From the IMG/VR virus record IMGVR_UViG_3300014204_000141, positions 29,553 through 93,552 of that record: a stretch of 64,000 nt of DNA; one strand, 5' to 3'. Source of the stretch: a virus (taxonomy: Duplodnaviria; Caudoviricetes). Both the position numbers and the translations under genes were made by a program. The notes beneath the pieces are model-generated. The model did not search any database. It worked only from the letters and a program-made list of their open reading frames with translations, and was not told the DNA's origin. This document shows, piece after piece, positions 1-64,000 of this stretch; the stretch's first letter is position 1; each line of letters opens with the position of its first letter.

Positions 1-466
1 GATAACGGGGTTTTTGGATTCTAGTAAAGACGGTGTAACTATTGATACTTCACCTCTTCACTACGCCTATGATTCTAAAGGTATTGACCCTGAAGGATTT
101 AAGATTGTTGTTAATTATGGCGATCCATCCCGAAGTGTCAGAGGTGGTACAGCCGAGGTATTAAATGGTGTACATTTAACGTCTGTAAGTAAGGTTTTGG
201 AACCAACTGGTGAACCCATAGTTGAAGTTTATAGTTTTTTTGCTAATAATTGTAATAAAGTTAAACCGTTAGTTATGTCTGAACAGGTTAAAGGCGGGTT
301 ACAATTTATGGAAGCTCAAGTCAGTGCTGATGCCAATGCTGAAGTTGGTGATGCGATTGCTGAGGCGGCAGATATAAAGGACAAAGCTGATGCTGAAGCC
401 GCTCGACAGAGTATAATACAAGCAACAGATAAATTGGATGAAATGTTAGGACCAATATATAAATAG
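1..466 (+). CDS. Tail tube-like virion protein, 5'-truncated by window edge
   Basis: Frame is open from position 2. Pattern 'GFKIVVNYG...LNGVHLTSVSKVLEPTGEPIVEVYSFFA' resembles myophage tail-tube C-termini, and the gene lies directly upstream of chaperone/tape-measure-like genes. Confidence 0.5.
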   Translation, partial: ITGFLDSSKDGVTIDTSPLHYAYDSKGIDPEGFKIVVNYGDPSRSVRGGTAEVLNGVHLTSVSKVLEPTGEPIVEVYSFFANNCNKVKPLVMSEQVKGGLQFMEAQVSADANAEVGDAIAEAADIKDKADAEAARQSIIQATDKLDEMLGPIYK

Positions 467-474
467 GAGGAGTT

Positions 475-831
475 ATGACAGAGATGATTGTAGGGTCACA
501 AAGCACCAAGGAATGGATAGAGGATCAGAAGAAAGCATGGGGCGATGTTTATAAGGTTACTGAAGCCGGAGTTGATTACTTTTATAGATCTGTTTCTAGA
601 GCAGAGTATAAAGATATTAGACAGGAACTGGCAGTGTTAATGTCAGATAAAACCGATCCCAATGCCGATTTAGTAGCTGAGGAAAAGATAGTTAAAAAGT
701 GTTTGCTTGCTCCTACTGATATAGATGCGATATTTAAAAAAGCTGGAATTGTATCTTTACTTGCGGCTCATATTTTTGAGGTTTCGGGTTTTCTTCAACC
801 CAGTGAAGTCTCAGAACCGGAGAAATTGTGA
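475..831 (+). CDS. Tail assembly chaperone-like protein 1
   Basis: AGGAGGAG RBS. 'KKAWGDVYKV...YFYRSVSRAEY...EEKIVKKCLLAP...GIVSLLAAHIFEVSGF' pattern; sits between tube-like and tape-measure-like genes. Confidence 0.6.
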   Translation: MTEMIVGSQSTKEWIEDQKKAWGDVYKVTEAGVDYFYRSVSRAEYKDIRQELAVLMSDKTDPNADLVAEEKIVKKCLLAPTDIDAIFKKAGIVSLLAAHIFEVSGFLQPSEVSEPEKL

Positions 832-837
832 TTATGT

Positions 838-1473
838 ATGGATGCCGAAATCAAAAAATGGAAGGAACTATATAAAGATGTTTTTAAAATTACTATTAGA
901 GATGAAACATTTATATATAGAACGCTTAATGTTGGTGAGGCTATTAATGCGGTAAAAGCAATTCAACTCAATGATGGTAAAGGTTTGCAGGATGCAGCAC
1001 TCAAAGCAGTGTTGCATCCTCTTTCTTTTTCTTATGATGGGAATCCTTTTGCTGGAGATGTTTTAATTGAAAAAATTGTAGAGTCATCGCCTATTTGTAG
1101 TAGAGATGGGTGTAAGGAATTAATTAAACAATCACACATTAATGTTAATTCATTTTATCACGATATCATGCATTGGCAATTGGGTGTGATGATGGTTTTT
1201 CCTGGTTATACATTAGATGTTTTATCTAATATGAGACCGGATAAATTTTTTGAGTTATTAGTAGTGGCGGAAAAAGTCTCGGGGAAACCAATAATTAATT
1301 ATAATAAATTAGGAATGAATCAGAAAAATGTTGCTAATGCTAAGAAACGTGACCACACACCACAACATACAGAAACAAAACTACCAGAACATACAAAATT
1401 GACACATCAACAGATTATAGATGCTGCTATTAAAGCATCAGAAGACGATTTAAGACATCACATGCGAGAATAA
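838..1473 (+). CDS. Tail assembly chaperone-like protein 2 (paralogue of the previous gene)
   Basis: N-terminus 'IKKWKELYKDVFKITIRDETFIYRTLNVGE...KAVLHP' parallels 475..831. Confidence 0.55.
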   Translation: MDAEIKKWKELYKDVFKITIRDETFIYRTLNVGEAINAVKAIQLNDGKGLQDAALKAVLHPLSFSYDGNPFAGDVLIEKIVESSPICSRDGCKELIKQSHINVNSFYHDIMHWQLGVMMVFPGYTLDVLSNMRPDKFFELLVVAEKVSGKPIINYNKLGMNQKNVANAKKRDHTPQHTETKLPEHTKLTHQQIIDAAIKASEDDLRHHMRE

Positions 1474-1474
1474 A

Positions 1475-4400
1475 ATGGGAATAGCAGAACAATATACAGA
1501 TCCTTACGAACGACAAAAAGCAGACCAATATGGAGGCAAACCTCAGTCCGGTGTTGGTTCTGTTGTGGGTCCATTACTTAAAAACGTGGCGGTGTTTTGG
1601 ATAGCACAACAGGCGCTGAAAATTCTACTTCCTGCTGCTGGGAAGGTTTTAGGCGGTATTGGTAGAGAAGTTGGTGCTTTTAAATTAGGCGGAACGCCAA
1701 TAAGTGAAAGATTTGTACCGGCTGCAAATTATATAAAACAACTACGAACAACATTCTCTCCTGAAAATATGACCCGGACGTTTGGAAAGGGTGAGGGTGA
1801 TCAATTATTTAAATGGAAAACTGATGTTGAAAAGAGTCATACGGATTGGGTTAAGAATTGGGATAGACGTCGCGACGAATTAAAATCTTTTAGAGGTTCA
1901 CCGGATTATTTTTTTAAATCTTTAGAACAAAATTCTAAGGCATATTTAAGTTATAGTAGGGATCGCATTTCCAGTTTTTGGACTTCAGGTCATTTATCTC
2001 AACGTCTTGCTGGTAAGTTTTTAACAGCGGGCCCAAAATATATGGAGAATATGGCCGAATTCTATTTCATAGACCAATCTCTTCAATTATTTCATAAACA
2101 ACCCAGGGGCGAAAAGCAACCTTCACTGTTAAACATACCCAAACAATTTCAGAATTATTTTAAATATAGTATGGAAATGTTACCAATTCAATTGTTAATT
2201 GATTCAGTTGGTCCGGTTTGGGGTTTAGCCAGAGAAGGATTGGTAAGTGCGGGTTCGTCTATATTCAACAAATTAAAATTTAGTAAATACGCGCCTAAAA
2301 TAATCAAACCTGTAGATGAATTTGTAGGCAAACTAATAGCAACAGCAGAGGGATTGCATGAAGGTTATGGTTCATATAAAAAATTAATTAAAAAAAGAAG
2401 CGATTATGTTGATAAAGATTTTATACGAAAGAATATAGGAGAAGCTAGATCAGCTTTTCTTAAGAAATACAATGATAAAATACGCGATTTTAAAGATAGA
2501 CGTGAAAACCCTTTTTATGAAATCACCAATTTAATCAAAACCGTATATGGTTCAGAACATATTCAGGGTCTCCCTGTTAGAAGCAAACAAAAACTAAGAG
2601 ATAAAAAATCTGATGTTAGTAAAGAATATATACGGTCAAAAGTTGATATTATTAAAGAGGGTATGCTTTGGCCCTATAAAGACACACATAAAAGTTATTG
2701 GTTGCGCATGTTTTCTGCCAAAAAAGGTATTGCTGATAATGCCGACTTATTGAATAAACTTCAATCAGAAATAGGAGGTCTTAATCTTGGTGATAAATTT
2801 TTATCAGAAAAAAGACAAATACTTTCTGAAGTAAAAAAATTAGCCAAATCTGGTATGCCGGTTTTGGGAAAGAATTTTACCAATATTGGTGGTGATATTG
2901 TCAGCACGCACAATATAAATCCGTTTACTATTGGAAAACGGATATGGAATTATGCTGAAGAACACGGTCCAACTATTTTTGGTGTGAATCCTCTTACAGC
3001 TCTACATGTAGATACATGGCTTGATCCAAAAGCAACGAGTTTTGAGTACTTAAAAGGTGATAAGGATATTATAGGTATTAATGCCTTAAATACAGAACGT
3101 AATAAAGCTTTTACATCTGGTCTTCCAACGACTGGCAATAAAGGATATGGATATAATGTATCGGAAAGCGGAGAACTGATTTTTGGTGAAAGTGGTGGTT
3201 TGAAACTTGGTGGTCAGGTTTTTGTTGGAATTCAACCTAAAAAAGGCCAAATGAGTTATTTGCGCGTATATAAAAATCCTTATTTTAATAATACGGGAAC
3301 AGCGTCAGGTCCACGAAGTCTTCTTAGTGACGTGTTTAAAAATATGATGGGTTTGCTCAGTACCCGTTATTCTAATAATTCTGAAAATTTTATTAGACGC
3401 GTTGAAAGTCTTTCCACTCAAGATGCCATAGAAAGTCTAAGTAAAAGACCTGGTGTTGCTAAAGTTATTAATTTTCTTCACGCTGACAATTTGGTAAAGA
3501 AAATTGGTAGTGATTGGACACCTAAGAATATTATAAATTTTTGGGATTTGCGTGGTGCTATAGGAAACGTGCATCGCGTTGGTGAAATTGCTCAAGGCGT
3601 ATTTCAAAAATTTCATCAACCCAGCACAGATATTCAAGTTTCTCCTTATTTCTTTAGGGATATGATGGGTAGAGGCCGTCGCGGTGGTTTGTCGTTTTCA
3701 GAACAAAAAAGTTTATTAACTACTGCTGATACTATTCTTGCTACGTCCAATAGAGAGTTTAGTGAGATTTTAAAAGATAACTATACTTTGTCTCGTAATT
3801 TGTATGGTAAGGAATTACCGGGAACTCTTGAGGAAATGAATGTTGAACTAAAACGACTTCATGATTTTTCTGCTACAGCCGCAAAAGGTAATTTAATAGC
3901 GCAAGAATACAAAAGGACTGGCCTCGAACATATTTATCAGGGAATTCATACCACACATGATCTCTCACTTTTTTCTTCACCTGCGGGCCGCGCCAATGAA
4001 AAGCTAAGTGGTCGCGAACAACTAATGGAGTTGTTGTTGACTGAAAAATTTTTACAAAATGGGGAAAAAGATTTTGTAAAAACGTTTAATGATTCGGTTA
4101 AAACGCAAGTCAGAACTGGTGTTTTGAGTGAAGATGAAGCTGTTCATGCTCAATTATGGGGTGTGGAGAAAATTTTTAGAAATAAAACAGAGGGATATGG
4201 CGCGATAGGAATTGAGAGTCAAACTAAATTAGAACCCATAACCACGGATGCTATTAGATTTTTGAAGGATTATATTGAACCTATTAGTAAAGCTGGAATT
4301 AAAAATATAAATCCATGGACGCCTGTATTTGATCCTGGCAACATTTCGGGAACATCATTAATTGACACATCACCATCTCATCTATCTCTAACTCCATATG

Positions 4401-7400
4401 TAAATAGCGCTTTAACATTTAACTTCAAAGGAAAAAATGTTAATACGTCAGCAGTGGATACTATATCATCTGCTTTTGCTATGCGGTTTCAGCGGTTGAG
4501 CAGTTTTGTTTTGGGGTTGGATATAACTAAATATAAAACAGGTTTAAATTATTTAGTTGGCGGTGTGTTAAAGAATAGAATGATGCCTGCGGTTGTGGGG
4601 TTGTGGGGGTTGGATAAAATTAACACCTTTGGTTTTGATATGAATCCTCTTCTGTCCGGCTCTAGTCTGGACGAAGGTGTTGATGTATTTGCCGCAGAAA
4701 AAACAATACAAGCCCGTGTGGGGTTAGCTAAAGCATATGACGTCTTGGGAATAACAGAATCAGCTAAATACACAGAAGGTTTATTTCCAGGTCTTATTGA
4801 CAGTCCGTTAATGCGGGGTGTGCGCGGTGCATTGCTGCCATTGATTGGTGGTGCGAAAATTGGTATGTCCGCGGGTGGTCCTGCTGGTGGTTTGTTGGGT
4901 ATTAGCGTAGGGTTGACATTAGCAGGCCTTCAAGGGTTTGGCACGTTCGATTTAACCAAATCTGCGGCTGAATTGAAGGATATTTATAGTGGAAGAGAAG
5001 AGGTGCCGGTTAAAAGCGGAAGATGGTGGCCTATAAGCAGCACGCCATTTTCTGGCACGCGGATAAAATATTTCCGCCCACATGGCTTTGCTCGTTTAAA
5101 AAGTAAATACAGAGAAACACCAGAAACATACGGTTCGCCTTTAGAACAGTTTTTATTTGCGCCCATACCAGTTTTTGGTTTTAATCCCTTGGAGATGATA
5201 TTTGATAGCGGTCATTATGAGAAGAGGAAGATGTACAGTTTTCCATATCCAGCGCGATCCATTCCGTTTGAAGACGTACCTATAGCTGGTACTATTCTGT
5301 CAGCGGCAGTGAGTCCAATATGGGGTGGTGGCAAAGGATATAGAAATGTTGATGTTGAAAATGCTATTCAAGGCTCTTCCGGTGGTAGTGGATTTGGCAT
5401 ATCTCAAGGTGGTGGGGGTTGGGCTGAAACAGCGTCATCTTCATCATTAAAATTTCAACCCGTTTCTGCTAATTCTTATGGTCAGATGTTGGATCAAAGC
5501 ATTTATGGTGTTACGGAGATGATAGGTCTTCATGGTTTTATTGGTCAGACACTATCAGAAAAGTTGTTAGGATTTCAACAACCGTTTGATAGTCAATTAG
5601 TCATGGCCAATTCTGGTGAAATGTTTTCGGCGCGACGACAGTATTGGGATTTGAATTTAGGAGATCCCACGGGATTGGGTGAAATACCAAGACGATTCCT
5701 ACCCAGACAAAGAAATTTAAATCTTTATAATCCCCTGACTAATGCCGTACCGAATTGGATGCCCGATGAGTGGAAAGTGGGTAGTAGCCTTGCAAAAATA
5801 CCAGAAGCGGAATTTTTATTATCGGGTGAAGGATACCAGAGCGCTCACGATGTTTCTATAGACTTTCCCTATTCTGCGGAATTATTGGGTTTGCCACCCT
5901 CAGAAGTCGCAAGGGTTATGACGGGTTTGTATCAAAGAAACGGTTCTAAATTTTCTAAAAATAGTCTGTCTCGCGACAACCTTTCAATTAAAATAATGGC
6001 TAATATGTATGATCCCAGAAACAACATAAGTGGGTCGTCATCGTCAGTAATAAGTTCAGGTCCAGGCAAAATGACTGAAATTATAAAAAATATCGAAGAT
6101 ATGGGCCAATACAGTGGTGTGACTAACACCGACATATCCGAGACCAATTTTTATTTAAGACAGACGGGTTCTCCGGCTGGGCTACTGACTTATATGTATC
6201 AGGGCAAACCCATATCTTCAACACCTGTAAAATATTCACGAGAACGATATGAGTATGATATTGAAGCTGTTCAAAAAGGACGTTCTATAGCAAAAGAAAT
6301 GCTTGATCGAGGCGTTGGTTTTAGTGGTGAGGGTTATTCTTATATTGATAGGTTAGATATTTTGGCCAATACGTCACCATACAGTGAAGAATTTCATCAA
6401 GTTGAGGGTATAGTTAAAAAACAAATAGAACATGGAGCTGATCTTCAAGACCGATTAGATAAGATTCAGAGAAAACGTGCGGCGATTATGAGATCTGGGG
6501 ATACGTACTCATATCGTTTTAACATTGGTAAGATTTTAACACCAGATACAACATATAATAACACTAGCATGAACACTAATATTAAAGCTGCGGCTGATTA
6601 CACGTTTACAGAAAGAATGATGGCGAGCGGCTGGGAAATGTTCGCTCATAGTAGTAATCCTATATCCGCAAAATTCATGAACATTAGATCTCCATTAGAA
6701 GCATATCAAAGAGATATGATTTATGGTAGGCAGATGAAGATGTGGAATCACCCTCTTTCGCATTGGGCTGATGCATATAGTCGGGGTTTTTTAAGTAAAA
6801 CCAATCCTATTTCTGGAGCCGTAGCAGGTGCTACAGCAGGTACCATAGCTGGTGGTGCGGGGTTGGGTACATTTCTTGGCGGTGTTGGGGGTGGAATTTA
6901 CGGAACAGTTCATGGTATATACAGATCAGTAACAAACACAACATATATCCCCGAATCGATAGAGAAAATTAGAAATACCAATGAGTTTTTTGATGTTTTA
7001 AAATATACTAAAAATAAGATGTTATATAATGAGACTCAGAACCCCGAATATGAATTAGAAGCACAAAATACTATGGTGGGACTTACACCTGATGATCTCA
7101 CAGCAAAAGGATTTAGTAATTTTTTTAGAGCTTCTGGTAGTCAGGAACGGCCTTATTTAATGCAGTTTTTACAAGAAAAAGATGAGACTGAACGCGCGCG
7201 GATTCTCAATTATGTTCCTAAAAATGTAGGTGCTATATTAAGAGCAAAGTGGGGAAAGATGGATGGTGTGCAAGTTTATGTTAATAGAAGCGCCGATGTT
7301 ACTCTACCTGACCAAAACTGGCAGGGTTATAACGCAGACGTTAATCTTGAAGATGTTAAACTGAAAGTTGTTGAACGCCAGGGTGCGGACGCGCATGATT

Positions 7401-7636
7401 ATGGTTTGGGTTTTAAAGATCAGCAATTTAGAGTTCAAAATCAACCTTGGTTAAAAAATATAGCCATATCTATGGGGTCTAATGCTGAGACTAATCGGCA
7501 GACTGTATTACAAAGTGATAATACCGATTTAAGACGACAAATAGAGGAATTAGTTAGGTCGATGCGAGCTGATATAAAGTCAGTTTCTGTTACACCGGCG
7601 ATGCGCAATACAGTAACTATTATTAATACGGATTGA
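1475..7636 (+). CDS. Large tape-measure-like virion protein (2053 aa)
   Basis: Size, position after two chaperones, and two Gly-zipper hydrophobic segments (GGAKIGMSAGGPAGGLLGISVG; GAVAGATAGTIAGGAGLGTFLGGVGGG). Confidence 0.5.
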   Translation: MGIAEQYTDPYERQKADQYGGKPQSGVGSVVGPLLKNVAVFWIAQQALKILLPAAGKVLGGIGREVGAFKLGGTPISERFVPAANYIKQLRTTFSPENMTRTFGKGEGDQLFKWKTDVEKSHTDWVKNWDRRRDELKSFRGSPDYFFKSLEQNSKAYLSYSRDRISSFWTSGHLSQRLAGKFLTAGPKYMENMAEFYFIDQSLQLFHKQPRGEKQPSLLNIPKQFQNYFKYSMEMLPIQLLIDSVGPVWGLAREGLVSAGSSIFNKLKFSKYAPKIIKPVDEFVGKLIATAEGLHEGYGSYKKLIKKRSDYVDKDFIRKNIGEARSAFLKKYNDKIRDFKDRRENPFYEITNLIKTVYGSEHIQGLPVRSKQKLRDKKSDVSKEYIRSKVDIIKEGMLWPYKDTHKSYWLRMFSAKKGIADNADLLNKLQSEIGGLNLGDKFLSEKRQILSEVKKLAKSGMPVLGKNFTNIGGDIVSTHNINPFTIGKRIWNYAEEHGPTIFGVNPLTALHVDTWLDPKATSFEYLKGDKDIIGINALNTERNKAFTSGLPTTGNKGYGYNVSESGELIFGESGGLKLGGQVFVGIQPKKGQMSYLRVYKNPYFNNTGTASGPRSLLSDVFKNMMGLLSTRYSNNSENFIRRVESLSTQDAIESLSKRPGVAKVINFLHADNLVKKIGSDWTPKNIINFWDLRGAIGNVHRVGEIAQGVFQKFHQPSTDIQVSPYFFRDMMGRGRRGGLSFSEQKSLLTTADTILATSNREFSEILKDNYTLSRNLYGKELPGTLEEMNVELKRLHDFSATAAKGNLIAQEYKRTGLEHIYQGIHTTHDLSLFSSPAGRANEKLSGREQLMELLLTEKFLQNGEKDFVKTFNDSVKTQVRTGVLSEDEAVHAQLWGVEKIFRNKTEGYGAIGIESQTKLEPITTDAIRFLKDYIEPISKAGIKNINPWTPVFDPGNISGTSLIDTSPSHLSLTPYVNSALTFNFKGKNVNTSAVDTISSAFAMRFQRLSSFVLGLDITKYKTGLNYLVGGVLKNRMMPAVVGLWGLDKINTFGFDMNPLLSGSSLDEGVDVFAAEKTIQARVGLAKAYDVLGITESAKYTEGLFPGLIDSPLMRGVRGALLPLIGGAKIGMSAGGPAGGLLGISVGLTLAGLQGFGTFDLTKSAAELKDIYSGREEVPVKSGRWWPISSTPFSGTRIKYFRPHGFARLKSKYRETPETYGSPLEQFLFAPIPVFGFNPLEMIFDSGHYEKRKMYSFPYPARSIPFEDVPIAGTILSAAVSPIWGGGKGYRNVDVENAIQGSSGGSGFGISQGGGGWAETASSSSLKFQPVSANSYGQMLDQSIYGVTEMIGLHGFIGQTLSEKLLGFQQPFDSQLVMANSGEMFSARRQYWDLNLGDPTGLGEIPRRFLPRQRNLNLYNPLTNAVPNWMPDEWKVGSSLAKIPEAEFLLSGEGYQSAHDVSIDFPYSAELLGLPPSEVARVMTGLYQRNGSKFSKNSLSRDNLSIKIMANMYDPRNNISGSSSSVISSGPGKMTEIIKNIEDMGQYSGVTNTDISETNFYLRQTGSPAGLLTYMYQGKPISSTPVKYSRERYEYDIEAVQKGRSIAKEMLDRGVGFSGEGYSYIDRLDILANTSPYSEEFHQVEGIVKKQIEHGADLQDRLDKIQRKRAAIMRSGDTYSYRFNIGKILTPDTTYNNTSMNTNIKAAADYTFTERMMASGWEMFAHSSNPISAKFMNIRSPLEAYQRDMIYGRQMKMWNHPLSHWADAYSRGFLSKTNPISGAVAGATAGTIAGGAGLGTFLGGVGGGIYGTVHGIYRSVTNTTYIPESIEKIRNTNEFFDVLKYTKNKMLYNETQNPEYELEAQNTMVGLTPDDLTAKGFSNFFRASGSQERPYLMQFLQEKDETERARILNYVPKNVGAILRAKWGKMDGVQVYVNRSADVTLPDQNWQGYNADVNLEDVKLKVVERQGADAHDYGLGFKDQQFRVQNQPWLKNIAISMGSNAETNRQTVLQSDNTDLRRQIEELVRSMRADIKSVSVTPAMRNTVTIINTD

Positions 7637-7645
7637 GGTGATATT

Positions 7646-10600
7646 GTGTTTGGACATAAAGATCGTAGGGAAGAAAAATCAGACGTTGATTTTGCTGTGA
7701 CATGGATGAGTGTATTGCCGGCGTACTATGTTGCGTCACATTGGTTGAGAAAACGTAGTCCTACAAAGCAAACACCTACACTAAAAACGTTTTTTCCCGA
7801 GATTTACCAAAGAGTTGGCGAACGCATAAAAGGCGCATTTGTTCCTAAACGACTTCAGACTGCCATGACTGTTGATGATTGTTTTGATGCGCTGCAACGT
7901 TTTCAGGATGAAGCTAAAGATAAACACCTTATGGCTTTGGCGTCTGATCAAGAAAAAGCTATTAAAACAATTGAAAAATTTATTCAAGTCAGAGAAAAAA
8001 TAGGTGCGATAATTACACCACAAGAAATCAGAGACAGGTTAGCAAAATTACAGGAAACCAATCCCTTCGCATATGATAAGATTTGTGAAATTGCTTCATA
8101 TGATACACTCACACACGGGAAAGTTGAAATACGGGATGTTGTTAGTAAAATGGAAGGCCAAGGGTTAGATGTAATTACTAACAGTCTTTCTTCTATGACT
8201 TCGGATTTGAAGTTTCTTTTAGATTCTCTGCCTATGCGGTCTAAGTTGTATAATGATTATGTTAAGAAAAAAATTGATGATCCGTTACTGACATTTGATC
8301 AGTTTTTAAAAACAAATCCTGATGTTGAAGAAGTTAAAATCTTGAATTCGGAATTAGACAAAATAAAAAAAGATAAAGTGTTTTTTTCTAAACAACCAAT
8401 TACACCACCGAATTTTTTGCAGACGCCAATAAAAGACGCTAATGTTAAGAATAGAGTTCAACTTCGAGATTTTCTTGATGGTATGTTTAAAAATGTTAAT
8501 ACTTTTGTCGATGGTATGTATGGCAAAACAAGCAACTTTGCTTCTAAAATGGGGTTTAAGACGCATATTAAAACGCCTATTAATACAGTCGTCCAAAAAA
8601 TTAATTCTTTTCGCGCCGATACCGGTGGACGTGTTAAAGGAAAATGGCATGTTAAAGGCGATATAATGCTTAAACAAGGAAGTATTAAAACTTTAAGATA
8701 TACTGACGGATTTTCTATAAACTTTTCTATAGAATTTGCGGATAAATCCGGCGTATCTCGCAATATTGACATTGCCATTCCTTTAGACATAGACATGTAT
8801 GGAAGATATGGCGATAAAATGCATCCTGATATTCCCGGTGTTTTGGCGGATAAATGCATTATGATTGAAGAGAATTTAGAACGAATAGTTAATGGTCATA
8901 TATCACCATATGCGGCAGGATTAAAACAGATAACTGACACCACAATTATTGGTTCGATGATAAATAAAGATTTTCAAAAATTAATGGACAGATCCGTAGG
9001 TCAATTTATCGCGGTTTCGACACCAGAACGCCAAATTCGTTTCGCTGCACTTAAAGCCAATACTATGTATAAGACATTTGGCGAGCGTTTGAATCCAGGT
9101 ATAGAAGCTATAGCCAAAATCAACAATTCTACTGTTTTAAAATTTGTTAAGTCTTCACATAGTGGTATAGGTACAAGTATTGTCACTGTTGTGTCGGAGA
9201 AAGGTAAATGGCGAGTTGATAAAGTAGAAAAATACCAAGGCGGCGGCGCAAATATAGACCGGAATATAACTAAAGACACAATTTTTATTACCTCACGCGG
9301 TCAACGCGATATGTTTAAAATTAAAGAAATTTATGGTAAACAAATTGCCGCCGAAGGTAAGAATGTTATACACTTATCAGACATATCTAAAGCCGATCCC
9401 ACATCATCATTACTGAATATTGACAACACCATATCTTCGCCTTTGGATGCATATGTAGGTAAGACATCAAGACTAACTAAGTACATCAAAACACATTATA
9501 AAAAACAATCACAAATCATAGAAGATTTTATTCAAACTGCAAATATGGATATAACAGATTTTAAAATAACTACAATTCCTAAAGATGTGATGTCATTTAT
9601 TCTCTACACACAAGCTGCAGCGCAAGGTGTTTTTTCCGGGGCCAAAACTAAAACTGAAATAGTAGATATATTGGATGGTATAGTTATTAATAATAGATTT
9701 AGTGGTGAATCCGTTCATCTCAGTATTGGTGCAGTTACACCATCGGCTATGGGAAAGGGTGGACGAACATTTGAAGCAGTGCCAAATATTAATGTTTTAT
9801 TACCAAGATCGGGTCAGAAAGCTCATGCGTTGAAAATTAATAACTTTAATCCTTTATTTGGTCATCACGATTTTAATGTTTCTAATATAAAAAAAGGATT
9901 TAAACTTTCAACGCCATATTTAAGAGAATTAAAAGATATTAATGATATGTCAGTCTCGATAAATGTTGTGGCTGGTATTGGTGACACCGAGGCAAGTGCT
10001 ATTATTAATGATAAAATTCGCAATCTTCAAACACAAACACCAGTTTTGGGAACGCTTACAGTAGATAGGTTTTCACTTAATGTTGCTTCCGATATTAATG
10101 GTAATACTGAACTATTAAAAAATAGAATATTTAAACATGGTGATGTTATAGGTTATGATGCTGTGAATCGCCCGATAAAAAACGAATACGGTTTGATTCA
10201 AATAACTGATGCTAGGTCTGGCCCCGGTGGTATGGAATTATCGTTTCATGTCCTATCTTCACCATCTTATGGTCTCATAGTGGACACGGGTCAGAAATTA
10301 TCATTTAAAAGAGGTGAAATAGGGAACGAGTTTGTTGATATGGTGGCGGGAAAGGGTATACCAGCCAATAACCCCATCGCGCAGTCTCTGTCATTTCTTA
10401 ACACGTTGAATTTTCGTGGTGGCGGTGGTTATTTAAAAACCGCTATCGACAAAAAAGCAAATTTGCGGCGCTATATTCAATATGAACAAGCCGGCGGCGA
10501 GTTTGTTTTTAAAGTAAATGACAGGGAATTGCTTAAGACCGAATTAGGCGGAATTTCTCAAAATATGAATTTTGATCGTAAGTCATTTTTTCAGGAAATA

Positions 10601-13600
10601 AGAAATGTATTTACTGAAAATGGTTTGACCATGGGCCGAGCGATGCGTATGGATCAAGGGTATATTAATAATAATGGTGATATTTTGAGTTTGAGAAGCA
10701 TCAAGAATGACATCAGAGAACGAATAAAAATGTTGGTTGATATTTACAGTAAAGACAAAGCCACACCAAGAAAAGAAGGTGTTAATTATTTGGCGCGTTG
10801 GATTGGCGATGTCACGACTCTACCTGATAAATTATCAACTTTAATTCAAAAATTAAATGGTATTGAAAACGGCAGTTACTCCGAACAGAGAAAGGTAATT
10901 GATGAAGTTTTACAATTTTTTGATCCCATTCCATCGTTTTTAGAAAAAACAAACTATGGATGGGGTATAGCTACAAAACAAAAGATGTTAATTCAACCCG
11001 CGACTATGGAAGATACTGTAATAAACAATTGGGGTTATAAACGATTTAGTTTCAACACATTTGAAACACTGCGTTTATATGAAGGTGGTAGTGCTGTAGA
11101 TGAGTACATGCACAATAAACTCTACAAAAACAATGAACAATTATTTGGCCGTATTATCAGGCAAAATAAAATATTCAGTCTTAGTACCGAAATAATGGAA
11201 GTTGAAGCTGCCAAAAACAGAAATATTTTGAATTTGCGGAAAGTCATGCAATCTCAGGACTTAGTTAGATCAAAAATAGACAGGTTGTTGGATGCTATGA
11301 TCAATCCCAAAATCCAAGAAAAATATGATGAGTTGATTAAACGTGGTGCCGTACTTGTAGAAAAACGTGGTCTTGCGCACGTTGCTATCAAACCCCGAGA
11401 TATAGATAAATACAAAGAAGAGGGTTGGACTGTCAAAGAACTGACTATGACAAATATGCCCGATACAGAAAAATTGAAATTAGCGAGAATTATTCCAAAT
11501 GAGTATGCTGAATTTTTTATAAAAAATCCAATATCGGGATGGATTGGGGTTGATAAGAATGTAGATGTTGCCGACATTTCTGGTAAAATGCAGAAACTGC
11601 GTACTCTTTTTATGGAAGGCGGTGATATTATTCCCGTTGAGGGCACTAAAGGACGTTTGGCATTTATTGGAGACGGTTCTACAGCAATATTGAATTTGAT
11701 GAATAAGATTCGGGCAAGTATTGAACCAACGACAAGAGAATGGGTAATCGCGCATGAAAGAATGATGAAATCTGCGGGTGATATTGCGCCAGCATCGCGA
11801 TACATCACCGCACCCGGTATGAGTTTAACTCTTAGACCTGGGGCTGCATATTTAGGCGGAAAGACATTTAACCCATCAACTACTACTATGGCTTTGGAAA
11901 TGTTGGTAAGTAATGAAGGTTTTGCTTCTGCTAAAAACTTAATTAGAGATGAATTTTGGAGTATGAGTCCAGAACAACAAAAAACATTTTTGGATAGTAA
12001 ATACAAGTATGCTATGGATCATTTCAATTTTACCAAAACCGAACAAAATTTATTACCAAATCAACAAAAATTGACAATGCACCCTCTTATAGAATCTATA
12101 GATCGATTAAAACAAAATGAATTTATAAATGACATGCGCATTTTAAAACGCGAACTTAATTCTGGTCACATTGATAGTGCTTTTGACATGTATTTATCTA
12201 ATGTTGAAAAAGGATTTTTGTCAGTGTCAGCTTTGGGAAGTAAATCTCCTCACTCTGAAAAAACAGGCGCTGTTTTTGGTGAGTTGTTTTTTAGAGAAGG
12301 TGTATCTAAAGGAACAGTTGCTATATCTCCATATCTTAGATATGCGTTTAAAAAAGACTTCGATTCTGATGAACTGCAAATAATTTTAGGGCAAGAAATG
12401 GGTTTAAAAGCAACGAAAATAAACGAAATAGGTATGTATCATAAGACACCCTATCTCTTGCTTGCTAATGAATTAGAAACATTTGCTAATCCTGAAGCTA
12501 AAGCAGCGTTGAAAAAAGGTGAAGTTTTTGTTTATAATACAAAAAAACGGACTTTTGAGTTTATGAAGGCCTCAACCTACACCGGAAGCCTTAGTGAATA
12601 TGCCGTAGAAATGCCCGATGCTATGGAAATGGCTAGACGTGCTTTTGGTATTAAAGAAGGCGCACCCAAAGCACATAAAGTATCACGAACTGTTTATGCT
12701 GAGATGGGATTAGAATATGAAAGACTTCGCACCAAACACCCTAAACTCGATGATGCTTTAAGAAGTAGTGAAGATGAGTTAACAAAACAAATTTTATTGG
12801 TGACGGAATTACCACTAAAAGCAAAAAATGCTAAACAGTATTTTGATATGAGTGCTTTAGAACAAATTATTGAAAATATAACCGATGAAAAAACATATAG
12901 AAAATTAGAAAATAATATAGGTAAAGGTCAATTTCCGGGTCTAGAGTCTTGGATAGAACAAAATATAAAAGTGGAAGATCATATGTTGTTAGGTGCATGG
13001 GCTAAAGCTGGTCGTATAATACCTAATAATGGCATGATTTCTCAACTTGAATTATATAGAGGCGCTAAATTTGGTGTAAAAGAAGATAAAAATATTCGTT
13101 ATTTAACTGATTATCTTAAAAAAGAAAAATTTGCGAATTTATCTAAAAATGTATTGCAAGGCAATATACCGATTCAGGACCTACCTTCTGAGTTAGCGCG
13201 AATGTTTCAGGAAGGCGTAGAGAGTATGAAACCGCCTCGAAATAGTATGGGTTTAGCATTTAGAGAGACAATGGGTAAGAACATGGCAGAAGATGCCAGC
13301 AAATACGCCAGGGGTGGGTTGAAGGTTGTAGGGGGGTTGTTGTTAGCATCAATGTTTTTTCCCAATCAGAGCAGGTTTTTGGGTCACATGCCGGGCCGAG
13401 GCGGAGAATATTACGATTGGAGTTTTACTAAAGATGAATCAAAATGGCAACAGCAAATGGAGTCACCGCTGAATGCCGATAATGGATTTTCGCAACCCGA
13501 TACCCATATCACACTTTTTGACCCCATGGAAAGTGAAAGGCAGACGCGTGTATACGCGCGAAAAACAAAATTTTTAAGACCTGTGTATAAAAGTCAGGAT

Positions 13601-13636
13601 CGTATAGGTCATAAGTCTTCAACGTTTAACTTTTAA
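7646..13636 (+). CDS. 1996-aa protein with two-barrel (DPBB) RNA polymerase-like motifs; candidate virion RNAP or RNAP-derived virion protein
   Basis: GAGGTG RBS and GTG start. 'SKSPHSEK...AISPYLRYAFKKDFDSDELQIIL' (DFDSD aa1571-1575, nt 12356-12370) resembles beta' NRAP...HP...NADFDGD. 'TEASAIIND...GQK...VDMVAGKGIPANNPIAQ' resembles beta motifs. CDS is certain; function is inferred. Confidence 0.5.
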   Translation: MFGHKDRREEKSDVDFAVTWMSVLPAYYVASHWLRKRSPTKQTPTLKTFFPEIYQRVGERIKGAFVPKRLQTAMTVDDCFDALQRFQDEAKDKHLMALASDQEKAIKTIEKFIQVREKIGAIITPQEIRDRLAKLQETNPFAYDKICEIASYDTLTHGKVEIRDVVSKMEGQGLDVITNSLSSMTSDLKFLLDSLPMRSKLYNDYVKKKIDDPLLTFDQFLKTNPDVEEVKILNSELDKIKKDKVFFSKQPITPPNFLQTPIKDANVKNRVQLRDFLDGMFKNVNTFVDGMYGKTSNFASKMGFKTHIKTPINTVVQKINSFRADTGGRVKGKWHVKGDIMLKQGSIKTLRYTDGFSINFSIEFADKSGVSRNIDIAIPLDIDMYGRYGDKMHPDIPGVLADKCIMIEENLERIVNGHISPYAAGLKQITDTTIIGSMINKDFQKLMDRSVGQFIAVSTPERQIRFAALKANTMYKTFGERLNPGIEAIAKINNSTVLKFVKSSHSGIGTSIVTVVSEKGKWRVDKVEKYQGGGANIDRNITKDTIFITSRGQRDMFKIKEIYGKQIAAEGKNVIHLSDISKADPTSSLLNIDNTISSPLDAYVGKTSRLTKYIKTHYKKQSQIIEDFIQTANMDITDFKITTIPKDVMSFILYTQAAAQGVFSGAKTKTEIVDILDGIVINNRFSGESVHLSIGAVTPSAMGKGGRTFEAVPNINVLLPRSGQKAHALKINNFNPLFGHHDFNVSNIKKGFKLSTPYLRELKDINDMSVSINVVAGIGDTEASAIINDKIRNLQTQTPVLGTLTVDRFSLNVASDINGNTELLKNRIFKHGDVIGYDAVNRPIKNEYGLIQITDARSGPGGMELSFHVLSSPSYGLIVDTGQKLSFKRGEIGNEFVDMVAGKGIPANNPIAQSLSFLNTLNFRGGGGYLKTAIDKKANLRRYIQYEQAGGEFVFKVNDRELLKTELGGISQNMNFDRKSFFQEIRNVFTENGLTMGRAMRMDQGYINNNGDILSLRSIKNDIRERIKMLVDIYSKDKATPRKEGVNYLARWIGDVTTLPDKLSTLIQKLNGIENGSYSEQRKVIDEVLQFFDPIPSFLEKTNYGWGIATKQKMLIQPATMEDTVINNWGYKRFSFNTFETLRLYEGGSAVDEYMHNKLYKNNEQLFGRIIRQNKIFSLSTEIMEVEAAKNRNILNLRKVMQSQDLVRSKIDRLLDAMINPKIQEKYDELIKRGAVLVEKRGLAHVAIKPRDIDKYKEEGWTVKELTMTNMPDTEKLKLARIIPNEYAEFFIKNPISGWIGVDKNVDVADISGKMQKLRTLFMEGGDIIPVEGTKGRLAFIGDGSTAILNLMNKIRASIEPTTREWVIAHERMMKSAGDIAPASRYITAPGMSLTLRPGAAYLGGKTFNPSTTTMALEMLVSNEGFASAKNLIRDEFWSMSPEQQKTFLDSKYKYAMDHFNFTKTEQNLLPNQQKLTMHPLIESIDRLKQNEFINDMRILKRELNSGHIDSAFDMYLSNVEKGFLSVSALGSKSPHSEKTGAVFGELFFREGVSKGTVAISPYLRYAFKKDFDSDELQIILGQEMGLKATKINEIGMYHKTPYLLLANELETFANPEAKAALKKGEVFVYNTKKRTFEFMKASTYTGSLSEYAVEMPDAMEMARRAFGIKEGAPKAHKVSRTVYAEMGLEYERLRTKHPKLDDALRSSEDELTKQILLVTELPLKAKNAKQYFDMSALEQIIENITDEKTYRKLENNIGKGQFPGLESWIEQNIKVEDHMLLGAWAKAGRIIPNNGMISQLELYRGAKFGVKEDKNIRYLTDYLKKEKFANLSKNVLQGNIPIQDLPSELARMFQEGVESMKPPRNSMGLAFRETMGKNMAEDASKYARGGLKVVGGLLLASMFFPNQSRFLGHMPGRGGEYYDWSFTKDESKWQQQMESPLNADNGFSQPDTHITLFDPMESERQTRVYARKTKFLRPVYKSQDRIGHKSSTFNF

Positions 13637-13663
13637 CGGACTTTAAGTATATAATATAACATG
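13624..13663 (+). promoter_or_regulatory. Putative leaderless-type promoter (TATAAT 13650-13655, 5 nt before ATG)
   Basis: gtaTATAATataacATG, no SD; same geometry as three other sites. Confidence 0.5.
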
Positions 13664-13843
13664 GGATTTAATATAGTTATAAGAGTGTCATATAAAGGTG
13701 ATATTAATAATTTGTCAAAAGCTATTAAACAAATGATTGAATCCAATACTGGTGCGGGCGCACAGTTTTTGGTTTATGATCAGAGAACTAAAATGATTAA
13801 ACAAAAAAATAATACGGAAGAAATATATAGGAAGTTAAAATAA
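13661..13843 (+). CDS. Small basic hypothetical protein (60 aa)
   Basis: Fills the gap between two giant genes; stop overlaps next ATG (TAATG). Confidence 0.65.
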   Translation: MGFNIVIRVSYKGDINNLSKAIKQMIESNTGAGAQFLVYDQRTKMIKQKNNTEEIYRKLK

Positions 13844-16800
13844 TGGTTGCTAAGACAACAGTAGAAAACCCAGGTTTTGCTTTGGCGTCTGCTAATACAC
13901 TAAATACATACGCTGGTTTCATTAGTACCATGGAAGATGTTTATGTTGCTAATGGTATGGTTTCGGCTGTTAAAGGCACAACATTTTCTGTAAAACTCAG
14001 TCATCGCAATGAACCTATTAAAATTACCCTTGATGGGGTTAGTTCTGAGATTGATTTGTCATCTAAATTTGCACAATACATAGGTCAAACTGTAACTGTT
14101 TTAGTTAAAAAAGATGTGTATAAAACAGGTGTTTTATTTTTACCCGAGAGAGAGTGTATTAACGATGATGCAATAACAAAAAATGGGGCTGGACTTATAC
14201 CATCACAGAATTCACTGTTTAAAAAGGCATATTTATCAGCAAAACGGACTGAGGTAAGCACTGGAATTTCCAAATATGAGAAAGATGGATGGGTTGATGA
14301 AAGTGGTAAGTCCAAACCCGGAGCCTGCCAAATAGGGTTTTTGTGGTTATACGTCCCTCCGCAAGACATTAAGTGTATTCACGCTAATGTCAATCAAACC
14401 ATATCCACTATTAGAACACCCGGTAATCCCAAACTAAAAACCGGTCAAGAAGAGATGCGTATTGAAATGTCTCTTATTTTTCCCTCTCTTGATGATATAA
14501 ATAGAAGACTCAGACCCCTAATAGCCCAATTTATACGTTCACCGTTTCTTCCCATTGAGAATGAACATATAAGAGGATTTGCGTATCCCGATGTACAGTG
14601 GTCAATGAAGGGCTCAGGAAACACCAATTTTAATCAAAAAGAAAGAAGTGTAGATATTAACAATCCCGACAGTTTTATCAATGAGACCACAGAATATCAA
14701 AAGAAAATAAATAAAGCTGTTACCACTCAATCTAAAAATACTGAAACTAATATTGATGAAAATAGCAAAGACATGGAATTGTATAGGGAAGCCGTTAAAA
14801 CTCTTACCGAACTCAAAACTGAACTCAATGGCTATTTTAAATCAAAAAAACTCACAAATTCTATTAGTTTGTATGATAGGTTACTTATCATACCACCAAA
14901 ATTAGATGTGTGTGAAATGAGTAACAGTATTTCCGAGTATAAACTTGTAACAACAAATTTTAAAACATTTCTTAAAAATTATGGAAGTAAAACAGCAAAA
15001 GATGTAAAAAACCAAATTTTGGTATTATTAAATTGTATTTCGTCTTCACTTAGTCACTATAATGATATTTTAAAAGGTTTGAACATAAAATCAAAAAACT
15101 TCATAAAAAATATACAAACAAAAGAACAAATTAAAAACAAATATACTAAACATGCTGGTGATATGTACGCGGATAATACACTTGTAGTAGCTTTGCGTGA
15201 CCTGACGTTATCGACAATGCCAGGTTATCCTGAAGCTCTACAGTGCCATTTAGTTCTGACAATTTTTAATTATGATCCATATTCAAGGGATTTTGCATTT
15301 TTAGGGGATTTTGATAGTGTTGTTCGTCAAATTGAATGTATATCTCAGACTCGAAATATGAGGTATCCAGATTTTGAAGATAATCTCATAAAAAATGATA
15401 AACCTGTTTTAGCGCCACTAGATCAACAGGAAATGCAAATAACTCATAATATAAGTGAATGCATGCCTTTTATTGAATATGTTGCGCCATTGCTGACTGG
15501 TAAAGGTACAGACATTACATGTAACCCTAAATTTAATTTAAGAGATAAACCTTCTGCAACTATAAGTGAACGTACAATTCGTTTTGCCGCACCATCAAAT
15601 TATCTCCATTCTATTTCTCAAGCTGAAGCATTTCAGCGATTTGATTTGCGGTATGAAATGACAGAAAATAACATAGAATATCAGGCTTTACTGGATTCAA
15701 TAGTTAGTAGAACCAGTAGTGAACTCTATGCTGAGTTATTGTCACGGCTTCAACAATCATATAGTCTTACACAAGTCGGTATGGATTCATTGTTTGAATT
15801 TGTCAAGATATTTTATAGTTATTGTTCATTTCAATGGTTGAGTACACAAAAAGAAGTAATGCTAGAGGGTTTGTCAAGTAGTGATGTTAAGGTTGATTTT
15901 ATTATAAATCCTTTTTATAAGGGTATGCCAGAGACCTTTACAACTGTTGGTAAACTCTATGCGTGGTTACAAACACATGGTTACGCCGATGTTTTAGAAA
16001 GTGCAAAAACAGCTATTGAGTTACAGACACGATCTAATAGGGGTTTGCAGAACATATATAATTTTTCTATTAGAAATTCTCGCGATTTAGTTATTAACGG
16101 TATCACGGCTTCATATAGTACAAAACTTGCTACGGTTCCGGTTGTTGGATACAGAATACCAACTCTACAGTATATGGGTCGAAATGATTGGTATATTAAT
16201 ATTAACCTTCAGACATCAAATTTTTTCTTTATTCGCGCTTTTAGAAGTTTAATGGAAATTGCGGCCAGGAGCAGAATATTAAGAAACAAAACACAGAAAA
16301 TGTATTTTATCGCCGAATCCAACGCCGCAGAATTTAGTCCCGAACTTTCTGAGAATACTGTAGATCCCTCTAATGGACTTACAGCGTTTTTAGGTATAAG
16401 AAATGTTCTTTTTGATAATTGCACATACGAAACAATTAAAGATAAACCGGGTTGGTGGAATGTAAATATTACTATGGTTCAGGCAGATCTACCACTTCTA
16501 AGTTATGAAAGTCTTTTGCCTATGAATCAGTACGATGCCGGTGTCTTACAAGATATAGATTTGAATTTGAAAAAAATGACGCAGAAGTTTAGACGCAATC
16601 AAGAAGACCCGGCAACGTTTCGATATAAATATTTTTATCCCGCAATAACGTCTTTTGTGAAAGGGTATTTAAAATATGTTTTGGGTGATATCGATAGTGC
16701 CGAATCCTTGATATCGGATTTAGGCGATGGAAATCTTCTTGATAAAGTATTGGCGATGAATAATATGTCTCAGAAACGGTTTACATCATTTTTATATGGT

Positions 16801-19800
16801 GTGTTAAAAACAAAAGGTGTGATTGATAAGAATGTTGTATATAATGAAGGAAAAGATTCTATTACCACACCAGTTGGAACATTTACAAGGAATAAATTAG
16901 GTATATTTGGTAGATCTTCAACAAGACAAGATTTATCTTTTGCGCAAGATGTTATTAGGAGTATCCAACCAGTAACAGGTTTTGCGCCAGTTCCATCAAA
17001 TATTCAAAAAAGTGTAGATATTATATCAAGAATGTCTGGAGATATAAGATTACTTCACACAGGATTAGGTGTAAATGTTGAAAATGCATTTGCTATGATG
17101 TTTTCTAAATGTTTGCGCGACTTATCTGTTAAATACGTATCAATAGCGCCTACGGAGTGTTTAAAATTTTTAAAATCGTGTGGTAGTTCGTGGCGCGAAG
17201 AAAATTTGCGGCCCCAACACATGTTGCCGAGTTCAGTCAATCAAAATCAAGAAGCTATGCAATTATATAGCAATCACCCTGATTTATCTCTACCATATTC
17301 AGCTAATAATTTTTTGACTGTACCAGCAGATTTCTTTTTCCAAAAAAATATAATTCAATACGATTCCGAACAAATAAATGAGAAATTTAAATCTATAGAA
17401 ACAATGATGAATAATATTTGGAAATCTGAATTAATCGAAGGCGCGTGCATGGTTGCTAATCCCGAATATGCTAAACTTATTTCCGATTATCCTCTGACTG
17501 CAACCGGTAGTGATTATGCGAATTGGATTAAATATAAATGGATGCAATTTCCAGATCCTCGTAGTTCAACTGGCGCAAAAACATCTGGGGTAGTTTTAAA
17601 AGATGCTGCGGATAGGATTAAATTATTTAAACATGTTAAAGGTAATGTTTATATTAAAAGTGAACCCAATGTTGATTTTTTAAAAGAAAAAGTTCCGGCT
17701 GTATATAATCTATGGTATAAAAATATTCAGCATCTATCATTTGAAAGAAAAATGGAAATGTGTTCAAATTTAAGTGAATTTGCCAAACGTCAAGCCGTGA
17801 TAATGCAGGCGATGATTGTTGCTGGTGGTTATTTAAATTTGGTAGAGAGTAGAAAAAATCATATGGAAACCAATAGCACTAAAGCTATGGGTTTATCATT
17901 AGATAAATTAACACAAATTACTACGGAAAAATTTAATCAGATTTGGGCTGCTTCATATGAAACCGATAATTCACTTTTGGGTTCGGTAACGCCATGGTCA
18001 TTGGCAGTGATTGATGACGTTAAACACCGTATTAAGGAATCCTATACTAATTATTGTGCGCGAGACAATACCTTGACCATGGAACGTGCTTTTCCCACAT
18101 TTAAACTCTTTTTTATTGAAGAAGATGCACACGAATGGGGCGCATTTGATGACTACTATATGTATAATGCCGTATCCAGTGTTGATGTAATAGATTCATC
18201 TAAATCAGCTGGTGCTGTTGCTAGTATTGTCTTAAGTAACATGTCAGGCAACTTATCTGATCCCTATTCAGTCTATGCAAGAGAAACACAATTTGCTAAG
18301 GATAATGCTGGTACAATTCAATCCGTAGAACAAACACAACAGGAACAAATACTAGCCACACTTTTTTTACGTGAAGGTGTGACGATAATGATTAAAGCTG
18401 GTTATAGTTCTAATGTCGATGATCTTGATACTATATTTATGGGTAAAGTTGTATCTGTATCACCTGGTGAACAGGTTAACATAGTAGCGCATGGTTTTGG
18501 TGCGGAATTACTTGAGGTTGTTAACAAAGGTATAGAACAAAAATTAGGTTGTTCCAGTCCAGCTCGTAGTCAAGGTGATGTTGTATTATGGGCTGGCGGA
18601 ACCCTGACAGGATTAGAACATTTTGGGTTACCTAATGTGTTTGAGAAATTAGGTTTACGCGGTTCTCCACATGGTGATATTTTACTGTCTCCGCAAAAAT
18701 GGAGAAATGCGGATATTTATAAGGATATATTTCATCCTGTTTTTGATTTGTATTTTAAATTTGGTGTATTTGATCCTAGATATGAGAATATTTATCTGCC
18801 TTATACGAAAATGTCTTTAGGGTTTTGGGGTCGTTTTGTTAATGCTCTTGTACCGTATGAAAAAAATTTAACTAAAGTTGCGACGCGTGTAGCCATGGCT
18901 ATTGCTATTGTTGCTTTTTGTATATTAGTACCCGGAGTTGGTGTTGGTGTTATAACTAGCATATACGGATTAAGTTTTGCTGCAGGTTTTACGACAACCA
19001 CTCTCGCATTAACTAGTTTAAATGCATGGGTCTATGGTGTTGCCATTTTAGGTAGTTATTTGGGTATAGGTGCAATAGACGCTTTAGCAGGTGGTAATTA
19101 TGGTGAATTAGGTGCTATAACATATGATTGGCTTATAGAAAAAAATAAAACAATGTTTGATTTACTTCAGGAAATATGTTTGTATTGGGAAGATTATATA
19201 GTTACTGTATTACCATATAACCAAAATCTACCCGGACAAATGCGACAAACAATTTATGTTGGTCCTAGGAATGGTTTGTATAAATACACAGATGTTTTTG
19301 ATTCGAGTACAGATTTTTCAGATTTTATAAAACGTCTGCAACACGGAAAAAGCGCAGATCCCAGACTCGATGATAATGAAACATTACAAGAAGCATATGA
19401 TAAAAAATCTGAATTAGAAAATGATGTGGTTGCGGCTAGAACTGATTTATTAGAAGTAGAAAAGGATACTTCAATATCAAATTATGATGAACAAGTATCA
19501 AAAGCAAGAAAAGATGTTGTAGATAAAGAACGACTATATCAACTAAAAGAACAAAAACTCGCGGGTTATGATTATAAAACCGCTGATGAACAACAATATA
19601 ATATTAATAATGCTTTGGTGATGTTGGCGATAAATAATCCCGGTGATATGTATACGACATCATCATATACAGATGCAAAAGGGAAACCTCAAACTTCTGT
19701 AACAAAACAAGTTGGATATATGCCTGTCGTAAATTATCATTCGCTTACAAGTTTTAATCATATTATTGAAAACAATATCAGAGCAACATCCGAAGAACTG

Positions 19801-20694
19801 TATAACCATGTTATTTTACAATATAGTGAAGATCCTGGCGATACAATGAAGTATACTAAAGAGTTTTTTGCCGATGACAATATTCGTGGCGGAAATTTGC
19901 GCACGTACACAACTGAAGCCACTAATGTTGATCCTATGAGTTTTCCCATAACACCAGCAGATGTTGATGTATGGATGGAAACACATCTTCGTTTAGGTGC
20001 GAAACCCACACTGCCGCGTGGATATATGGTGGGTTACAATGTTCTGGCGCGAATGATGAGACCTATGTATAGAGGTGAAATTAAGGTTATAGGCATGCCG
20101 CAAATACATCCCTTTGACGTTTGTTTATTAGAGGATTACGCCAATGAAATGATAGGTCCATTTGAAGTTGAGACAATACATCATCACTTTGACCAAGACG
20201 GTTTTACCACTGCCATTACTCCTAATGCTATAGTTGCTTACCAACATCCGGGCAAAACTTTAGAGTTATACATTCAAAATAGTTTTAGTCTTCCCTATGT
20301 GGGAAAACTCAGAAGTTTTGGTACTGTTAGAGCCGCTGCCGGTGGTGCCGCAGCAACAGTTGCGACACTTGGTGTGGGTGCGATGAAACTGGCAAGTTCA
20401 GCAGCGGCCACAATAGGCATGTCAAGCGCTTGGCTTGCTGTTCCTGTTGGACTGGCCGCTAGTTTTTTCACTGCTAAAGCAGCCGCCGGTATTTGGTGTT
20501 GGGGTTTGGGTAAGGCCATGGGTAGAGACATTATTCACGTATCAGGCTTATGGTATAAAAATCAACCCTATGTTGCGGGTTTAGAAGGTGCGTATAAGGA
20601 CGATATTACTGTACATATGTTAGATAATATATCAAGACTTGCCGATTACTCAAGAGAAATTGGAAATATTATGAATAATATCGGAGGCGAGTAA
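13843..20694 (+). CDS. Baseplate hub-like multidomain virion protein (2283 aa)
   Basis: 'GVTIMIKAGYSSNVDDLDTIFMGKVVSV' and 'YRGEIKVIGMPQIHPFDVCLLED...FEVETIHHHFDQDGFTTAITP' fit the gp27/gpD-type hub; lies upstream of spike, gp25 and J-like genes. Confidence 0.6.
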   Translation: MVAKTTVENPGFALASANTLNTYAGFISTMEDVYVANGMVSAVKGTTFSVKLSHRNEPIKITLDGVSSEIDLSSKFAQYIGQTVTVLVKKDVYKTGVLFLPERECINDDAITKNGAGLIPSQNSLFKKAYLSAKRTEVSTGISKYEKDGWVDESGKSKPGACQIGFLWLYVPPQDIKCIHANVNQTISTIRTPGNPKLKTGQEEMRIEMSLIFPSLDDINRRLRPLIAQFIRSPFLPIENEHIRGFAYPDVQWSMKGSGNTNFNQKERSVDINNPDSFINETTEYQKKINKAVTTQSKNTETNIDENSKDMELYREAVKTLTELKTELNGYFKSKKLTNSISLYDRLLIIPPKLDVCEMSNSISEYKLVTTNFKTFLKNYGSKTAKDVKNQILVLLNCISSSLSHYNDILKGLNIKSKNFIKNIQTKEQIKNKYTKHAGDMYADNTLVVALRDLTLSTMPGYPEALQCHLVLTIFNYDPYSRDFAFLGDFDSVVRQIECISQTRNMRYPDFEDNLIKNDKPVLAPLDQQEMQITHNISECMPFIEYVAPLLTGKGTDITCNPKFNLRDKPSATISERTIRFAAPSNYLHSISQAEAFQRFDLRYEMTENNIEYQALLDSIVSRTSSELYAELLSRLQQSYSLTQVGMDSLFEFVKIFYSYCSFQWLSTQKEVMLEGLSSSDVKVDFIINPFYKGMPETFTTVGKLYAWLQTHGYADVLESAKTAIELQTRSNRGLQNIYNFSIRNSRDLVINGITASYSTKLATVPVVGYRIPTLQYMGRNDWYININLQTSNFFFIRAFRSLMEIAARSRILRNKTQKMYFIAESNAAEFSPELSENTVDPSNGLTAFLGIRNVLFDNCTYETIKDKPGWWNVNITMVQADLPLLSYESLLPMNQYDAGVLQDIDLNLKKMTQKFRRNQEDPATFRYKYFYPAITSFVKGYLKYVLGDIDSAESLISDLGDGNLLDKVLAMNNMSQKRFTSFLYGVLKTKGVIDKNVVYNEGKDSITTPVGTFTRNKLGIFGRSSTRQDLSFAQDVIRSIQPVTGFAPVPSNIQKSVDIISRMSGDIRLLHTGLGVNVENAFAMMFSKCLRDLSVKYVSIAPTECLKFLKSCGSSWREENLRPQHMLPSSVNQNQEAMQLYSNHPDLSLPYSANNFLTVPADFFFQKNIIQYDSEQINEKFKSIETMMNNIWKSELIEGACMVANPEYAKLISDYPLTATGSDYANWIKYKWMQFPDPRSSTGAKTSGVVLKDAADRIKLFKHVKGNVYIKSEPNVDFLKEKVPAVYNLWYKNIQHLSFERKMEMCSNLSEFAKRQAVIMQAMIVAGGYLNLVESRKNHMETNSTKAMGLSLDKLTQITTEKFNQIWAASYETDNSLLGSVTPWSLAVIDDVKHRIKESYTNYCARDNTLTMERAFPTFKLFFIEEDAHEWGAFDDYYMYNAVSSVDVIDSSKSAGAVASIVLSNMSGNLSDPYSVYARETQFAKDNAGTIQSVEQTQQEQILATLFLREGVTIMIKAGYSSNVDDLDTIFMGKVVSVSPGEQVNIVAHGFGAELLEVVNKGIEQKLGCSSPARSQGDVVLWAGGTLTGLEHFGLPNVFEKLGLRGSPHGDILLSPQKWRNADIYKDIFHPVFDLYFKFGVFDPRYENIYLPYTKMSLGFWGRFVNALVPYEKNLTKVATRVAMAIAIVAFCILVPGVGVGVITSIYGLSFAAGFTTTTLALTSLNAWVYGVAILGSYLGIGAIDALAGGNYGELGAITYDWLIEKNKTMFDLLQEICLYWEDYIVTVLPYNQNLPGQMRQTIYVGPRNGLYKYTDVFDSSTDFSDFIKRLQHGKSADPRLDDNETLQEAYDKKSELENDVVAARTDLLEVEKDTSISNYDEQVSKARKDVVDKERLYQLKEQKLAGYDYKTADEQQYNINNALVMLAINNPGDMYTTSSYTDAKGKPQTSVTKQVGYMPVVNYHSLTSFNHIIENNIRATSEELYNHVILQYSEDPGDTMKYTKEFFADDNIRGGNLRTYTTEATNVDPMSFPITPADVDVWMETHLRLGAKPTLPRGYMVGYNVLARMMRPMYRGEIKVIGMPQIHPFDVCLLEDYANEMIGPFEVETIHHHFDQDGFTTAITPNAIVAYQHPGKTLELYIQNSFSLPYVGKLRSFGTVRAAAGGAAATVATLGVGAMKLASSAAATIGMSSAWLAVPVGLAASFFTAKAAAGIWCWGLGKAMGRDIIHVSGLWYKNQPYVAGLEGAYKDDITVHMLDNISRLADYSREIGNIMNNIGGE

Positions 20695-21350
20695 TGTCAA
20701 GAATTATATCTTTAAAAGAAAATGAATATGAAATTATTTATCCTGAACCTACGGTCGGTAGGGATTATGATATAGTTATAAAAATTCTTGATGTTAATAA
20801 AATCAAAGATGTCGCAAATATGAATGCTAGTATTTTTGCTATAGTTGCATATTCATATGGTGTTGTTGATACAACTATAAAATCTTCAGACTATGAGTGT
20901 TTGCTAATATATCAAGACAATAATAGAGCGTATTATCCGGTTGCAATTTTTAATAGACGCGCTGAAACTGTTTTATCAAATACCGACCCATCTCTACCAA
21001 CTAAAGAACGACAAGTTTTTGATCCTAAAGTTGGCAAAGAATACAGAGGTATACAGAGTCGGGATGGAACAAAAGCGGTGTATGTATCTGATGCTGTTGT
21101 TGAAATAACAGCGGGTAAAACTAAATTAGGTATATCCGAATCCAGTATAATTATTGATGGACCAGTTATAGAATACAACATGCCCAGTAAGTCTCAAGGT
21201 GGATTGTTCAAAGAAACAGGTATTTTAAGATTATTACCTAAATGTTTTTTACCACCTTTTGCTATACCCGATTACTTGCCCGATGTTGTATTTATGGGTA
21301 GAGTTGCAAATACAATGAAAATCATTAAAGATGCGTTGAAGGTTTTATAA
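20694..21350 (+). CDS. Putative baseplate spike (gp5/gpV-like) protein
   Basis: Position between hub and gp25-like gene; beta-strand repeat-like 'AVYVSDAVVEITAGKTKLGISESSIIIDG'. Confidence 0.35.
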   Translation: MSRIISLKENEYEIIYPEPTVGRDYDIVIKILDVNKIKDVANMNASIFAIVAYSYGVVDTTIKSSDYECLLIYQDNNRAYYPVAIFNRRAETVLSNTDPSLPTKERQVFDPKVGKEYRGIQSRDGTKAVYVSDAVVEITAGKTKLGISESSIIIDGPVIEYNMPSKSQGGLFKETGILRLLPKCFLPPFAIPDYLPDVVFMGRVANTMKIIKDALKVL

Positions 21351-21360
21351 GAGGTGTATT

Positions 21361-21819
21361 ATGTATGAAGGCGATTTAGGTGTTGATGAAAGTGTTAATT
21401 TTTTATTAGAAAACGGTGATTTTGTTGTAACAGGTTCTGATAAACAACTTATTATCATGGCATTTCAGACATCAAGAGGGTCTTGGAATGAATATCCAAC
21501 ATTTGGTGTTGGTTTTAATCTTGTTTATGGTGCTTTTGGTCAAGAAATAGGTCAACAGATATCGGATTTAAAAAAGAGATTGAATTTGTTTATGATGGAT
21601 TATGGTATATTGTTTGATTATGAATTTACTATTATTGATAAAGAAACCGCTGATTTCACATTTTCAGTTTTAAATAGTGATGTAGTCGCTGATATGTCAT
21701 TCGCATATAATTTTGAATTGGGTGTGTTTACATTTATAGAATCTATAGTTGATAACACAAATACCGTGGTTTCGCAACCCCTGACAAAAAATAGGTATTT
21801 GAGGAGAAAAAATGGATAA
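21361..21819 (+). CDS. gp25-like baseplate wedge / sheath initiator
   Basis: 'GDL...ENGDFVV...Q...FQTSRGSWNEYPTFGVG' pattern; directly upstream of J-like gene. Confidence 0.65.
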   Translation: MYEGDLGVDESVNFLLENGDFVVTGSDKQLIIMAFQTSRGSWNEYPTFGVGFNLVYGAFGQEIGQQISDLKKRLNLFMMDYGILFDYEFTIIDKETADFTFSVLNSDVVADMSFAYNFELGVFTFIESIVDNTNTVVSQPLTKNRYLRRKNG

Positions 21820-23011
21820 ATCCGATATTTTTGTAAGATTAAGTGATCAAATCAGAACCGATACTAACAATAAACTAAGAAATTTTTCACAGGGATCATT
21901 GGCAAGAGCAAACCTTAAAGCCAATATTGATTTGATTGATGAATATAGTGGTGAAGTCGATACCAAGTTATTTCAATCGCACCTGTCCACAGCAACTGGT
22001 GAAAATTTAGATGAGTTGATAAAATTTTTAGGTATTGATAGTAGAAAACAAGCAACTTTTTCCACAAGTCAACTTGTAATTACAATAGATCCATTGAGTG
22101 GTCAAACAGTTGAAACATTAAAAGATATTATAGAGGAAAAATCAGGAACAAGACCTGATGACATAAAAATTATAGCTGATACCGAATTCACTAATGAAAC
22201 CAACACCATTTTCTTTTCCGCTGTTAGTGATGTTTCATTATTAGATTCAGGGGTTGCCGTTGAAATATTATCACAAAATAATGGCAGTTATGGTAATACC
22301 GGTGCCGGTACCATAACTAAATTTTCTATGATTCCTCCGGAACTGTCTTATATTAGTGAATATTTAATAATTACTAATCCCATAGCCATAGACAATGCCA
22401 GCGATGACGAAAGTGACGACAATCTCAGATACAGAGGATTTAATGCGTTTCAAGCTCAAGGCGGTGGTAATTTAATAGCCATAAGACTTGCGGCGTTGGG
22501 TGTGCCAGGAGTCGCAGATGTAATATTGAAACCTCTAGCTTATGGTTTAAGCACTATAGGTGTTTTTGTTATGTCCCAATCACCTATTGTATCTGAAGGT
22601 TTACTTGGTGCTGTTCGGGAAGCCACATCAAGAGTAGAATCCGGCGGAAACACTGTTGTTGTTTCTTCGCCAGATTATATAGCAATTAAACTTAAATTGT
22701 TTTTAGAGTTTAAATCCGGTGTATCAGACACTGATAAAAATGGTGTTGTTGATATTGTCTTAAAAAATGTAACAGCGTATATCAACAGTCTTCGTGTTGA
22801 AGAAGAATTTTTGCCACAACAAATTACAAATATCGCGTATAATGCAACTAATACGGTTAAAAAAGCGACTATATTAGAAATAGGCAGTGGTGATTATAAC
22901 AAAGATAATGGATTGGTTGATTACTATACCGAATGTATGATATCACGTCTTTTGCCTGGTGTCAACGCTAAGTTTGTTAGTAATAGTAAATTATTAACAG
23001 TTTGTTGGTAA
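21812..23011 (+). CDS. Baseplate J-like wedge protein
   Basis: 'NFSQGSLAR', 'STATGENLDEL', 'DDESDDNLRYR', 'ALGVPGVADV' are hallmark baseplate-J motifs. Confidence 0.85.
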   Translation: MDKSDIFVRLSDQIRTDTNNKLRNFSQGSLARANLKANIDLIDEYSGEVDTKLFQSHLSTATGENLDELIKFLGIDSRKQATFSTSQLVITIDPLSGQTVETLKDIIEEKSGTRPDDIKIIADTEFTNETNTIFFSAVSDVSLLDSGVAVEILSQNNGSYGNTGAGTITKFSMIPPELSYISEYLIITNPIAIDNASDDESDDNLRYRGFNAFQAQGGGNLIAIRLAALGVPGVADVILKPLAYGLSTIGVFVMSQSPIVSEGLLGAVREATSRVESGGNTVVVSSPDYIAIKLKLFLEFKSGVSDTDKNGVVDIVLKNVTAYINSLRVEEEFLPQQITNIAYNATNTVKKATILEIGSGDYNKDNGLVDYYTECMISRLLPGVNAKFVSNSKLLTVCW

Positions 23012-23022
23012 AGGAGTTGTTT

Positions 23023-24240
23023 ATGTTTAAATCAAAATATATAGAACGGTTGTTCTCGGGGTTTCCTAAGAATTTTGCTTTTACCACAGATAAAAACGAT
23101 CCAATGTTTATTTTTACTAATACTATTTCTTTTTTTGCTGGTTTATTGCATAAAAAACAATTAGATAAAGCAGACAATCTCTCTATTGATCGAGCTAATC
23201 CCATAACACCTTCGGGGTGTTATGAATTATCAGTAACAAATCCTGAAAATATAGAGTTTGAATCTATAGATGATAACCCCACACTACTTAAAAAGACAGA
23301 AGCCGAGTTTGTAGAAAATGAATTTACGGGGTTAGAGTATGTTTCCACCATAACACCATCTGGTGTCATGGGAAGTGGAATAGTGGGGATATCTTTTGCT
23401 TATGATGCCGATGGGAGCGAGTTTCATCTGACTTTTGATGGTGATTATTATATTCACAATTATTATCTAAATGAGGAAGATTATATAGATCCATCTATAA
23501 CATTTGACAATGAACCCGAACATAATGAAACAAATATTATAGAACAAAAATATGAAAATACGGGTTTTGATGAATATTTACATATAGTAAATGAATTAGT
23601 AACATTAGTTGATTCTGACGATGATGATATGAGTTTGGTTTATGCTGGCCCATCAGGTATTAATTCATATTTATTTGATATCACTCAAGTCTATAATGTT
23701 TCAGAGACCATCAATGATTATATATTTGTTAATGATATATGGGGACCTTATAAAGTTGTTAGTGCTTGGTCTTGTAACACCAATCAGTGGTTGTTAACCC
23801 TAGATGCGGCGTTAGACCCTCATATTATCGCATCTACCGCGTTTATTCTCAAAGGGTATAGGAAGACAGCTGTATTGGCTCACACACCTATAGAAAACGA
23901 AACTGTAGATGTTATAGATGTTTTGAATCTGCAAACTCCTGGTGTTGATGATGCTAGTGGTAGAATTGTTAATATTGAGGATTATAGAGTAGTCGATGAT
24001 AAGATTATATTTAATCTTACTCGTTCAGATTATAATCCTGATTCTGTTATTACTGTATTTAATGATAATGGACTACCTACAACTACATATTCAAATACAA
24101 ATTATCAACCTGACGAATCATTTTCATCAACATATATATGTGAATATAAGTATAGATTAGATGGTAAGCCCAAATATTTGACTGAAACTGTGTCAAGACA
24201 TAATTTGTGTTGTAAAAGTACGACAGTATTTAGCACGTAA
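23023..24240 (+). CDS. Acidic virion/baseplate-region protein (3 PSG motifs)
   Basis: AAGGAG RBS before ATG 23023; structural context. Confidence 0.55.
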   Translation: MFKSKYIERLFSGFPKNFAFTTDKNDPMFIFTNTISFFAGLLHKKQLDKADNLSIDRANPITPSGCYELSVTNPENIEFESIDDNPTLLKKTEAEFVENEFTGLEYVSTITPSGVMGSGIVGISFAYDADGSEFHLTFDGDYYIHNYYLNEEDYIDPSITFDNEPEHNETNIIEQKYENTGFDEYLHIVNELVTLVDSDDDDMSLVYAGPSGINSYLFDITQVYNVSETINDYIFVNDIWGPYKVVSAWSCNTNQWLLTLDAALDPHIIASTAFILKGYRKTAVLAHTPIENETVDVIDVLNLQTPGVDDASGRIVNIEDYRVVDDKIIFNLTRSDYNPDSVITVFNDNGLPTTTYSNTNYQPDESFSSTYICEYKYRLDGKPKYLTETVSRHNLCCKSTTVFST

Positions 24241-24241
24241 A

Positions 24242-24280
24242 GTTAAAAATTGTCCGTCTTTGGAGATATAATATATTATG
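24242..24280 (+). promoter_or_regulatory. Putative promoter GTTAAAAA-N17-TATAAT-N5-ATG (leaderless)
   Basis: GTTAAAAA 24242-24249, TATAAT 24267-24272, ATG 24278, no SD. Confidence 0.55.
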
Positions 24281-25258
24281 GAATACGCTCAAACAATTGC
24301 AGGTGCTTTTGCTGAATCGTCTTTAGTATTAAGACCAGGTAGTGTTTGTTCTGTAAACATTGTCTATCTCGTAACATCGGAGGTGGAATGGGATTCATCT
24401 ACTGAATATACACATACATACAATGGGTTTATGGATAAGTACAGTGTTAAATCAACGTCAAATCTTGATTATGATAAAATATTGTCTCGGAGTGATACAT
24501 TAAATACAACTACTCTTATAATTGAACCTATGGATATAGGAATAATTGATATTACAATTTATTCTTATATGAATGTTACTGCGGATGTTGTGTCGAGGCC
24601 GGCGTTTTATAAAGATGGTTTAACAACAAATACAGATTATTATAAAGACTATGAAGTGATTGATGGGATGGTTTATCCTAAAACTATTATTCCTTATACT
24701 TCAGTTATTGGTGATATAGAAGACATTGAAATATCATTTTATAGTGTTGATTTTGACAGATTAAATACTGGTATTGCAATTTTAGATGGGTTGTCTTGTA
24801 GTATTACCAATGATGGGTTTTTAACGTATAATGGTGACGGTCAATATGTGTTAAAATCTGGTAAAGAACGTGTTCTAATACCAGGAGATTGCGGTATAGA
24901 TAAACAGTATATTATTAGGGAAGTTTTAAGTGATTATGAATTATACATAATTAATCCGCGCTGGATATCTGGTGTTACCGAAGCCATGGGTGTGATTGTG
25001 TATGATGAATATTTATTATTATTGACAGACAATGGTTTATATGTTATTGATTTGTTAGGTAATGTCGATGAGTATAAATTTCATTATCCATCTATAAAAG
25101 GTACGGATTTGACATACGCAGTAGATGATTGTATATATGTTGCTAATGGTTATAATGTGGACAAATACAAGATGCGACACGACTTGTGTATGATTGACAA
25201 TAATAATAAAAAAATATATTTTAGAGAAAAGAATCCTCATGTAAAGGTGCGGGAATGA
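24278..25258 (+). CDS. Virion/baseplate-region hypothetical protein
   Basis: 326-aa beta-rich acidic ORF within the structural operon. Confidence 0.55.
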   Translation: MEYAQTIAGAFAESSLVLRPGSVCSVNIVYLVTSEVEWDSSTEYTHTYNGFMDKYSVKSTSNLDYDKILSRSDTLNTTTLIIEPMDIGIIDITIYSYMNVTADVVSRPAFYKDGLTTNTDYYKDYEVIDGMVYPKTIIPYTSVIGDIEDIEISFYSVDFDRLNTGIAILDGLSCSITNDGFLTYNGDGQYVLKSGKERVLIPGDCGIDKQYIIREVLSDYELYIINPRWISGVTEAMGVIVYDEYLLLLTDNGLYVIDLLGNVDEYKFHYPSIKGTDLTYAVDDCIYVANGYNVDKYKMRHDLCMIDNNNKKIYFREKNPHVKVRE

Positions 25259-25389
25259 ACAAAAAACCATCAAAAAAATTTTTAAAACTCGAACGAAAAA
25301 TCAAGACTTTATATAAAGCCGTGTCTGTAAAAGATCGAATTGGTTTTATCAAAAATGTTAAAATTGTATTAGGTGGTAGAAATGATTAA
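25255..25389 (+). CDS. Small Lys-rich protein (44 aa, MNKKPSKKFLKLERKIKTLYKAVSVKDRIGFIKNVKIVLGGRND), absent from the ORF track
   Basis: ATGA overlap with the upstream stop and overlap with the downstream ATG 25382; fills the gap exactly. Confidence 0.55.
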   Translation: MNKKPSKKFLKLERKIKTLYKAVSVKDRIGFIKNVKIVLGGRND

Positions 25390-25996
25390 AACCGAATTGG
25401 ATTTAACACAAATGGTTGAAAAACAGATTTGGAACGCTTGGGATGAAATGGCTGTATACAAGAGTCTGACGCGGCGACCACATGAACATAATTTAAAATT
25501 AAGATTACGTACACTTGCGGCTAAAGAATATGGTACAAACATACAGGGTATGATTAATGCGCTGTCGGATGCTTTTGATGCGGATAAGTATGTTGTTAGT
25601 GATAAAAAATTTTATTATTTAGTCAATATACCTCTTTCTCCTGATGCTTATGAAAAAATTAATATTAAAAATAAACCTGAATATGAACCTGTTGTTGTTA
25701 CATATACTATAGATAGTGTTGATACGGTGTTGACGTTTACGGATGAAACCGGAAATGCTAATGATACAACGAATAATTTGGTAAAATCTGTGGTCGCAGA
25801 TTCATTCACAAGTTTTACACTTTGGCGAAATTTTAATGGTGAATTTGAACGATTCATTGAAGTCTCTGTAGTACCAGATTCATTTTCTGTAGAATATTCT
25901 TATGTTGAAAATGGTGTAGTAATTAGGATTTTAGAACAACATACGAGATTAGCACGCGCGGCGACAGGTGAAATTGAAGTTGTAGATGCTGAATAA
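25382..25996 (+). CDS. Baseplate wedge protein I-like
   Basis: 'WDEMAVYKSLTRRPHEHNLKLRLR...GTNIQGMINALS' resembles the LD..G..R..E....R.R...GT..G...AL pattern. Confidence 0.45.
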   Translation: MIKTELDLTQMVEKQIWNAWDEMAVYKSLTRRPHEHNLKLRLRTLAAKEYGTNIQGMINALSDAFDADKYVVSDKKFYYLVNIPLSPDAYEKINIKNKPEYEPVVVTYTIDSVDTVLTFTDETGNANDTTNNLVKSVVADSFTSFTLWRNFNGEFERFIEVSVVPDSFSVEYSYVENGVVIRILEQHTRLARAATGEIEVVDAE

Positions 25997-26007
25997 AAGG
26001 AGGATAA

Positions 26008-27993
26008 ATGTCAATAAAAGTTCTACCGGATGGTTGGTTTACAGACAATAACATAAGTGAATATAGAAGATTAGCAAGTTTAATTCCTAAAGGCGGAACT
26101 CTTGTTGAAATAGGTGTATGGAAAGGCCGAAGTTTATGTTCAGTTGCTGACATCATCAAATCGCGCAATATCAGGGTTATAGCTATAGATACATTCGATG
26201 GAACTGAGACTGAGGGGGACGCTCATGTCTTTGCCAAAACAAATGATTTGTTTGCGGTTTTCAGCGACAATATGAAGGAATTTGATTTGTCACCAACTAT
26301 ATATAAAATGACAAGTCACGATGCGAGTTTAGTTGTTAATGAAAACATTGATTTATGTTTTTTAGACGCTTCTCATGAATACGAATCCGTTAAACAAGAT
26401 ATCGAGGACTGGCAACCCAAAGTCAAAGGCACCATAGCTGGTCATGATTATGATGAAAAATGGCCAGGTGTTATAAAAGCTGTTAATGAATCATTTAAAG
26501 CTGTTATTAGTAGTGATATATGGTCTAAAAAAATTCAAAACGTTTTATGTTATGTCAGTACTTGTGGTCGTTATGATACAACACTACCACTAACATTAGT
26601 GTCCATAGCATTACAAACACGAAAACCGGATCATCTTATTATATTCGATGATAACAAAGAAAAAAAAGATTTACGTAATATAGAGTTATATAACTATTGT
26701 TTTAAACTCTTGATGGAAAAGGGTGTATCTTGGGAAGTCGTATTTGGTGAAGGTAAGGGCCAACATTTTAATCATGAACGTGCAAATATGATGGGATACG
26801 ATCTCTGCTGGCGTACGGATGATGATGAAATACCAGAATCAAATTGTTTAGAGGAATTGTTAAAAGAAATGAAGGAAGGTGTTGGTGCGGTAGGCGGATT
26901 AGTTTTAATGCCGCCAGCACAACAACTACCAGAATATGAAGCAACACAAGATGATCCCATGTTGCAGTGGTTTCATTGGGACGGTCCATCAAGGCCCCAA
27001 CATAAAATTTATTCTTCCTTTTTATATAGACCCGGTATAGTTCATTATGATTTGAGATTAACTCAAGTCGCGCACAGAGAAGAAGATTTATTTACACGTC
27101 AGTTAGCAGCAAAAGGTTATAAATTAATTATTAATCCTAAAGCTGTGACTTGGCATTTTCGTTCTAAAGGTGGAATTAGAAGTGGTAGTGAAACACAGGC
27201 GATGTTTGAACATGATGACAAAATACTCAGAGATTGGATGGTGCAACAAAAAACAGAGAAGAAAATGTTTGTATTTAATGGTGGTATAGGTGATAATTAT
27301 ATCGCGCTTCAGGCTTTAAACATACCACCTAAATCAGTAGTAGCGACATGTTATCCTCTTGTTTTTAGGGACGCGGATGTAGAATTAATAAGTATTGCCG
27401 ACGCCGTTAAACTTTGTAATATTGAAGATTATAATATTTATAAGTGGTGTTGTGATCATAAATGGACAGGTAGTATTGCTGCCGCGTATAAAGAATTATA
27501 TAAAATGGGGGTTGATGTTGAACACAAAACAATATTAATTAGTCCATATTCGGCACAACTCCGATCTGGTAAAGTCAATCCTAAAAATTATCCTTACTTT
27601 AAGATGTTAGTCAGACTTTTAAAATCTGAAGGGTGGTGGGTTCAACAGTGTGGTGTTAAAGGCGAAAAGGAAATAGAAGGCGCGGATGAGTTTTTAGTAA
27701 ATCTTGATTTTGGTAAGTTAAAATCATACATTAAAAGTGCAAGAACATGGATTGCTGTAGATAATTTTTTTCCGCATCTCGCTCAGAATGTGGAAAAACC
27801 CGGTATAGTAATTTTTGGTCAGTCTGATCCATTATTATTCGGTGAGCAATCCAATTACAATTTGTTAAAAGATAGAAAATATTTAAGATCCAATCAATTT
27901 GCGACTTGGGATGAAGCTGAATATAAAGAAGATTGTTTTGTTAGTCCTGTTGATATAATGAAGGTTGTGCAAAACTATGATAAGAAGGTATGA
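26008..27993 (+). CDS. Fusion: class I SAM methyltransferase (Methyltransf_24-like) + GT2 glycosyltransferase + GT9/heptosyltransferase-like GT-B
   Basis: 'VEIGVWKGRS...FLDASHEYESV...IAGHDY'; 'LQTRKPDHLIIFDD...RTDDD'; 'GGIGD...NPKNYPY...IAVDNFFPHLA...PGIVIFGQSDP'. AAGGAGG RBS. Confidence 0.85.
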   Translation: MSIKVLPDGWFTDNNISEYRRLASLIPKGGTLVEIGVWKGRSLCSVADIIKSRNIRVIAIDTFDGTETEGDAHVFAKTNDLFAVFSDNMKEFDLSPTIYKMTSHDASLVVNENIDLCFLDASHEYESVKQDIEDWQPKVKGTIAGHDYDEKWPGVIKAVNESFKAVISSDIWSKKIQNVLCYVSTCGRYDTTLPLTLVSIALQTRKPDHLIIFDDNKEKKDLRNIELYNYCFKLLMEKGVSWEVVFGEGKGQHFNHERANMMGYDLCWRTDDDEIPESNCLEELLKEMKEGVGAVGGLVLMPPAQQLPEYEATQDDPMLQWFHWDGPSRPQHKIYSSFLYRPGIVHYDLRLTQVAHREEDLFTRQLAAKGYKLIINPKAVTWHFRSKGGIRSGSETQAMFEHDDKILRDWMVQQKTEKKMFVFNGGIGDNYIALQALNIPPKSVVATCYPLVFRDADVELISIADAVKLCNIEDYNIYKWCCDHKWTGSIAAAYKELYKMGVDVEHKTILISPYSAQLRSGKVNPKNYPYFKMLVRLLKSEGWWVQQCGVKGEKEIEGADEFLVNLDFGKLKSYIKSARTWIAVDNFFPHLAQNVEKPGIVIFGQSDPLLFGEQSNYNLLKDRKYLRSNQFATWDEAEYKEDCFVSPVDIMKVVQNYDKKV

Positions 27994-30007
27994 TGGTAGA
28001 GAACTAAATAATTATTCTGGTATACACTATACCGGACTTTCAACTGATACTAAACCTGAATACGCGTATGTTATTAATGGAAGTACGTTTTGGGAAGAAG
28101 ATACGCCTCGTATATGGTTGCGTGTAAACAGCGTCTGGATTTTACAAAATGGATTATCAGGGTACTCGGGTTGGAGTGGTTATTCTGGTTTGAATGGATT
28201 AAGCGGCTATTCAGGACTTAATGGTTTAAGTGGTTGGTCAGGTTCAAGTGGATATAGTGGATTATCGGGTTATAGTGGTTACGGTGGATACTCTGGTTAC
28301 AGTGGAATAAATGGATATTCAGGTTATAGCGGATTTTCAGGATTTAGCGGTTTTTCTGGTTTAAGTGGTTACTTAGGATATAGTGGATACAGTGGTTTTT
28401 CGGGTCAAAGTGGTTGGAGTGGATATTCGGGTATTAATGGAGCAAGTGGATTATCAGGGTATTCCGGGCTAAGTGGATTTTCTGGTTTATCAGGTTACTC
28501 AGGAATCGATGGATTGAGTGGTTACAGTGGCGTATCCGGCGAATCGGGCCATTCTGGAACCAGTGGTTATAGCGGATTGTCTGGTTATTCGGGTATCAGC
28601 GGATTTTCAGGATTTAGCGGTTTGTCGGGAATTGATGGTATAAGTGGTTGCTCAGGTTATAGCGGTATATCAGGCTTTAGTGGTATTAGTGGTTATTCTG
28701 GAATAAGTGGATTTTCTGGCGAAAGCGGGTATAGTGGTATATCAGGATGGAGCGGTTACTCAGGATACAGTGGTTTATCAGGTTACTCTGGTCAAGATGG
28801 TTTGTCAGGTTATTCTGGTATCTCTGGATATTCTGGTATTGATGGTTCCAATGGAGAACAAGGACTATCAGGTTTAAGTGGATATTCAGGTACATCTGGC
28901 TATTCAGGTATAAATGGTTTATCCGGTGTTAATGGGTCAAATGGAATTTCTGGTTACAGTGGAATAAGTGGTTATTCTGGTATAGAAGGTCTGAGTGGCA
29001 TTTCAGGATATAGTGGTATGTCTGGTTATTCAGGAGTAGATGGTGAACAAGGGTTGTCAGGTTTTAGCGGGGAAGTGGGTGTTTCAGGTTATTCGGGAAC
29101 ATCTGGATTTAGCGGTTACTCTGGTTTTAGTGGATTATCTGGTATAGACGGTCAATCTGGATATAGTGGTATATCAGGATTTTCTGGAATAAATGGGTTA
29201 AGCGGATATTCAGGGGTAGATGGTGTAAATGGTGAACAAGGCTTATCTGGTTTTAGCGGTTATTCTGGTATCGATGGTCAATCTGGATTGTCTGGGTTTA
29301 GTGGTTTGTCAGGTTATTCGGGTGTTAATGGGCTTTCTGGATACTCTGGAATAGATGGTTTAAGTGGATATTCTGGCGATTCAGGTATAAGTGGTTGCTC
29401 AGGTTATAGCGGTTATTCGGGAATAGATGGTTCAAATGGTGAAGAAGGTTTGAGTGGGTGCTCGGGTTATAGTGGGATCAGTGGATGGTCAGGCATAGAC
29501 GGTGTAAACGGTGAACAGGGTTTGTCAGGATACAGTGGTCAAAATGGATTAAGTGGATACTCTGGTCTCAGTGGTTATTCGGGATTAAATGGTTTATCAG
29601 GTATTGATGGTTTATCTGGTTACAGTGGTTTCAGCGGATATTCTGGCCTGTCTGGTTATAGTGGTACTTCTGGGACAAATGGTTTGTCAGGTTATTCCGG
29701 TATTGATGGTGTAAATGGCGAACAAGGTTTATCAGGTTACTCAGGAATTAGTGGTTATAGTGGGTTATCAGGTTTTTCTGGATATTCTGGTATTGATGGT
29801 TCCAATGGAGAACAAGGAATATCAGGTTATTCTGGACTTGATGGTGTAAATGGAAACAACGGGTCTAGTGGCTATTCCGGAATATCAGGTTACAGTGGAT
29901 ACTCAGGTATTTCAGGATTATCAGGATTTTCTGGTTATTCTGGTATTTCAGGATATAGTGGTATTAATGCGGGGGGATATGCATATACATGGTTTATGTG
30001 TAATTAA
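27977..30007 (+). CDS. Gly-X-Ser repeat fibre-like protein
   Basis: Short N-terminal domain (GLSTDTKP...NGSTFWEEDT...W) followed by ~200 G-X-(S/N/D/Q) triplets. Confidence 0.85.
   Translation: MIRRYDGRELNNYSGIHYTGLSTDTKPEYAYVINGSTFWEEDTPRIWLRVNSVWILQNGLSGYSGWSGYSGLNGLSGYSGLNGLSGWSGSSGYSGLSGYSGYGGYSGYSGINGYSGYSGFSGFSGFSGLSGYLGYSGYSGFSGQSGWSGYSGINGASGLSGYSGLSGFSGLSGYSGIDGLSGYSGVSGESGHSGTSGYSGLSGYSGISGFSGFSGLSGIDGISGCSGYSGISGFSGISGYSGISGFSGESGYSGISGWSGYSGYSGLSGYSGQDGLSGYSGISGYSGIDGSNGEQGLSGLSGYSGTSGYSGINGLSGVNGSNGISGYSGISGYSGIEGLSGISGYSGMSGYSGVDGEQGLSGFSGEVGVSGYSGTSGFSGYSGFSGLSGIDGQSGYSGISGFSGINGLSGYSGVDGVNGEQGLSGFSGYSGIDGQSGLSGFSGLSGYSGVNGLSGYSGIDGLSGYSGDSGISGCSGYSGYSGIDGSNGEEGLSGCSGYSGISGWSGIDGVNGEQGLSGYSGQNGLSGYSGLSGYSGLNGLSGIDGLSGYSGFSGYSGLSGYSGTSGTNGLSGYSGIDGVNGEQGLSGYSGISGYSGLSGFSGYSGIDGSNGEQGISGYSGLDGVNGNNGSSGYSGISGYSGYSGISGLSGFSGYSGISGYSGINAGGYAYTWFMCN
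28151..29975 (+). repeat. Coding 9-bp-period tandem repeat (Gly-X-Ser)n with diversified codons
   Basis: SGYSG/SGFSG/SGLSG/SGIDG units; exact internal DNA duplicates, e.g. 28823-28864 = 29777-29818 and 28637-28666 = 29384-29413. Confidence 0.95.
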
Positions 30008-30009
30008 TT

Positions 30010-30861
30010 ATGAATACATTAATTTTAGACGAAACAACAAAAACAATAAAAGTGAAAATGAGTGGCGCCGCGGCAACAACAAATCCAGATTTTATATCAT
30101 CATGGGCTGATAACAATGGATCCGTTTTTACAGAGGGGTCTAGTGATGGCGTTTTGAATGGTACTAATGATGTTGTATTAGTTGCGGCCCCGGGTGCAAG
30201 CACACGAAGAATTGTTAAATCTATAATAATAGAAAATAAAGACACTGCCGCCGTCACCTTAACTATAATGTACGATAATAATGGTTCGCAACGTAATATT
30301 GTAGTTGTAACATTAGCGGTTAAAGATACATGGACACTCAATGGGACATTTGATAGTAATGGAAATTTAAAACAAGCATTTGGCGGGTTAACTGATGTTG
30401 TCAATGACTTAACACCTCAACTAGGTGGAGAGTTAGACATCAATAGCAAAAACATAAAATTAAACGCCGCACCTGATAATGTAACTGCGACAGGCTTAAT
30501 AATAACAACAACTGTAGACACGAATGCTGAAGGCATTGGCGCTCCATTAATGATGGCTGCTGACGGCCATCTTGATACTGCAAATGCAACAGCTGTTGCA
30601 ACAGCACCTTGTGTCGCGCTTGCACTTGAAACTGGTACAGGTAGTAAGAAGATTTTATTATATGGTACTATAACACAAACCGATTGGAATTGGACAATAG
30701 GACCTGGTAAGGTTGGTTTTATATATTTAAATACTACAGTGGGAACACTAACACAAACACAACCAACAGCAACAGATAATGTAATTCAAATAGTTGGGTG
30801 GGCAATTACAGCAGATACAATGATGTTTTGTCCTCAACTTGATTATATAACACATGTTTAA
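30010..30861 (+). CDS. Fibre/decoration-type virion protein
   Basis: 'DLTPQLGGELDINSKNI' fibre motif; C-terminal 'YLNTTVGTLTQTQPT...QIVGWA' domain. Confidence 0.55.
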   Translation: MNTLILDETTKTIKVKMSGAAATTNPDFISSWADNNGSVFTEGSSDGVLNGTNDVVLVAAPGASTRRIVKSIIIENKDTAAVTLTIMYDNNGSQRNIVVVTLAVKDTWTLNGTFDSNGNLKQAFGGLTDVVNDLTPQLGGELDINSKNIKLNAAPDNVTATGLIITTTVDTNAEGIGAPLMMAADGHLDTANATAVATAPCVALALETGTGSKKILLYGTITQTDWNWTIGPGKVGFIYLNTTVGTLTQTQPTATDNVIQIVGWAITADTMMFCPQLDYITHV

Positions 30862-30875
30862 TTTGGAGTTTATTT

Positions 30876-31676
30876 ATGGCTTTAACCGACAACTTAATTT
30901 CGTACTGGAAACTTGATGAACCTTCTGGTGTAACAGCCACCGATGAAAAATCGGCTAATAATGGTGCCAATACAAACGCAACAGTAAATCAATCTGGCAA
31001 ACTTGGAACATCTTATTCTTTTGGCGGAACAGCTTATATAACTGTTGCCAATGAAAGTAATTTTGATTTTGATATTGGTAATACCTATTCATTTTCTGCA
31101 TGGGTATATTATACAACTGAAGTTGCCACCGGAAATTGTATTATATCTAAAAGATTATCTGGAAGTCCATATACGGGTATAAATTTTGGTATGTTTCCTC
31201 ATTCAACAAAACAAAAACTGGCACTATTACATTATCACTACAATGGGTCAACACACAAATATATATATTCAAGAGATACTGCTGAAATGACAAAAAATGC
31301 ATGGGTTCATGTTGTCGCGACATATGATGGTTCAGGAACAAAAGAAGGTATGAAATTATATAAAAATGGTACTGAGGTAACATATGTTTATGATGATTAT
31401 GGCCCTGTCGCAACCCTTTTGACTAATGAGCCAGTTAGGATAGGTGTTGATTTAGAATCAAATAGATATTTTAAAGGTTCTATTGATGAGGTGGGAGTAT
31501 GGAGTAAGGTTTTATCATCGTCTGAAGTAACCGCATTATACAACTCAGGAAATGGATTAACATATCCATTTGTAACAAGTAGTATAAAAACATTTAACGG
31601 TCTTGTGTATGCGTCAGTATCAAAAAAGAATGGTATCGTTTTAGCCAGTATAAAAAATGTGAATGGATTGGTATAG
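30876..31676 (+). CDS. LamG / concanavalin A-like (Laminin_G_3) domain protein
   Basis: 'LISYWKLDE', 'YSFSAWV', 'WVHVVATYDG...KLYKNG', 'FKGSIDEVGVWSKVLSSSEVTALYNSG'. Confidence 0.9.
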   Translation: MALTDNLISYWKLDEPSGVTATDEKSANNGANTNATVNQSGKLGTSYSFGGTAYITVANESNFDFDIGNTYSFSAWVYYTTEVATGNCIISKRLSGSPYTGINFGMFPHSTKQKLALLHYHYNGSTHKYIYSRDTAEMTKNAWVHVVATYDGSGTKEGMKLYKNGTEVTYVYDDYGPVATLLTNEPVRIGVDLESNRYFKGSIDEVGVWSKVLSSSEVTALYNSGNGLTYPFVTSSIKTFNGLVYASVSKKNGIVLASIKNVNGLV

Positions 31677-31686
31677 GAGACAAACT

Positions 31687-32028
31687 ATGAATGTTATTTC
31701 GTCAAATGCTGTAGAAGGGTTTTTTATAGCATGTTCTTCATGTGGTATAGAGGGTGGACTCCATTACATATCACAAAACCTGATTGTAATAGGATCAATT
31801 ATTATTCCTTTGATATGGTTTGTTATGGAAAAAATCAAAGAAAAGTTTCCGAATTGGAATAAAAAAGCATGGGCTCCGCCGGTTATCGGAATGATTTTGT
31901 TTAGTGCTACGGGTTTAGTAAACGGTCAAATAGAAACAAGTTGGTATTCATTAATAAGTTATATTGTATCAGGTGCTGTTTCAGGAGGGCTCGCATCTTC
32001 CATTAGAGATGTTGTTAAAGGAAAATAA
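31687..32028 (+). CDS. Small multi-pass membrane protein (holin-like)
   Basis: Three hydrophobic segments; AGGAGA RBS. Confidence 0.5.
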   Translation: MNVISSNAVEGFFIACSSCGIEGGLHYISQNLIVIGSIIIPLIWFVMEKIKEKFPNWNKKAWAPPVIGMILFSATGLVNGQIETSWYSLISYIVSGAVSGGLASSIRDVVKGK

Positions 32029-32102
32029 ACATACAGATTCGGGTTAATATTTATCTACTATATATGTGAAGACGTTAAAACTACAAAGGATAGGTGTATC
32101 AT

Positions 32103-32519
32103 ATGAATTCTGAAATTGAACAAGCGACAAACGATGCTGTAAAACTTATTGCTAAAGCAGCCGAGGATGCCGCTAAAGTCATATCTTCTACCGCATTTGA
32201 AGTTGTGCAAAATAATAGAGGTGGAAATGATCACGATTTGATTGTTGAGTTGCGAGTAAGAATGGAGGATTTGAAACTCGCTATAAAAGATCTTACTGAT
32301 GGAACATCAAAACGTATTGAGAGTTTGGAATGTAACAAATTGAATATTAAAGATTCGTATCCTGTTGTCTATAAAACTGGTATTGAAAATACTATCAATG
32401 ACCATGAGGGTAGACTTAGAAAAAATGAGGTTAATATTACTAAAATATTAACATATGGTTCGGTATTGGTTGTTCTTATACCTATAGCTGAACGTTTAAT
32501 AGTATCATTTTTTAAATAA
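32103..32519 (+). CDS. Coiled-coil protein with C-terminal TM segment
   Basis: Heptad-like region, then 'ILTYGSVLVVLIPIA'. Confidence 0.55.
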   Translation: MNSEIEQATNDAVKLIAKAAEDAAKVISSTAFEVVQNNRGGNDHDLIVELRVRMEDLKLAIKDLTDGTSKRIESLECNKLNIKDSYPVVYKTGIENTINDHEGRLRKNEVNITKILTYGSVLVVLIPIAERLIVSFFK

Positions 32520-32520
32520 T

Positions 32521-33060
32521 ATGAAAAAATTTTTGAGTGTTATTATTATGGTTTTGTTATGTGTTAACTTATGTTATTGTTCTGTTTTTACTACTGTCGC
32601 AAAGGTCATAGGTTCGTTTTTTGGTATCGCTAGTAAAGGTGAAGTCACACAACTTCAAAACAGCACATCGAAAAATTTTTCTGATATACAAACAGGTATT
32701 AACAATAACAACATAAAATTGAAAACTGATATATTAACAGAAATTAATAGTAAGATCATACCTCAAATTGGTATGGGAAATTCGTCTGTTGTTACAGATA
32801 ATAAAACTAGCGTTGGTGGTAGTATTATAACACAAAATGATGCATCTATCATGCAACAATATATATCTTCTATTTCAAATATATGTGCGGGTTTGTTTAT
32901 TGTTATTATTGTTCTTGTCAGTCTTCTCGCATATTTTATAGCTAAATTTTTTGCCTTGCGCCTATATAAAACTAATCTTGAGGCATCAAAACGAAAGTGG
33001 GAAGGCTGGTACAATTGTTTGGAAAAAAAATATATAGAAATTTTAAAAAAATCAAAATGA
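32521..33060 (+). CDS. Signal-peptide + TM membrane protein
   Basis: N-terminal MKKFLSVIIMVLLC; second TM 'ICAGLFIVIIVLVSLLAYFIA'. Confidence 0.6.
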   Translation: MKKFLSVIIMVLLCVNLCYCSVFTTVAKVIGSFFGIASKGEVTQLQNSTSKNFSDIQTGINNNNIKLKTDILTEINSKIIPQIGMGNSSVVTDNKTSVGGSIITQNDASIMQQYISSISNICAGLFIVIIVLVSLLAYFIAKFFALRLYKTNLEASKRKWEGWYNCLEKKYIEILKKSK

Positions 33061-33761
33061 AAAAGTATGTAATTTTTTCCGATTTTCATGCCGGCGACAA
33101 TTCTGCGGCAGATAATTTTGGTGTATCGCATTGGAACACCGTAAAAGAATACATTGATTATTATATTAATAATGGTTACATTGTAATTCTAAACGGAGAT
33201 ATTCTTGAAGGTCTTCAATTTAAGTATTCGGTTATCGCAAAAAAATATCCGGGTTTAATTGAATTGTTAAGAAAACCATATGTTGTTGTTGTGAGAGGCA
33301 ATCACGATGAAGATGCATTAAAAAAATTAGGCATTTTTTTTGTAAAAGAATTTACTATAGATAAAACGTTATTGGTGTATCATGGAGATGTATATGACCA
33401 CCCCATGAACACCAAAATTGTTAGTCTGGCCCTACACATTTATAGATGGTTTGAATGCGGAATTGCTTTTGTTTTGGGTAAGGACATGCCCAATAAGATA
33501 GCAGACACACCAATTACACCTACAGATCCCAGATATAAAGGCAATAAATCCGAATACATACAGGGTGCAAAAAACCGAGGTATTGAAGAAAACTTTAAAG
33601 TCGTTGTTTTAGGTCATACCCATGAACCTGGTTCTTTTGATTATGCCAATGTAAAGGTTTTAAATTCAGGAACATGCCAATGTAATCACTGTATGTGTGT
33701 AACTGTAGAAATATATGATAATGGTGATATTAATTCTGAACTCAATGTGGTAAGAGGATGA
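33057..33761 (+). CDS. Calcineurin-like metallophosphoesterase (LpxH-like)
   Basis: SDFH, NGDILE, GNHD, HGD, GHTH, NSG motifs; ATGA overlap at 33057. Confidence 0.85.
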   Translation: MKKYVIFSDFHAGDNSAADNFGVSHWNTVKEYIDYYINNGYIVILNGDILEGLQFKYSVIAKKYPGLIELLRKPYVVVVRGNHDEDALKKLGIFFVKEFTIDKTLLVYHGDVYDHPMNTKIVSLALHIYRWFECGIAFVLGKDMPNKIADTPITPTDPRYKGNKSEYIQGAKNRGIEENFKVVVLGHTHEPGSFDYANVKVLNSGTCQCNHCMCVTVEIYDNGDINSELNVVRG

Positions 33762-33762
33762 T

Positions 33763-34041
33763 ATGTATAAGAAACACCTGCCAAATCCAAATTTAAAAAC
33801 TGAAAAAGCTGAAATTATTGTAAACGGAATAGAAGTTTTTACTATTTCTTTTGACAAGTTAGAAGAAATTGATTGGATAGATGCGGATGCTGTGCCTAAA
33901 ATCAAATTCATATCATTTTTAGAAAACTTAGATAAAAAAATTCATACGACATGGGAAGACGATTGTCTTATATTTGATATTCTTGATCAGGGATTGAGTT
34001 TTTATAATAATTTTTATGAGTCAGGGGAAGACGACATATAG
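33763..34041 (+). CDS. Hypothetical protein
   Basis: GAGG RBS; fills operon. Confidence 0.55.
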   Translation: MYKKHLPNPNLKTEKAEIIVNGIEVFTISFDKLEEIDWIDADAVPKIKFISFLENLDKKIHTTWEDDCLIFDILDQGLSFYNNFYESGEDDI

Positions 34042-34079
34042 TTAAAAAAATAATGCCGACCTGTATATAATATGTTATG
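34041..34079 (+). promoter_or_regulatory. Putative promoter GTTAAAAA-N17-TATAAT-N5-ATG (leaderless)
   Basis: GTTAAAAA 34041-34048, TATAAT 34066-34071, ATG 34077. Confidence 0.55.
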
Positions 34080-35606
34080 GTAGATAAAAGAGATTGTTAT
34101 ATTCAGGGAACATCCTCTCAAATTCAACATTTAATAACACCGAGTGGTATATATATTACACCCGGATATTTTTATCTTTATAATAGCGAGTTAGATGTAC
34201 CTACCAATGAAGAATATTATATTTTTGCTAATCCCAGTGGGTGCGCGATAACATCTGAAGACGGCAATTATTCAGATTTTCAAGTCGGATCAAACTTTTT
34301 TGTTATTGATTCTGAGACAGAATTATTTACAATGGACGATGTTGATGCGCACAAATACATAAAACTTGATTCTGATGTTTATGAAGATACTAAAAAAGTG
34401 TCTTGGGATTATGATATTGAATCCAATTCATATACTCCAGTTTTTGATTCGGGAATAATAGGAACATATTTTGTTTTTGATACGGAAACCGCTGTACAAA
34501 TATCGGAATATCCTCTTGATAAACAAAGTCTGGTTATAGATAACCATAATGAAGATGAAGTATATAAAGTCAGTGCTTATACAACATGGTTAACTACTAT
34601 AAGTGCTTTTACAATAGGTATAGATGTTGTTGCTGTTGTAGAAGATATTTATGGATATAGACTTAATGGAAAGAATGTAATTTGGTATGAGATTACTAAA
34701 ACAGATACGGGTTTGGTTGGTACGGCTTTAACAACAACTGTAACTGTTAATGGTGTTGCCCGGCTCGATACACCCTTAGTAACATCAGCAAATTCAGTAT
34801 ATGGTGTGTATTTATATGCAGAGTCTGAAGGGGTTAGATCTGATGTTATTCATATTGATACTAATGGTAGTGTTCAGGGAAAACCAACTGAGACTGTTTT
34901 TGAATTAGATAATGCAGGTGTGATATGGAATTCTGCCGAAGCCAGTATTGCTTTAGGTGTTGATATATGGAATGATGCTTGGACTGATACTACCAACAAT
35001 CTCGTTTCAACGGAATTGACAGAAGATGGTGAACCTCTAACCCGTGGTGATTGGCGTGTCGCAAATCCGGGAATGCGTAGACCACCTCTATCAGATCAAT
35101 CAGATAAAATAAAAAGTGAACCTTCAGGAATCTATAACGCTTATGATTTTTGGGATGATTATGATCCGTCGCAGACTTATGCATCACCAAGTGGGTTTAT
35201 GGAAGATAAATTTATTGCCTGTAATGGATTTTGGGGTCAGGTTATAATTACAGGTTATATGTTAAGAACAGCAACTTCTGCGCAACACCAGAATTGTCTA
35301 AATAATAGTACAGAGTCATATACAATTTCATACTCTATAGATGATAATGGACCTAATTACGATGGTTGTTCTGTATTTGGTAATAAAGGAAGTTTTGATG
35401 ATGTTATTGCTGATGCCGATCTTAATTTATATTATGTTTTATATGTTCCCAATCAATTAGTAAGACAATATAATACCATGCCGACACAATCATATTATTT
35501 TCGTGGGTTGGCAATGTTTAATTTTTTACAGAGTGGATCTAATGCGCTGTCTCAAAAATATACGTTTTCTAATTTATTTAGTCAAGCTGCATTAATAGGA
35601 GATTGA
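34077..35606 (+). CDS. Acidic virion protein, possible Ig-like segment (4 PSG motifs)
   Basis: 'VVAVVEDIYGYRLNGKNVIW...TVNGVA' is Big/invasin-like; structural context. Confidence 0.5.
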   Translation: MVDKRDCYIQGTSSQIQHLITPSGIYITPGYFYLYNSELDVPTNEEYYIFANPSGCAITSEDGNYSDFQVGSNFFVIDSETELFTMDDVDAHKYIKLDSDVYEDTKKVSWDYDIESNSYTPVFDSGIIGTYFVFDTETAVQISEYPLDKQSLVIDNHNEDEVYKVSAYTTWLTTISAFTIGIDVVAVVEDIYGYRLNGKNVIWYEITKTDTGLVGTALTTTVTVNGVARLDTPLVTSANSVYGVYLYAESEGVRSDVIHIDTNGSVQGKPTETVFELDNAGVIWNSAEASIALGVDIWNDAWTDTTNNLVSTELTEDGEPLTRGDWRVANPGMRRPPLSDQSDKIKSEPSGIYNAYDFWDDYDPSQTYASPSGFMEDKFIACNGFWGQVIITGYMLRTATSAQHQNCLNNSTESYTISYSIDDNGPNYDGCSVFGNKGSFDDVIADADLNLYYVLYVPNQLVRQYNTMPTQSYYFRGLAMFNFLQSGSNALSQKYTFSNLFSQAALIGD

Positions 35607-35607
35607 T

Positions 35608-37191
35608 ATGACTAGTAGAGATACCGTGGTTGATGTTTTGCGATTTTCAACATCAGAAATACCATCTTTTAATAAGATGAATACTTATAAAAATGCTATA
35701 TCAGCTTTAATTAAAAATATTGGTATTGATGAGTTGCTGTTGGATCCGTTAGCCGGAGCAATAAAAATAACCGGAACATCTATTAATACATATAAAGTTG
35801 GTATTGGTATTAGTAATAATCCCGAAGCGTACTTAACCATACGTGCCGGAAACATAGCCGGTGCGCCATTAAAATTTATCAGTAGTTTTAATAGTTATAA
35901 TAATGGTCTTCTTACCATACCAGAACCAGGTGCGGTTGAATATGAGGGTACGAATCTGTTTTTTACACCCACTACATTAGCGGGCAGGTGCAATGTTTTA
36001 TTGAACGGTTATGGATACACCGGAGGTCAGACTGTCGTTGGTGGAACTGCTGTAACAGATACATTAAAACTTCAAGGTACATCTGGTATAGGAGCACCAA
36101 CATCACCTGCAATTCAGGCTGTAGTTGGTAATAATGGTGCGACCACAGCTTGGACTGTATTAAATAATGGTTGGTTTGGTATAGGTCTTACCCCGGCTTT
36201 AGGTCGTTTAGATGTAGCGCCATTGGCCGATGATGGCAGTAACGCCATTGTTGTTACGGGTTCAACAACACATTTGGGTATGATTGTTTTGAGTCAAGAA
36301 ACTCTTAATACTGGCACAATAAAATTGTACAGTGGAACTGGAACGCCAACATTAGGCGTGCAATTATCCGGTGGTTCGGCTAATTCATATATTAATGGCG
36401 GTGGTTGGTTTGGTATAGGTACAGATGAGCCTCAAGGGAATTTGGATATTTTAGCACCACAAGTTACCAGAGAAATAACACCAAATCCAACCGGGACTCT
36501 AATTTTAAGGGGATATGGAGACCGGACGGCAAATTATGGAGCAAGTATAATATTTAAAGCACCAAATACAACTGAAATAAATTCACCTACTTTTGCTATG
36601 GCTGGTATATATGGGGTTGCTGAGACTACCGATGTTGGCGGTGGTGCAGCCAATGGTGCTTTATGCTTTCATACATCAGCATATTTTCCTGCTCATGGTA
36701 TATGGCATTTAGAAGAAAGAATGCGGATATCAGCTGCGGGTTATGTTGGAATTGGTACCACATCTCCAGCATCACTTCTTTCTGTTGGTAACAATGCATT
36801 TAATGTTGATGAAAATGGTGCGGTTGTCTCATATAATAGTGTTGGTCATGTGTTTTTTACAGGACATCAATCAGGTACATCGTATAACGACAGCATAAAC
36901 GCCATTTTTGAAGCCATAACTGATAATGATTCTGCTACTGATAGTAATACATTTTTTAGAGGCATTAAAAATTCTGCAGTGACATTTAGTGTTAGGTCTG
37001 CGGGTATAGGTTATTTTGCTGACAGTGTTGGAATAGGCACGTCCAATCCATCAAGTAAATTACAGGTCGTTGGGTTATCGCCATACACATCAAACACCGC
37101 TGCTAAAACAGCGGGTCTTTCCGTGGGAGCATTTTATTACCACGCTTTGGATAATTATAATAATAATTATGTAGTTTGCGTTGTAGTTTAA
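35608..37191 (+). CDS. Tail fibre protein with (V/F)GIGT repeats
   Basis: Repeated 'GWFGIGT', 'ERMRISAAGYVGIGTTSP', 'VGIGTSNPSSKLQV'. Confidence 0.75.
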   Translation: MTSRDTVVDVLRFSTSEIPSFNKMNTYKNAISALIKNIGIDELLLDPLAGAIKITGTSINTYKVGIGISNNPEAYLTIRAGNIAGAPLKFISSFNSYNNGLLTIPEPGAVEYEGTNLFFTPTTLAGRCNVLLNGYGYTGGQTVVGGTAVTDTLKLQGTSGIGAPTSPAIQAVVGNNGATTAWTVLNNGWFGIGLTPALGRLDVAPLADDGSNAIVVTGSTTHLGMIVLSQETLNTGTIKLYSGTGTPTLGVQLSGGSANSYINGGGWFGIGTDEPQGNLDILAPQVTREITPNPTGTLILRGYGDRTANYGASIIFKAPNTTEINSPTFAMAGIYGVAETTDVGGGAANGALCFHTSAYFPAHGIWHLEERMRISAAGYVGIGTTSPASLLSVGNNAFNVDENGAVVSYNSVGHVFFTGHQSGTSYNDSINAIFEAITDNDSATDSNTFFRGIKNSAVTFSVRSAGIGYFADSVGIGTSNPSSKLQVVGLSPYTSNTAAKTAGLSVGAFYYHALDNYNNNYVVCVVV

Positions 37192-37196
37192 ACAAA

Positions 37197-40100
37197 ATGA
37201 AACTAAAATACCAAACCAATACCGATAACGCCGCACCCCTACTTGAGATTAATCCCAAAAGGAATGTCATACTCATTGATTATGCCCCTTTTTATAAAAA
37301 TAATCAACCCATAGTAACTACGGAATTTATGGCTACAGTTTCAGGCGTTGCTCCAGAACTATATATTGAACACGATTATCTTCAAAGTTCTCATGTTCTT
37401 ATCACTGATAAACTCACTGATGTTGGCGATAGACTTTATTATCAATATCAACCTAAATTTGATGTTTCAAAAATAGAAAATATTTTAGTTAGAGATGGAG
37501 ATGGATTACCCGTAGAATACAAAACCGAATATGCAAATTTAGCCCTACCTTCTGGTGTTGATTTTGAAACTTTACCTCTAACATTTTTAGACAATAAAGC
37601 CACGTATTGTGACTATCTTGATGGTATATCTGTATTAGGTATTGAAGATAATGAAAACGTGTATATGTCTTTAGATGACGCCTCGCATTTTACAGCGGAT
37701 CAAAAATTTCAAGCTTTTCGATATTACGGTAAATGTCTGAGTCAAGGTGTAGTTGATTATGATAAATCTTATTTTTTAGAATCAAATAAAATATCATTTT
37801 ATATTTACATAACTTCAGCAACCGAAAATTATGAACATAACATTTTAACAGCGTCAAACAATGGTTATATATCATATAAAGTTAGTGGTGGAACTGATAA
37901 AAACTATTCGTTAATTGTTAACACGTCTACTGGTAATGAAGAATTTTTTATATTTCCTGAAAGATGGTATAGAGTTGATTATTACTATGAGTTGAATAAA
38001 ACTTCAACAATTACTGTAACACCCCAAATAGATGGAAATTTGCCCGTGTTATCGTTTAAATATTTTTCTACCGCAGGCGGTATATCGGTGTTTGATGGAA
38101 GTATATGGACGTCATATAATTATTCCGTAACAACATCAATAGTTGATAATGAAGGTAATAAATGGTTTGGAACATTGGGTAGTGGTCTTTATAAATTTGA
38201 TGGCAGTACATGGACTAATTATACAACATCAAATAGCGATTTAATTAATGACATTATAGAATCAATGATGGTGGATAATGATGGAAATCGATGGTTTGGT
38301 ACTTTAAATGGTATATCAAAATTAGATGTAAATGATGTTTGGACGACATATCAACCATTTCCATCAACATCGGCTATTTCTATGGCTGTAGACACTGAAA
38401 ATAATAAATGGTTTGGTATAGCTGGTATTGGTGTTATTAAGTACGATGATGTTAATACAACAACTTATGATATAAATAACAGTGGATTGGGTACACTGAA
38501 TGTAACTAGTATCGCAATAGATAGTAACAACAATAAATGGTTTGGTTGTGGAATGGGTGCTCATAGATTAGACAATGAAGGAAATTGGACAACGTTTACC
38601 GCAAATCCAGCAGGTTTAATTGGTAATATAGTAAACAATATAACAATCGACAGTGAAGATAATATATGGTTTGGTACAACACTTGGTGTTTCCGTATTTG
38701 ATGGCGCGAATTGGACAACATACACCACAGCGGACGGATTGGCAAATAATGATGTTAGGGCAATAGCAATAGATGATAATGGTACTAAATGGTTTGGGAC
38801 GTATGGTGGCGGCATATCTAAATTTAATAATATAAATTGGATAACTTATGATACAGTAGATGGTTTATACAATAATTACGTGAACTCAATAGCAATAGAA
38901 AATATAGTGACAACAAACACTGCCACTATTAATTCGACTGTATTTGATGACATCGTAACTGATGATTCAACCACTGTTATACTTAATATTGAAAACGCAT
39001 TTTTATTTTATTTATCATTTTTTAGTAAGGTCTCAGAAACAAATTCTGATATAACTGATCCCTTATTTGTTGATAGATATAGTACGATTTTGAATTGGAC
39101 TGATACGTCAGACACGGCCAATTATTACCGAACCCGATTACTATTTAAGGATAACACACCAAAAACTTTATATTATGATGCGTGGCTTCGCGATGTAAAT
39201 GGTGAATTGAGACTTATTCAAAATCAAATCGAAGAAATAGTTCATGTTCCAATATATAAACAGGCAATGGATATATTCACAAATGATTGGATTTGGGATA
39301 TAACATCAAAACAATTAATGTTAGTTGGTCCTTTATCTGATACAGAATCCACAACGTTTTACATACAACCTCTAGAAAGTGAATTTATGCGTGTTCGCAT
39401 GATAGACGACGAACACATAATAATAACCAATAACACATTTGATCATGATTACTATAATGAAACTCTGCCTTCGGGTATGGGTGGGGATATAAATCAGTTT
39501 TATTACACTATATCAGAGTATGATAAAATGCCATTTATAAGAGGTATTAATTCTTATACGTCATCGTCTTATGTAAAGGTTATTAAAGAACGCGCCGTTG
39601 TAATTAAACCCTCAACATTTCAAATCCAGCCGTTTTATTTTTATGAAGGTGTGTATCCAGAATATGTTATAGAGAACATGCCCGAAACTATTAGATATGT
39701 TGATTCAGCGGGAATTCCTAAAGAAGTCGTTATTAATGATGTTCACAATTATACGACAACTCGCGGTATTAATATTTATATTAATGGAAAACTTATTGAT
39801 AATGCTGATATCATAAACTATGACTTTGAAGAAGGCTCAATAACAATTAATCATTTACTTTCACATGATACTGTAATCGAGGTAACGTACTTACGTGAAT
39901 TAAATGGTTATGTTCCCCCGTATCCTGTTATGGATCACAGAGTTTGTGGTGATTTATCATATAGATTTTATATCAGACCTTTGAGTCGTAATAGAATAGA
40001 TGAAGATACCACCGAGAGAGTATGTTATAGAAATTTAGTGGGTGGTGTAGCGACAGGTGATTATGTTAGTTGTTGGAATAATTTATCCATACCCTCAGGT

Positions 40101-40448
40101 TACGATGATTCGACTCGATATCCCATTATACCTTTAGCTGATGTGTCAAGATTTACAGATTATGAAATTGTTGATATATTTGAATTAGGTGGTGGCGTTA
40201 AAGAAGAATTTAAAACACTGTATAAAAAATGGAGAAGTTTTTTAGATGTGGGTTTGGGTGTGGATGGTAAAGTCGTTCCTGTATCCATAGTTTTTGTTAA
40301 AATTGATAGCACGATAATAACAAATCTTCAAAACTCTTATTTTGAAACTTATGAAGAAACTATAGCATACATTAGAGAATCTGTAAGCAAATACGTGTCT
40401 GCTGGTACATTACCGGTTATAATTGATGAGAATAATAACGAAATATGA
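37197..40448 (+). CDS. Large virion protein carrying a Reg_prop-type beta-propeller (3 PSG motifs)
   Basis: About seven 'DxxGNxWFGT-xx-G-x-xx-FDG' repeats at ~38070-38900. Confidence 0.7.
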   Translation: MKLKYQTNTDNAAPLLEINPKRNVILIDYAPFYKNNQPIVTTEFMATVSGVAPELYIEHDYLQSSHVLITDKLTDVGDRLYYQYQPKFDVSKIENILVRDGDGLPVEYKTEYANLALPSGVDFETLPLTFLDNKATYCDYLDGISVLGIEDNENVYMSLDDASHFTADQKFQAFRYYGKCLSQGVVDYDKSYFLESNKISFYIYITSATENYEHNILTASNNGYISYKVSGGTDKNYSLIVNTSTGNEEFFIFPERWYRVDYYYELNKTSTITVTPQIDGNLPVLSFKYFSTAGGISVFDGSIWTSYNYSVTTSIVDNEGNKWFGTLGSGLYKFDGSTWTNYTTSNSDLINDIIESMMVDNDGNRWFGTLNGISKLDVNDVWTTYQPFPSTSAISMAVDTENNKWFGIAGIGVIKYDDVNTTTYDINNSGLGTLNVTSIAIDSNNNKWFGCGMGAHRLDNEGNWTTFTANPAGLIGNIVNNITIDSEDNIWFGTTLGVSVFDGANWTTYTTADGLANNDVRAIAIDDNGTKWFGTYGGGISKFNNINWITYDTVDGLYNNYVNSIAIENIVTTNTATINSTVFDDIVTDDSTTVILNIENAFLFYLSFFSKVSETNSDITDPLFVDRYSTILNWTDTSDTANYYRTRLLFKDNTPKTLYYDAWLRDVNGELRLIQNQIEEIVHVPIYKQAMDIFTNDWIWDITSKQLMLVGPLSDTESTTFYIQPLESEFMRVRMIDDEHIIITNNTFDHDYYNETLPSGMGGDINQFYYTISEYDKMPFIRGINSYTSSSYVKVIKERAVVIKPSTFQIQPFYFYEGVYPEYVIENMPETIRYVDSAGIPKEVVINDVHNYTTTRGINIYINGKLIDNADIINYDFEEGSITINHLLSHDTVIEVTYLRELNGYVPPYPVMDHRVCGDLSYRFYIRPLSRNRIDEDTTERVCYRNLVGGVATGDYVSCWNNLSIPSGYDDSTRYPIIPLADVSRFTDYEIVDIFELGGGVKEEFKTLYKKWRSFLDVGLGVDGKVVPVSIVFVKIDSTIITNLQNSYFETYEETIAYIRESVSKYVSAGTLPVIIDENNNEI

Positions 40449-41995
40449 AAATACTAGATAATATAATTTCAATATTTAATACAAAACAGCGTGAACTGAT
40501 TGATAATTTAATGGATAGTGCCGTATATAATAAAACCATTAAATGGCGTGAAGTATTCAATAAAAAACTTGATGAGAGATTGGCGCGAATAGATAATGTC
40601 TTGACATTAGAACGTGTAAATAAAAGAAGTAAAATAGAGAAAAGGAAAATAATTGAGCAATTGGAAGATATTATATTAACTTTTACAGCACTCGGTTATG
40701 AATATGATACTCTGAGATCTACTGTTAATTTACATGAAATGTTGAAAAAAGATAAGGTAAAAACAACATATAATATCGCGCGGGATCAAATTTCTGTATT
40801 ATATAATAACGTGCAAAATTATTATGGACGAAATATTAGTATTATAGATGGTGTTGTGGAATTGCAACCCGAAATTGTTATAGAGCATCGGATTCGTGGT
40901 GCCAGTGCAACTTATTTTCCAGAAAACATCATACAACGCATAGGAAATGAACCAACCGCTGAAAATTTAACATCAGGAACCGATGCTGATTATTGGTTAA
41001 CAGAAATTCTAACCCGCGAAAAAAATGAAACCGGTGCTTATGTTGAGCTTGATTATTTTGGTACAATTGATTTCAATACATTAACTTTAAATGCGGCTGG
41101 TAAATATCCTATTAAATTAACCAACATCTATATATATCAAAATGATGTATGGGCTGAAATAGACTTTGCTGGTAAAAATACAGGTAAGGTTATAACCGTG
41201 GTAATGGTTAATGAAAATGGTAATTCTAAAAAATTTCAAGCCAGCAAAATAAAATTAAGAATTGTTCAAGAAACGGAAATATTTTTATGGGAAAAAACAA
41301 TAACAAATGAATTGCAGATTTTAGATAACACAGACACTGAACATAATAAATCCATTATTAATTTGCTTTATAATGATACCTACGATATGTATACAAATCA
41401 ACATCTTACCAATGTCTATAACTATATGTTTGGTTTATATTATGTTAGAACAACATTGAAAACCTACACATCTGATAACAAAGGTTATTTTTATTCGCGG
41501 CAATATCCTATAACCAATCAGTATCAATATGTAGAAGTAAAAGCTACAACATATAGTCCAGAACATACTAATATTGAATATAATATTTTACAACATAATG
41601 GCGAAAGGGCCGATTTTGGAACAATAGAAAATAACACGAAGATGCAAATAACTGACAAATTTGATATTACAGAAAATTTAAATGGTGATAATACCAATAA
41701 ATTGGTTTTACAACATTATCCTATTATAGATAAAACACTTTATCCTATAACATGTATTATAAATGATAGAACAGCAATTATGATGAAACAATTCATAGAC
41801 AATAATCAATTACAATTTATTGTTAATGGAGATTATCTTTATTTTAATAAAATATTGTTAACAACAGACAATATAGAAATACAGTACTCGCATAGAAGCG
41901 ACTATTTTGTCGTTGAGTGTATATTATCGTCATCTTCTGCTTTTTATACCGTAGATACACCTAAAATAAAAAGTTTGGAATTGGAGTTTTCATAA
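40445..41995 (+). CDS. Virion structural protein (helical N-terminus, beta-rich C-terminus)
   Basis: Coupled operon; ends in 'TPKI' like its neighbours. Confidence 0.5.
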   Translation: MKILDNIISIFNTKQRELIDNLMDSAVYNKTIKWREVFNKKLDERLARIDNVLTLERVNKRSKIEKRKIIEQLEDIILTFTALGYEYDTLRSTVNLHEMLKKDKVKTTYNIARDQISVLYNNVQNYYGRNISIIDGVVELQPEIVIEHRIRGASATYFPENIIQRIGNEPTAENLTSGTDADYWLTEILTREKNETGAYVELDYFGTIDFNTLTLNAAGKYPIKLTNIYIYQNDVWAEIDFAGKNTGKVITVVMVNENGNSKKFQASKIKLRIVQETEIFLWEKTITNELQILDNTDTEHNKSIINLLYNDTYDMYTNQHLTNVYNYMFGLYYVRTTLKTYTSDNKGYFYSRQYPITNQYQYVEVKATTYSPEHTNIEYNILQHNGERADFGTIENNTKMQITDKFDITENLNGDNTNKLVLQHYPIIDKTLYPITCIINDRTAIMMKQFIDNNQLQFIVNGDYLYFNKILLTTDNIEIQYSHRSDYFVVECILSSSSAFYTVDTPKIKSLELEFS

Positions 41996-43587
41996 TGTTA
42001 GATTTCTTAGAAAAAATTGTAACTAATAGTGATAGGCAATATACTTTAATCACCGATGCTTTAAAACAAGAGATAGTAAATATTACTTTGTTTTATGGTC
42101 GTGTTAAGTCTTCATTTTTATCCGAAATTAATGATGTTGTTTCTGAAACAGTACCTTTATCATCATATTATAATAATTTTTTAGAAGCTTGCGAAAACGA
42201 TGCGAGATTACTTCGGCATGCTCTAGAACAAGTACGAAATAATATTTTATCATCTTGGAATATTTCCGAACCCGAAATATTAATTACAAATGTTATTTAT
42301 GACGAAAAATTTCAAACTGAATTTGATCAAGCTGTTATAGTTAACGATACGATTGTCTTACCATCAACAGCAAGCAATAGTGTAAAAAGTAATTTAAAAT
42401 ATGCGCCTGAGATTAATAGTTATACATCCAATTCTAAAATTTTACCATTTTATGGAAAAGCATTTGGTTGTTATATTGAAGAAAATGCTAACGGTGAGGA
42501 TGGAATACGATATACTGGCAACGATGGTAATATCATTATTGATGGTCTAGATACATATGTAGAAGTTGAAGCTGTTGTATTGGACGAATCGCGGGCTGAT
42601 ACAATATATTTTTCTGAAGTTTCTGATGATCCATTAACCCTAACCACAACTATTAAATTAATATTTGATAAACCCATAGCAATTAATAGATTTCAAATTA
42701 AACCCTATAACCGCGCATCAAACACGTATTATAGAATAGTCGATGTTAGGATTAGTGATGGTGAAAAAACATATCCAGTAAAATTTAAAGAAACAGCTGT
42801 TGTAACAGATACTGATATTGTCATTGACCCTACACTATTTTTTGTTGATGGGAAAATAAAAACTGTTTATGTGGTGTTGCGCCAATACACAGGATATTAT
42901 ATTAAGTATATGCTGGCATCGTTAGTGGTTGGTAATAAAACGTTATATTTTGATATATCTAACCCCTCAGAAGTAGAAAAAGCGTATAAATTTAAAAATA
43001 CCGGCAATGCCATTATCAATATGATAAAAACCGCTAATTCATGGGTTATGAGTTATTGGATGCCGGCAGTAACATCTAAAATATTACCAGTATTAGATAT
43101 AACTAAAGGTGATGGTGGTTATGTTTTTATCCCCACAATAGAAAGCAAAAGGAAACGATATTCAATAGGTATTACTGATATAGATCTTCAATATCATACA
43201 TATGCCGATGTAGCTGAAAAAGTTAGCAATAGTATTGATATCCCAGAATCCACTACAGGGATATCTGTAGATGCTGACTTTGAAGGTGATGTTTCGTTTT
43301 ATCTGTCGTTTGATGATGGTTTGAGTTGGAATCAGGTTATACCGTTGTCTCGAAAGACTGTTGTTGAATCTGAATACAAAATACCTCAAACATTATTTAT
43401 AAATAGTTTTTTATCTTTAACACGAAAAAATAATACATTAACTGGTGATAAAGCATTTATTGATACAGATAGTTTGTCTTTACGTGTAAGATTTGTTCTG
43501 AAAAAAGATAGTAATATGAATAAAACACCAAAAATATATGATTGGAGTCTAAAATATAATTATGATGAATTTTATAAAGATATTTAA
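41995..43587 (+). CDS. Virion structural protein
   Basis: 'FYLSFDDGLSWNQV...LRVRFVL...TPKIYDW' is typical of phage tail/baseplate-distal proteins. Confidence 0.55.
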   Translation: MLDFLEKIVTNSDRQYTLITDALKQEIVNITLFYGRVKSSFLSEINDVVSETVPLSSYYNNFLEACENDARLLRHALEQVRNNILSSWNISEPEILITNVIYDEKFQTEFDQAVIVNDTIVLPSTASNSVKSNLKYAPEINSYTSNSKILPFYGKAFGCYIEENANGEDGIRYTGNDGNIIIDGLDTYVEVEAVVLDESRADTIYFSEVSDDPLTLTTTIKLIFDKPIAINRFQIKPYNRASNTYYRIVDVRISDGEKTYPVKFKETAVVTDTDIVIDPTLFFVDGKIKTVYVVLRQYTGYYIKYMLASLVVGNKTLYFDISNPSEVEKAYKFKNTGNAIINMIKTANSWVMSYWMPAVTSKILPVLDITKGDGGYVFIPTIESKRKRYSIGITDIDLQYHTYADVAEKVSNSIDIPESTTGISVDADFEGDVSFYLSFDDGLSWNQVIPLSRKTVVESEYKIPQTLFINSFLSLTRKNNTLTGDKAFIDTDSLSLRVRFVLKKDSNMNKTPKIYDWSLKYNYDEFYKDI

Positions 43588-44824
43588 TGAAAACCTAAAT
43601 ACTATTAAATCCATTTCAACTAATTTATACACCAATATTAAGGATTTATATGCACGGCAACAAAAAAAGGGCGCAGCGTCATTTATAGAACTATCTGGTA
43701 TAGAACCAATAAGACCAGATTTTTCTGATGATTTTCAAGATAAATCTATGATCGCTACAGAAGATGGTGTGATTCGCGATAAATGTGGATATACTCTAGC
43801 ATATAAAATCTTACCAATAAAATTTAAAACTGATTATTACACAGCATCTTCTCATCAAATGCAAATACCTAATGGTCATGCTATACCAGGAAGCAGGTTT
43901 TCTAATATCTTTACAGATGATATAGGATTTTGGGGTTATGTTGTTGATGATGGAATATCTGTTGATACATCGTTTCAATTGGATCTGTATGAAGAATCAT
44001 CTATAAATAAAGTTCAGTTGTCAACATTAAATGATGTTGCAATAAACTTATATATAAAAAATAGCAGTGTTTCTGAATGGCAATACATTGGCGAGTCCGG
44101 TGGCCGTGAACATTCATGGACATTTTTAAAAAGTAATGCCACGGCACTGCGTTTTGATGCTGTAACGGCATATTTAGGTATCTACCATGTACAATGTGGT
44201 CTTGCCACACATGTTGCTGAAGGCATGCTTAGAAGTAAATGGTTTACATTTAATGAATTACACAAACTTATTATTGAACATGAGAGTGACATGCCGGTCG
44301 GAACAACACTAACATTTGATTGTTATTTACAACATCCGGCACAAACTGATGTATTACCAAGTGGATATATACCCATACCCGATACTATTGAAGAATTATT
44401 TGATGATGTGGGTTACGAACAAAATGGTGAAGTCATACCATCTATTGTTGTTAGATATGATGAGGGTTGGATTGCTGACATAAATGGAACTGATTATCCA
44501 CTACCAAGTGGTTTGTACCCCCCTCCTGCTGATGATATGGATTGTTGGACATTTACATATCATGACGATAATTTTTATGTTACAGATAATAATGATGTTG
44601 AACATGTGGTTGATCATGGCTATGTACCTATACCACCCCCAAATGTTACGGGTTGGAATAATGTATTTTGCAATAATTGTTTTTTTCAAGCCGTTCATGG
44701 TGGAATAGGTGGTGGTGCACCAATAACTGTTTACAATGAATCTGACAATATATCCATGATTGGCGCGGTTCAAGACGAATTAAATGAAAAGGATTGTGAT
44801 TATGCCGAAGAACTTATCAAATAA
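43562..44824 (+). CDS. Virion structural protein (2 PSG motifs)
   Basis: Coupled operon; acidic, beta-rich. Confidence 0.5.
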   Translation: MMNFIKIFNENLNTIKSISTNLYTNIKDLYARQQKKGAASFIELSGIEPIRPDFSDDFQDKSMIATEDGVIRDKCGYTLAYKILPIKFKTDYYTASSHQMQIPNGHAIPGSRFSNIFTDDIGFWGYVVDDGISVDTSFQLDLYEESSINKVQLSTLNDVAINLYIKNSSVSEWQYIGESGGREHSWTFLKSNATALRFDAVTAYLGIYHVQCGLATHVAEGMLRSKWFTFNELHKLIIEHESDMPVGTTLTFDCYLQHPAQTDVLPSGYIPIPDTIEELFDDVGYEQNGEVIPSIVVRYDEGWIADINGTDYPLPSGLYPPPADDMDCWTFTYHDDNFYVTDNNDVEHVVDHGYVPIPPPNVTGWNNVFCNNCFFQAVHGGIGGGAPITVYNESDNISMIGAVQDELNEKDCDYAEELIK

Positions 44825-45821
44825 TAAATATCTCAAGAAAATATTTGTTGTAGGAAATATAGATTGGATAGAAGGACCAACAGATGGTGTTCAGGCCCTA
44901 CCAAGTGGATACATACCCGATAGTCTTAAAATAAGATTGGGTTATAATCAATTTGAAGAAATCGATACCTATGATTATGCATATAGAACAATTACAGTTC
45001 AACCATCAGGTGTAGTGGATTCGCCGAGTTGTGGTATAGTTTCAATTGATACTGAAATATATAAAAATATTGAAGATATTAGCGAGGTTACTATAGGTTA
45101 CAATGGTTCAGTTTTATCAAAAAACAGTGACTATTCAATAGAAGTTGTTTATGATGAGGATGATGAGGAAAAACCATGTGAGCGTTTATTGCGACGTTTA
45201 GAATACAGCAATAGCCCTGGTGATGCTGACATATCAGATTTTAATTGTTTGGTTTTGGCCATAGAGCGTATACCTGTAAAACAACTACGCACGTTTGTTG
45301 ATCTTGAGGTAGCCAAAGATTTATATATTGAAGGTTTGCTTCGTCCTAGTATAGGTAATGGATTAGTGCTTAAATATAGACACGCCATACGAACTAATAT
45401 GGTTAATAAGGATGTATCTACAACTATAGATTATGACACAACTGGTTATTTTGACGAAGACGATGTTTTTATAGTTCAGGGTTTAAAAGGTGTGAATTTA
45501 ATAGAGTTTGAATATTTTCTCGAAGATATTCCAGTACAACCTGTTATTTATATAGAAGATTTGCACATAACTAACGCAATTCATTTTGCTAAACCCTATT
45601 ATTTAAGAAGAACATATGCCTCGGTGCCAGAAACATGGGAATATTGTATTAATGATGATTCTATAACATATGATAATACAACAGGATTGACTTTGTGGTG
45701 TAAGTACGCTGTCAGCGCAAATAAAGAAAATAAAATATCTGTACTTGTACGATTTAAAACAAATAATACTGACATTACACCAGTATTAAGGAATTATAAA
45801 TTGACTAATGTTTTTGATTAA
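44784..45821 (+). CDS. Virion structural protein (2 PSG motifs; alternative start 44802)
   Basis: Ends 'TPVLRNYKL'; shares LPSGYIP with the upstream gene. Confidence 0.5.
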   Translation: MKRIVIMPKNLSNNKYLKKIFVVGNIDWIEGPTDGVQALPSGYIPDSLKIRLGYNQFEEIDTYDYAYRTITVQPSGVVDSPSCGIVSIDTEIYKNIEDISEVTIGYNGSVLSKNSDYSIEVVYDEDDEEKPCERLLRRLEYSNSPGDADISDFNCLVLAIERIPVKQLRTFVDLEVAKDLYIEGLLRPSIGNGLVLKYRHAIRTNMVNKDVSTTIDYDTTGYFDEDDVFIVQGLKGVNLIEFEYFLEDIPVQPVIYIEDLHITNAIHFAKPYYLRRTYASVPETWEYCINDDSITYDNTTGLTLWCKYAVSANKENKISVLVRFKTNNTDITPVLRNYKLTNVFD

Positions 45822-45859
45822 GTGTAAAAATTCATTATTTTGGTATATAATATAATATG
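45822..45859 (+). promoter_or_regulatory. Putative leaderless promoter GTGTAAAA-N16-TATAAT-N5-ATG
   Basis: TATAAT 45846-45851, ATG 45857, no SD. Confidence 0.5.
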
Positions 45860-46141
45860 TACAAAACACAAAAAATTTATTTTCAGAAAAATTGGACACT
45901 GAGTCCAACAAAATGGAATTTTTTTCTTGAAAATTTAGATTCAGATTTAACAGCATTAAACGTGGAGATGAATGATTTATTATCGCCATCGGGTGTGTTT
46001 TATACAAATATAAGTGGATTTCTTGAAGATGCTGATTTTTTATATGATGGTTATTGTGAACCCTCTGGAGCTTATTGTTCTGGTGTATATGGTAGTGGTA
46101 TTGATTTTGCTGACGTTGTCGAAAATATGTACTGTGAATAG
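45857..46141 (+). CDS. Small SG-rich protein (2 PSG, 5 SG in 94 aa)
   Basis: SPSGVF, ISGFL, EPSGAY, CSGVY, GSGID. Confidence 0.6.
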   Translation: MYKTQKIYFQKNWTLSPTKWNFFLENLDSDLTALNVEMNDLLSPSGVFYTNISGFLEDADFLYDGYCEPSGAYCSGVYGSGIDFADVVENMYCE

Positions 46142-46149
46142 GTAAAACT

Positions 46150-47205
46150 ATGAATTTATTAAAAATAAGAGATTATACAGTTCAAAATTTGTCTCAGTTC
46201 TCATCAACATTTTTAAATCAAGTATTTGATGATTTTTCTAATAGTATAATAATGATTGTGTTATTATTAAAGAAAATAATAAAAAAACACAATGATCAGA
46301 TACTGATAATGAATAAGGGTATGGATTGGATTACGGCACAACATGTAAACATGATTATGGATAGTCATACTATTACAGCCAACACCTCACCCGTAACTCA
46401 AACTGATATTGCTACTGATACTCTGTATAGCACCATAACTTTAGCTACAACTAATGTAAGAGAAAGTAAAATTCATCGCTATGTTGATGATTATGGGTTC
46501 CAAAAAGCAAATCCATCTAATATTATAACATATTCTCAAGATAGAATTAGTTGGTTGGATAATGAAGATCTGTCTATACTCATTAATGGTAATGACGATG
46601 TATGGTCACTAACTACTGATGTTAGTTCTATTTATATTAAATTGGTTATACCTGATGATGATAATTATAAAGCATCGGGGTTTTTGCTGTATCCATTCGC
46701 GGGTACGCGTATAGATGAATTGGATTGGTCAGACCATACAATAGGAAGTACGCATACTATTTACATCAACAGTGTTTATCCATATAATTATATAAGAGAA
46801 ATGGATTTTGGTAATGTTTTGATAGTTAAACTAACCGGCGTTTCAAATGGAGATGGTACTTATACTTACATGATGAAAAAAATAGATATTTATAAGTCTA
46901 CATATCTAACCACCGGAACTATTACTTATAATATTGGCCCTTGTAGTAATGGAATCGCTGATATTACTATAAATGATGATTATATTTTAACACAATTAAA
47001 GTCTAGCAGTGATGATACGTTTCTCATCAAAATAAGCGATTCCGATACAAGTGAAGAATATTATAACTCCGCCATAGATACGTACCCAGTAACTACACCT
47101 ATACCCGGTAATGGCACTAATGATAAAATACTAACACTGACATTAAATAAAATAAGTGGTTATACACCTGTAATAAAATATATAGATGTTGTGGAGGTTG
47201 AATGA
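46150..47205 (+). CDS. Virion structural protein
   Basis: Ends 'TPVIKYI' like other genes of the block. Confidence 0.5.
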   Translation: MNLLKIRDYTVQNLSQFSSTFLNQVFDDFSNSIIMIVLLLKKIIKKHNDQILIMNKGMDWITAQHVNMIMDSHTITANTSPVTQTDIATDTLYSTITLATTNVRESKIHRYVDDYGFQKANPSNIITYSQDRISWLDNEDLSILINGNDDVWSLTTDVSSIYIKLVIPDDDNYKASGFLLYPFAGTRIDELDWSDHTIGSTHTIYINSVYPYNYIREMDFGNVLIVKLTGVSNGDGTYTYMMKKIDIYKSTYLTTGTITYNIGPCSNGIADITINDDYILTQLKSSSDDTFLIKISDSDTSEEYYNSAIDTYPVTTPIPGNGTNDKILTLTLNKISGYTPVIKYIDVVEVE

Positions 47206-47480
47206 ATAACGACGAAGATTTTTTGACAGCTGAAGAATTTAAAAAATATAAATGGTTTGTGGCTGAACAATATCGAAATATAGGCGCATTATACGAATTT
47301 TTAAAAAAAGACTTCGAATTGTGGAAACCATTAGATAAAACTTCTACTACACCTAAAGATTACAAAAATCTTATTGATAGAATGAAACAACTTACGCAGG
47401 CTCTGAGTTTTATGGATAGCAGACTCAAAAATATAGAGAAAAAACTGAATATTGATTTTAGAGGTGTGGATAAAAAATGA
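47202..47480 (+). CDS. Small coiled-coil protein
   Basis: GGAGG RBS, ATGA overlap; DFLTAEEF motif. Confidence 0.6.
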   Translation: MNNDEDFLTAEEFKKYKWFVAEQYRNIGALYEFLKKDFELWKPLDKTSTTPKDYKNLIDRMKQLTQALSFMDSRLKNIEKKLNIDFRGVDKK

Positions 47481-47689
47481 CTGACTATTTAACTAAAGCA
47501 GAATTTAATGTTTATAAAGCCAATACCGACAAATCCATAAAAAGCATAATATCCCAAATTGCGGGCTTGCAGAACCAATTCAATGACATTGACTCCGCAA
47601 GCCCGGCTGAGTTTAATAAGTTTAAAACGTTAATGGAAGCACGTATTAAAGTTATTATCAATCAACTTAAACAACTTAGAGAAACATAA
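47477..47689 (+). CDS. Small coiled-coil protein
   Basis: ATGA overlap; DYLTKAEF motif. Confidence 0.6.
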   Translation: MTDYLTKAEFNVYKANTDKSIKSIISQIAGLQNQFNDIDSASPAEFNKFKTLMEARIKVIINQLKQLRET

Positions 47690-47690
47690 T

Positions 47691-47963
47691 CTATGTGGAA
47701 ATGGCTTTGATAAAATCTGGAAATTCACTTTCCAATCCCTCTTCACATTTTCTTATGGTTCTACCCAAAATATCTACCTCAAGACTTAACATGTCCTTTT
47801 GTTGTGAAACTTTTGCCACATCCGTACCTAATATTATACCATTTCCAGTCAGTACATCCAATTGTATGGATTTAGAAAAATATTTAACATGAAGATTTTC
47901 TAAATCACTAACAATTAAATCAAAAACCCGTTTTCTGTTTGCGTATTTAATTTCCAATGCCAA
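47691..47963 (-). CDS. Hypothetical helical protein
   Basis: GGAGG upstream of TTG start; last gene of the minus-strand operon. Confidence 0.55.
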   Translation of the reverse strand: MALEIKYANRKRVFDLIVSDLENLHVKYFSKSIQLDVLTGNGIILGTDVAKVSQQKDMLSLEVDILGRTIRKCEEGLESEFPDFIKAIST

Positions 47964-48177
47964 CCTCCTTTTTTATGACTTCTTTCAGTTTAGCCAGCGT
48001 CAACTCATTGGCTTGATACATAAGTTCTAATTGTGATATCTGCGCCGCCATCTGGCCCGCAGCTTCCCCTTTTACCTGACTTTCCTTAAGCACCTTGATT
48101 AAAGCCGCTGATACAAACAAATCAGCTTCAAGATCTACAACTTTTTCTTCAAGTCTTGCTAATACTTTACTGTCCAT
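47947..48177 (-). CDS. Small coiled-coil protein
   Basis: GGAGGTG RBS before ATG 48177. Confidence 0.6.
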   Translation of the reverse strand: MDSKVLARLEEKVVDLEADLFVSAALIKVLKESQVKGEAAGQMAAQISQLELMYQANELTLAKLKEVIKKEVGIGN

Positions 48178-49327
48178 TACCCTCACCTCCTTTTGATGTG
48201 CATTTTTCTCTGATTCCATTTTTAACATACGGTGTATATAAACCTCTATTATCCGGGGTTAATTTATTTAATTTAGCTAATGTTATTTTTCTTTTCCATG
48301 TTATACCTTCTTCATTATTGACCCCCATCAGTAGTTGTGATGGTTGAGATGCGGTTTGCATTTTATGAACTGAAAATTCGCTCGCACCCATGAAAGAACC
48401 GTTAATAATACGTTCTCCATACGGAACATCTACATTAAAAGAATTGTGAAAATGGCCGCAATGCATAAAATGTATCATTAAATTAAATAACTGCACTATT
48501 CGTGTATGTGTTCTTTCCAATCCATAATACGGAACGCCCATCCAACCCCGAACTTCATTTCCATGCATTATCAAATGTGTCCAATTTGGGGCCTCAGGAA
48601 GCCTAAATACCATCATATTGGACTCGGATATGATAAACTCCACATTACCTATATTTTTCAATCTTTCGCTCATTAAACGGTATAGAACGTAATCCCAATT
48701 AGATCTATATGACATTTCACCTTTTTTAGATGAACCTCTACCGTGATTACCAGCGACACAACGCCATATCATTTTACAATCTTTGGGAAGACTTGCCATA
48801 ACTGGAAGTATAAAGTGTTTAATTATAGCTTCTGATCCTTGTGTTACTTGATCTATTAAATCTAAATCAATTTTACGACCTTGGCCGGGAAAAATATTTT
48901 CTCCGGTGCAAATATCTCCAAGCGCGTTTATATTTAATACGCCTAAAGATTTTTTACTAGAGTATTCTTGCACATGCGCAACCACATCCTCTGCAAGTTT
49001 TTTAATGTATTTTATAAATATGCTGAAGTTGTATACTGATAAATTCGCCACATCATCGCCTTTAACCAATTCCCCTATATGAACATCTCCAAATTCCAAT
49101 ATCACACTACTTCGTTTTTTAGTATACTGTTTGGGTTGTATTGGTTTTATTGTATATATAGGTGGCAGAGGTGTAATACGTTTTTCTATTTCTCTGACGA
49201 GTAATTCTCTCATATTAGATAAATCTGCGATTATCTTTTCTTTTCTCTTATTTTCCCCTTCAAGGTACTTATACATAGGATCTTGTTTTCTTAAAGATTC
49301 GCGCACAACATTTGTTATATTTGTCAT
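48167..49327 (-). CDS. Metallophosphoesterase (Mre11 / DNA polymerase small-subunit-like, phage type)
   Basis: GDVHIG, LGD, GNHGR, MHG, GHFH motifs; N-terminal coiled coil. Confidence 0.85.
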   Translation of the reverse strand: MTNITNVVRESLRKQDPMYKYLEGENKRKEKIIADLSNMRELLVREIEKRITPLPPIYTIKPIQPKQYTKKRSSVILEFGDVHIGELVKGDDVANLSVYNFSIFIKYIKKLAEDVVAHVQEYSSKKSLGVLNINALGDICTGENIFPGQGRKIDLDLIDQVTQGSEAIIKHFILPVMASLPKDCKMIWRCVAGNHGRGSSKKGEMSYRSNWDYVLYRLMSERLKNIGNVEFIISESNMMVFRLPEAPNWTHLIMHGNEVRGWMGVPYYGLERTHTRIVQLFNLMIHFMHCGHFHNSFNVDVPYGERIINGSFMGASEFSVHKMQTASQPSQLLMGVNNEEGITWKRKITLAKLNKLTPDNRGLYTPYVKNGIREKCTSKGGEGNGQ

Positions 49328-49335
49328 TATTTCTC

Positions 49336-49626
49336 CTATATTATTCTGATTTTTATTGAAAACTTTTTATCGACTTTAGCAGACAATGTCGCACATTTTT
49401 CTATGGTTTCCTTTTTACCATAGTAGCTTTTACCATCTTCAACTTTTATTGATGATACATGAGAATGGATATAACCGCCAATAGCTCTTACAGTTATATC
49501 AACTTTTTTCTTCCGCAATTCCTGTAAAATATCATGTAATGTGTATAATTTTTTAGGATTTTCTTGGAATAATGCGCTGATTTTACTAAATAGTGTTGAT
49601 GTTGATAGTATCTGATCAATTGTCAT
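49336..49626 (-). CDS. Small basic putative winged-helix protein
   Basis: 'LFQENPKKLYTLHDILQELRKKKVDITVRAIGGYI'. Confidence 0.45.
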   Translation of the reverse strand: MTIDQILSTSTLFSKISALFQENPKKLYTLHDILQELRKKKVDITVRAIGGYIHSHVSSIKVEDGKSYYGKKETIEKCATLSAKVDKKFSIKIRII

Positions 49627-50233
49627 TATAAATCTTCGCTCCTTTTACTAAATAAATTGGTAAATTATCATGTTTAATAATAAGTCGCGTTTCTATTCCT
49701 TTTTTATTTAATAGTATTTGTTTTTTTAATAAACCTTGTTTTTTACCATAGATGTTAGAGTGCCCCATATATGGTAATTCTATTCTGCTCACGCTTTCTA
49801 ATGCGCGTTGGATTGTTAGGGAGTTTATTAATATATTACGACTTTCTAATTCTTTGCAAATTTCTTCAGACGTGTAAACCCGATTTGGGTATTTATCTAG
49901 TACAGCGTAAATAAAAACATTGGCTGGTATTTGTGTTTTTATATTTGGATCTATTTTATCAAATTCACAATTTTTTAGTGATGTTACTAAAGCATGTAGT
50001 GTTTCGGTTCGACTCGAATAAAAAGCTTTGTTACCAAAAATGAGATGATGAGGTTCAAAAAATCTGAGATTATCATGCATTTTTTTAAATGTTGGATATA
50101 AAGATTTAAGCATTTTTACAGAAAATATTAGGTCCGGATTTTTTACAAACATTGACACACATTCATTTTTTAATTTGAGTCTTTCTGATATAATTTCTTT
50201 TTTATTACGATTTAGTGATAATGTTAATGACAT
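49616..50233 (-). CDS. Basic protein with winged-helix-like repeats
   Basis: 'LDKYPNRVYTSEEICKELESRNILINSLTIQRAL' parallels the downstream gene; GGAG RBS before ATG 50233. Confidence 0.45.
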   Translation of the reverse strand: MSLTLSLNRNKKEIISERLKLKNECVSMFVKNPDLIFSVKMLKSLYPTFKKMHDNLRFFEPHHLIFGNKAFYSSRTETLHALVTSLKNCEFDKIDPNIKTQIPANVFIYAVLDKYPNRVYTSEEICKELESRNILINSLTIQRALESVSRIELPYMGHSNIYGKKQGLLKKQILLNKKGIETRLIIKHDNLPIYLVKGAKIYNDN

Positions 50234-50943
50234 TGATTCTCCTTTAAACACATATTTATGTATTCACAGTTTCGACATTTTTCGTCTCTACCATAACCTA
50301 TTAAACACCAATACTTATACTCCGGTTTAGATATTTTTCTTTCGGAATATAATTGCCTTATTTCATTAATAGTATAATAGGGATGATAATCACATGGCGG
50401 AATAACGCTATTAAATATATAATGACTAAATAAATTCACGCGTTCGGTTATATCATCGATCTTGACATCGCTTAAAGTCTCATCATATAAAACACAACCA
50501 TCCTTAATAGTTATATTAAATTTTGTTTTGGCGCAACTCAATCTGTTTATATATATTATTTCAGCCGAGTTAAATTGAGATAATATAGTTAAAGAAAACC
50601 CCACTTCAATTAAGTGTTCCGTAACTGGGTTTCCAATATTTGTATTATCTCCAAAAACTGTTGTTATGTCACGTTTAGTTGCTATGACATAATATTTTTC
50701 ATTATCATTGAATTCGCCTTCTATACTTATACCATTTATATACTTAAAACCTATTTCCGCATATGGTGAAGATAATTCACTCTCAATTATGGCATTGTTA
50801 TATTTTAATGCGTTTAAATATTCTTCTTGCGGTTTAAGTATTAATGAATTGTCTGGATCTTTAATAGAATAATAAAGATTTCTCAAACAACGACCATATA
50901 CACCATTAATTGTTAATATACTCAAATCCTTACATTTTATCAT
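50224..50943 (-). CDS. Cas4-like / PD-(D/E)XK-fold protein with Fe-S cysteine pattern
   Basis: N-terminal 'GRCLRNLYY' and C-terminal 'CRNCEYINMC'; catalytic D/ExK not recognisable. Confidence 0.55.
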   Translation of the reverse strand: MIKCKDLSILTINGVYGRCLRNLYYSIKDPDNSLILKPQEEYLNALKYNNAIIESELSSPYAEIGFKYINGISIEGEFNDNEKYYVIATKRDITTVFGDNTNIGNPVTEHLIEVGFSLTILSQFNSAEIIYINRLSCAKTKFNITIKDGCVLYDETLSDVKIDDITERVNLFSHYIFNSVIPPCDYHPYYTINEIRQLYSERKISKPEYKYWCLIGYGRDEKCRNCEYINMCLKENQCH

Positions 50944-53432
50944 TAAAATGGCAATCCCCCATTAAATGGATCAGCACGACGTTTGGATTCGTTTTTAGTT
51001 TCGTATTTAGCCACTACCTCACTCCTATCTACTTCTTCCATATAACTACTATCAGTTCTGAATTTAAAGTACGCACGACCTTTAAAACTGCCTTCCTTGT
51101 TCTTTGCAAAATCCATTTCTAGATACGGCATCCTTACAGGACCGAATTCATTGCGAGTTTCCCATGATACAATACTATTAGAATCATAATGGAGATCCTG
51201 ATATAATAGTAAAAGTAGGTCTGAATCATAAACAATACCACCAGTTTCTTTAACATCTAAATATGTAGGTCTTGTTCCATATGCTGATAATTTACGTAAT
51301 TCTAGTGTTGATATTATTGGCATATTATATTGAACTGTTAGTCCTTTTAAACGTTTACTTGTATCTTCTGCTCTTTTGCGAGCATCTTCATTTTGAAAAT
51401 CTTGTAATACATGAAAATGGTCAATAATACCTATAACTGTTTTGTCGTGGTATTTGTTTTTATAATAATTAACGTATTTTTCCAACGCTAAAGTAGTAGA
51501 GCCGTCAGTTATATCTTTTATTATTAATCTTTCAGACAGAGCATGCATTTTTTTCCAAGATTCCGAGAATTTGTTTCGTTTTGCATCATTATTCCATATT
51601 TTGTGTTTGGCTCTACGAACATCGTTAATTGATAAATAATTGGTATCGTCTATATTTGAAACCGACATCAATGATATAAAACTTGATGTCATTTTCGAAA
51701 ATGCGTCGTCTATAGACATAAGAATTATTATTAAATCGGGATTACTAATAAGCAATTCATAACTAAGTGCACGTAAAAATGAACTTTTTCCGCAATTTGA
51801 ATCAGCCGCAATACCAATAAAAGACGCTTCTCTTGGAAATCCTTCAGTTACTTCTTGAAATCGTTTGAACCTTCCACAATTTAAACCCGTTTTTGCTTCA
51901 TGTGAACATAATTTTTCGAATTCTATAAGGCGTTCTTTGTATTTTTCTGATGATGTTGCAGTTACCTCGTGACCTTCTTGTAACACTATGGCTTCTTCAC
52001 TGATTGATTTAAGTTTAGCTGTTAAAGATTCTAAAGATTTACACCTCTGTATTTCTTTTAATGTTTTACCTCTAAATTCTGCAATTTCTTCATGGTGTTT
52101 AAAATCTCTATCACCAATCAACATTTTTATTTCAGCGTTTATTGTATCGTATGGTATATCAGTACGAGCACTAAGAGCGTTTGCCATATTATATTGAATA
52201 ATAGGCGATTTTTCCATATAGATAAATGGTATCATTTCCTTACATATTCTTTCTTTTTCATAATGAAATGGGTATTTAGCTAGTTTATACTCAAACGGAT
52301 TCATTGTTTTGATATTGTTAAAATCTTCTACAGTCTTGACTTTGAAAAAATCATCAGGATCCATACTATCCGGTAGAATTTTTATTTTTATATCAAAATA
52401 TCTATATTTAGAACATGCTTCTATAGCGCGTTCCAGACCTATGTTTCCTCCTTCATCATTGTCAAACATCAGGTTAAGACTGAATATATTATTTTTCTTT
52501 AATAGATCCAAGTGACTGTAATCAGCTTCATCAGTTAATGCCACACCACCTAAAGCAACGACATTTTTGATACCTTTTTCATAGAGTGTAGGTACATCAC
52601 CATAACCTTCGACTATCCACATATCCGTATAATATTTTTTGGCAATGTGAAAGTTGTATAATATGTTACCTTTAGTATAAATGGGACTATTAAGACTATT
52701 AAAGTATTTTATTGGTTTTTCTTCAGATTTACTTCCATTTTTAACCCATAATTCAAATTCCTTTTCGTAAGTCGTATCGCGGGCCGCAAATCCAACGGGA
52801 TTACCACCAGAATTACAAATTATGAATATTAAGTTCTTTCTATTAAATATTCTTTTGCTTGACAGTTCTATAGAATGAAGATATTCTACAGACCATCCCA
52901 TATTGGTCATAGTGTTTATATACTTTTCATATGAGTCTATGGCAGTTATTTTTAAGAGTTTTGCCGTATCTACAGACCAATTACGTTCTGCTAAATATTT
53001 GTATATTATGGGTGTGTGTTGTGATTGTTCATCAGATTTATCTAAAACGCTCATTAGAACCGTTGAGGCGTCCTTGTATGCTCTGTAACGAGTATATTTT
53101 TCTTTATCGTCATCGCTCATTTCTTCTTCATCAAGAACGATGTTAAATTTCTTTGCCATCGTCGGTAATGTTATTTTATAAAAGTCACTACCTTCAATAG
53201 GAAGTCCTTCAATGTGATGTGCTAGCGTGAACACTGAACCGGATTGAGAACAGCCGAAGCAATGATAGACAGCGGTGTTAAACGGTACAATATGGCACGA
53301 CGGATCCTTATCTTCATGTAAACCCGATTTACACCTCCACATGCCTTTATCATTAGGAACTATGTGTTGGTGTTGAATCATGTATTCACTAAGTTTATTG
53401 GATATTTCTTGAATAGCATCCTGTGTTTTCAT
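50943..53432 (-). CDS. Fused DnaG-type primase / DnaB-type (SF4) helicase
   Basis: CHC2 zinc finger (CKSGLHEDKDPS...YHCFGC), KYFNS, TOPRIM (VEGYGD, FDND), Walker A 'ADSNCGKS', IIDH, 'KETGGIVYDSD', KNK. AAGGA RBS before ATG 53432 (track start GTG 53453). Confidence 0.9.
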   Translation of the reverse strand: MKTQDAIQEISNKLSEYMIQHQHIVPNDKGMWRCKSGLHEDKDPSCHIVPFNTAVYHCFGCSQSGSVFTLAHHIEGLPIEGSDFYKITLPTMAKKFNIVLDEEEMSDDDKEKYTRYRAYKDASTVLMSVLDKSDEQSQHTPIIYKYLAERNWSVDTAKLLKITAIDSYEKYINTMTNMGWSVEYLHSIELSSKRIFNRKNLIFIICNSGGNPVGFAARDTTYEKEFELWVKNGSKSEEKPIKYFNSLNSPIYTKGNILYNFHIAKKYYTDMWIVEGYGDVPTLYEKGIKNVVALGGVALTDEADYSHLDLLKKNNIFSLNLMFDNDEGGNIGLERAIEACSKYRYFDIKIKILPDSMDPDDFFKVKTVEDFNNIKTMNPFEYKLAKYPFHYEKERICKEMIPFIYMEKSPIIQYNMANALSARTDIPYDTINAEIKMLIGDRDFKHHEEIAEFRGKTLKEIQRCKSLESLTAKLKSISEEAIVLQEGHEVTATSSEKYKERLIEFEKLCSHEAKTGLNCGRFKRFQEVTEGFPREASFIGIAADSNCGKSSFLRALSYELLISNPDLIIILMSIDDAFSKMTSSFISLMSVSNIDDTNYLSINDVRRAKHKIWNNDAKRNKFSESWKKMHALSERLIIKDITDGSTTLALEKYVNYYKNKYHDKTVIGIIDHFHVLQDFQNEDARKRAEDTSKRLKGLTVQYNMPIISTLELRKLSAYGTRPTYLDVKETGGIVYDSDLLLLLYQDLHYDSNSIVSWETRNEFGPVRMPYLEMDFAKNKEGSFKGRAYFKFRTDSSYMEEVDRSEVVAKYETKNESKRRADPFNGGLPF

Positions 53433-53513
53433 TTCAATCCTTTTTGCGCCCACGCCGTTGAGATTAATTTGGTTTACGACGACAACACTGACATTTATTG
53501 TGTTCTATGATAT

Positions 53514-53542
53514 ATTATATACCAAAAATTCGAAATTGTAAA
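53514..53542 (-). promoter_or_regulatory. Sigma70-type promoter TTTACA-N17-TATAAT driving the replication operon
   Basis: Minus strand reads cTTTACAatttcgaatttttggtaTATAAT. Confidence 0.8.
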
Positions 53543-53551
53543 GAAAAATAC

Positions 53552-53580
53552 TTTACAAAGCCATTTTTTATGTATATAAT
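53552..53580 (+). promoter_or_regulatory. Sigma70-type promoter TTTACA-N17-TATAAT, ATG 7 nt downstream
   Basis: cTTTACAaagccattttttatgtaTATAATatatataATG. Confidence 0.8.
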
Positions 53581-53587
53581 ATATATA

Positions 53588-54073
53588 ATGAATAACATAA
53601 CGCTAATGTCAATTATTGGTGATAAATTCAATATACCAAATAATAGTAACTTTAAAAAAATTGCGGCTTACATTTTCTATAAAAGATTACGTAATAACAA
53701 CGTCTCTATAGATGCGTTATTATCAAGATTTAATAAAGATAATGAAGTTGAAAATGCAATCAATAGGGAAATAATATTTAATTTGTATGAGTTTGTTTCA
53801 ACCTATAATGATAATATAATATGTGTGGCGTTGCCGTACAAAACAAAATATAATGGAAGCTTAATTAATGATACATTTGATTTAATCAGTACAAATACTG
53901 AAAATGAACATAGTATTTATATTATAAATTTTTCACCATACGCTATATTTAACACTAAACAACTTGATAATATTTTTAATATTTGCGGAAATGTATTTAG
54001 AATGGAGTTTAACAAGGAACTATCTAATATAAAAATTTTAAACGTGTTAAATAAAAACATCCTAATAATATGA
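53588..54073 (+). CDS. Hypothetical protein (possible degenerate PD-(D/E)XK fold)
   Basis: Start reassigned to the ATG after the promoter; 'LINDTFDLI...IYIINF' is only weakly nuclease-like. Confidence 0.5.
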   Translation: MNNITLMSIIGDKFNIPNNSNFKKIAAYIFYKRLRNNNVSIDALLSRFNKDNEVENAINREIIFNLYEFVSTYNDNIICVALPYKTKYNGSLINDTFDLISTNTENEHSIYIINFSPYAIFNTKQLDNIFNICGNVFRMEFNKELSNIKILNVLNKNILII

Positions 54074-54282
54074 TTAAAAAATATGAAGATGCTTGCGAGC
54101 AAACGCTCAACAAAACAAATAATTTAAATTTTATACTATTTTATTTACGTATTGTAAAAAATTACACATTTAAAGATATTGAAGAACGTATGGGTATTTC
54201 TCAGCATGCGACATGGCATAGACTAGAATCAGTATATAAAAAAATATATAAAAATACAGCAGATGAAAACATATCAAAATGA
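54070..54282 (+). CDS. Small HTH DNA-binding protein (sigma region 4-like)
   Basis: 'YTFKDIEERMGISQHATWHRLESVYKKI'. Confidence 0.7.
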   Translation: MIKKYEDACEQTLNKTNNLNFILFYLRIVKNYTFKDIEERMGISQHATWHRLESVYKKIYKNTADENISK

Positions 54283-54400
54283 GGGTTTATCAAAAAGAAA
54301 ATATGGTGTTGAACAAAATCAAATACAGCCAATTAGAAATGATACAAAGCTTGACGATTTGGCAAGTAGGATTTTAAAAAAAGTTCAACAGGGGGATAAT

Positions 54401-55468
54401 ATGAAAAAGGCAATAGAATTTGGCATTATAGGTGTTGGGCAAGCCGGCGGACGACTATCAGGTCAGTTCGAGAAATTAGGATATAAATGCTTAAATATTA
54501 ATACATCTGAACAGGATCTTGCTGAATCACCAACTACAAATAAACTTGTTATAGGAAACAAAATAGGTGCGGGCCGTGATTTAAAAATTGGCGCTGAGGC
54601 TATAAATACATATAAAGCGGTAATTATAAATAAGGTTGTAGGAACATTTGGAAACCTAAAACAAATTATTATTTGCTGTGGTAGTAGCGGTGGTAGTGGT
54701 GGCGGCGGCGTAATAAATCTCTTACGAATACTCAAAGAAAGTCGTTACTCTTGTGGTGTAATTACTACACTACCACTGAACAGTGAAGATACGAGATCAA
54801 AAAACAACACATTAATTGTTCTTAATGATTTGGTTAAGTATTCTATCGCAGAAAAAATGTCACCTTTTATTATAGTTGACAACGCCAAGATAGAAAAAAA
54901 ATATCCGGGACTATCAACATTAGAATTCTGGAATAAAGCCAATGACGATGTCGTAAAGTGTTTTAATTTGTTTAATGTACTAGCGGCTAAGTCTTCTAGT
55001 TATACAAGTTTTGATCCTGCTGATTATACAAAACTCATTCATTCTGGCGGCTGCATGATATTTGGACAGATGACTATAGATGGTTCAATTAGCGAAGGCA
55101 CATTAGCGGAAAGTATAAACAAAAACATAGATAGTGGTTTATTGGCTGATGGATTTAATTTAATGGAAGCTACGCATGCTGCATGTGTGATTATAGGTTC
55201 AAAGGAACTTCTTTATAAATTACCTAGAGCAGCTGAAGAAAACGCCTTCCAGTTATTAAATCAGTTGCTTGGTAGTGGCACGATATTTAAAGGTGTTTAT
55301 GAACTGCCGCAGTTAGACCACATAGAAGTAATATTTATGATTGGTGGATTAGGTCTTCCAGGTGTAAGAATTAAGAGTTTGGTTAAAAGCACTAAAGAAG
55401 AAGTTGAACATTTGGAGAAAAAAGCACCTCTTAGAACAGTTGATGACATTCTCAAGGATATGGACTGA
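54401..55468 (+). CDS. Tubulin/FtsZ-family GTPase (TubZ/PhuZ-like; track start 54263)
   Basis: 'IGVGQAGGR', 'INT', 'GAGRD', signature 'GSSGGSGGG', 'VDN', 'FDPADY'. GGGGG RBS before ATG 54401. Confidence 0.9.
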   Translation: MKKAIEFGIIGVGQAGGRLSGQFEKLGYKCLNINTSEQDLAESPTTNKLVIGNKIGAGRDLKIGAEAINTYKAVIINKVVGTFGNLKQIIICCGSSGGSGGGGVINLLRILKESRYSCGVITTLPLNSEDTRSKNNTLIVLNDLVKYSIAEKMSPFIIVDNAKIEKKYPGLSTLEFWNKANDDVVKCFNLFNVLAAKSSSYTSFDPADYTKLIHSGGCMIFGQMTIDGSISEGTLAESINKNIDSGLLADGFNLMEATHAACVIIGSKELLYKLPRAAEENAFQLLNQLLGSGTIFKGVYELPQLDHIEVIFMIGGLGLPGVRIKSLVKSTKEEVEHLEKKAPLRTVDDILKDMD

Positions 55469-55470
55469 TC

Positions 55471-55713
55471 ATGGGATTTTCAGTGATTCGGTCTGGTAAA
55501 GAATACTATTTACACGTTTGTAAGGGCCGGAGAAATGGAACAATTTATCATTTTTCATCCAATCCAACTGATGCTATAGATATGCCTGACGGTTATAAAG
55601 TTGGATTTGGATGTAAAAGTAAAATTCCATATATCAAAAAAATACAAAAATTGGAGAAAACGCAATCATCAGCAGATGATATTGATGAGTGGTTCAAGAA
55701 TAATACTGTATGA
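55471..55713 (+). CDS. Small basic beta-rich protein
   Basis: 'GKEYYLH...TIYHFS...MPDGYKV...KIPYIKK'; coupled to both neighbours. Confidence 0.6.
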   Translation: MGFSVIRSGKEYYLHVCKGRRNGTIYHFSSNPTDAIDMPDGYKVGFGCKSKIPYIKKIQKLEKTQSSADDIDEWFKNNTV

Positions 55714-56795
55714 TAAATAAAAATATAACATGTCTTGTTTTTAAAGTCAAAGTTTCTAATAAATTATATCCTATTTTGGAACGTTTGTATAATAAATGTT
55801 TCATAGAAGTCAAGAGGATGATTAAAAATAGAAATAAATCGAGTTCTAAATTTTACAAAAAAATACCTTGTGTGGTTGCTAAAAGTTTAATTTCAAAATA
55901 TCAGAAAAATAAAAAATGTCGTGTTGTTAAAAATTTAGTTATTCCAATTTGTGGTGATAAGGGGAAACAAATTAAAATAATAGAAAACGGTATACGAATT
56001 CCATCATTGTTTAAAAAAGAAATAATTCCTATAACATTTCTAAAACCCATTACTGGATTTATACGTCAAGTTGAATTTTTTAAAAGAAATAATATTTGGT
56101 ATATGTCTTATTCTTATAATACACCTATAGTTAATACTTTTATTAGCCCTGATAATTTTATTGGTATTGATCGTAATTCTGTTGGTAATGTTGTTGCTAT
56201 TGCTTTACCTAATGGTAATACTAAATTAATAGGACCAGATACATCAAGAATAACAAAGAACTTTAGAAATAGGAGATCGAAATTACAACATAAAGGAGTT
56301 AAATATGCATTAAAACAACTCAAAAGAAAACAAAGTAATAGAATAAAAGATATAAATCACAAAGTGTCTAAAACCATAGTTAATCTTGCCAAAACACATT
56401 GTTCCGCAATAGTTTTAGAAAATTTGGGTAAGATTTCCAAAAAAGGTAAGGCTAAAAGATATGTTCAAAAATCTCAATGGTCTTTCCACCAATTGGAAAG
56501 CTTTATCAAATACAAAGCGGCTTTGCTTGGCATACCCGTTTATTATGTATCATCTAATTACACTAGTCAAATATGTAATAAATGCGGGAGTATTAACAAA
56601 ATAAATGGTAAGAATTATAAATGCTCCAAGTGCGGACACGTTGCCCATCGCGACGAAAATGCAGCGTTAAATATTCGTGATAGAATGATAGGGCAAGGCG
56701 GTATCTGCAAGGTATTGCCGGGGCTTATTGACAATCCCCTAAACAGAACAATTCCTGCATTGATTGAGTCTGAATCATTGGGATGTGTCCAATGA
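55710..56795 (+). CDS. tnpB: IS200/IS605-family RNA-guided endonuclease TnpB
   Basis: RuvC I 'IGIDRN', RuvC II 'IVLENL', 'YTSQICNKCG...CSKCG' zinc ribbon, RuvC III 'RDENAALNI'. Confidence 0.9.
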   Translation: MINKNITCLVFKVKVSNKLYPILERLYNKCFIEVKRMIKNRNKSSSKFYKKIPCVVAKSLISKYQKNKKCRVVKNLVIPICGDKGKQIKIIENGIRIPSLFKKEIIPITFLKPITGFIRQVEFFKRNNIWYMSYSYNTPIVNTFISPDNFIGIDRNSVGNVVAIALPNGNTKLIGPDTSRITKNFRNRRSKLQHKGVKYALKQLKRKQSNRIKDINHKVSKTIVNLAKTHCSAIVLENLGKISKKGKAKRYVQKSQWSFHQLESFIKYKAALLGIPVYYVSSNYTSQICNKCGSINKINGKNYKCSKCGHVAHRDENAALNIRDRMIGQGGICKVLPGLIDNPLNRTIPALIESESLGCVQ

Positions 56796-56802
56796 GTATC
56801 AA
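56690..56802 (+). mobile_element. Putative IS605-type right end / omega-RNA scaffold overlapping the tnpB 3' end
   Basis: GC-rich hairpins GGCGGTATC/GGTATTGCC and GGGG..CCCC, then GAAT-CATTGG-N7-CCAATG-AGTA-TCAA (56772-56802), an IS608-like GAAT/hairpin/TCAA layout. Confidence 0.5.
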
Positions 56803-58738
56803 ACATAGAATTTTAATTTGTGGGGATGCGCCATGGCTTTTTACAGGTTTTGGATACTTGCATCGTAACATCGGTGAGATTCTAGAACGAGATGGCCATG
56901 TTGTCGCATCTATAGGATATGCTGATCCTAGGACAGATGGTGATGGTAATATTTTTAACAACATCAATATACCATGGAAAGTTTATGGTTGCCGTGAAAA
57001 TCCTATAGCATTTGCCAAAAACAAATATAAATTTATTGTCGAAGAATTTAAACCCACGCTCGTATTGATGGTAACAGATCTTTATTTTGCTGAACGCTAT
57101 GTTGTTCCGGGAATACCTAATATATTTTATGCTCATATTGAAGGTGAACCCTTACCCACAACAATGCCAAGTTACGATCTTCATCAATCCTTTAGTTGGC
57201 CTGATGCATTTCTCAAATTTTCTCACGTTATATCAGCAGGTGCATTTACTAAAAAGACTATAGAAAAACGTATTAAAGAATACATATCTAAAGTTGATAC
57301 TAAAACCCAAGATTTGATATTGAAAAAATTTGAACAGATTATTCCCAATGGTATAGATTCAACAATTTTTTATAATTTGGACAAAAAAAATGAACTCAAA
57401 CAACAATTTTTTCACGTAGGTGCTGATGTTTTTGTTGTGGGTTATTTTGGCCGGCAGAATCCAAGAAAGAACATACCACATATTATCGAAGCATTTGCAA
57501 AATGGGATAACCCCAAGAGTAGATTGTATTTGCACACACCACTTCAAGACAGTCATGGTTGGAACCTTATTGACTTGGTCAGGGACTTTAAAATTGAACA
57601 TAAGGTTATATTTAATCCCGCACTTACAGTTGGAGGTGGATGTTCTGATGTTGAGTTAAATAAACGGTATAATGCTTGCAATTGTTCAATACTTGTGTCA
57701 TCAGGCGAAGGTTTTGGGCGCACAGCATGCACAGTAAAAGACACATTAGTGAAAACTAATTTAGGGTATAAACCCATTCAAGATATTAAAAAAGGTGAGT
57801 TGGTATTGACACATCAGGGCCGATTTAAACCCGTGGTTGATATTATGTCCATGCCCTATAAGGGTAAATTAACTAAAATTTGGGCTGATGTTGGTCCTAG
57901 TTTTGTTGTTACGAGTAATGAACGGGTTTATATTAGACATAAACAACAAATCAGGTTTCCTGCGGGAAATTTTGCCAGTGTGTTTGGTAAGCTCGCAAAA
58001 GACGCTAAAAAAGGTGACAAATTAATATACCCTGTAATTTATAAACATAGAAATTTTGAAAAAAATGTGAAAGCGTTTTTAAATAACACAATAAGTCTTA
58101 ATGACCACAAATATAAAACACATATGTCTTTTCCAGACCTAAAACAAGCAATACAGTACCGAGATTTAATGTACACATTTAAACACAAACAGATGGTTTA
58201 TATATATGAGGAAAGTGACGGAACTTTCACTCTGAGAATAACAAAGATAAAAATGCCTCAAAGATCCACCAAAATCAATACACAACGACAAACAAGAAAA
58301 ATCGATCACAATATTGCAAGAACGAGAACATATAAATATGACGGTGAAGTATGGAATATTCAAGTGGCAGATGATGAAACTTATGTAGTGAATGGTGTTG
58401 GTTGCTCGCATAACTGTGAATCGCTATCATGTGAAGTCCCCGTTATAGTCATGGATTATTCAGAATTATCTAATTACGGTGATGGTACAGTTAAAATTAA
58501 ACCCCTGGCGTTTCATGTTGAATCCAGAACCAATATAAGAAGGGCTATACCCAGTATTGACGATATTGTCGCGCAGTTTCAGAATCTCCACAACAAATTC
58601 GCTCGAACCCACACAGAAATGTCATTACAGGATATGGGTGGAGCCGGAAGAAAATCCGTATTAAAATTTGACTGGACAAATATCGCGCCAATGTGGATGT
58701 CATTAGTTAACTCAATCCCTGTTAAGGAGAACATATGA
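56792..58738 (+). CDS. GT4 (GT-B) glycosyltransferase containing an intein
   Basis: 'ILICGDAP..TGFG', 'IIPNGIDSTIF', 'GRQNPRKN'; removing the intein restores EGFGRTACE (EX7E). Confidence 0.9.
   Translation: MSIKHRILICGDAPWLFTGFGYLHRNIGEILERDGHVVASIGYADPRTDGDGNIFNNINIPWKVYGCRENPIAFAKNKYKFIVEEFKPTLVLMVTDLYFAERYVVPGIPNIFYAHIEGEPLPTTMPSYDLHQSFSWPDAFLKFSHVISAGAFTKKTIEKRIKEYISKVDTKTQDLILKKFEQIIPNGIDSTIFYNLDKKNELKQQFFHVGADVFVVGYFGRQNPRKNIPHIIEAFAKWDNPKSRLYLHTPLQDSHGWNLIDLVRDFKIEHKVIFNPALTVGGGCSDVELNKRYNACNCSILVSSGEGFGRTACTVKDTLVKTNLGYKPIQDIKKGELVLTHQGRFKPVVDIMSMPYKGKLTKIWADVGPSFVVTSNERVYIRHKQQIRFPAGNFASVFGKLAKDAKKGDKLIYPVIYKHRNFEKNVKAFLNNTISLNDHKYKTHMSFPDLKQAIQYRDLMYTFKHKQMVYIYEESDGTFTLRITKIKMPQRSTKINTQRQTRKIDHNIARTRTYKYDGEVWNIQVADDETYVVNGVGCSHNCESLSCEVPVIVMDYSELSNYGDGTVKIKPLAFHVESRTNIRRAIPSIDDIVAQFQNLHNKFARTHTEMSLQDMGGAGRKSVLKFDWTNIAPMWMSLVNSIPVKENI
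57728..58414 (+). mobile_element. Intein (229 aa), no intact homing endonuclease
   Basis: Begins C-TVKDTLVKT...KPIQDIKKGELVLTH; ends VWNIQVADDETYVVNGVGCSHN followed by +1 Cys. Confidence 0.9.
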
Positions 58739-59271
58739 CAGCAATAATAGGAATAGTTGATAAACATAAAATCTATATGGGTTGTGACTCCGCTGTAGTG
58801 AGTGAATCAAATTTGAATATTTGTAACTACAACGACAAAATATTTAGAAAGGGTGATTTATTAATAGGGTTTTCTGGTTCATTGCGCATGGGCCAAATAT
58901 TAAAACATGGTTTAAAATTAGTAAAACAAAAAAATAAAAGTGACGATGAGTATATTAACACAGTAGTTATTAATTCCATACAAATGCTTATGAGAAAAAA
59001 TGGTCATGCTAAAACCATAGATGGTGAAGAACGAATAGATGGTACAATTTTAATAGGTTTTAAAAATGCGTTATGGCAGATCGATGAAGATTTCAGTGTT
59101 GTGCAAAATTTAGTTTGTGATGCTATAGGTTGTGGCGATAATATTTGTTTGGGTGTCTTACACGCCACCGAGGGTATGGACCCTCAAAAACGAATCCTGA
59201 TGGCTTTAGAAGCATCAGAAAAATATAACGCCAGTGTGAGAAGACCCTTTAAAATATTTACAACACCGTAA
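58735..59271 (+). CDS. HslV / proteasome-beta-like Ntn-hydrolase
   Basis: N-terminal (M)T-A-I-I-G, 'MGCDS', 'KIF', 'GFSGS', 'AIGCG'. Confidence 0.8.
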   Translation: MTAIIGIVDKHKIYMGCDSAVVSESNLNICNYNDKIFRKGDLLIGFSGSLRMGQILKHGLKLVKQKNKSDDEYINTVVINSIQMLMRKNGHAKTIDGEERIDGTILIGFKNALWQIDEDFSVVQNLVCDAIGCGDNICLGVLHATEGMDPQKRILMALEASEKYNASVRRPFKIFTTP

Positions 59272-59283
59272 AAAGGAGATATT

Positions 59284-59637
59284 ATGCGATTAATAAGCGA
59301 TAAACCCTATGGAATCAAGGGTGAGTTTGTATGCATGGGAATAGTCAACGATTCTGGCAAAGACTATATAGCTATGTTGGACCTAGAAACGGAGAGACTT
59401 TATGTTGAGGAATTGCATTGGGGAAAAGGTAAAAATGTTTATACTTCAACATTTCACTTCATAGATGATGAAAAGGAATGGAATAGGGTTTATACATGGA
59501 TCAGCAAAAACACAACTATTTTTTCACCCAAAAAACTCAATGAAATACTTAAACGCAAACACTCATACCTGTATGGTGCGAAGTATAGAAATGAAAACCC
59601 TGATTTTCAGATCAGAAAAAAGGAAAAGCGATTATAA
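59284..59637 (+). CDS. Hypothetical protein
   Basis: AAGGAG RBS; coupled operon. Confidence 0.65.
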   Translation: MRLISDKPYGIKGEFVCMGIVNDSGKDYIAMLDLETERLYVEELHWGKGKNVYTSTFHFIDDEKEWNRVYTWISKNTTIFSPKKLNEILKRKHSYLYGAKYRNENPDFQIRKKEKRL

Positions 59638-59933
59638 TGACTAAAATTAAAACACTGAAGAAATACTGTGAAGAACAAAAAAAAGTTATAGAATTAGACA
59701 AATATTTAGAAGGTTGTCGATTAAAAAAAGATCCGGGCGAATCTTTTATATTTGAATGGATACGTGTAAATGCTAAAAAGTTTAGAGGAAATTTTATTCG
59801 TAAGGCCCTAACAAAAGCACACAAAGAACTTAAATTGTGTATAGATAATGGTAAAACCAATGGTAATAAACCCATTATAGAACAATGTATAGAGGAAATA
59901 GAAGATTGTCTTGAACTTATGCCAGAGGATTAA
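59637..59933 (+). CDS. Small helical protein (DUF4032-like)
   Basis: 'EQKKVIELDKYLEG...DPGESFIFEWIRVNAKKFR'. Confidence 0.5.
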   Translation: MTKIKTLKKYCEEQKKVIELDKYLEGCRLKKDPGESFIFEWIRVNAKKFRGNFIRKALTKAHKELKLCIDNGKTNGNKPIIEQCIEEIEDCLELMPED

Positions 59934-59934
59934 C

Positions 59935-60639
59935 ATGGAAAATAAATATACATTAGAAGAGATTGATGAATTAGTATTTAAATACCAAAAAACTAATGAC
60001 ACGGAATCCATTAAGATATTACTGAAGTTGTTTGAAAGATTTATTATAAAATATGTAAACTTTTTAAAATTTGGTATAGTTGGGAAACATTATGACTCCA
60101 ATATAAGACAATTATTTAATATGATGGTTTCTACACGCGCTAATTCAGATATTGGAAGTATAAATAAGATTTTTCAAGACATTGACGTAGAAGATTTAAT
60201 TCCAGAGCTGCAAATGATATTTATTAATAATGTTAAGAGATTTAAAAAACAAAAAGATGGACCCAATTTTACTGGCTATGTATATAATTACTACAAATAC
60301 AGTATAACTGAATTTTTTAGAAAACTTTCAAGTGACGCCATGTCTCATAAAGCCATCATACCCGCATACAATACTGATGATGTTGACGCACCAGAAGATG
60401 CCGATTCTGTTATTGAAAATAGAATCGAAACAAAAATAGAGTTTGAAAATCTCTGTTTTTCCACAACTAAAAAAATATCACAACTGGAAAAATATATTTT
60501 ATACCTCACACACGAAAAAGATTTAAGTGGTATAGAAATAGCAAATCTATTCAATATATCGCCGTCATCAATAGACATAATCAAAAGAAACGCGCAGAAA
60601 AAAATTAAAAGGAGCAAGTTTTCGGATTATCAATTATGA
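59935..60639 (+). CDS. Phage sigma70-family RNA polymerase sigma factor
   Basis: 'LVFKYQKTNDTESIKILLKLFERFI', 'EDL..ELQMIF...VKRF...FTGYV', C-terminal HTH 'LSGIEIANLFNISPSSI'. Confidence 0.8.
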   Translation: MENKYTLEEIDELVFKYQKTNDTESIKILLKLFERFIIKYVNFLKFGIVGKHYDSNIRQLFNMMVSTRANSDIGSINKIFQDIDVEDLIPELQMIFINNVKRFKKQKDGPNFTGYVYNYYKYSITEFFRKLSSDAMSHKAIIPAYNTDDVDAPEDADSVIENRIETKIEFENLCFSTTKKISQLEKYILYLTHEKDLSGIEIANLFNISPSSIDIIKRNAQKKIKRSKFSDYQL

Positions 60640-61343
60640 AAATATCACTATTTTTTTGTACTAGAGGTCGGGTTGAAATGTTAAAACAATGTTTGGATTC
60701 TATTGTTGAAACTGCTGATAACATCAAAGACATCGAACTGTCTGTGGGAATAGACAACGACGACACTGAGACCATAGAATTTTTTAAAACATTTGACAAA
60801 ATTAAAACCGTTGTTACTATGGGTGAACCTAAACCATTAAACTTTATTAAATTTTGTACTGAAGTTTGTGATAAAGCAACAGGTGATATATTCATGCCAC
60901 TTAATGATGATATTGTTTTTATGAGTAAACATTGGGATACTATAATAAAAACAGAATTTGACAAATACCAAGATAAGATTATAATGGTTTTTCCCAACGA
61001 TTCGCATTATGGTAATAAACACAGTTCATTTCCAATACTGCATAAAAACTGGATTGAAACAATTGGTTACTTTTTTGCGCCGTATTTTAATTATTGGTAT
61101 CCAGATACATGGTTGTATGAAGTTGCTGGTTTAATAGGAAGACGTGTTTATTTGCAAAATTTTATTATAGAACATAAACACAATGATTATGGTAAACGTA
61201 AGGCAGATGAAACTGATAGTTTAAGAAATAACAGAATACCATTAGATGTAGAAACGTGGAAAGAAACGGTAGAACTTCGCAAAACCGATGCGAAAAAACT
61301 TAAAAAATATATTGATAGTTACAAGCATAGGAGTTGCACATGA
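60636..61343 (+). CDS. GT2-family glycosyltransferase
   Basis: 'ISLFFCTRGR', 'GIDNDD', 'ATGDIFMPLNDD', 'YPDTW'. Confidence 0.85.
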   Translation: MKISLFFCTRGRVEMLKQCLDSIVETADNIKDIELSVGIDNDDTETIEFFKTFDKIKTVVTMGEPKPLNFIKFCTEVCDKATGDIFMPLNDDIVFMSKHWDTIIKTEFDKYQDKIIMVFPNDSHYGNKHSSFPILHKNWIETIGYFFAPYFNYWYPDTWLYEVAGLIGRRVYLQNFIIEHKHNDYGKRKADETDSLRNNRIPLDVETWKETVELRKTDAKKLKKYIDSYKHRSCT

Positions 61344-62062
61344 AAATATCAATAGTTATCGCATCATGTTTAAAACTACCAACGAGAATGAAAAACCTTA
61401 TTCAAACCGTAGATTGTATAAAAAAACACTTTAATGACTGTGAAATAATTATACCGATAGATAAATATGCTACATCTATCAATCCGACTCTGCCATTTAA
61501 TGACGCTAATATTAAAACAGTATTTCATAACAAAGGTTTAGGATATTCATTTAATATTGGTATGGCTATGGCAACCCATGACATTGTATTACAAATAGAA
61601 GATGATTGGGTTTGTACAACTTGTTTATATAAAACACCAAGTTCTATAGAAACTGTAATAGAGAAAAGTATAAATATAATTGAGAGTGACCAGTTTTCAG
61701 TTGTTTGTTTAACATCACAACCATGGCAGAATAATTATATACCGGGATTAACATTTGTAAAAGATGATATTTATAAAATTAATAAACCTGAACAAACAAA
61801 ATGGAACAAACATGGTTATGGCCACTATTTTTCTAACAGACCGCACATCAAAAATAAAAACATTCATAAAGAGATAGGTCCGTATTTTGATAATGGAACG
61901 CCAGGTGAAGTTGAAGTATTAATAAGCAAAACTGCTATACACTCATCAAAAATTAATTGTTTTTGTTTTAAGGATACAATTTTCCACCATATAGGACAAA
62001 CATCTTTAAGAAATATTGATGATCCGGTGGGCAAAAAAACATGGGATGCGTTAAAAGATTAA
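61340..62062 (+). CDS. GT2-family glycosyltransferase
   Basis: 'ISIVIAS', 'NKGLGYSFN', 'LQIEDDW', 'HHIG'. Confidence 0.8.
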   Translation: MKISIVIASCLKLPTRMKNLIQTVDCIKKHFNDCEIIIPIDKYATSINPTLPFNDANIKTVFHNKGLGYSFNIGMAMATHDIVLQIEDDWVCTTCLYKTPSSIETVIEKSINIIESDQFSVVCLTSQPWQNNYIPGLTFVKDDIYKINKPEQTKWNKHGYGHYFSNRPHIKNKNIHKEIGPYFDNGTPGEVEVLISKTAIHSSKINCFCFKDTIFHHIGQTSLRNIDDPVGKKTWDALKD

Positions 62063-62064
62063 TT

Positions 62065-62835
62065 TTAGATGCAGTGTTTATTTACAATATCACTTATATA
62101 TGTTATTAACCAATATGGTGAAATTTGTTTCTGCAATGTTTGTAATACGTTCAAATCATATTTTGGTAAAACATAATTTTTTATAGATTCCATAGTCCAA
62201 GTATATTCTATTGGATGATCCATAACAAATTTATAAGAAGGCATATATAGTGTTAATGGTATACAATTACACATTAAGGCCTCATAATATCTATATGTAT
62301 CATACATAACCCCCGGACTACATAACATAAACTCTGATTTGTCAAGAAAATCAAAATAATCATTCTTAAAATGTTTGGTTTTATCCTCATCATGGGACTT
62401 CACTATTTTTGCATCAATTATCATCAAATCTGAAAACTTGTCAATATCATTATGAATAATTTTTCTTATTAATTTTCCACAAAAGGTATTATGGGTTGCA
62501 TGTATTGAAGCGCATTTATATGTTTTATTTCGTATATTTCTTTTTATATATAATGGATAAAAATCAGCATTATTTAGTAATGGCAATGAATACATATTCT
62601 CTGTATATATTTGTTTAGGCATACAACTAATAAAAATAACTTTAGCGTGTTCATATGTTTTGTTTTCTATATCAGGCATTCTTACTGAAATATCACATGG
62701 ACATGTATCACCAATAGTTATAACATCAGACTTTATAGTTTTACAAAATTCCCTATATTGTTGTGTCATAAAACTAAATAAACCAACCGCCAATGGATTT
62801 GATTGTTGATTAAGTTGTAATCTTATTTCTTTCAT
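62065..62835 (-). CDS. Exostosin/GT47-like glycosyltransferase
   Basis: 'YFDFLDKSEFMLCSPGVMYDTYRYYEALMCNCIPL'. Confidence 0.75.
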   Translation of the reverse strand: MKEIRLQLNQQSNPLAVGLFSFMTQQYREFCKTIKSDVITIGDTCPCDISVRMPDIENKTYEHAKVIFISCMPKQIYTENMYSLPLLNNADFYPLYIKRNIRNKTYKCASIHATHNTFCGKLIRKIIHNDIDKFSDLMIIDAKIVKSHDEDKTKHFKNDYFDFLDKSEFMLCSPGVMYDTYRYYEALMCNCIPLTLYMPSYKFVMDHPIEYTWTMESIKNYVLPKYDLNVLQTLQKQISPYWLITYISDIVNKHCI

Positions 62836-62841
62836 TTCATA

Positions 62842-63540
62842 TCATCCTTTTTTTAAAATAAAAAACGCGCTTGTATATTTTAAATTAGTATTATTAAGAA
62901 TTTCTTGATCTGTGTTCATAAAAGAAAAATCATAATCACCATCTATTACACAACGGGAGGGAATTATTAATCTATTAAATAAACTTTGCTCATCATAAAA
63001 ATAACCACCACTCACCCATTGATGAGTATTAGCGATATCAGTGCTAATAATAATTTTTCCTCCGGGTTTACATATTCGCACCATTTCTTGTATAGCAATT
63101 ACATCTTGTTGATAAATATGTTCAATAGCTGAAAATGATATAACAATATCAAAGAAGTTGTCTGGATATTTTATCTGTGCCATGTTTTGTTTTGAAGTGA
63201 ATATTTTTTCTGGATGAAATGCATAATCTTTCCACTTTTTATCCCAAAATTCTAATGTTCCTAAATCACCCCAACCCATAAAAATATCAGATGTATGTAC
63301 CATATTTACATATTGTGTTAAAAACGATGAAAATATTGAATCTCTAGCACCTAGTTCGCAAACCACTTTATTATTAAAATCACATCTAAATAAAGATAAA
63401 GCGCAATCATATGTTCTACCAGTTTTATGCCATTTTGCTATATTTAAGCAATAATTATTATATTCGTTGTATAATAATTTTATTTTTGGATATTCTAAAA
63501 ATGTTTGGTTTTCTTTATAAGTTTGGTTTAATGGTATCAT
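62842..63540 (-). CDS. Class I SAM-dependent methyltransferase
   Basis: 'VCELGA', 'YPDNFFDIVISFSAIEHI', 'EMVRICKPGG'. Confidence 0.9.
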   Translation of the reverse strand: MIPLNQTYKENQTFLEYPKIKLLYNEYNNYCLNIAKWHKTGRTYDCALSLFRCDFNNKVVCELGARDSIFSSFLTQYVNMVHTSDIFMGWGDLGTLEFWDKKWKDYAFHPEKIFTSKQNMAQIKYPDNFFDIVISFSAIEHIYQQDVIAIQEMVRICKPGGKIIISTDIANTHQWVSGGYFYDEQSLFNRLIIPSRCVIDGDYDFSFMNTDQEILNNTNLKYTSAFFILKKG

Positions 63541-64000
63541 TTTTTCTCAAAATATAAGAATTCCTAACAATTGTTTCAGAAGGATATTCCATATTAATCT
63601 TTTCAACTAATTCAAAACTTCCTTTAGTAAACACATCAATTAACTTTTCATCATCAACTGGTATTAGAGAATAATCACCCTTTATAGGTATTTCTAATAA
63701 CAATATACCCTTAGGTCTTATAAGTTTCGCTATCATTCGTTCCAAATCTTCAAACGAAACACCATCTCTGACCATATAATGTATAAATGATAACATTATA
63801 ACAACATCATATGTTTTGTCGATTAATCGCCAGTCTTTAGATATGAATGTCGTTTTGTTTATACAACCAGTAATTCTGGTTGCTAATTTAGCCTGAGAAA
63901 GTTGTTCCGAATTTATATTGCAGAGTGTAGCATTAACTCCAGAAAACTCTTGCATTAATTTAATACTATATAATCCAGCCCAACAACCAATATCAAGTAC
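63515..64000 (-). CDS. Class I SAM-dependent methyltransferase, truncated by window edge
   Basis: Frame continues to the edge as VLDIGCWAGLYSIKLMQE...; 'YDVVIMLSFIHY', 'LIRPKGILLLE'. Confidence 0.85.
   Translation of the reverse strand, partial: VLDIGCWAGLYSIKLMQEFSGVNATLCNINSEQLSQAKLATRITGCINKTTFISKDWRLIDKTYDVVIMLSFIHYMVRDGVSFEDLERMIAKLIRPKGILLLEIPIKGDYSLIPVDDEKLIDVFTKGSFELVEKINMEYPSETIVRNSYILRKNDTIKPNL

Follow-up and report, generated by a model that had tools for sequence, protein, structure and literature searches.

Comparison with known virion-delivered RNA polymerases

RNA polymerases (RNAPs) that are delivered with the virion allow phage transcription to start without the host enzyme. 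To our knowledge, such enzymes are so far known from the N4-like, phiKZ-like (multisubunit) and crAss-like (gp66) phages and from the siphovirus P23-45 (gp96). A comparative survey of jumbo phages credited only a YonO-like enzyme to 0305phi8-36. P23-45 gp96 is a virion RNAP fused to the tape measure, a single-chain two-barrel enzyme (PDB 8h2m/8h2n) that was recognised only by its DxDxD motif and is without detectable similarity to other RNAPs (PMC10770324). It has a membrane segment, and passage through the tail and transcription of the pre-early genes have been proposed for it; the RNAP survey table of the same paper contains no 0305-like phages (PMC10770324).

We analysed a stretch of 64,000 nucleotides of viral DNA, referred to here as the window, and found that it is part of a 0305phi8-36-like jumbo myophage genome. 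One of its giant tail-module proteins, P0001, is most likely a very divergent virion-delivered two-barrel RNAP, and its closest precedent is P23-45 gp96, not crAss-like gp66 or YonO. Both gp96 and P0001 are giant proteins from the tape-measure region of the tail module, and the two showed no sequence similarity. P23-45 is a siphovirus, whereas P0001 belongs to a myophage that has a separate gp145-like giant protein upstream. In gp96, the RNAP is N-terminal (DFDGD at 779 of 5002) and is followed by tape-measure, membrane and metallopeptidase parts; in contrast, the candidate module of P0001 lies in the C-terminal half (1571 of 1996).

The other precedents that the earlier note had named are more distant. 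[quoted passage not shown] It resembles P0001 in its size (~2000-2200 aa for both), its non-canonical DFDxD and a spacing of 36 residues between R/K-x-P and the Asp, but it comes from a podovirus-like crAss phage and showed no significant similarity to P0001 at the motif, and a phmmer search of the PDB with P0001 gave no match to 6VR4. The YonO and QDE-1-type RNAPs (PF05183) also carry both barrels and a DbDGD-type catalytic loop on one polypeptide; unlike P0001, they are non-virion enzymes of ~800-1400 aa, and the Pfam search revealed no PF05183 match in P0001.

Genomic context of P0001

The features that define the locus are as follows:

1475..7636, + strand: P0002, first giant protein, 2053 aa, homologue of 0305phi8-36 gp145, a virion protein (tblastn, BLAST)
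7635..7641, + strand: Shine-Dalgarno sequence GAGGTGA, 4 nt 5' of the GTG start of P0001 (read from the sequence)
7646..13636, + strand: P0001, "middle" gene of a conserved giant tail-module triplet (ORF and translation, synteny, no homologues)
13843..20694, + strand: P0003, third giant protein, 2283 aa, homologue of 0305phi8-36 gp147, hub/lysin-like (PHROG 20474, E=4.6e-56; tblastn, BLAST)
21812..23011, + strand: baseplate wedge protein, gpJ/gp6-like, a marker of the baseplate module that lies downstream (PHROG 6, E=8.5e-34)

P0001 is an orphan of 1996 aa encoded by an uninterrupted ORF (7646-13636, + strand). The earlier note had claimed this single open frame, which was recovered, and the strings that it quoted were found at the residues it gave: DTEASAIIND at 780, HGDVIG at 831, DTGQKL at 880, VDMVAGKG at 897, PGMSLTLRP at 1390, MALEML at 1415, SKSPHSEK at 1532 and DFDSD at 1571-1575. 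The start codon is GTG, with a strong ribosome-binding site whose Shine-Dalgarno sequence overlaps the stop codon of the preceding gene (P0002 ends at 7636); judging from this overlap, P0001 and the upstream gene are translationally coupled. A phage sigma factor had also been reported, and the contig does carry an ORF with sigma70 region 2 upstream of the window.

P0001 occupies the slot between the gp145-like and gp147-like giant genes, 3' of the sheath, tube and chaperone genes and one giant gene away from the chaperone-position ORFs. P0002 and P0003 were also homologous to their counterparts in KLEB27-3, WH1, ME3 and MTATph1, with P0001 in between. The order of giant protein 1, giant "middle" protein and hub-like giant protein was found in ~90 related loci in total; beyond the named phages, it was present in 80 IMG/VR loci, which were gathered by an alignment-based scan with the C-terminal half of P0002; scans for close relatives with P0002 and P0003 as single-protein queries yielded nothing. 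The syntenic proteins are virion components, as found by mass spectrometry for 0305phi8-36 gp146 and as annotated for WH1 and KLEB27-3.

KLEB27-3 gp034, WH1 gp095 and ME3 gp036 share the slot of P0001 and are of comparable size. Like P0001, these middle proteins carry a hydrophobic segment close to their C-terminus and a DxDxD motif that lies as far from this end as in P0001, and they are virion proteins where this was tested. The KLEB-like clade differs from P0001 in having an N-terminal DEDDh exonuclease-like domain, and 0305phi8-36 gp146, although in the same slot, has no DxDxD.

Homologue and fold searches with P0001

Searches with P0001 itself revealed no homologue. The whole protein had no match in Pfam or PHROGs, three sub-segments had none in Pfam at E values up to 10, and PF00623 was not found on the whole contig even at E<=10. 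A PDB sequence search (phmmer) with the whole protein and with aa 1500-1620 gave no match. A word-indexed search of 5.8 billion proteins with aa 750-1700 recovered only P0001 itself, and an exhaustive phmmer search of 1.84 billion protein representatives with aa 750-1650 gave 0 matches. There was likewise no match in a tblastn search of GenBank phages, in a pattern scan of IMG/VR or in the ESM Atlas with the whole protein as query. The AlphaFold2 model of aa 700-1850, built from the single sequence as there were no homologues for an alignment, had a pLDDT of 33 and was unusable.

Comparisons of P0001 with the middle-protein clades by phmmer, BLAST, hmmsearch and hhalign were all non-significant. 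A clade profile found nothing in P0001 by hmmsearch, and hhalign with the KLEB-like family (A1) gave a probability of 0.1% and no match at DFDSD. The best cluster profile (hhalign, E=0.0033, probability <10%) aligned outside the DFDSD region, and the L026-like clade matched the C-terminus of P0001 through the hydrophobic segment alone (hhalign, E=0.21, non-significant). When the language-model features of aa 1380-1700 were compared, the three nearest clusters bearing a Pfam family were PolD DP2 catalytic, RdRP and Rpb1_2, with low scores of 0.75-0.78 that make this a lead only. Each of these is a family of catalytic barrels from two-barrel polymerases.

Fold of the KLEB27-3 gp034-like middle proteins

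In the KLEB27-3 gp034-like clade, the R-x-P and D-x-D-G-D elements are invariant (NRYPT...ADYDGD), and the clade passes the Pfam Rpb1_2 cut-off (25.5 vs 25.3 bits). Its AlphaFold model had a pLDDT of 78.5. Foldseek returned at least 500 matches for this model, the listed top 50 of which were without exception beta'-type chains; 311 matches had E <= 0.001, and the best E was 2.3e-6. The top 14 matches in VIA-align were all two-barrel RNAPs; the single-chain enzymes QDE-1 (Z 9.2) and P23-45 gp96 (Z 6.8) aligned to residues ~60 to ~900 of the model, in the case of gp96 with both barrels covered, and 6VR4 (gp66) reached a Z of 5.5 only. The predicted structure thus identifies the fold of this clade as that of a two-barrel RNAP, and in this clade the polymerase may be fused to a DEDDh exonuclease.

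Profile comparison with the KLEB-clade module gave E values of 8.6e-7, 3.6e-7 and 2.7e-6 for clusters c2, c3 and c4, and of 1.7e-6 for the clade closest to the phage of P0001 (L024/L026/L027). By these predictions, a beta'-like catalytic barrel is present in at least four middle-protein clades, one by its modelled fold and three by profile comparison.

Position of the DxDxD motif in P0001 and the middle proteins

Two features of the C-terminal region were compared with the relatives:

12356..12370, + strand: DFDSD, aa 1571-1575, candidate Asp triad for Mg binding in a beta'-like double-psi beta-barrel (sole DxDxD in P0001, position)
13304..13366, + strand: hydrophobic segment GGLKVVGGLLLASMFF, aa 1887-1907 (most hydrophobic stretch after the motif)

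The DFDSD of P0001 lies 426 aa from the C-terminus (relative position 0.787); in the middle proteins, the distance between motif and C-terminus had a median of 427.5 aa (IQR 404-503, n=44 non-redundant). The hydrophobic segment is 110 aa from the C-terminus, compared with a median of 129 aa (IQR 117-134) for its equivalent in the relatives. Among the full-length middle proteins of at least 1300 aa (n=71), 65 contained DxDxD at 62-90% of their length, compared with 6 of 90 controls, which were other giant ORFs from the same loci. The motif was present in 10 middle-protein clusters with no BLAST links among them and absent from four, including that of 0305phi8-36 gp146 itself; the middle-gene slot therefore has no strict need for a polymerase module. 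Because ~0.3 of proteins as large as this should contain a lone DxDxD by chance (our estimate, assuming ~5.5% Asp), the motif alone is no proof, and the informative part is its position.

This chance expectation bears on a different reading, in which P0001 is only a structural tail-internal protein (a tape measure, ejection protein or channel former) and its DFDSD arose by chance; we regard this as rather unlikely. The tape-measure annotation of this slot dates from 2007, gp146 having been assigned from its length (PMC2147016). A purely structural role would agree with the missing motif in gp146, the positional equivalent of P0001, and in three further middle-protein clusters, as well as with the lack of significant similarity between P0001 and any polymerase. 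The motif context of P0001 is also not family-like by profile: against the profile of 47 non-redundant motif windows it scored 3.4 bits, which did not exceed shuffled flanks (p=0.2) and is lower than every leave-one-out family member. The KLEB-clade barrel HMM, with decoys anchored on DFDSD, gave p=0.08 on P0001. However, a chance motif would rarely fall so close to the family median, as the IQR window spans ~5% of the protein, and few of the control giants had a motif in the equivalent window. The above-chance alignment of P0001 with beta', described below, and the nearest named language-model feature clusters, all of two-barrel polymerases, also argue against a structural role alone. Moreover, structural and polymerase roles can coexist, as in P23-45 gp96 (PMC10770324).

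Residue-level comparison with beta' and beta

Three further segments of P0001 were compared at the residue level:

12239..12391, + strand: SKSPHS...DFDSDELQIILGQ, aa 1532-1582, best local match to E. coli beta' NRAPTLH...DFDGDQMAV (local alignment)
9971..10267, + strand: aa 776-874, with IGYDAVNRPIK, where two middle-protein profiles put their lGyD..G.P.k columns (hhalign)
10283..10312, + strand: DTGQK(884)LSFK(888)R, aa 880-889, candidate basic-residue motif (consensus compared by eye)

The earlier note had likened P0001 to beta' around NRAP and DFDGD, and the best local alignment between P0001 aa 1380-1600 and E. coli beta' 331-480 was exactly this one, modestly above chance with a score of 42 (shuffles, 28 +/- 4.6; p=0.013). 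Anchoring the alignment on the motif gave p=0.006, and these p values fall within the range that true two-barrel RNAPs give one another in the same test. The K-S-P of P0001, 36 aa before the first Asp, fits N-R-x-P in its Pro and its spacing, with Lys in place of Arg. The corresponding distance from [RK]xP to the Asp is 33 residues in beta', 35 in gp96, 36 in both gp66 and P0001, and 36-38 in the KLEB-like clade; an [RK]xP was found 33-41 aa before the triad in only 24 of 47 non-redundant relatives.

The remaining two likenesses found no support. For the proposed beta-like barrel, P0001 aa 770-930 scored under the shuffle mean against rpoB 791-1130 (p=0.98), and the alignment was rejected as chance. 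The SGRS/MALELF-like motif was not conserved across the related middle proteins and was dropped as a family feature. The overall proposal of a single-chain virion RNAP between the tape-measure-like and hub genes is favoured by the comparative evidence, namely the synteny, the virion slot, the RNAP clades and the DxDxD position, but not by the beta barrel or the SGRS motif.

As for a second barrel, the hhalign matches to aa 776-874 were not significant (c4, E=0.0033; c2, E=0.079; merged, E=0.051), and as a lead only, this segment may mark where the polymerase module or the second barrel starts. Clusters c2 and c4 have a conserved K.FG..K, with which the candidate motif with K884 and K888 is collinear. 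A weak BLAST match placed the gp66 catalytic region on P0001 aa 678-905 and not on DFDSD (E=0.016); it sets 'SGQKAHALK' under 'TGSDFDIDK'. Considered as a possible second barrel, this match is in conflict with the order of the other weak leads.

Immediately before the triad, P0001 has Lys where most relatives have Gly or Ala, and at the fourth motif position it has Ser where most have Gly. Such changes, together with the Arg-to-Lys replacement in the NRxP-like element, the absent SGR-like Arg and the extreme divergence from all relatives, could mean that P0001 descended from RNAP-bearing middle proteins and is now catalytically dead, its fold and Asp loop serving nucleic-acid or metal binding only. 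Transcription would then fall to the host RNAP with the phage sigma factor, or to a non-virion RNAP encoded in the half of the genome that is missing; the sigma factor on the contig and the coverage of ~46% of the genome by the sequence are compatible with this. We nevertheless consider a dead enzyme quite improbable. Catalytic Asp residues are usually the first to be lost in dead enzymes, whereas P0001 keeps all three, as the earlier note had said. Active relatives also deviate, gp66 having DFDID with Ser before the triad and gp96 having Val there, and the family itself varies: the residue before the triad can be Y, F, E, R, M or L, and A, K, D, L, F and Y all occur at motif position four. 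The DFDSD of P0001 is probably the catalytic loop of the middle-protein polymerases.

Proposed role of P0001 and the middle proteins

With P0001 as a polymerase, the most likely reading, it would belong, as a hyper-divergent member, to a large and for the most part unannotated superfamily of middle proteins found in 0305phi8-36-like jumbo myophages. The middle protein of most lineages would hold a single-chain two-barrel RNAP module in its C-terminal half, with the DxDxD loop ~430 aa from the C-terminus, followed, ~110-130 aa from this end, by a hydrophobic segment. By analogy with P23-45 gp96, crAss gp66 and the N4 vRNAP, P0001 would be built into the virion with the tail-internal proteins. 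At infection, it would be ejected through the tail, anchored by its C-terminal hydrophobic segment, and would then transcribe the earliest genes of the incoming phage DNA independently of the host polymerase; the phage sigma factor may redirect the host RNAP later. Virion packaging, ejection and polymerase activity of P0001 are accordingly proposed from these analogous systems.

The supergroup comprises at least 10 clades without mutual sequence similarity, from phages of Bacillus, Acinetobacter and Moorella and from many uncultured phages. We see about an even chance that, across most of this supergroup, the 0305phi8-36-like "tape measure" gene encodes a virion-borne single-chain two-barrel RNAP, with P0001 as its most divergent known member. 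If so, the annotation of 0305phi8-36-like genomes would be corrected, and many extremely divergent two-barrel polymerases would be added for studies of the minimal catalytic core. One would also have to ask how an enzyme of 2000 residues passes through a contractile tail or travels with it, and tail-delivered RNAPs would be a common strategy of contractile-tailed giant phages and not a curiosity of P23-45 and the crAss-like phages.

Gene and genomic setting of P0001

The window comprises the final 64 kb of a 93.5-kb IMG/VR viral contig with a completeness of approximately 46%, as estimated by CheckV. Terminase, portal, major head and tail sheath genes are present on the contig upstream of the window. 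Within the window, two small ORFs are found at the chaperone position, followed by the three giant genes P0002, P0001 and P0003 and, further downstream, a baseplate wedge gene and fibre genes.

Giant genes and sigma factor (G000:C1 is the contig carrying the window)
1475-7636, P0002, 2053 aa, first of the three giant genes
7646-13636 (+), P0001, intact ORF of 1996 aa
13843-20694, P0003, 2283 aa, C-terminal part matching PHROG 20474
G000:C1:7855-8601, upstream of the window, sigma70 region 2 ORF, 248 aa (PF04542, 51.7 bits)

The GTG start codon of P0001 lies 4 nt past a Shine-Dalgarno sequence (GAGGTGA), which shares bases with the stop codon of the preceding gene. An earlier note had described P0001 as a single-chain two-barrel RNA polymerase (RNAP)-like protein with a DFDSD motif, from a phage that also encodes a sigma factor. 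Each string quoted for P0001 was found at the residue given, DFDSD (residues 1571-1575) was the single DxDxD of the protein, and the sigma factor was confirmed by the PF04542 match on the same contig.

P0001 was found to be a sequence orphan. No homologues were identified in Pfam, PHROGs or the PDB, in a word-indexed search of 5.8 billion proteins, by tblastn against GenBank phages or in a scan of IMG/VR, and an exhaustive phmmer search with residues 750-1650 against 1.84 billion representatives also returned none. An AlphaFold2 model of residues 700-1850 from single-sequence input reached a pLDDT of 33.

Several other genes of the window were also annotated.

Other genes in the window
26008-30007 (+), 661-aa protein matching a methyltransferase PHROG (2675), overlapping the start of a 680-aa tail fibre protein with collagen-like Gly-X-Y repeats and very strong tail-fibre PHROG matches
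32997-33761, calcineurin-like phosphoesterase
50943-53453 (-), primase-helicase fusion of 836 aa with zinc ribbon, DnaG catalytic core, Toprim and DnaB C-terminal domains
54263-55468 (+), tubulin/TubZ-like GTPase of the PhuZ/TubZ type (PF00091, E=7e-11; TubZ-like_C, E=4e-9), here in a phage other than phiKZ-like ones
55710-56795 (+), TnpB/Cas12f1-like TNB-domain protein (E=4e-22), directly upstream of the next gene
56783-58738 (+), 651-aa protein with weak matches below threshold to glycosyltransferase (GT1) and Hint domains, which may carry an intein-like insertion
59911-63540, at the window end, cluster of glycosyltransferase-like (GT2, GT47/RXYLT1-like) and SAM-methyltransferase genes

A giant middle gene is conserved between the P0002 and P0003 homologues

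Distant homologues of P0002 and P0003 were found in Bacillus phage 0305phi8-36 (gp145 and gp147), KLEB27-3, WH1, Edson, Moorella phage MTATph1 and Acinetobacter phage ME3, and all of these phages have another giant gene sandwiched between the pair. P0001 sits in this middle-gene slot. A search with aligned C-terminal halves of P0002-family proteins, the conserved part of the family, recovered 80 further IMG/VR loci, nearly all of which showed the order P0002-like, middle, P0003-like.

Middle genes of named phages
0305phi8-36 gp146, L004:14624-22237, 2537 aa, annotated "hypothetical tape measure", a virion protein according to mass spectrometry
KLEB27-3 gp034, L005:11004-18308, 2434 aa, annotated "structural protein"
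WH1 gp095, 2515 aa, annotated "virion structural protein"
ME3 gp036, 1603 aa

The tape-measure assignment of gp146 was based mainly on a length-to-tail correlation (PMC2147016). In MTATph1, the middle gene (L006:8513-15869) is interrupted by a transposase insertion (CDS0028), with the exonuclease-like part in CDS0027 and the conserved C-terminal 60 residues in CDS0031.

The KLEB-like clade carries a two-barrel RNAP module

KLEB27-3 gp034 had 35 full-length homologues, and their alignment revealed several invariant elements: an N-terminal DEDDh exonuclease-like signature, NRYPT followed 38 residues on by ADYDGD, ARLGK..VG.IDNTR, FSQDLISSKKF, and a Gly-rich hydrophobic segment at the C-terminal end. 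Two members passed the Pfam gathering threshold of RNA_pol_Rpb1_2 (25.5 vs 25.3 bits).

The C-terminal 996 residues were modelled by AlphaFold2 with a 42-sequence alignment (pLDDT 78.5, pTM 0.66). Foldseek returned at least 500 PDB matches, 311 of them at E <= 0.001, and the best 50 were all beta'-type RNA polymerase chains, headed by AR9 nvRNAP (E=2.3e-6), Taq beta' and phiKZ nvRNAP. In VIA-align, a structure comparison independent of Foldseek, the top 14 matches were two-barrel polymerases only. Alignments with the single-chain enzymes began at approximately residue 60 of the model, the region of the invariant K68 and R76, and extended past the Asp triad, as expected for a two-barrel module.

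VIA-align comparison of the KLEB-like model with known polymerases
AR9 nvRNAP beta': Z 10.2
M. tuberculosis beta': Z 9.8, 473 residues
Pol II Rpb1: Z 9.4
QDE-1: Z 9.2, model residues 57-930
RDR2: Z 7.4
P74 gp62: Z 7.2
P23-45 gp96: Z 6.8, model residues 63-855, ranks 18 and 22
phi14:2 gp66: Z 5.5, rank 48

The gp034-like giant virion proteins combine this C-terminal module with an N-terminal DnaQ/ExoI-like signature (invariant D96, E98, H351 and D356; ExoI, PDB 4rg8, E=0.0036). To our knowledge, no described RNAP has such a DEDDh exonuclease fusion.

The DxDxD motif across the middle proteins

The middle proteins fell into at least 14 clusters without BLAST links between them. Profile comparison linked three large ones among these clusters to the modelled KLEB-like module across the catalytic barrel (c2, E=8.6e-7; c3, E=3.6e-7; the ME3-like c4, E=2.7e-6), and the c2 and c4 profiles matched each other across 892 columns (E=2.7e-10). 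The clade with the closest P0002 homologue to this phage (L024, L026 and L027) has middle proteins of 2012-2018 aa with D[YF]DGD at 1613-1619 and matched the KLEB-family HMM in the catalytic region (E=1.7e-6).

Among middle proteins with a length of 1300 aa or more, 65 of 71 had a DxDxD at 62-90% of their length, compared with 6 of 90 giant ORFs of other kinds at these loci. Among 44 non-redundant complete middle proteins, the median distance from the motif to the C-terminus was 427.5 aa (IQR 404-503), and the most hydrophobic segment past the motif had its median position 129 aa before the end (IQR 117-134). Three of the six proteins lacking the motif were truncated or frameshifted; the genuine exceptions were 0305phi8-36 gp146/L068, L028 and L038.

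As 0305phi8-36 exemplifies, the middle slot can do without an RNAP module. Its gp146 contains only a weak exonuclease-like stretch (aa 1416-1815), and this phage encodes a separate YonO-like RNAP, gp99 (PMC7824862; PMC2147016). Loss of the tail-borne module may pair with acquisition of a free-standing RNAP.

P0001 compared with the RNAP-bearing middle proteins

In P0001, DFDSD lies 426 aa from the C-terminus, and the top hydrophobic segment downstream lies 110 aa from the end. By our own estimate, approximately 0.3 of proteins of this size contain a DxDxD by chance; in only about 5% of cases would such a chance motif land within the IQR of the family, so the motif position counts in favour of family membership. 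The best local alignment of P0001 residues 1380-1600 with E. coli beta' 331-480 fell on the stretch running from SKSPHS to DFDSDELQI (p=0.013), and the motif-anchored alignment gave p=0.006, so the beta'-like part proposed earlier was modestly above chance. True RNAP pairs in the anchored test gave 0.002 (KLEB-beta'), 0.006 (gp66-gp96), 0.14 (gp66-beta') and 0.50 (gp96-beta'). The spacing from K-S-P to the triad was 36 aa, and the equivalent spacing was 33 in beta', 36 in gp66, 35 in gp96 and 36-38 in the KLEB-like clade. In a language-model feature search with residues 1380-1700, the three nearest clusters having a Pfam family were the PolD DP2 catalytic domain (0.78), RdRP (0.76) and Rpb1_2 (0.75), each a catalytic-barrel family of two-barrel polymerases; these scores fall in the tool's "often chance" range and thus provide a coherent lead, not proof.

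None of the profiles compared with P0001 reached significance. Against a profile of 47 non-redundant motif windows, the DFDSD context scored 3.4 bits; shuffled flanks did equally well (p=0.2), and every leave-one-out member scored higher. That P0001 is a purely structural tail-internal protein with DFDSD by chance is a less probable explanation, though one of some weight, to be set against the motif position and the beta' alignments. Around the motif, Lys, Lys and Ser replace the usual Arg, Gly/Ala and Gly, and it is conceivable, if rather unlikely, that P0001 is a dead descendant of the RNAP family.

The proposed likeness of residues 780-915 to the beta subunit was at chance level (p=0.98). 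This region was the best, non-significant target of c4 (E=0.0033), c2 (E=0.079) and a merged profile (E=0.051), with c4 and c2 each placing their homologous columns lGyD..G.P.k on IGYDAVNRPIK (aa 834-845); the K.FG..K conserved in these clusters approximately 48 residues on has K884-L-S-F-K888 as its P0001 counterpart. Candidates for the basic residues that would face D1571, D1573 and D1575 are K884, K888, K725 and K730. A weak BLAST match (E=0.016) aligned the gp66 catalytic barrel with residues 678-905, with SGQKAHALK under TGSDFDIDK. These leads give a conflicting element order and do not count as evidence for a second barrel.

Synteny, motif position and the RNAP fold of the positional homologues, as modelled for the KLEB-like clade, favour the single-chain virion RNAP reading. 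P0001 is probably a virion-delivered two-barrel RNAP, putatively active or recently active.

Relation to known systems

The nearest precedent for P0001 is P23-45 gp96. In this tape measure protein of 5002 aa, a two-barrel RNAP lacking a clamp occupies the N-terminal 1100 residues. A DFDGD motif was the sole route to its recognition; virions contain the enzyme, and it transcribes the pre-early genes (PMC10770324). More distant analogues are YonO/QDE-1 and crAss gp66 (phi14:2; 2180 aa, DFDID at 1361), the latter in agreement with the length of about 2,200 aa and the DFDID motif given in the earlier note.

A comparative survey of jumbo phages credited 0305phi8-36 with only the YonO-like gp99 (PMC7824862), 0305-like phages are absent from the table of RNAPs surveyed in the P23-45 study (PMC10770324), and full-text literature searching brought up no description of an RNAP at the middle-gene position. 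On these grounds, a two-barrel RNAP module in most middle proteins of the supergroup, fused to an exonuclease in one clade, appears to be undescribed. The claim for P0001 is weaker than this family-level one: it is a probable, extremely divergent member of the RNAP-bearing middle proteins.
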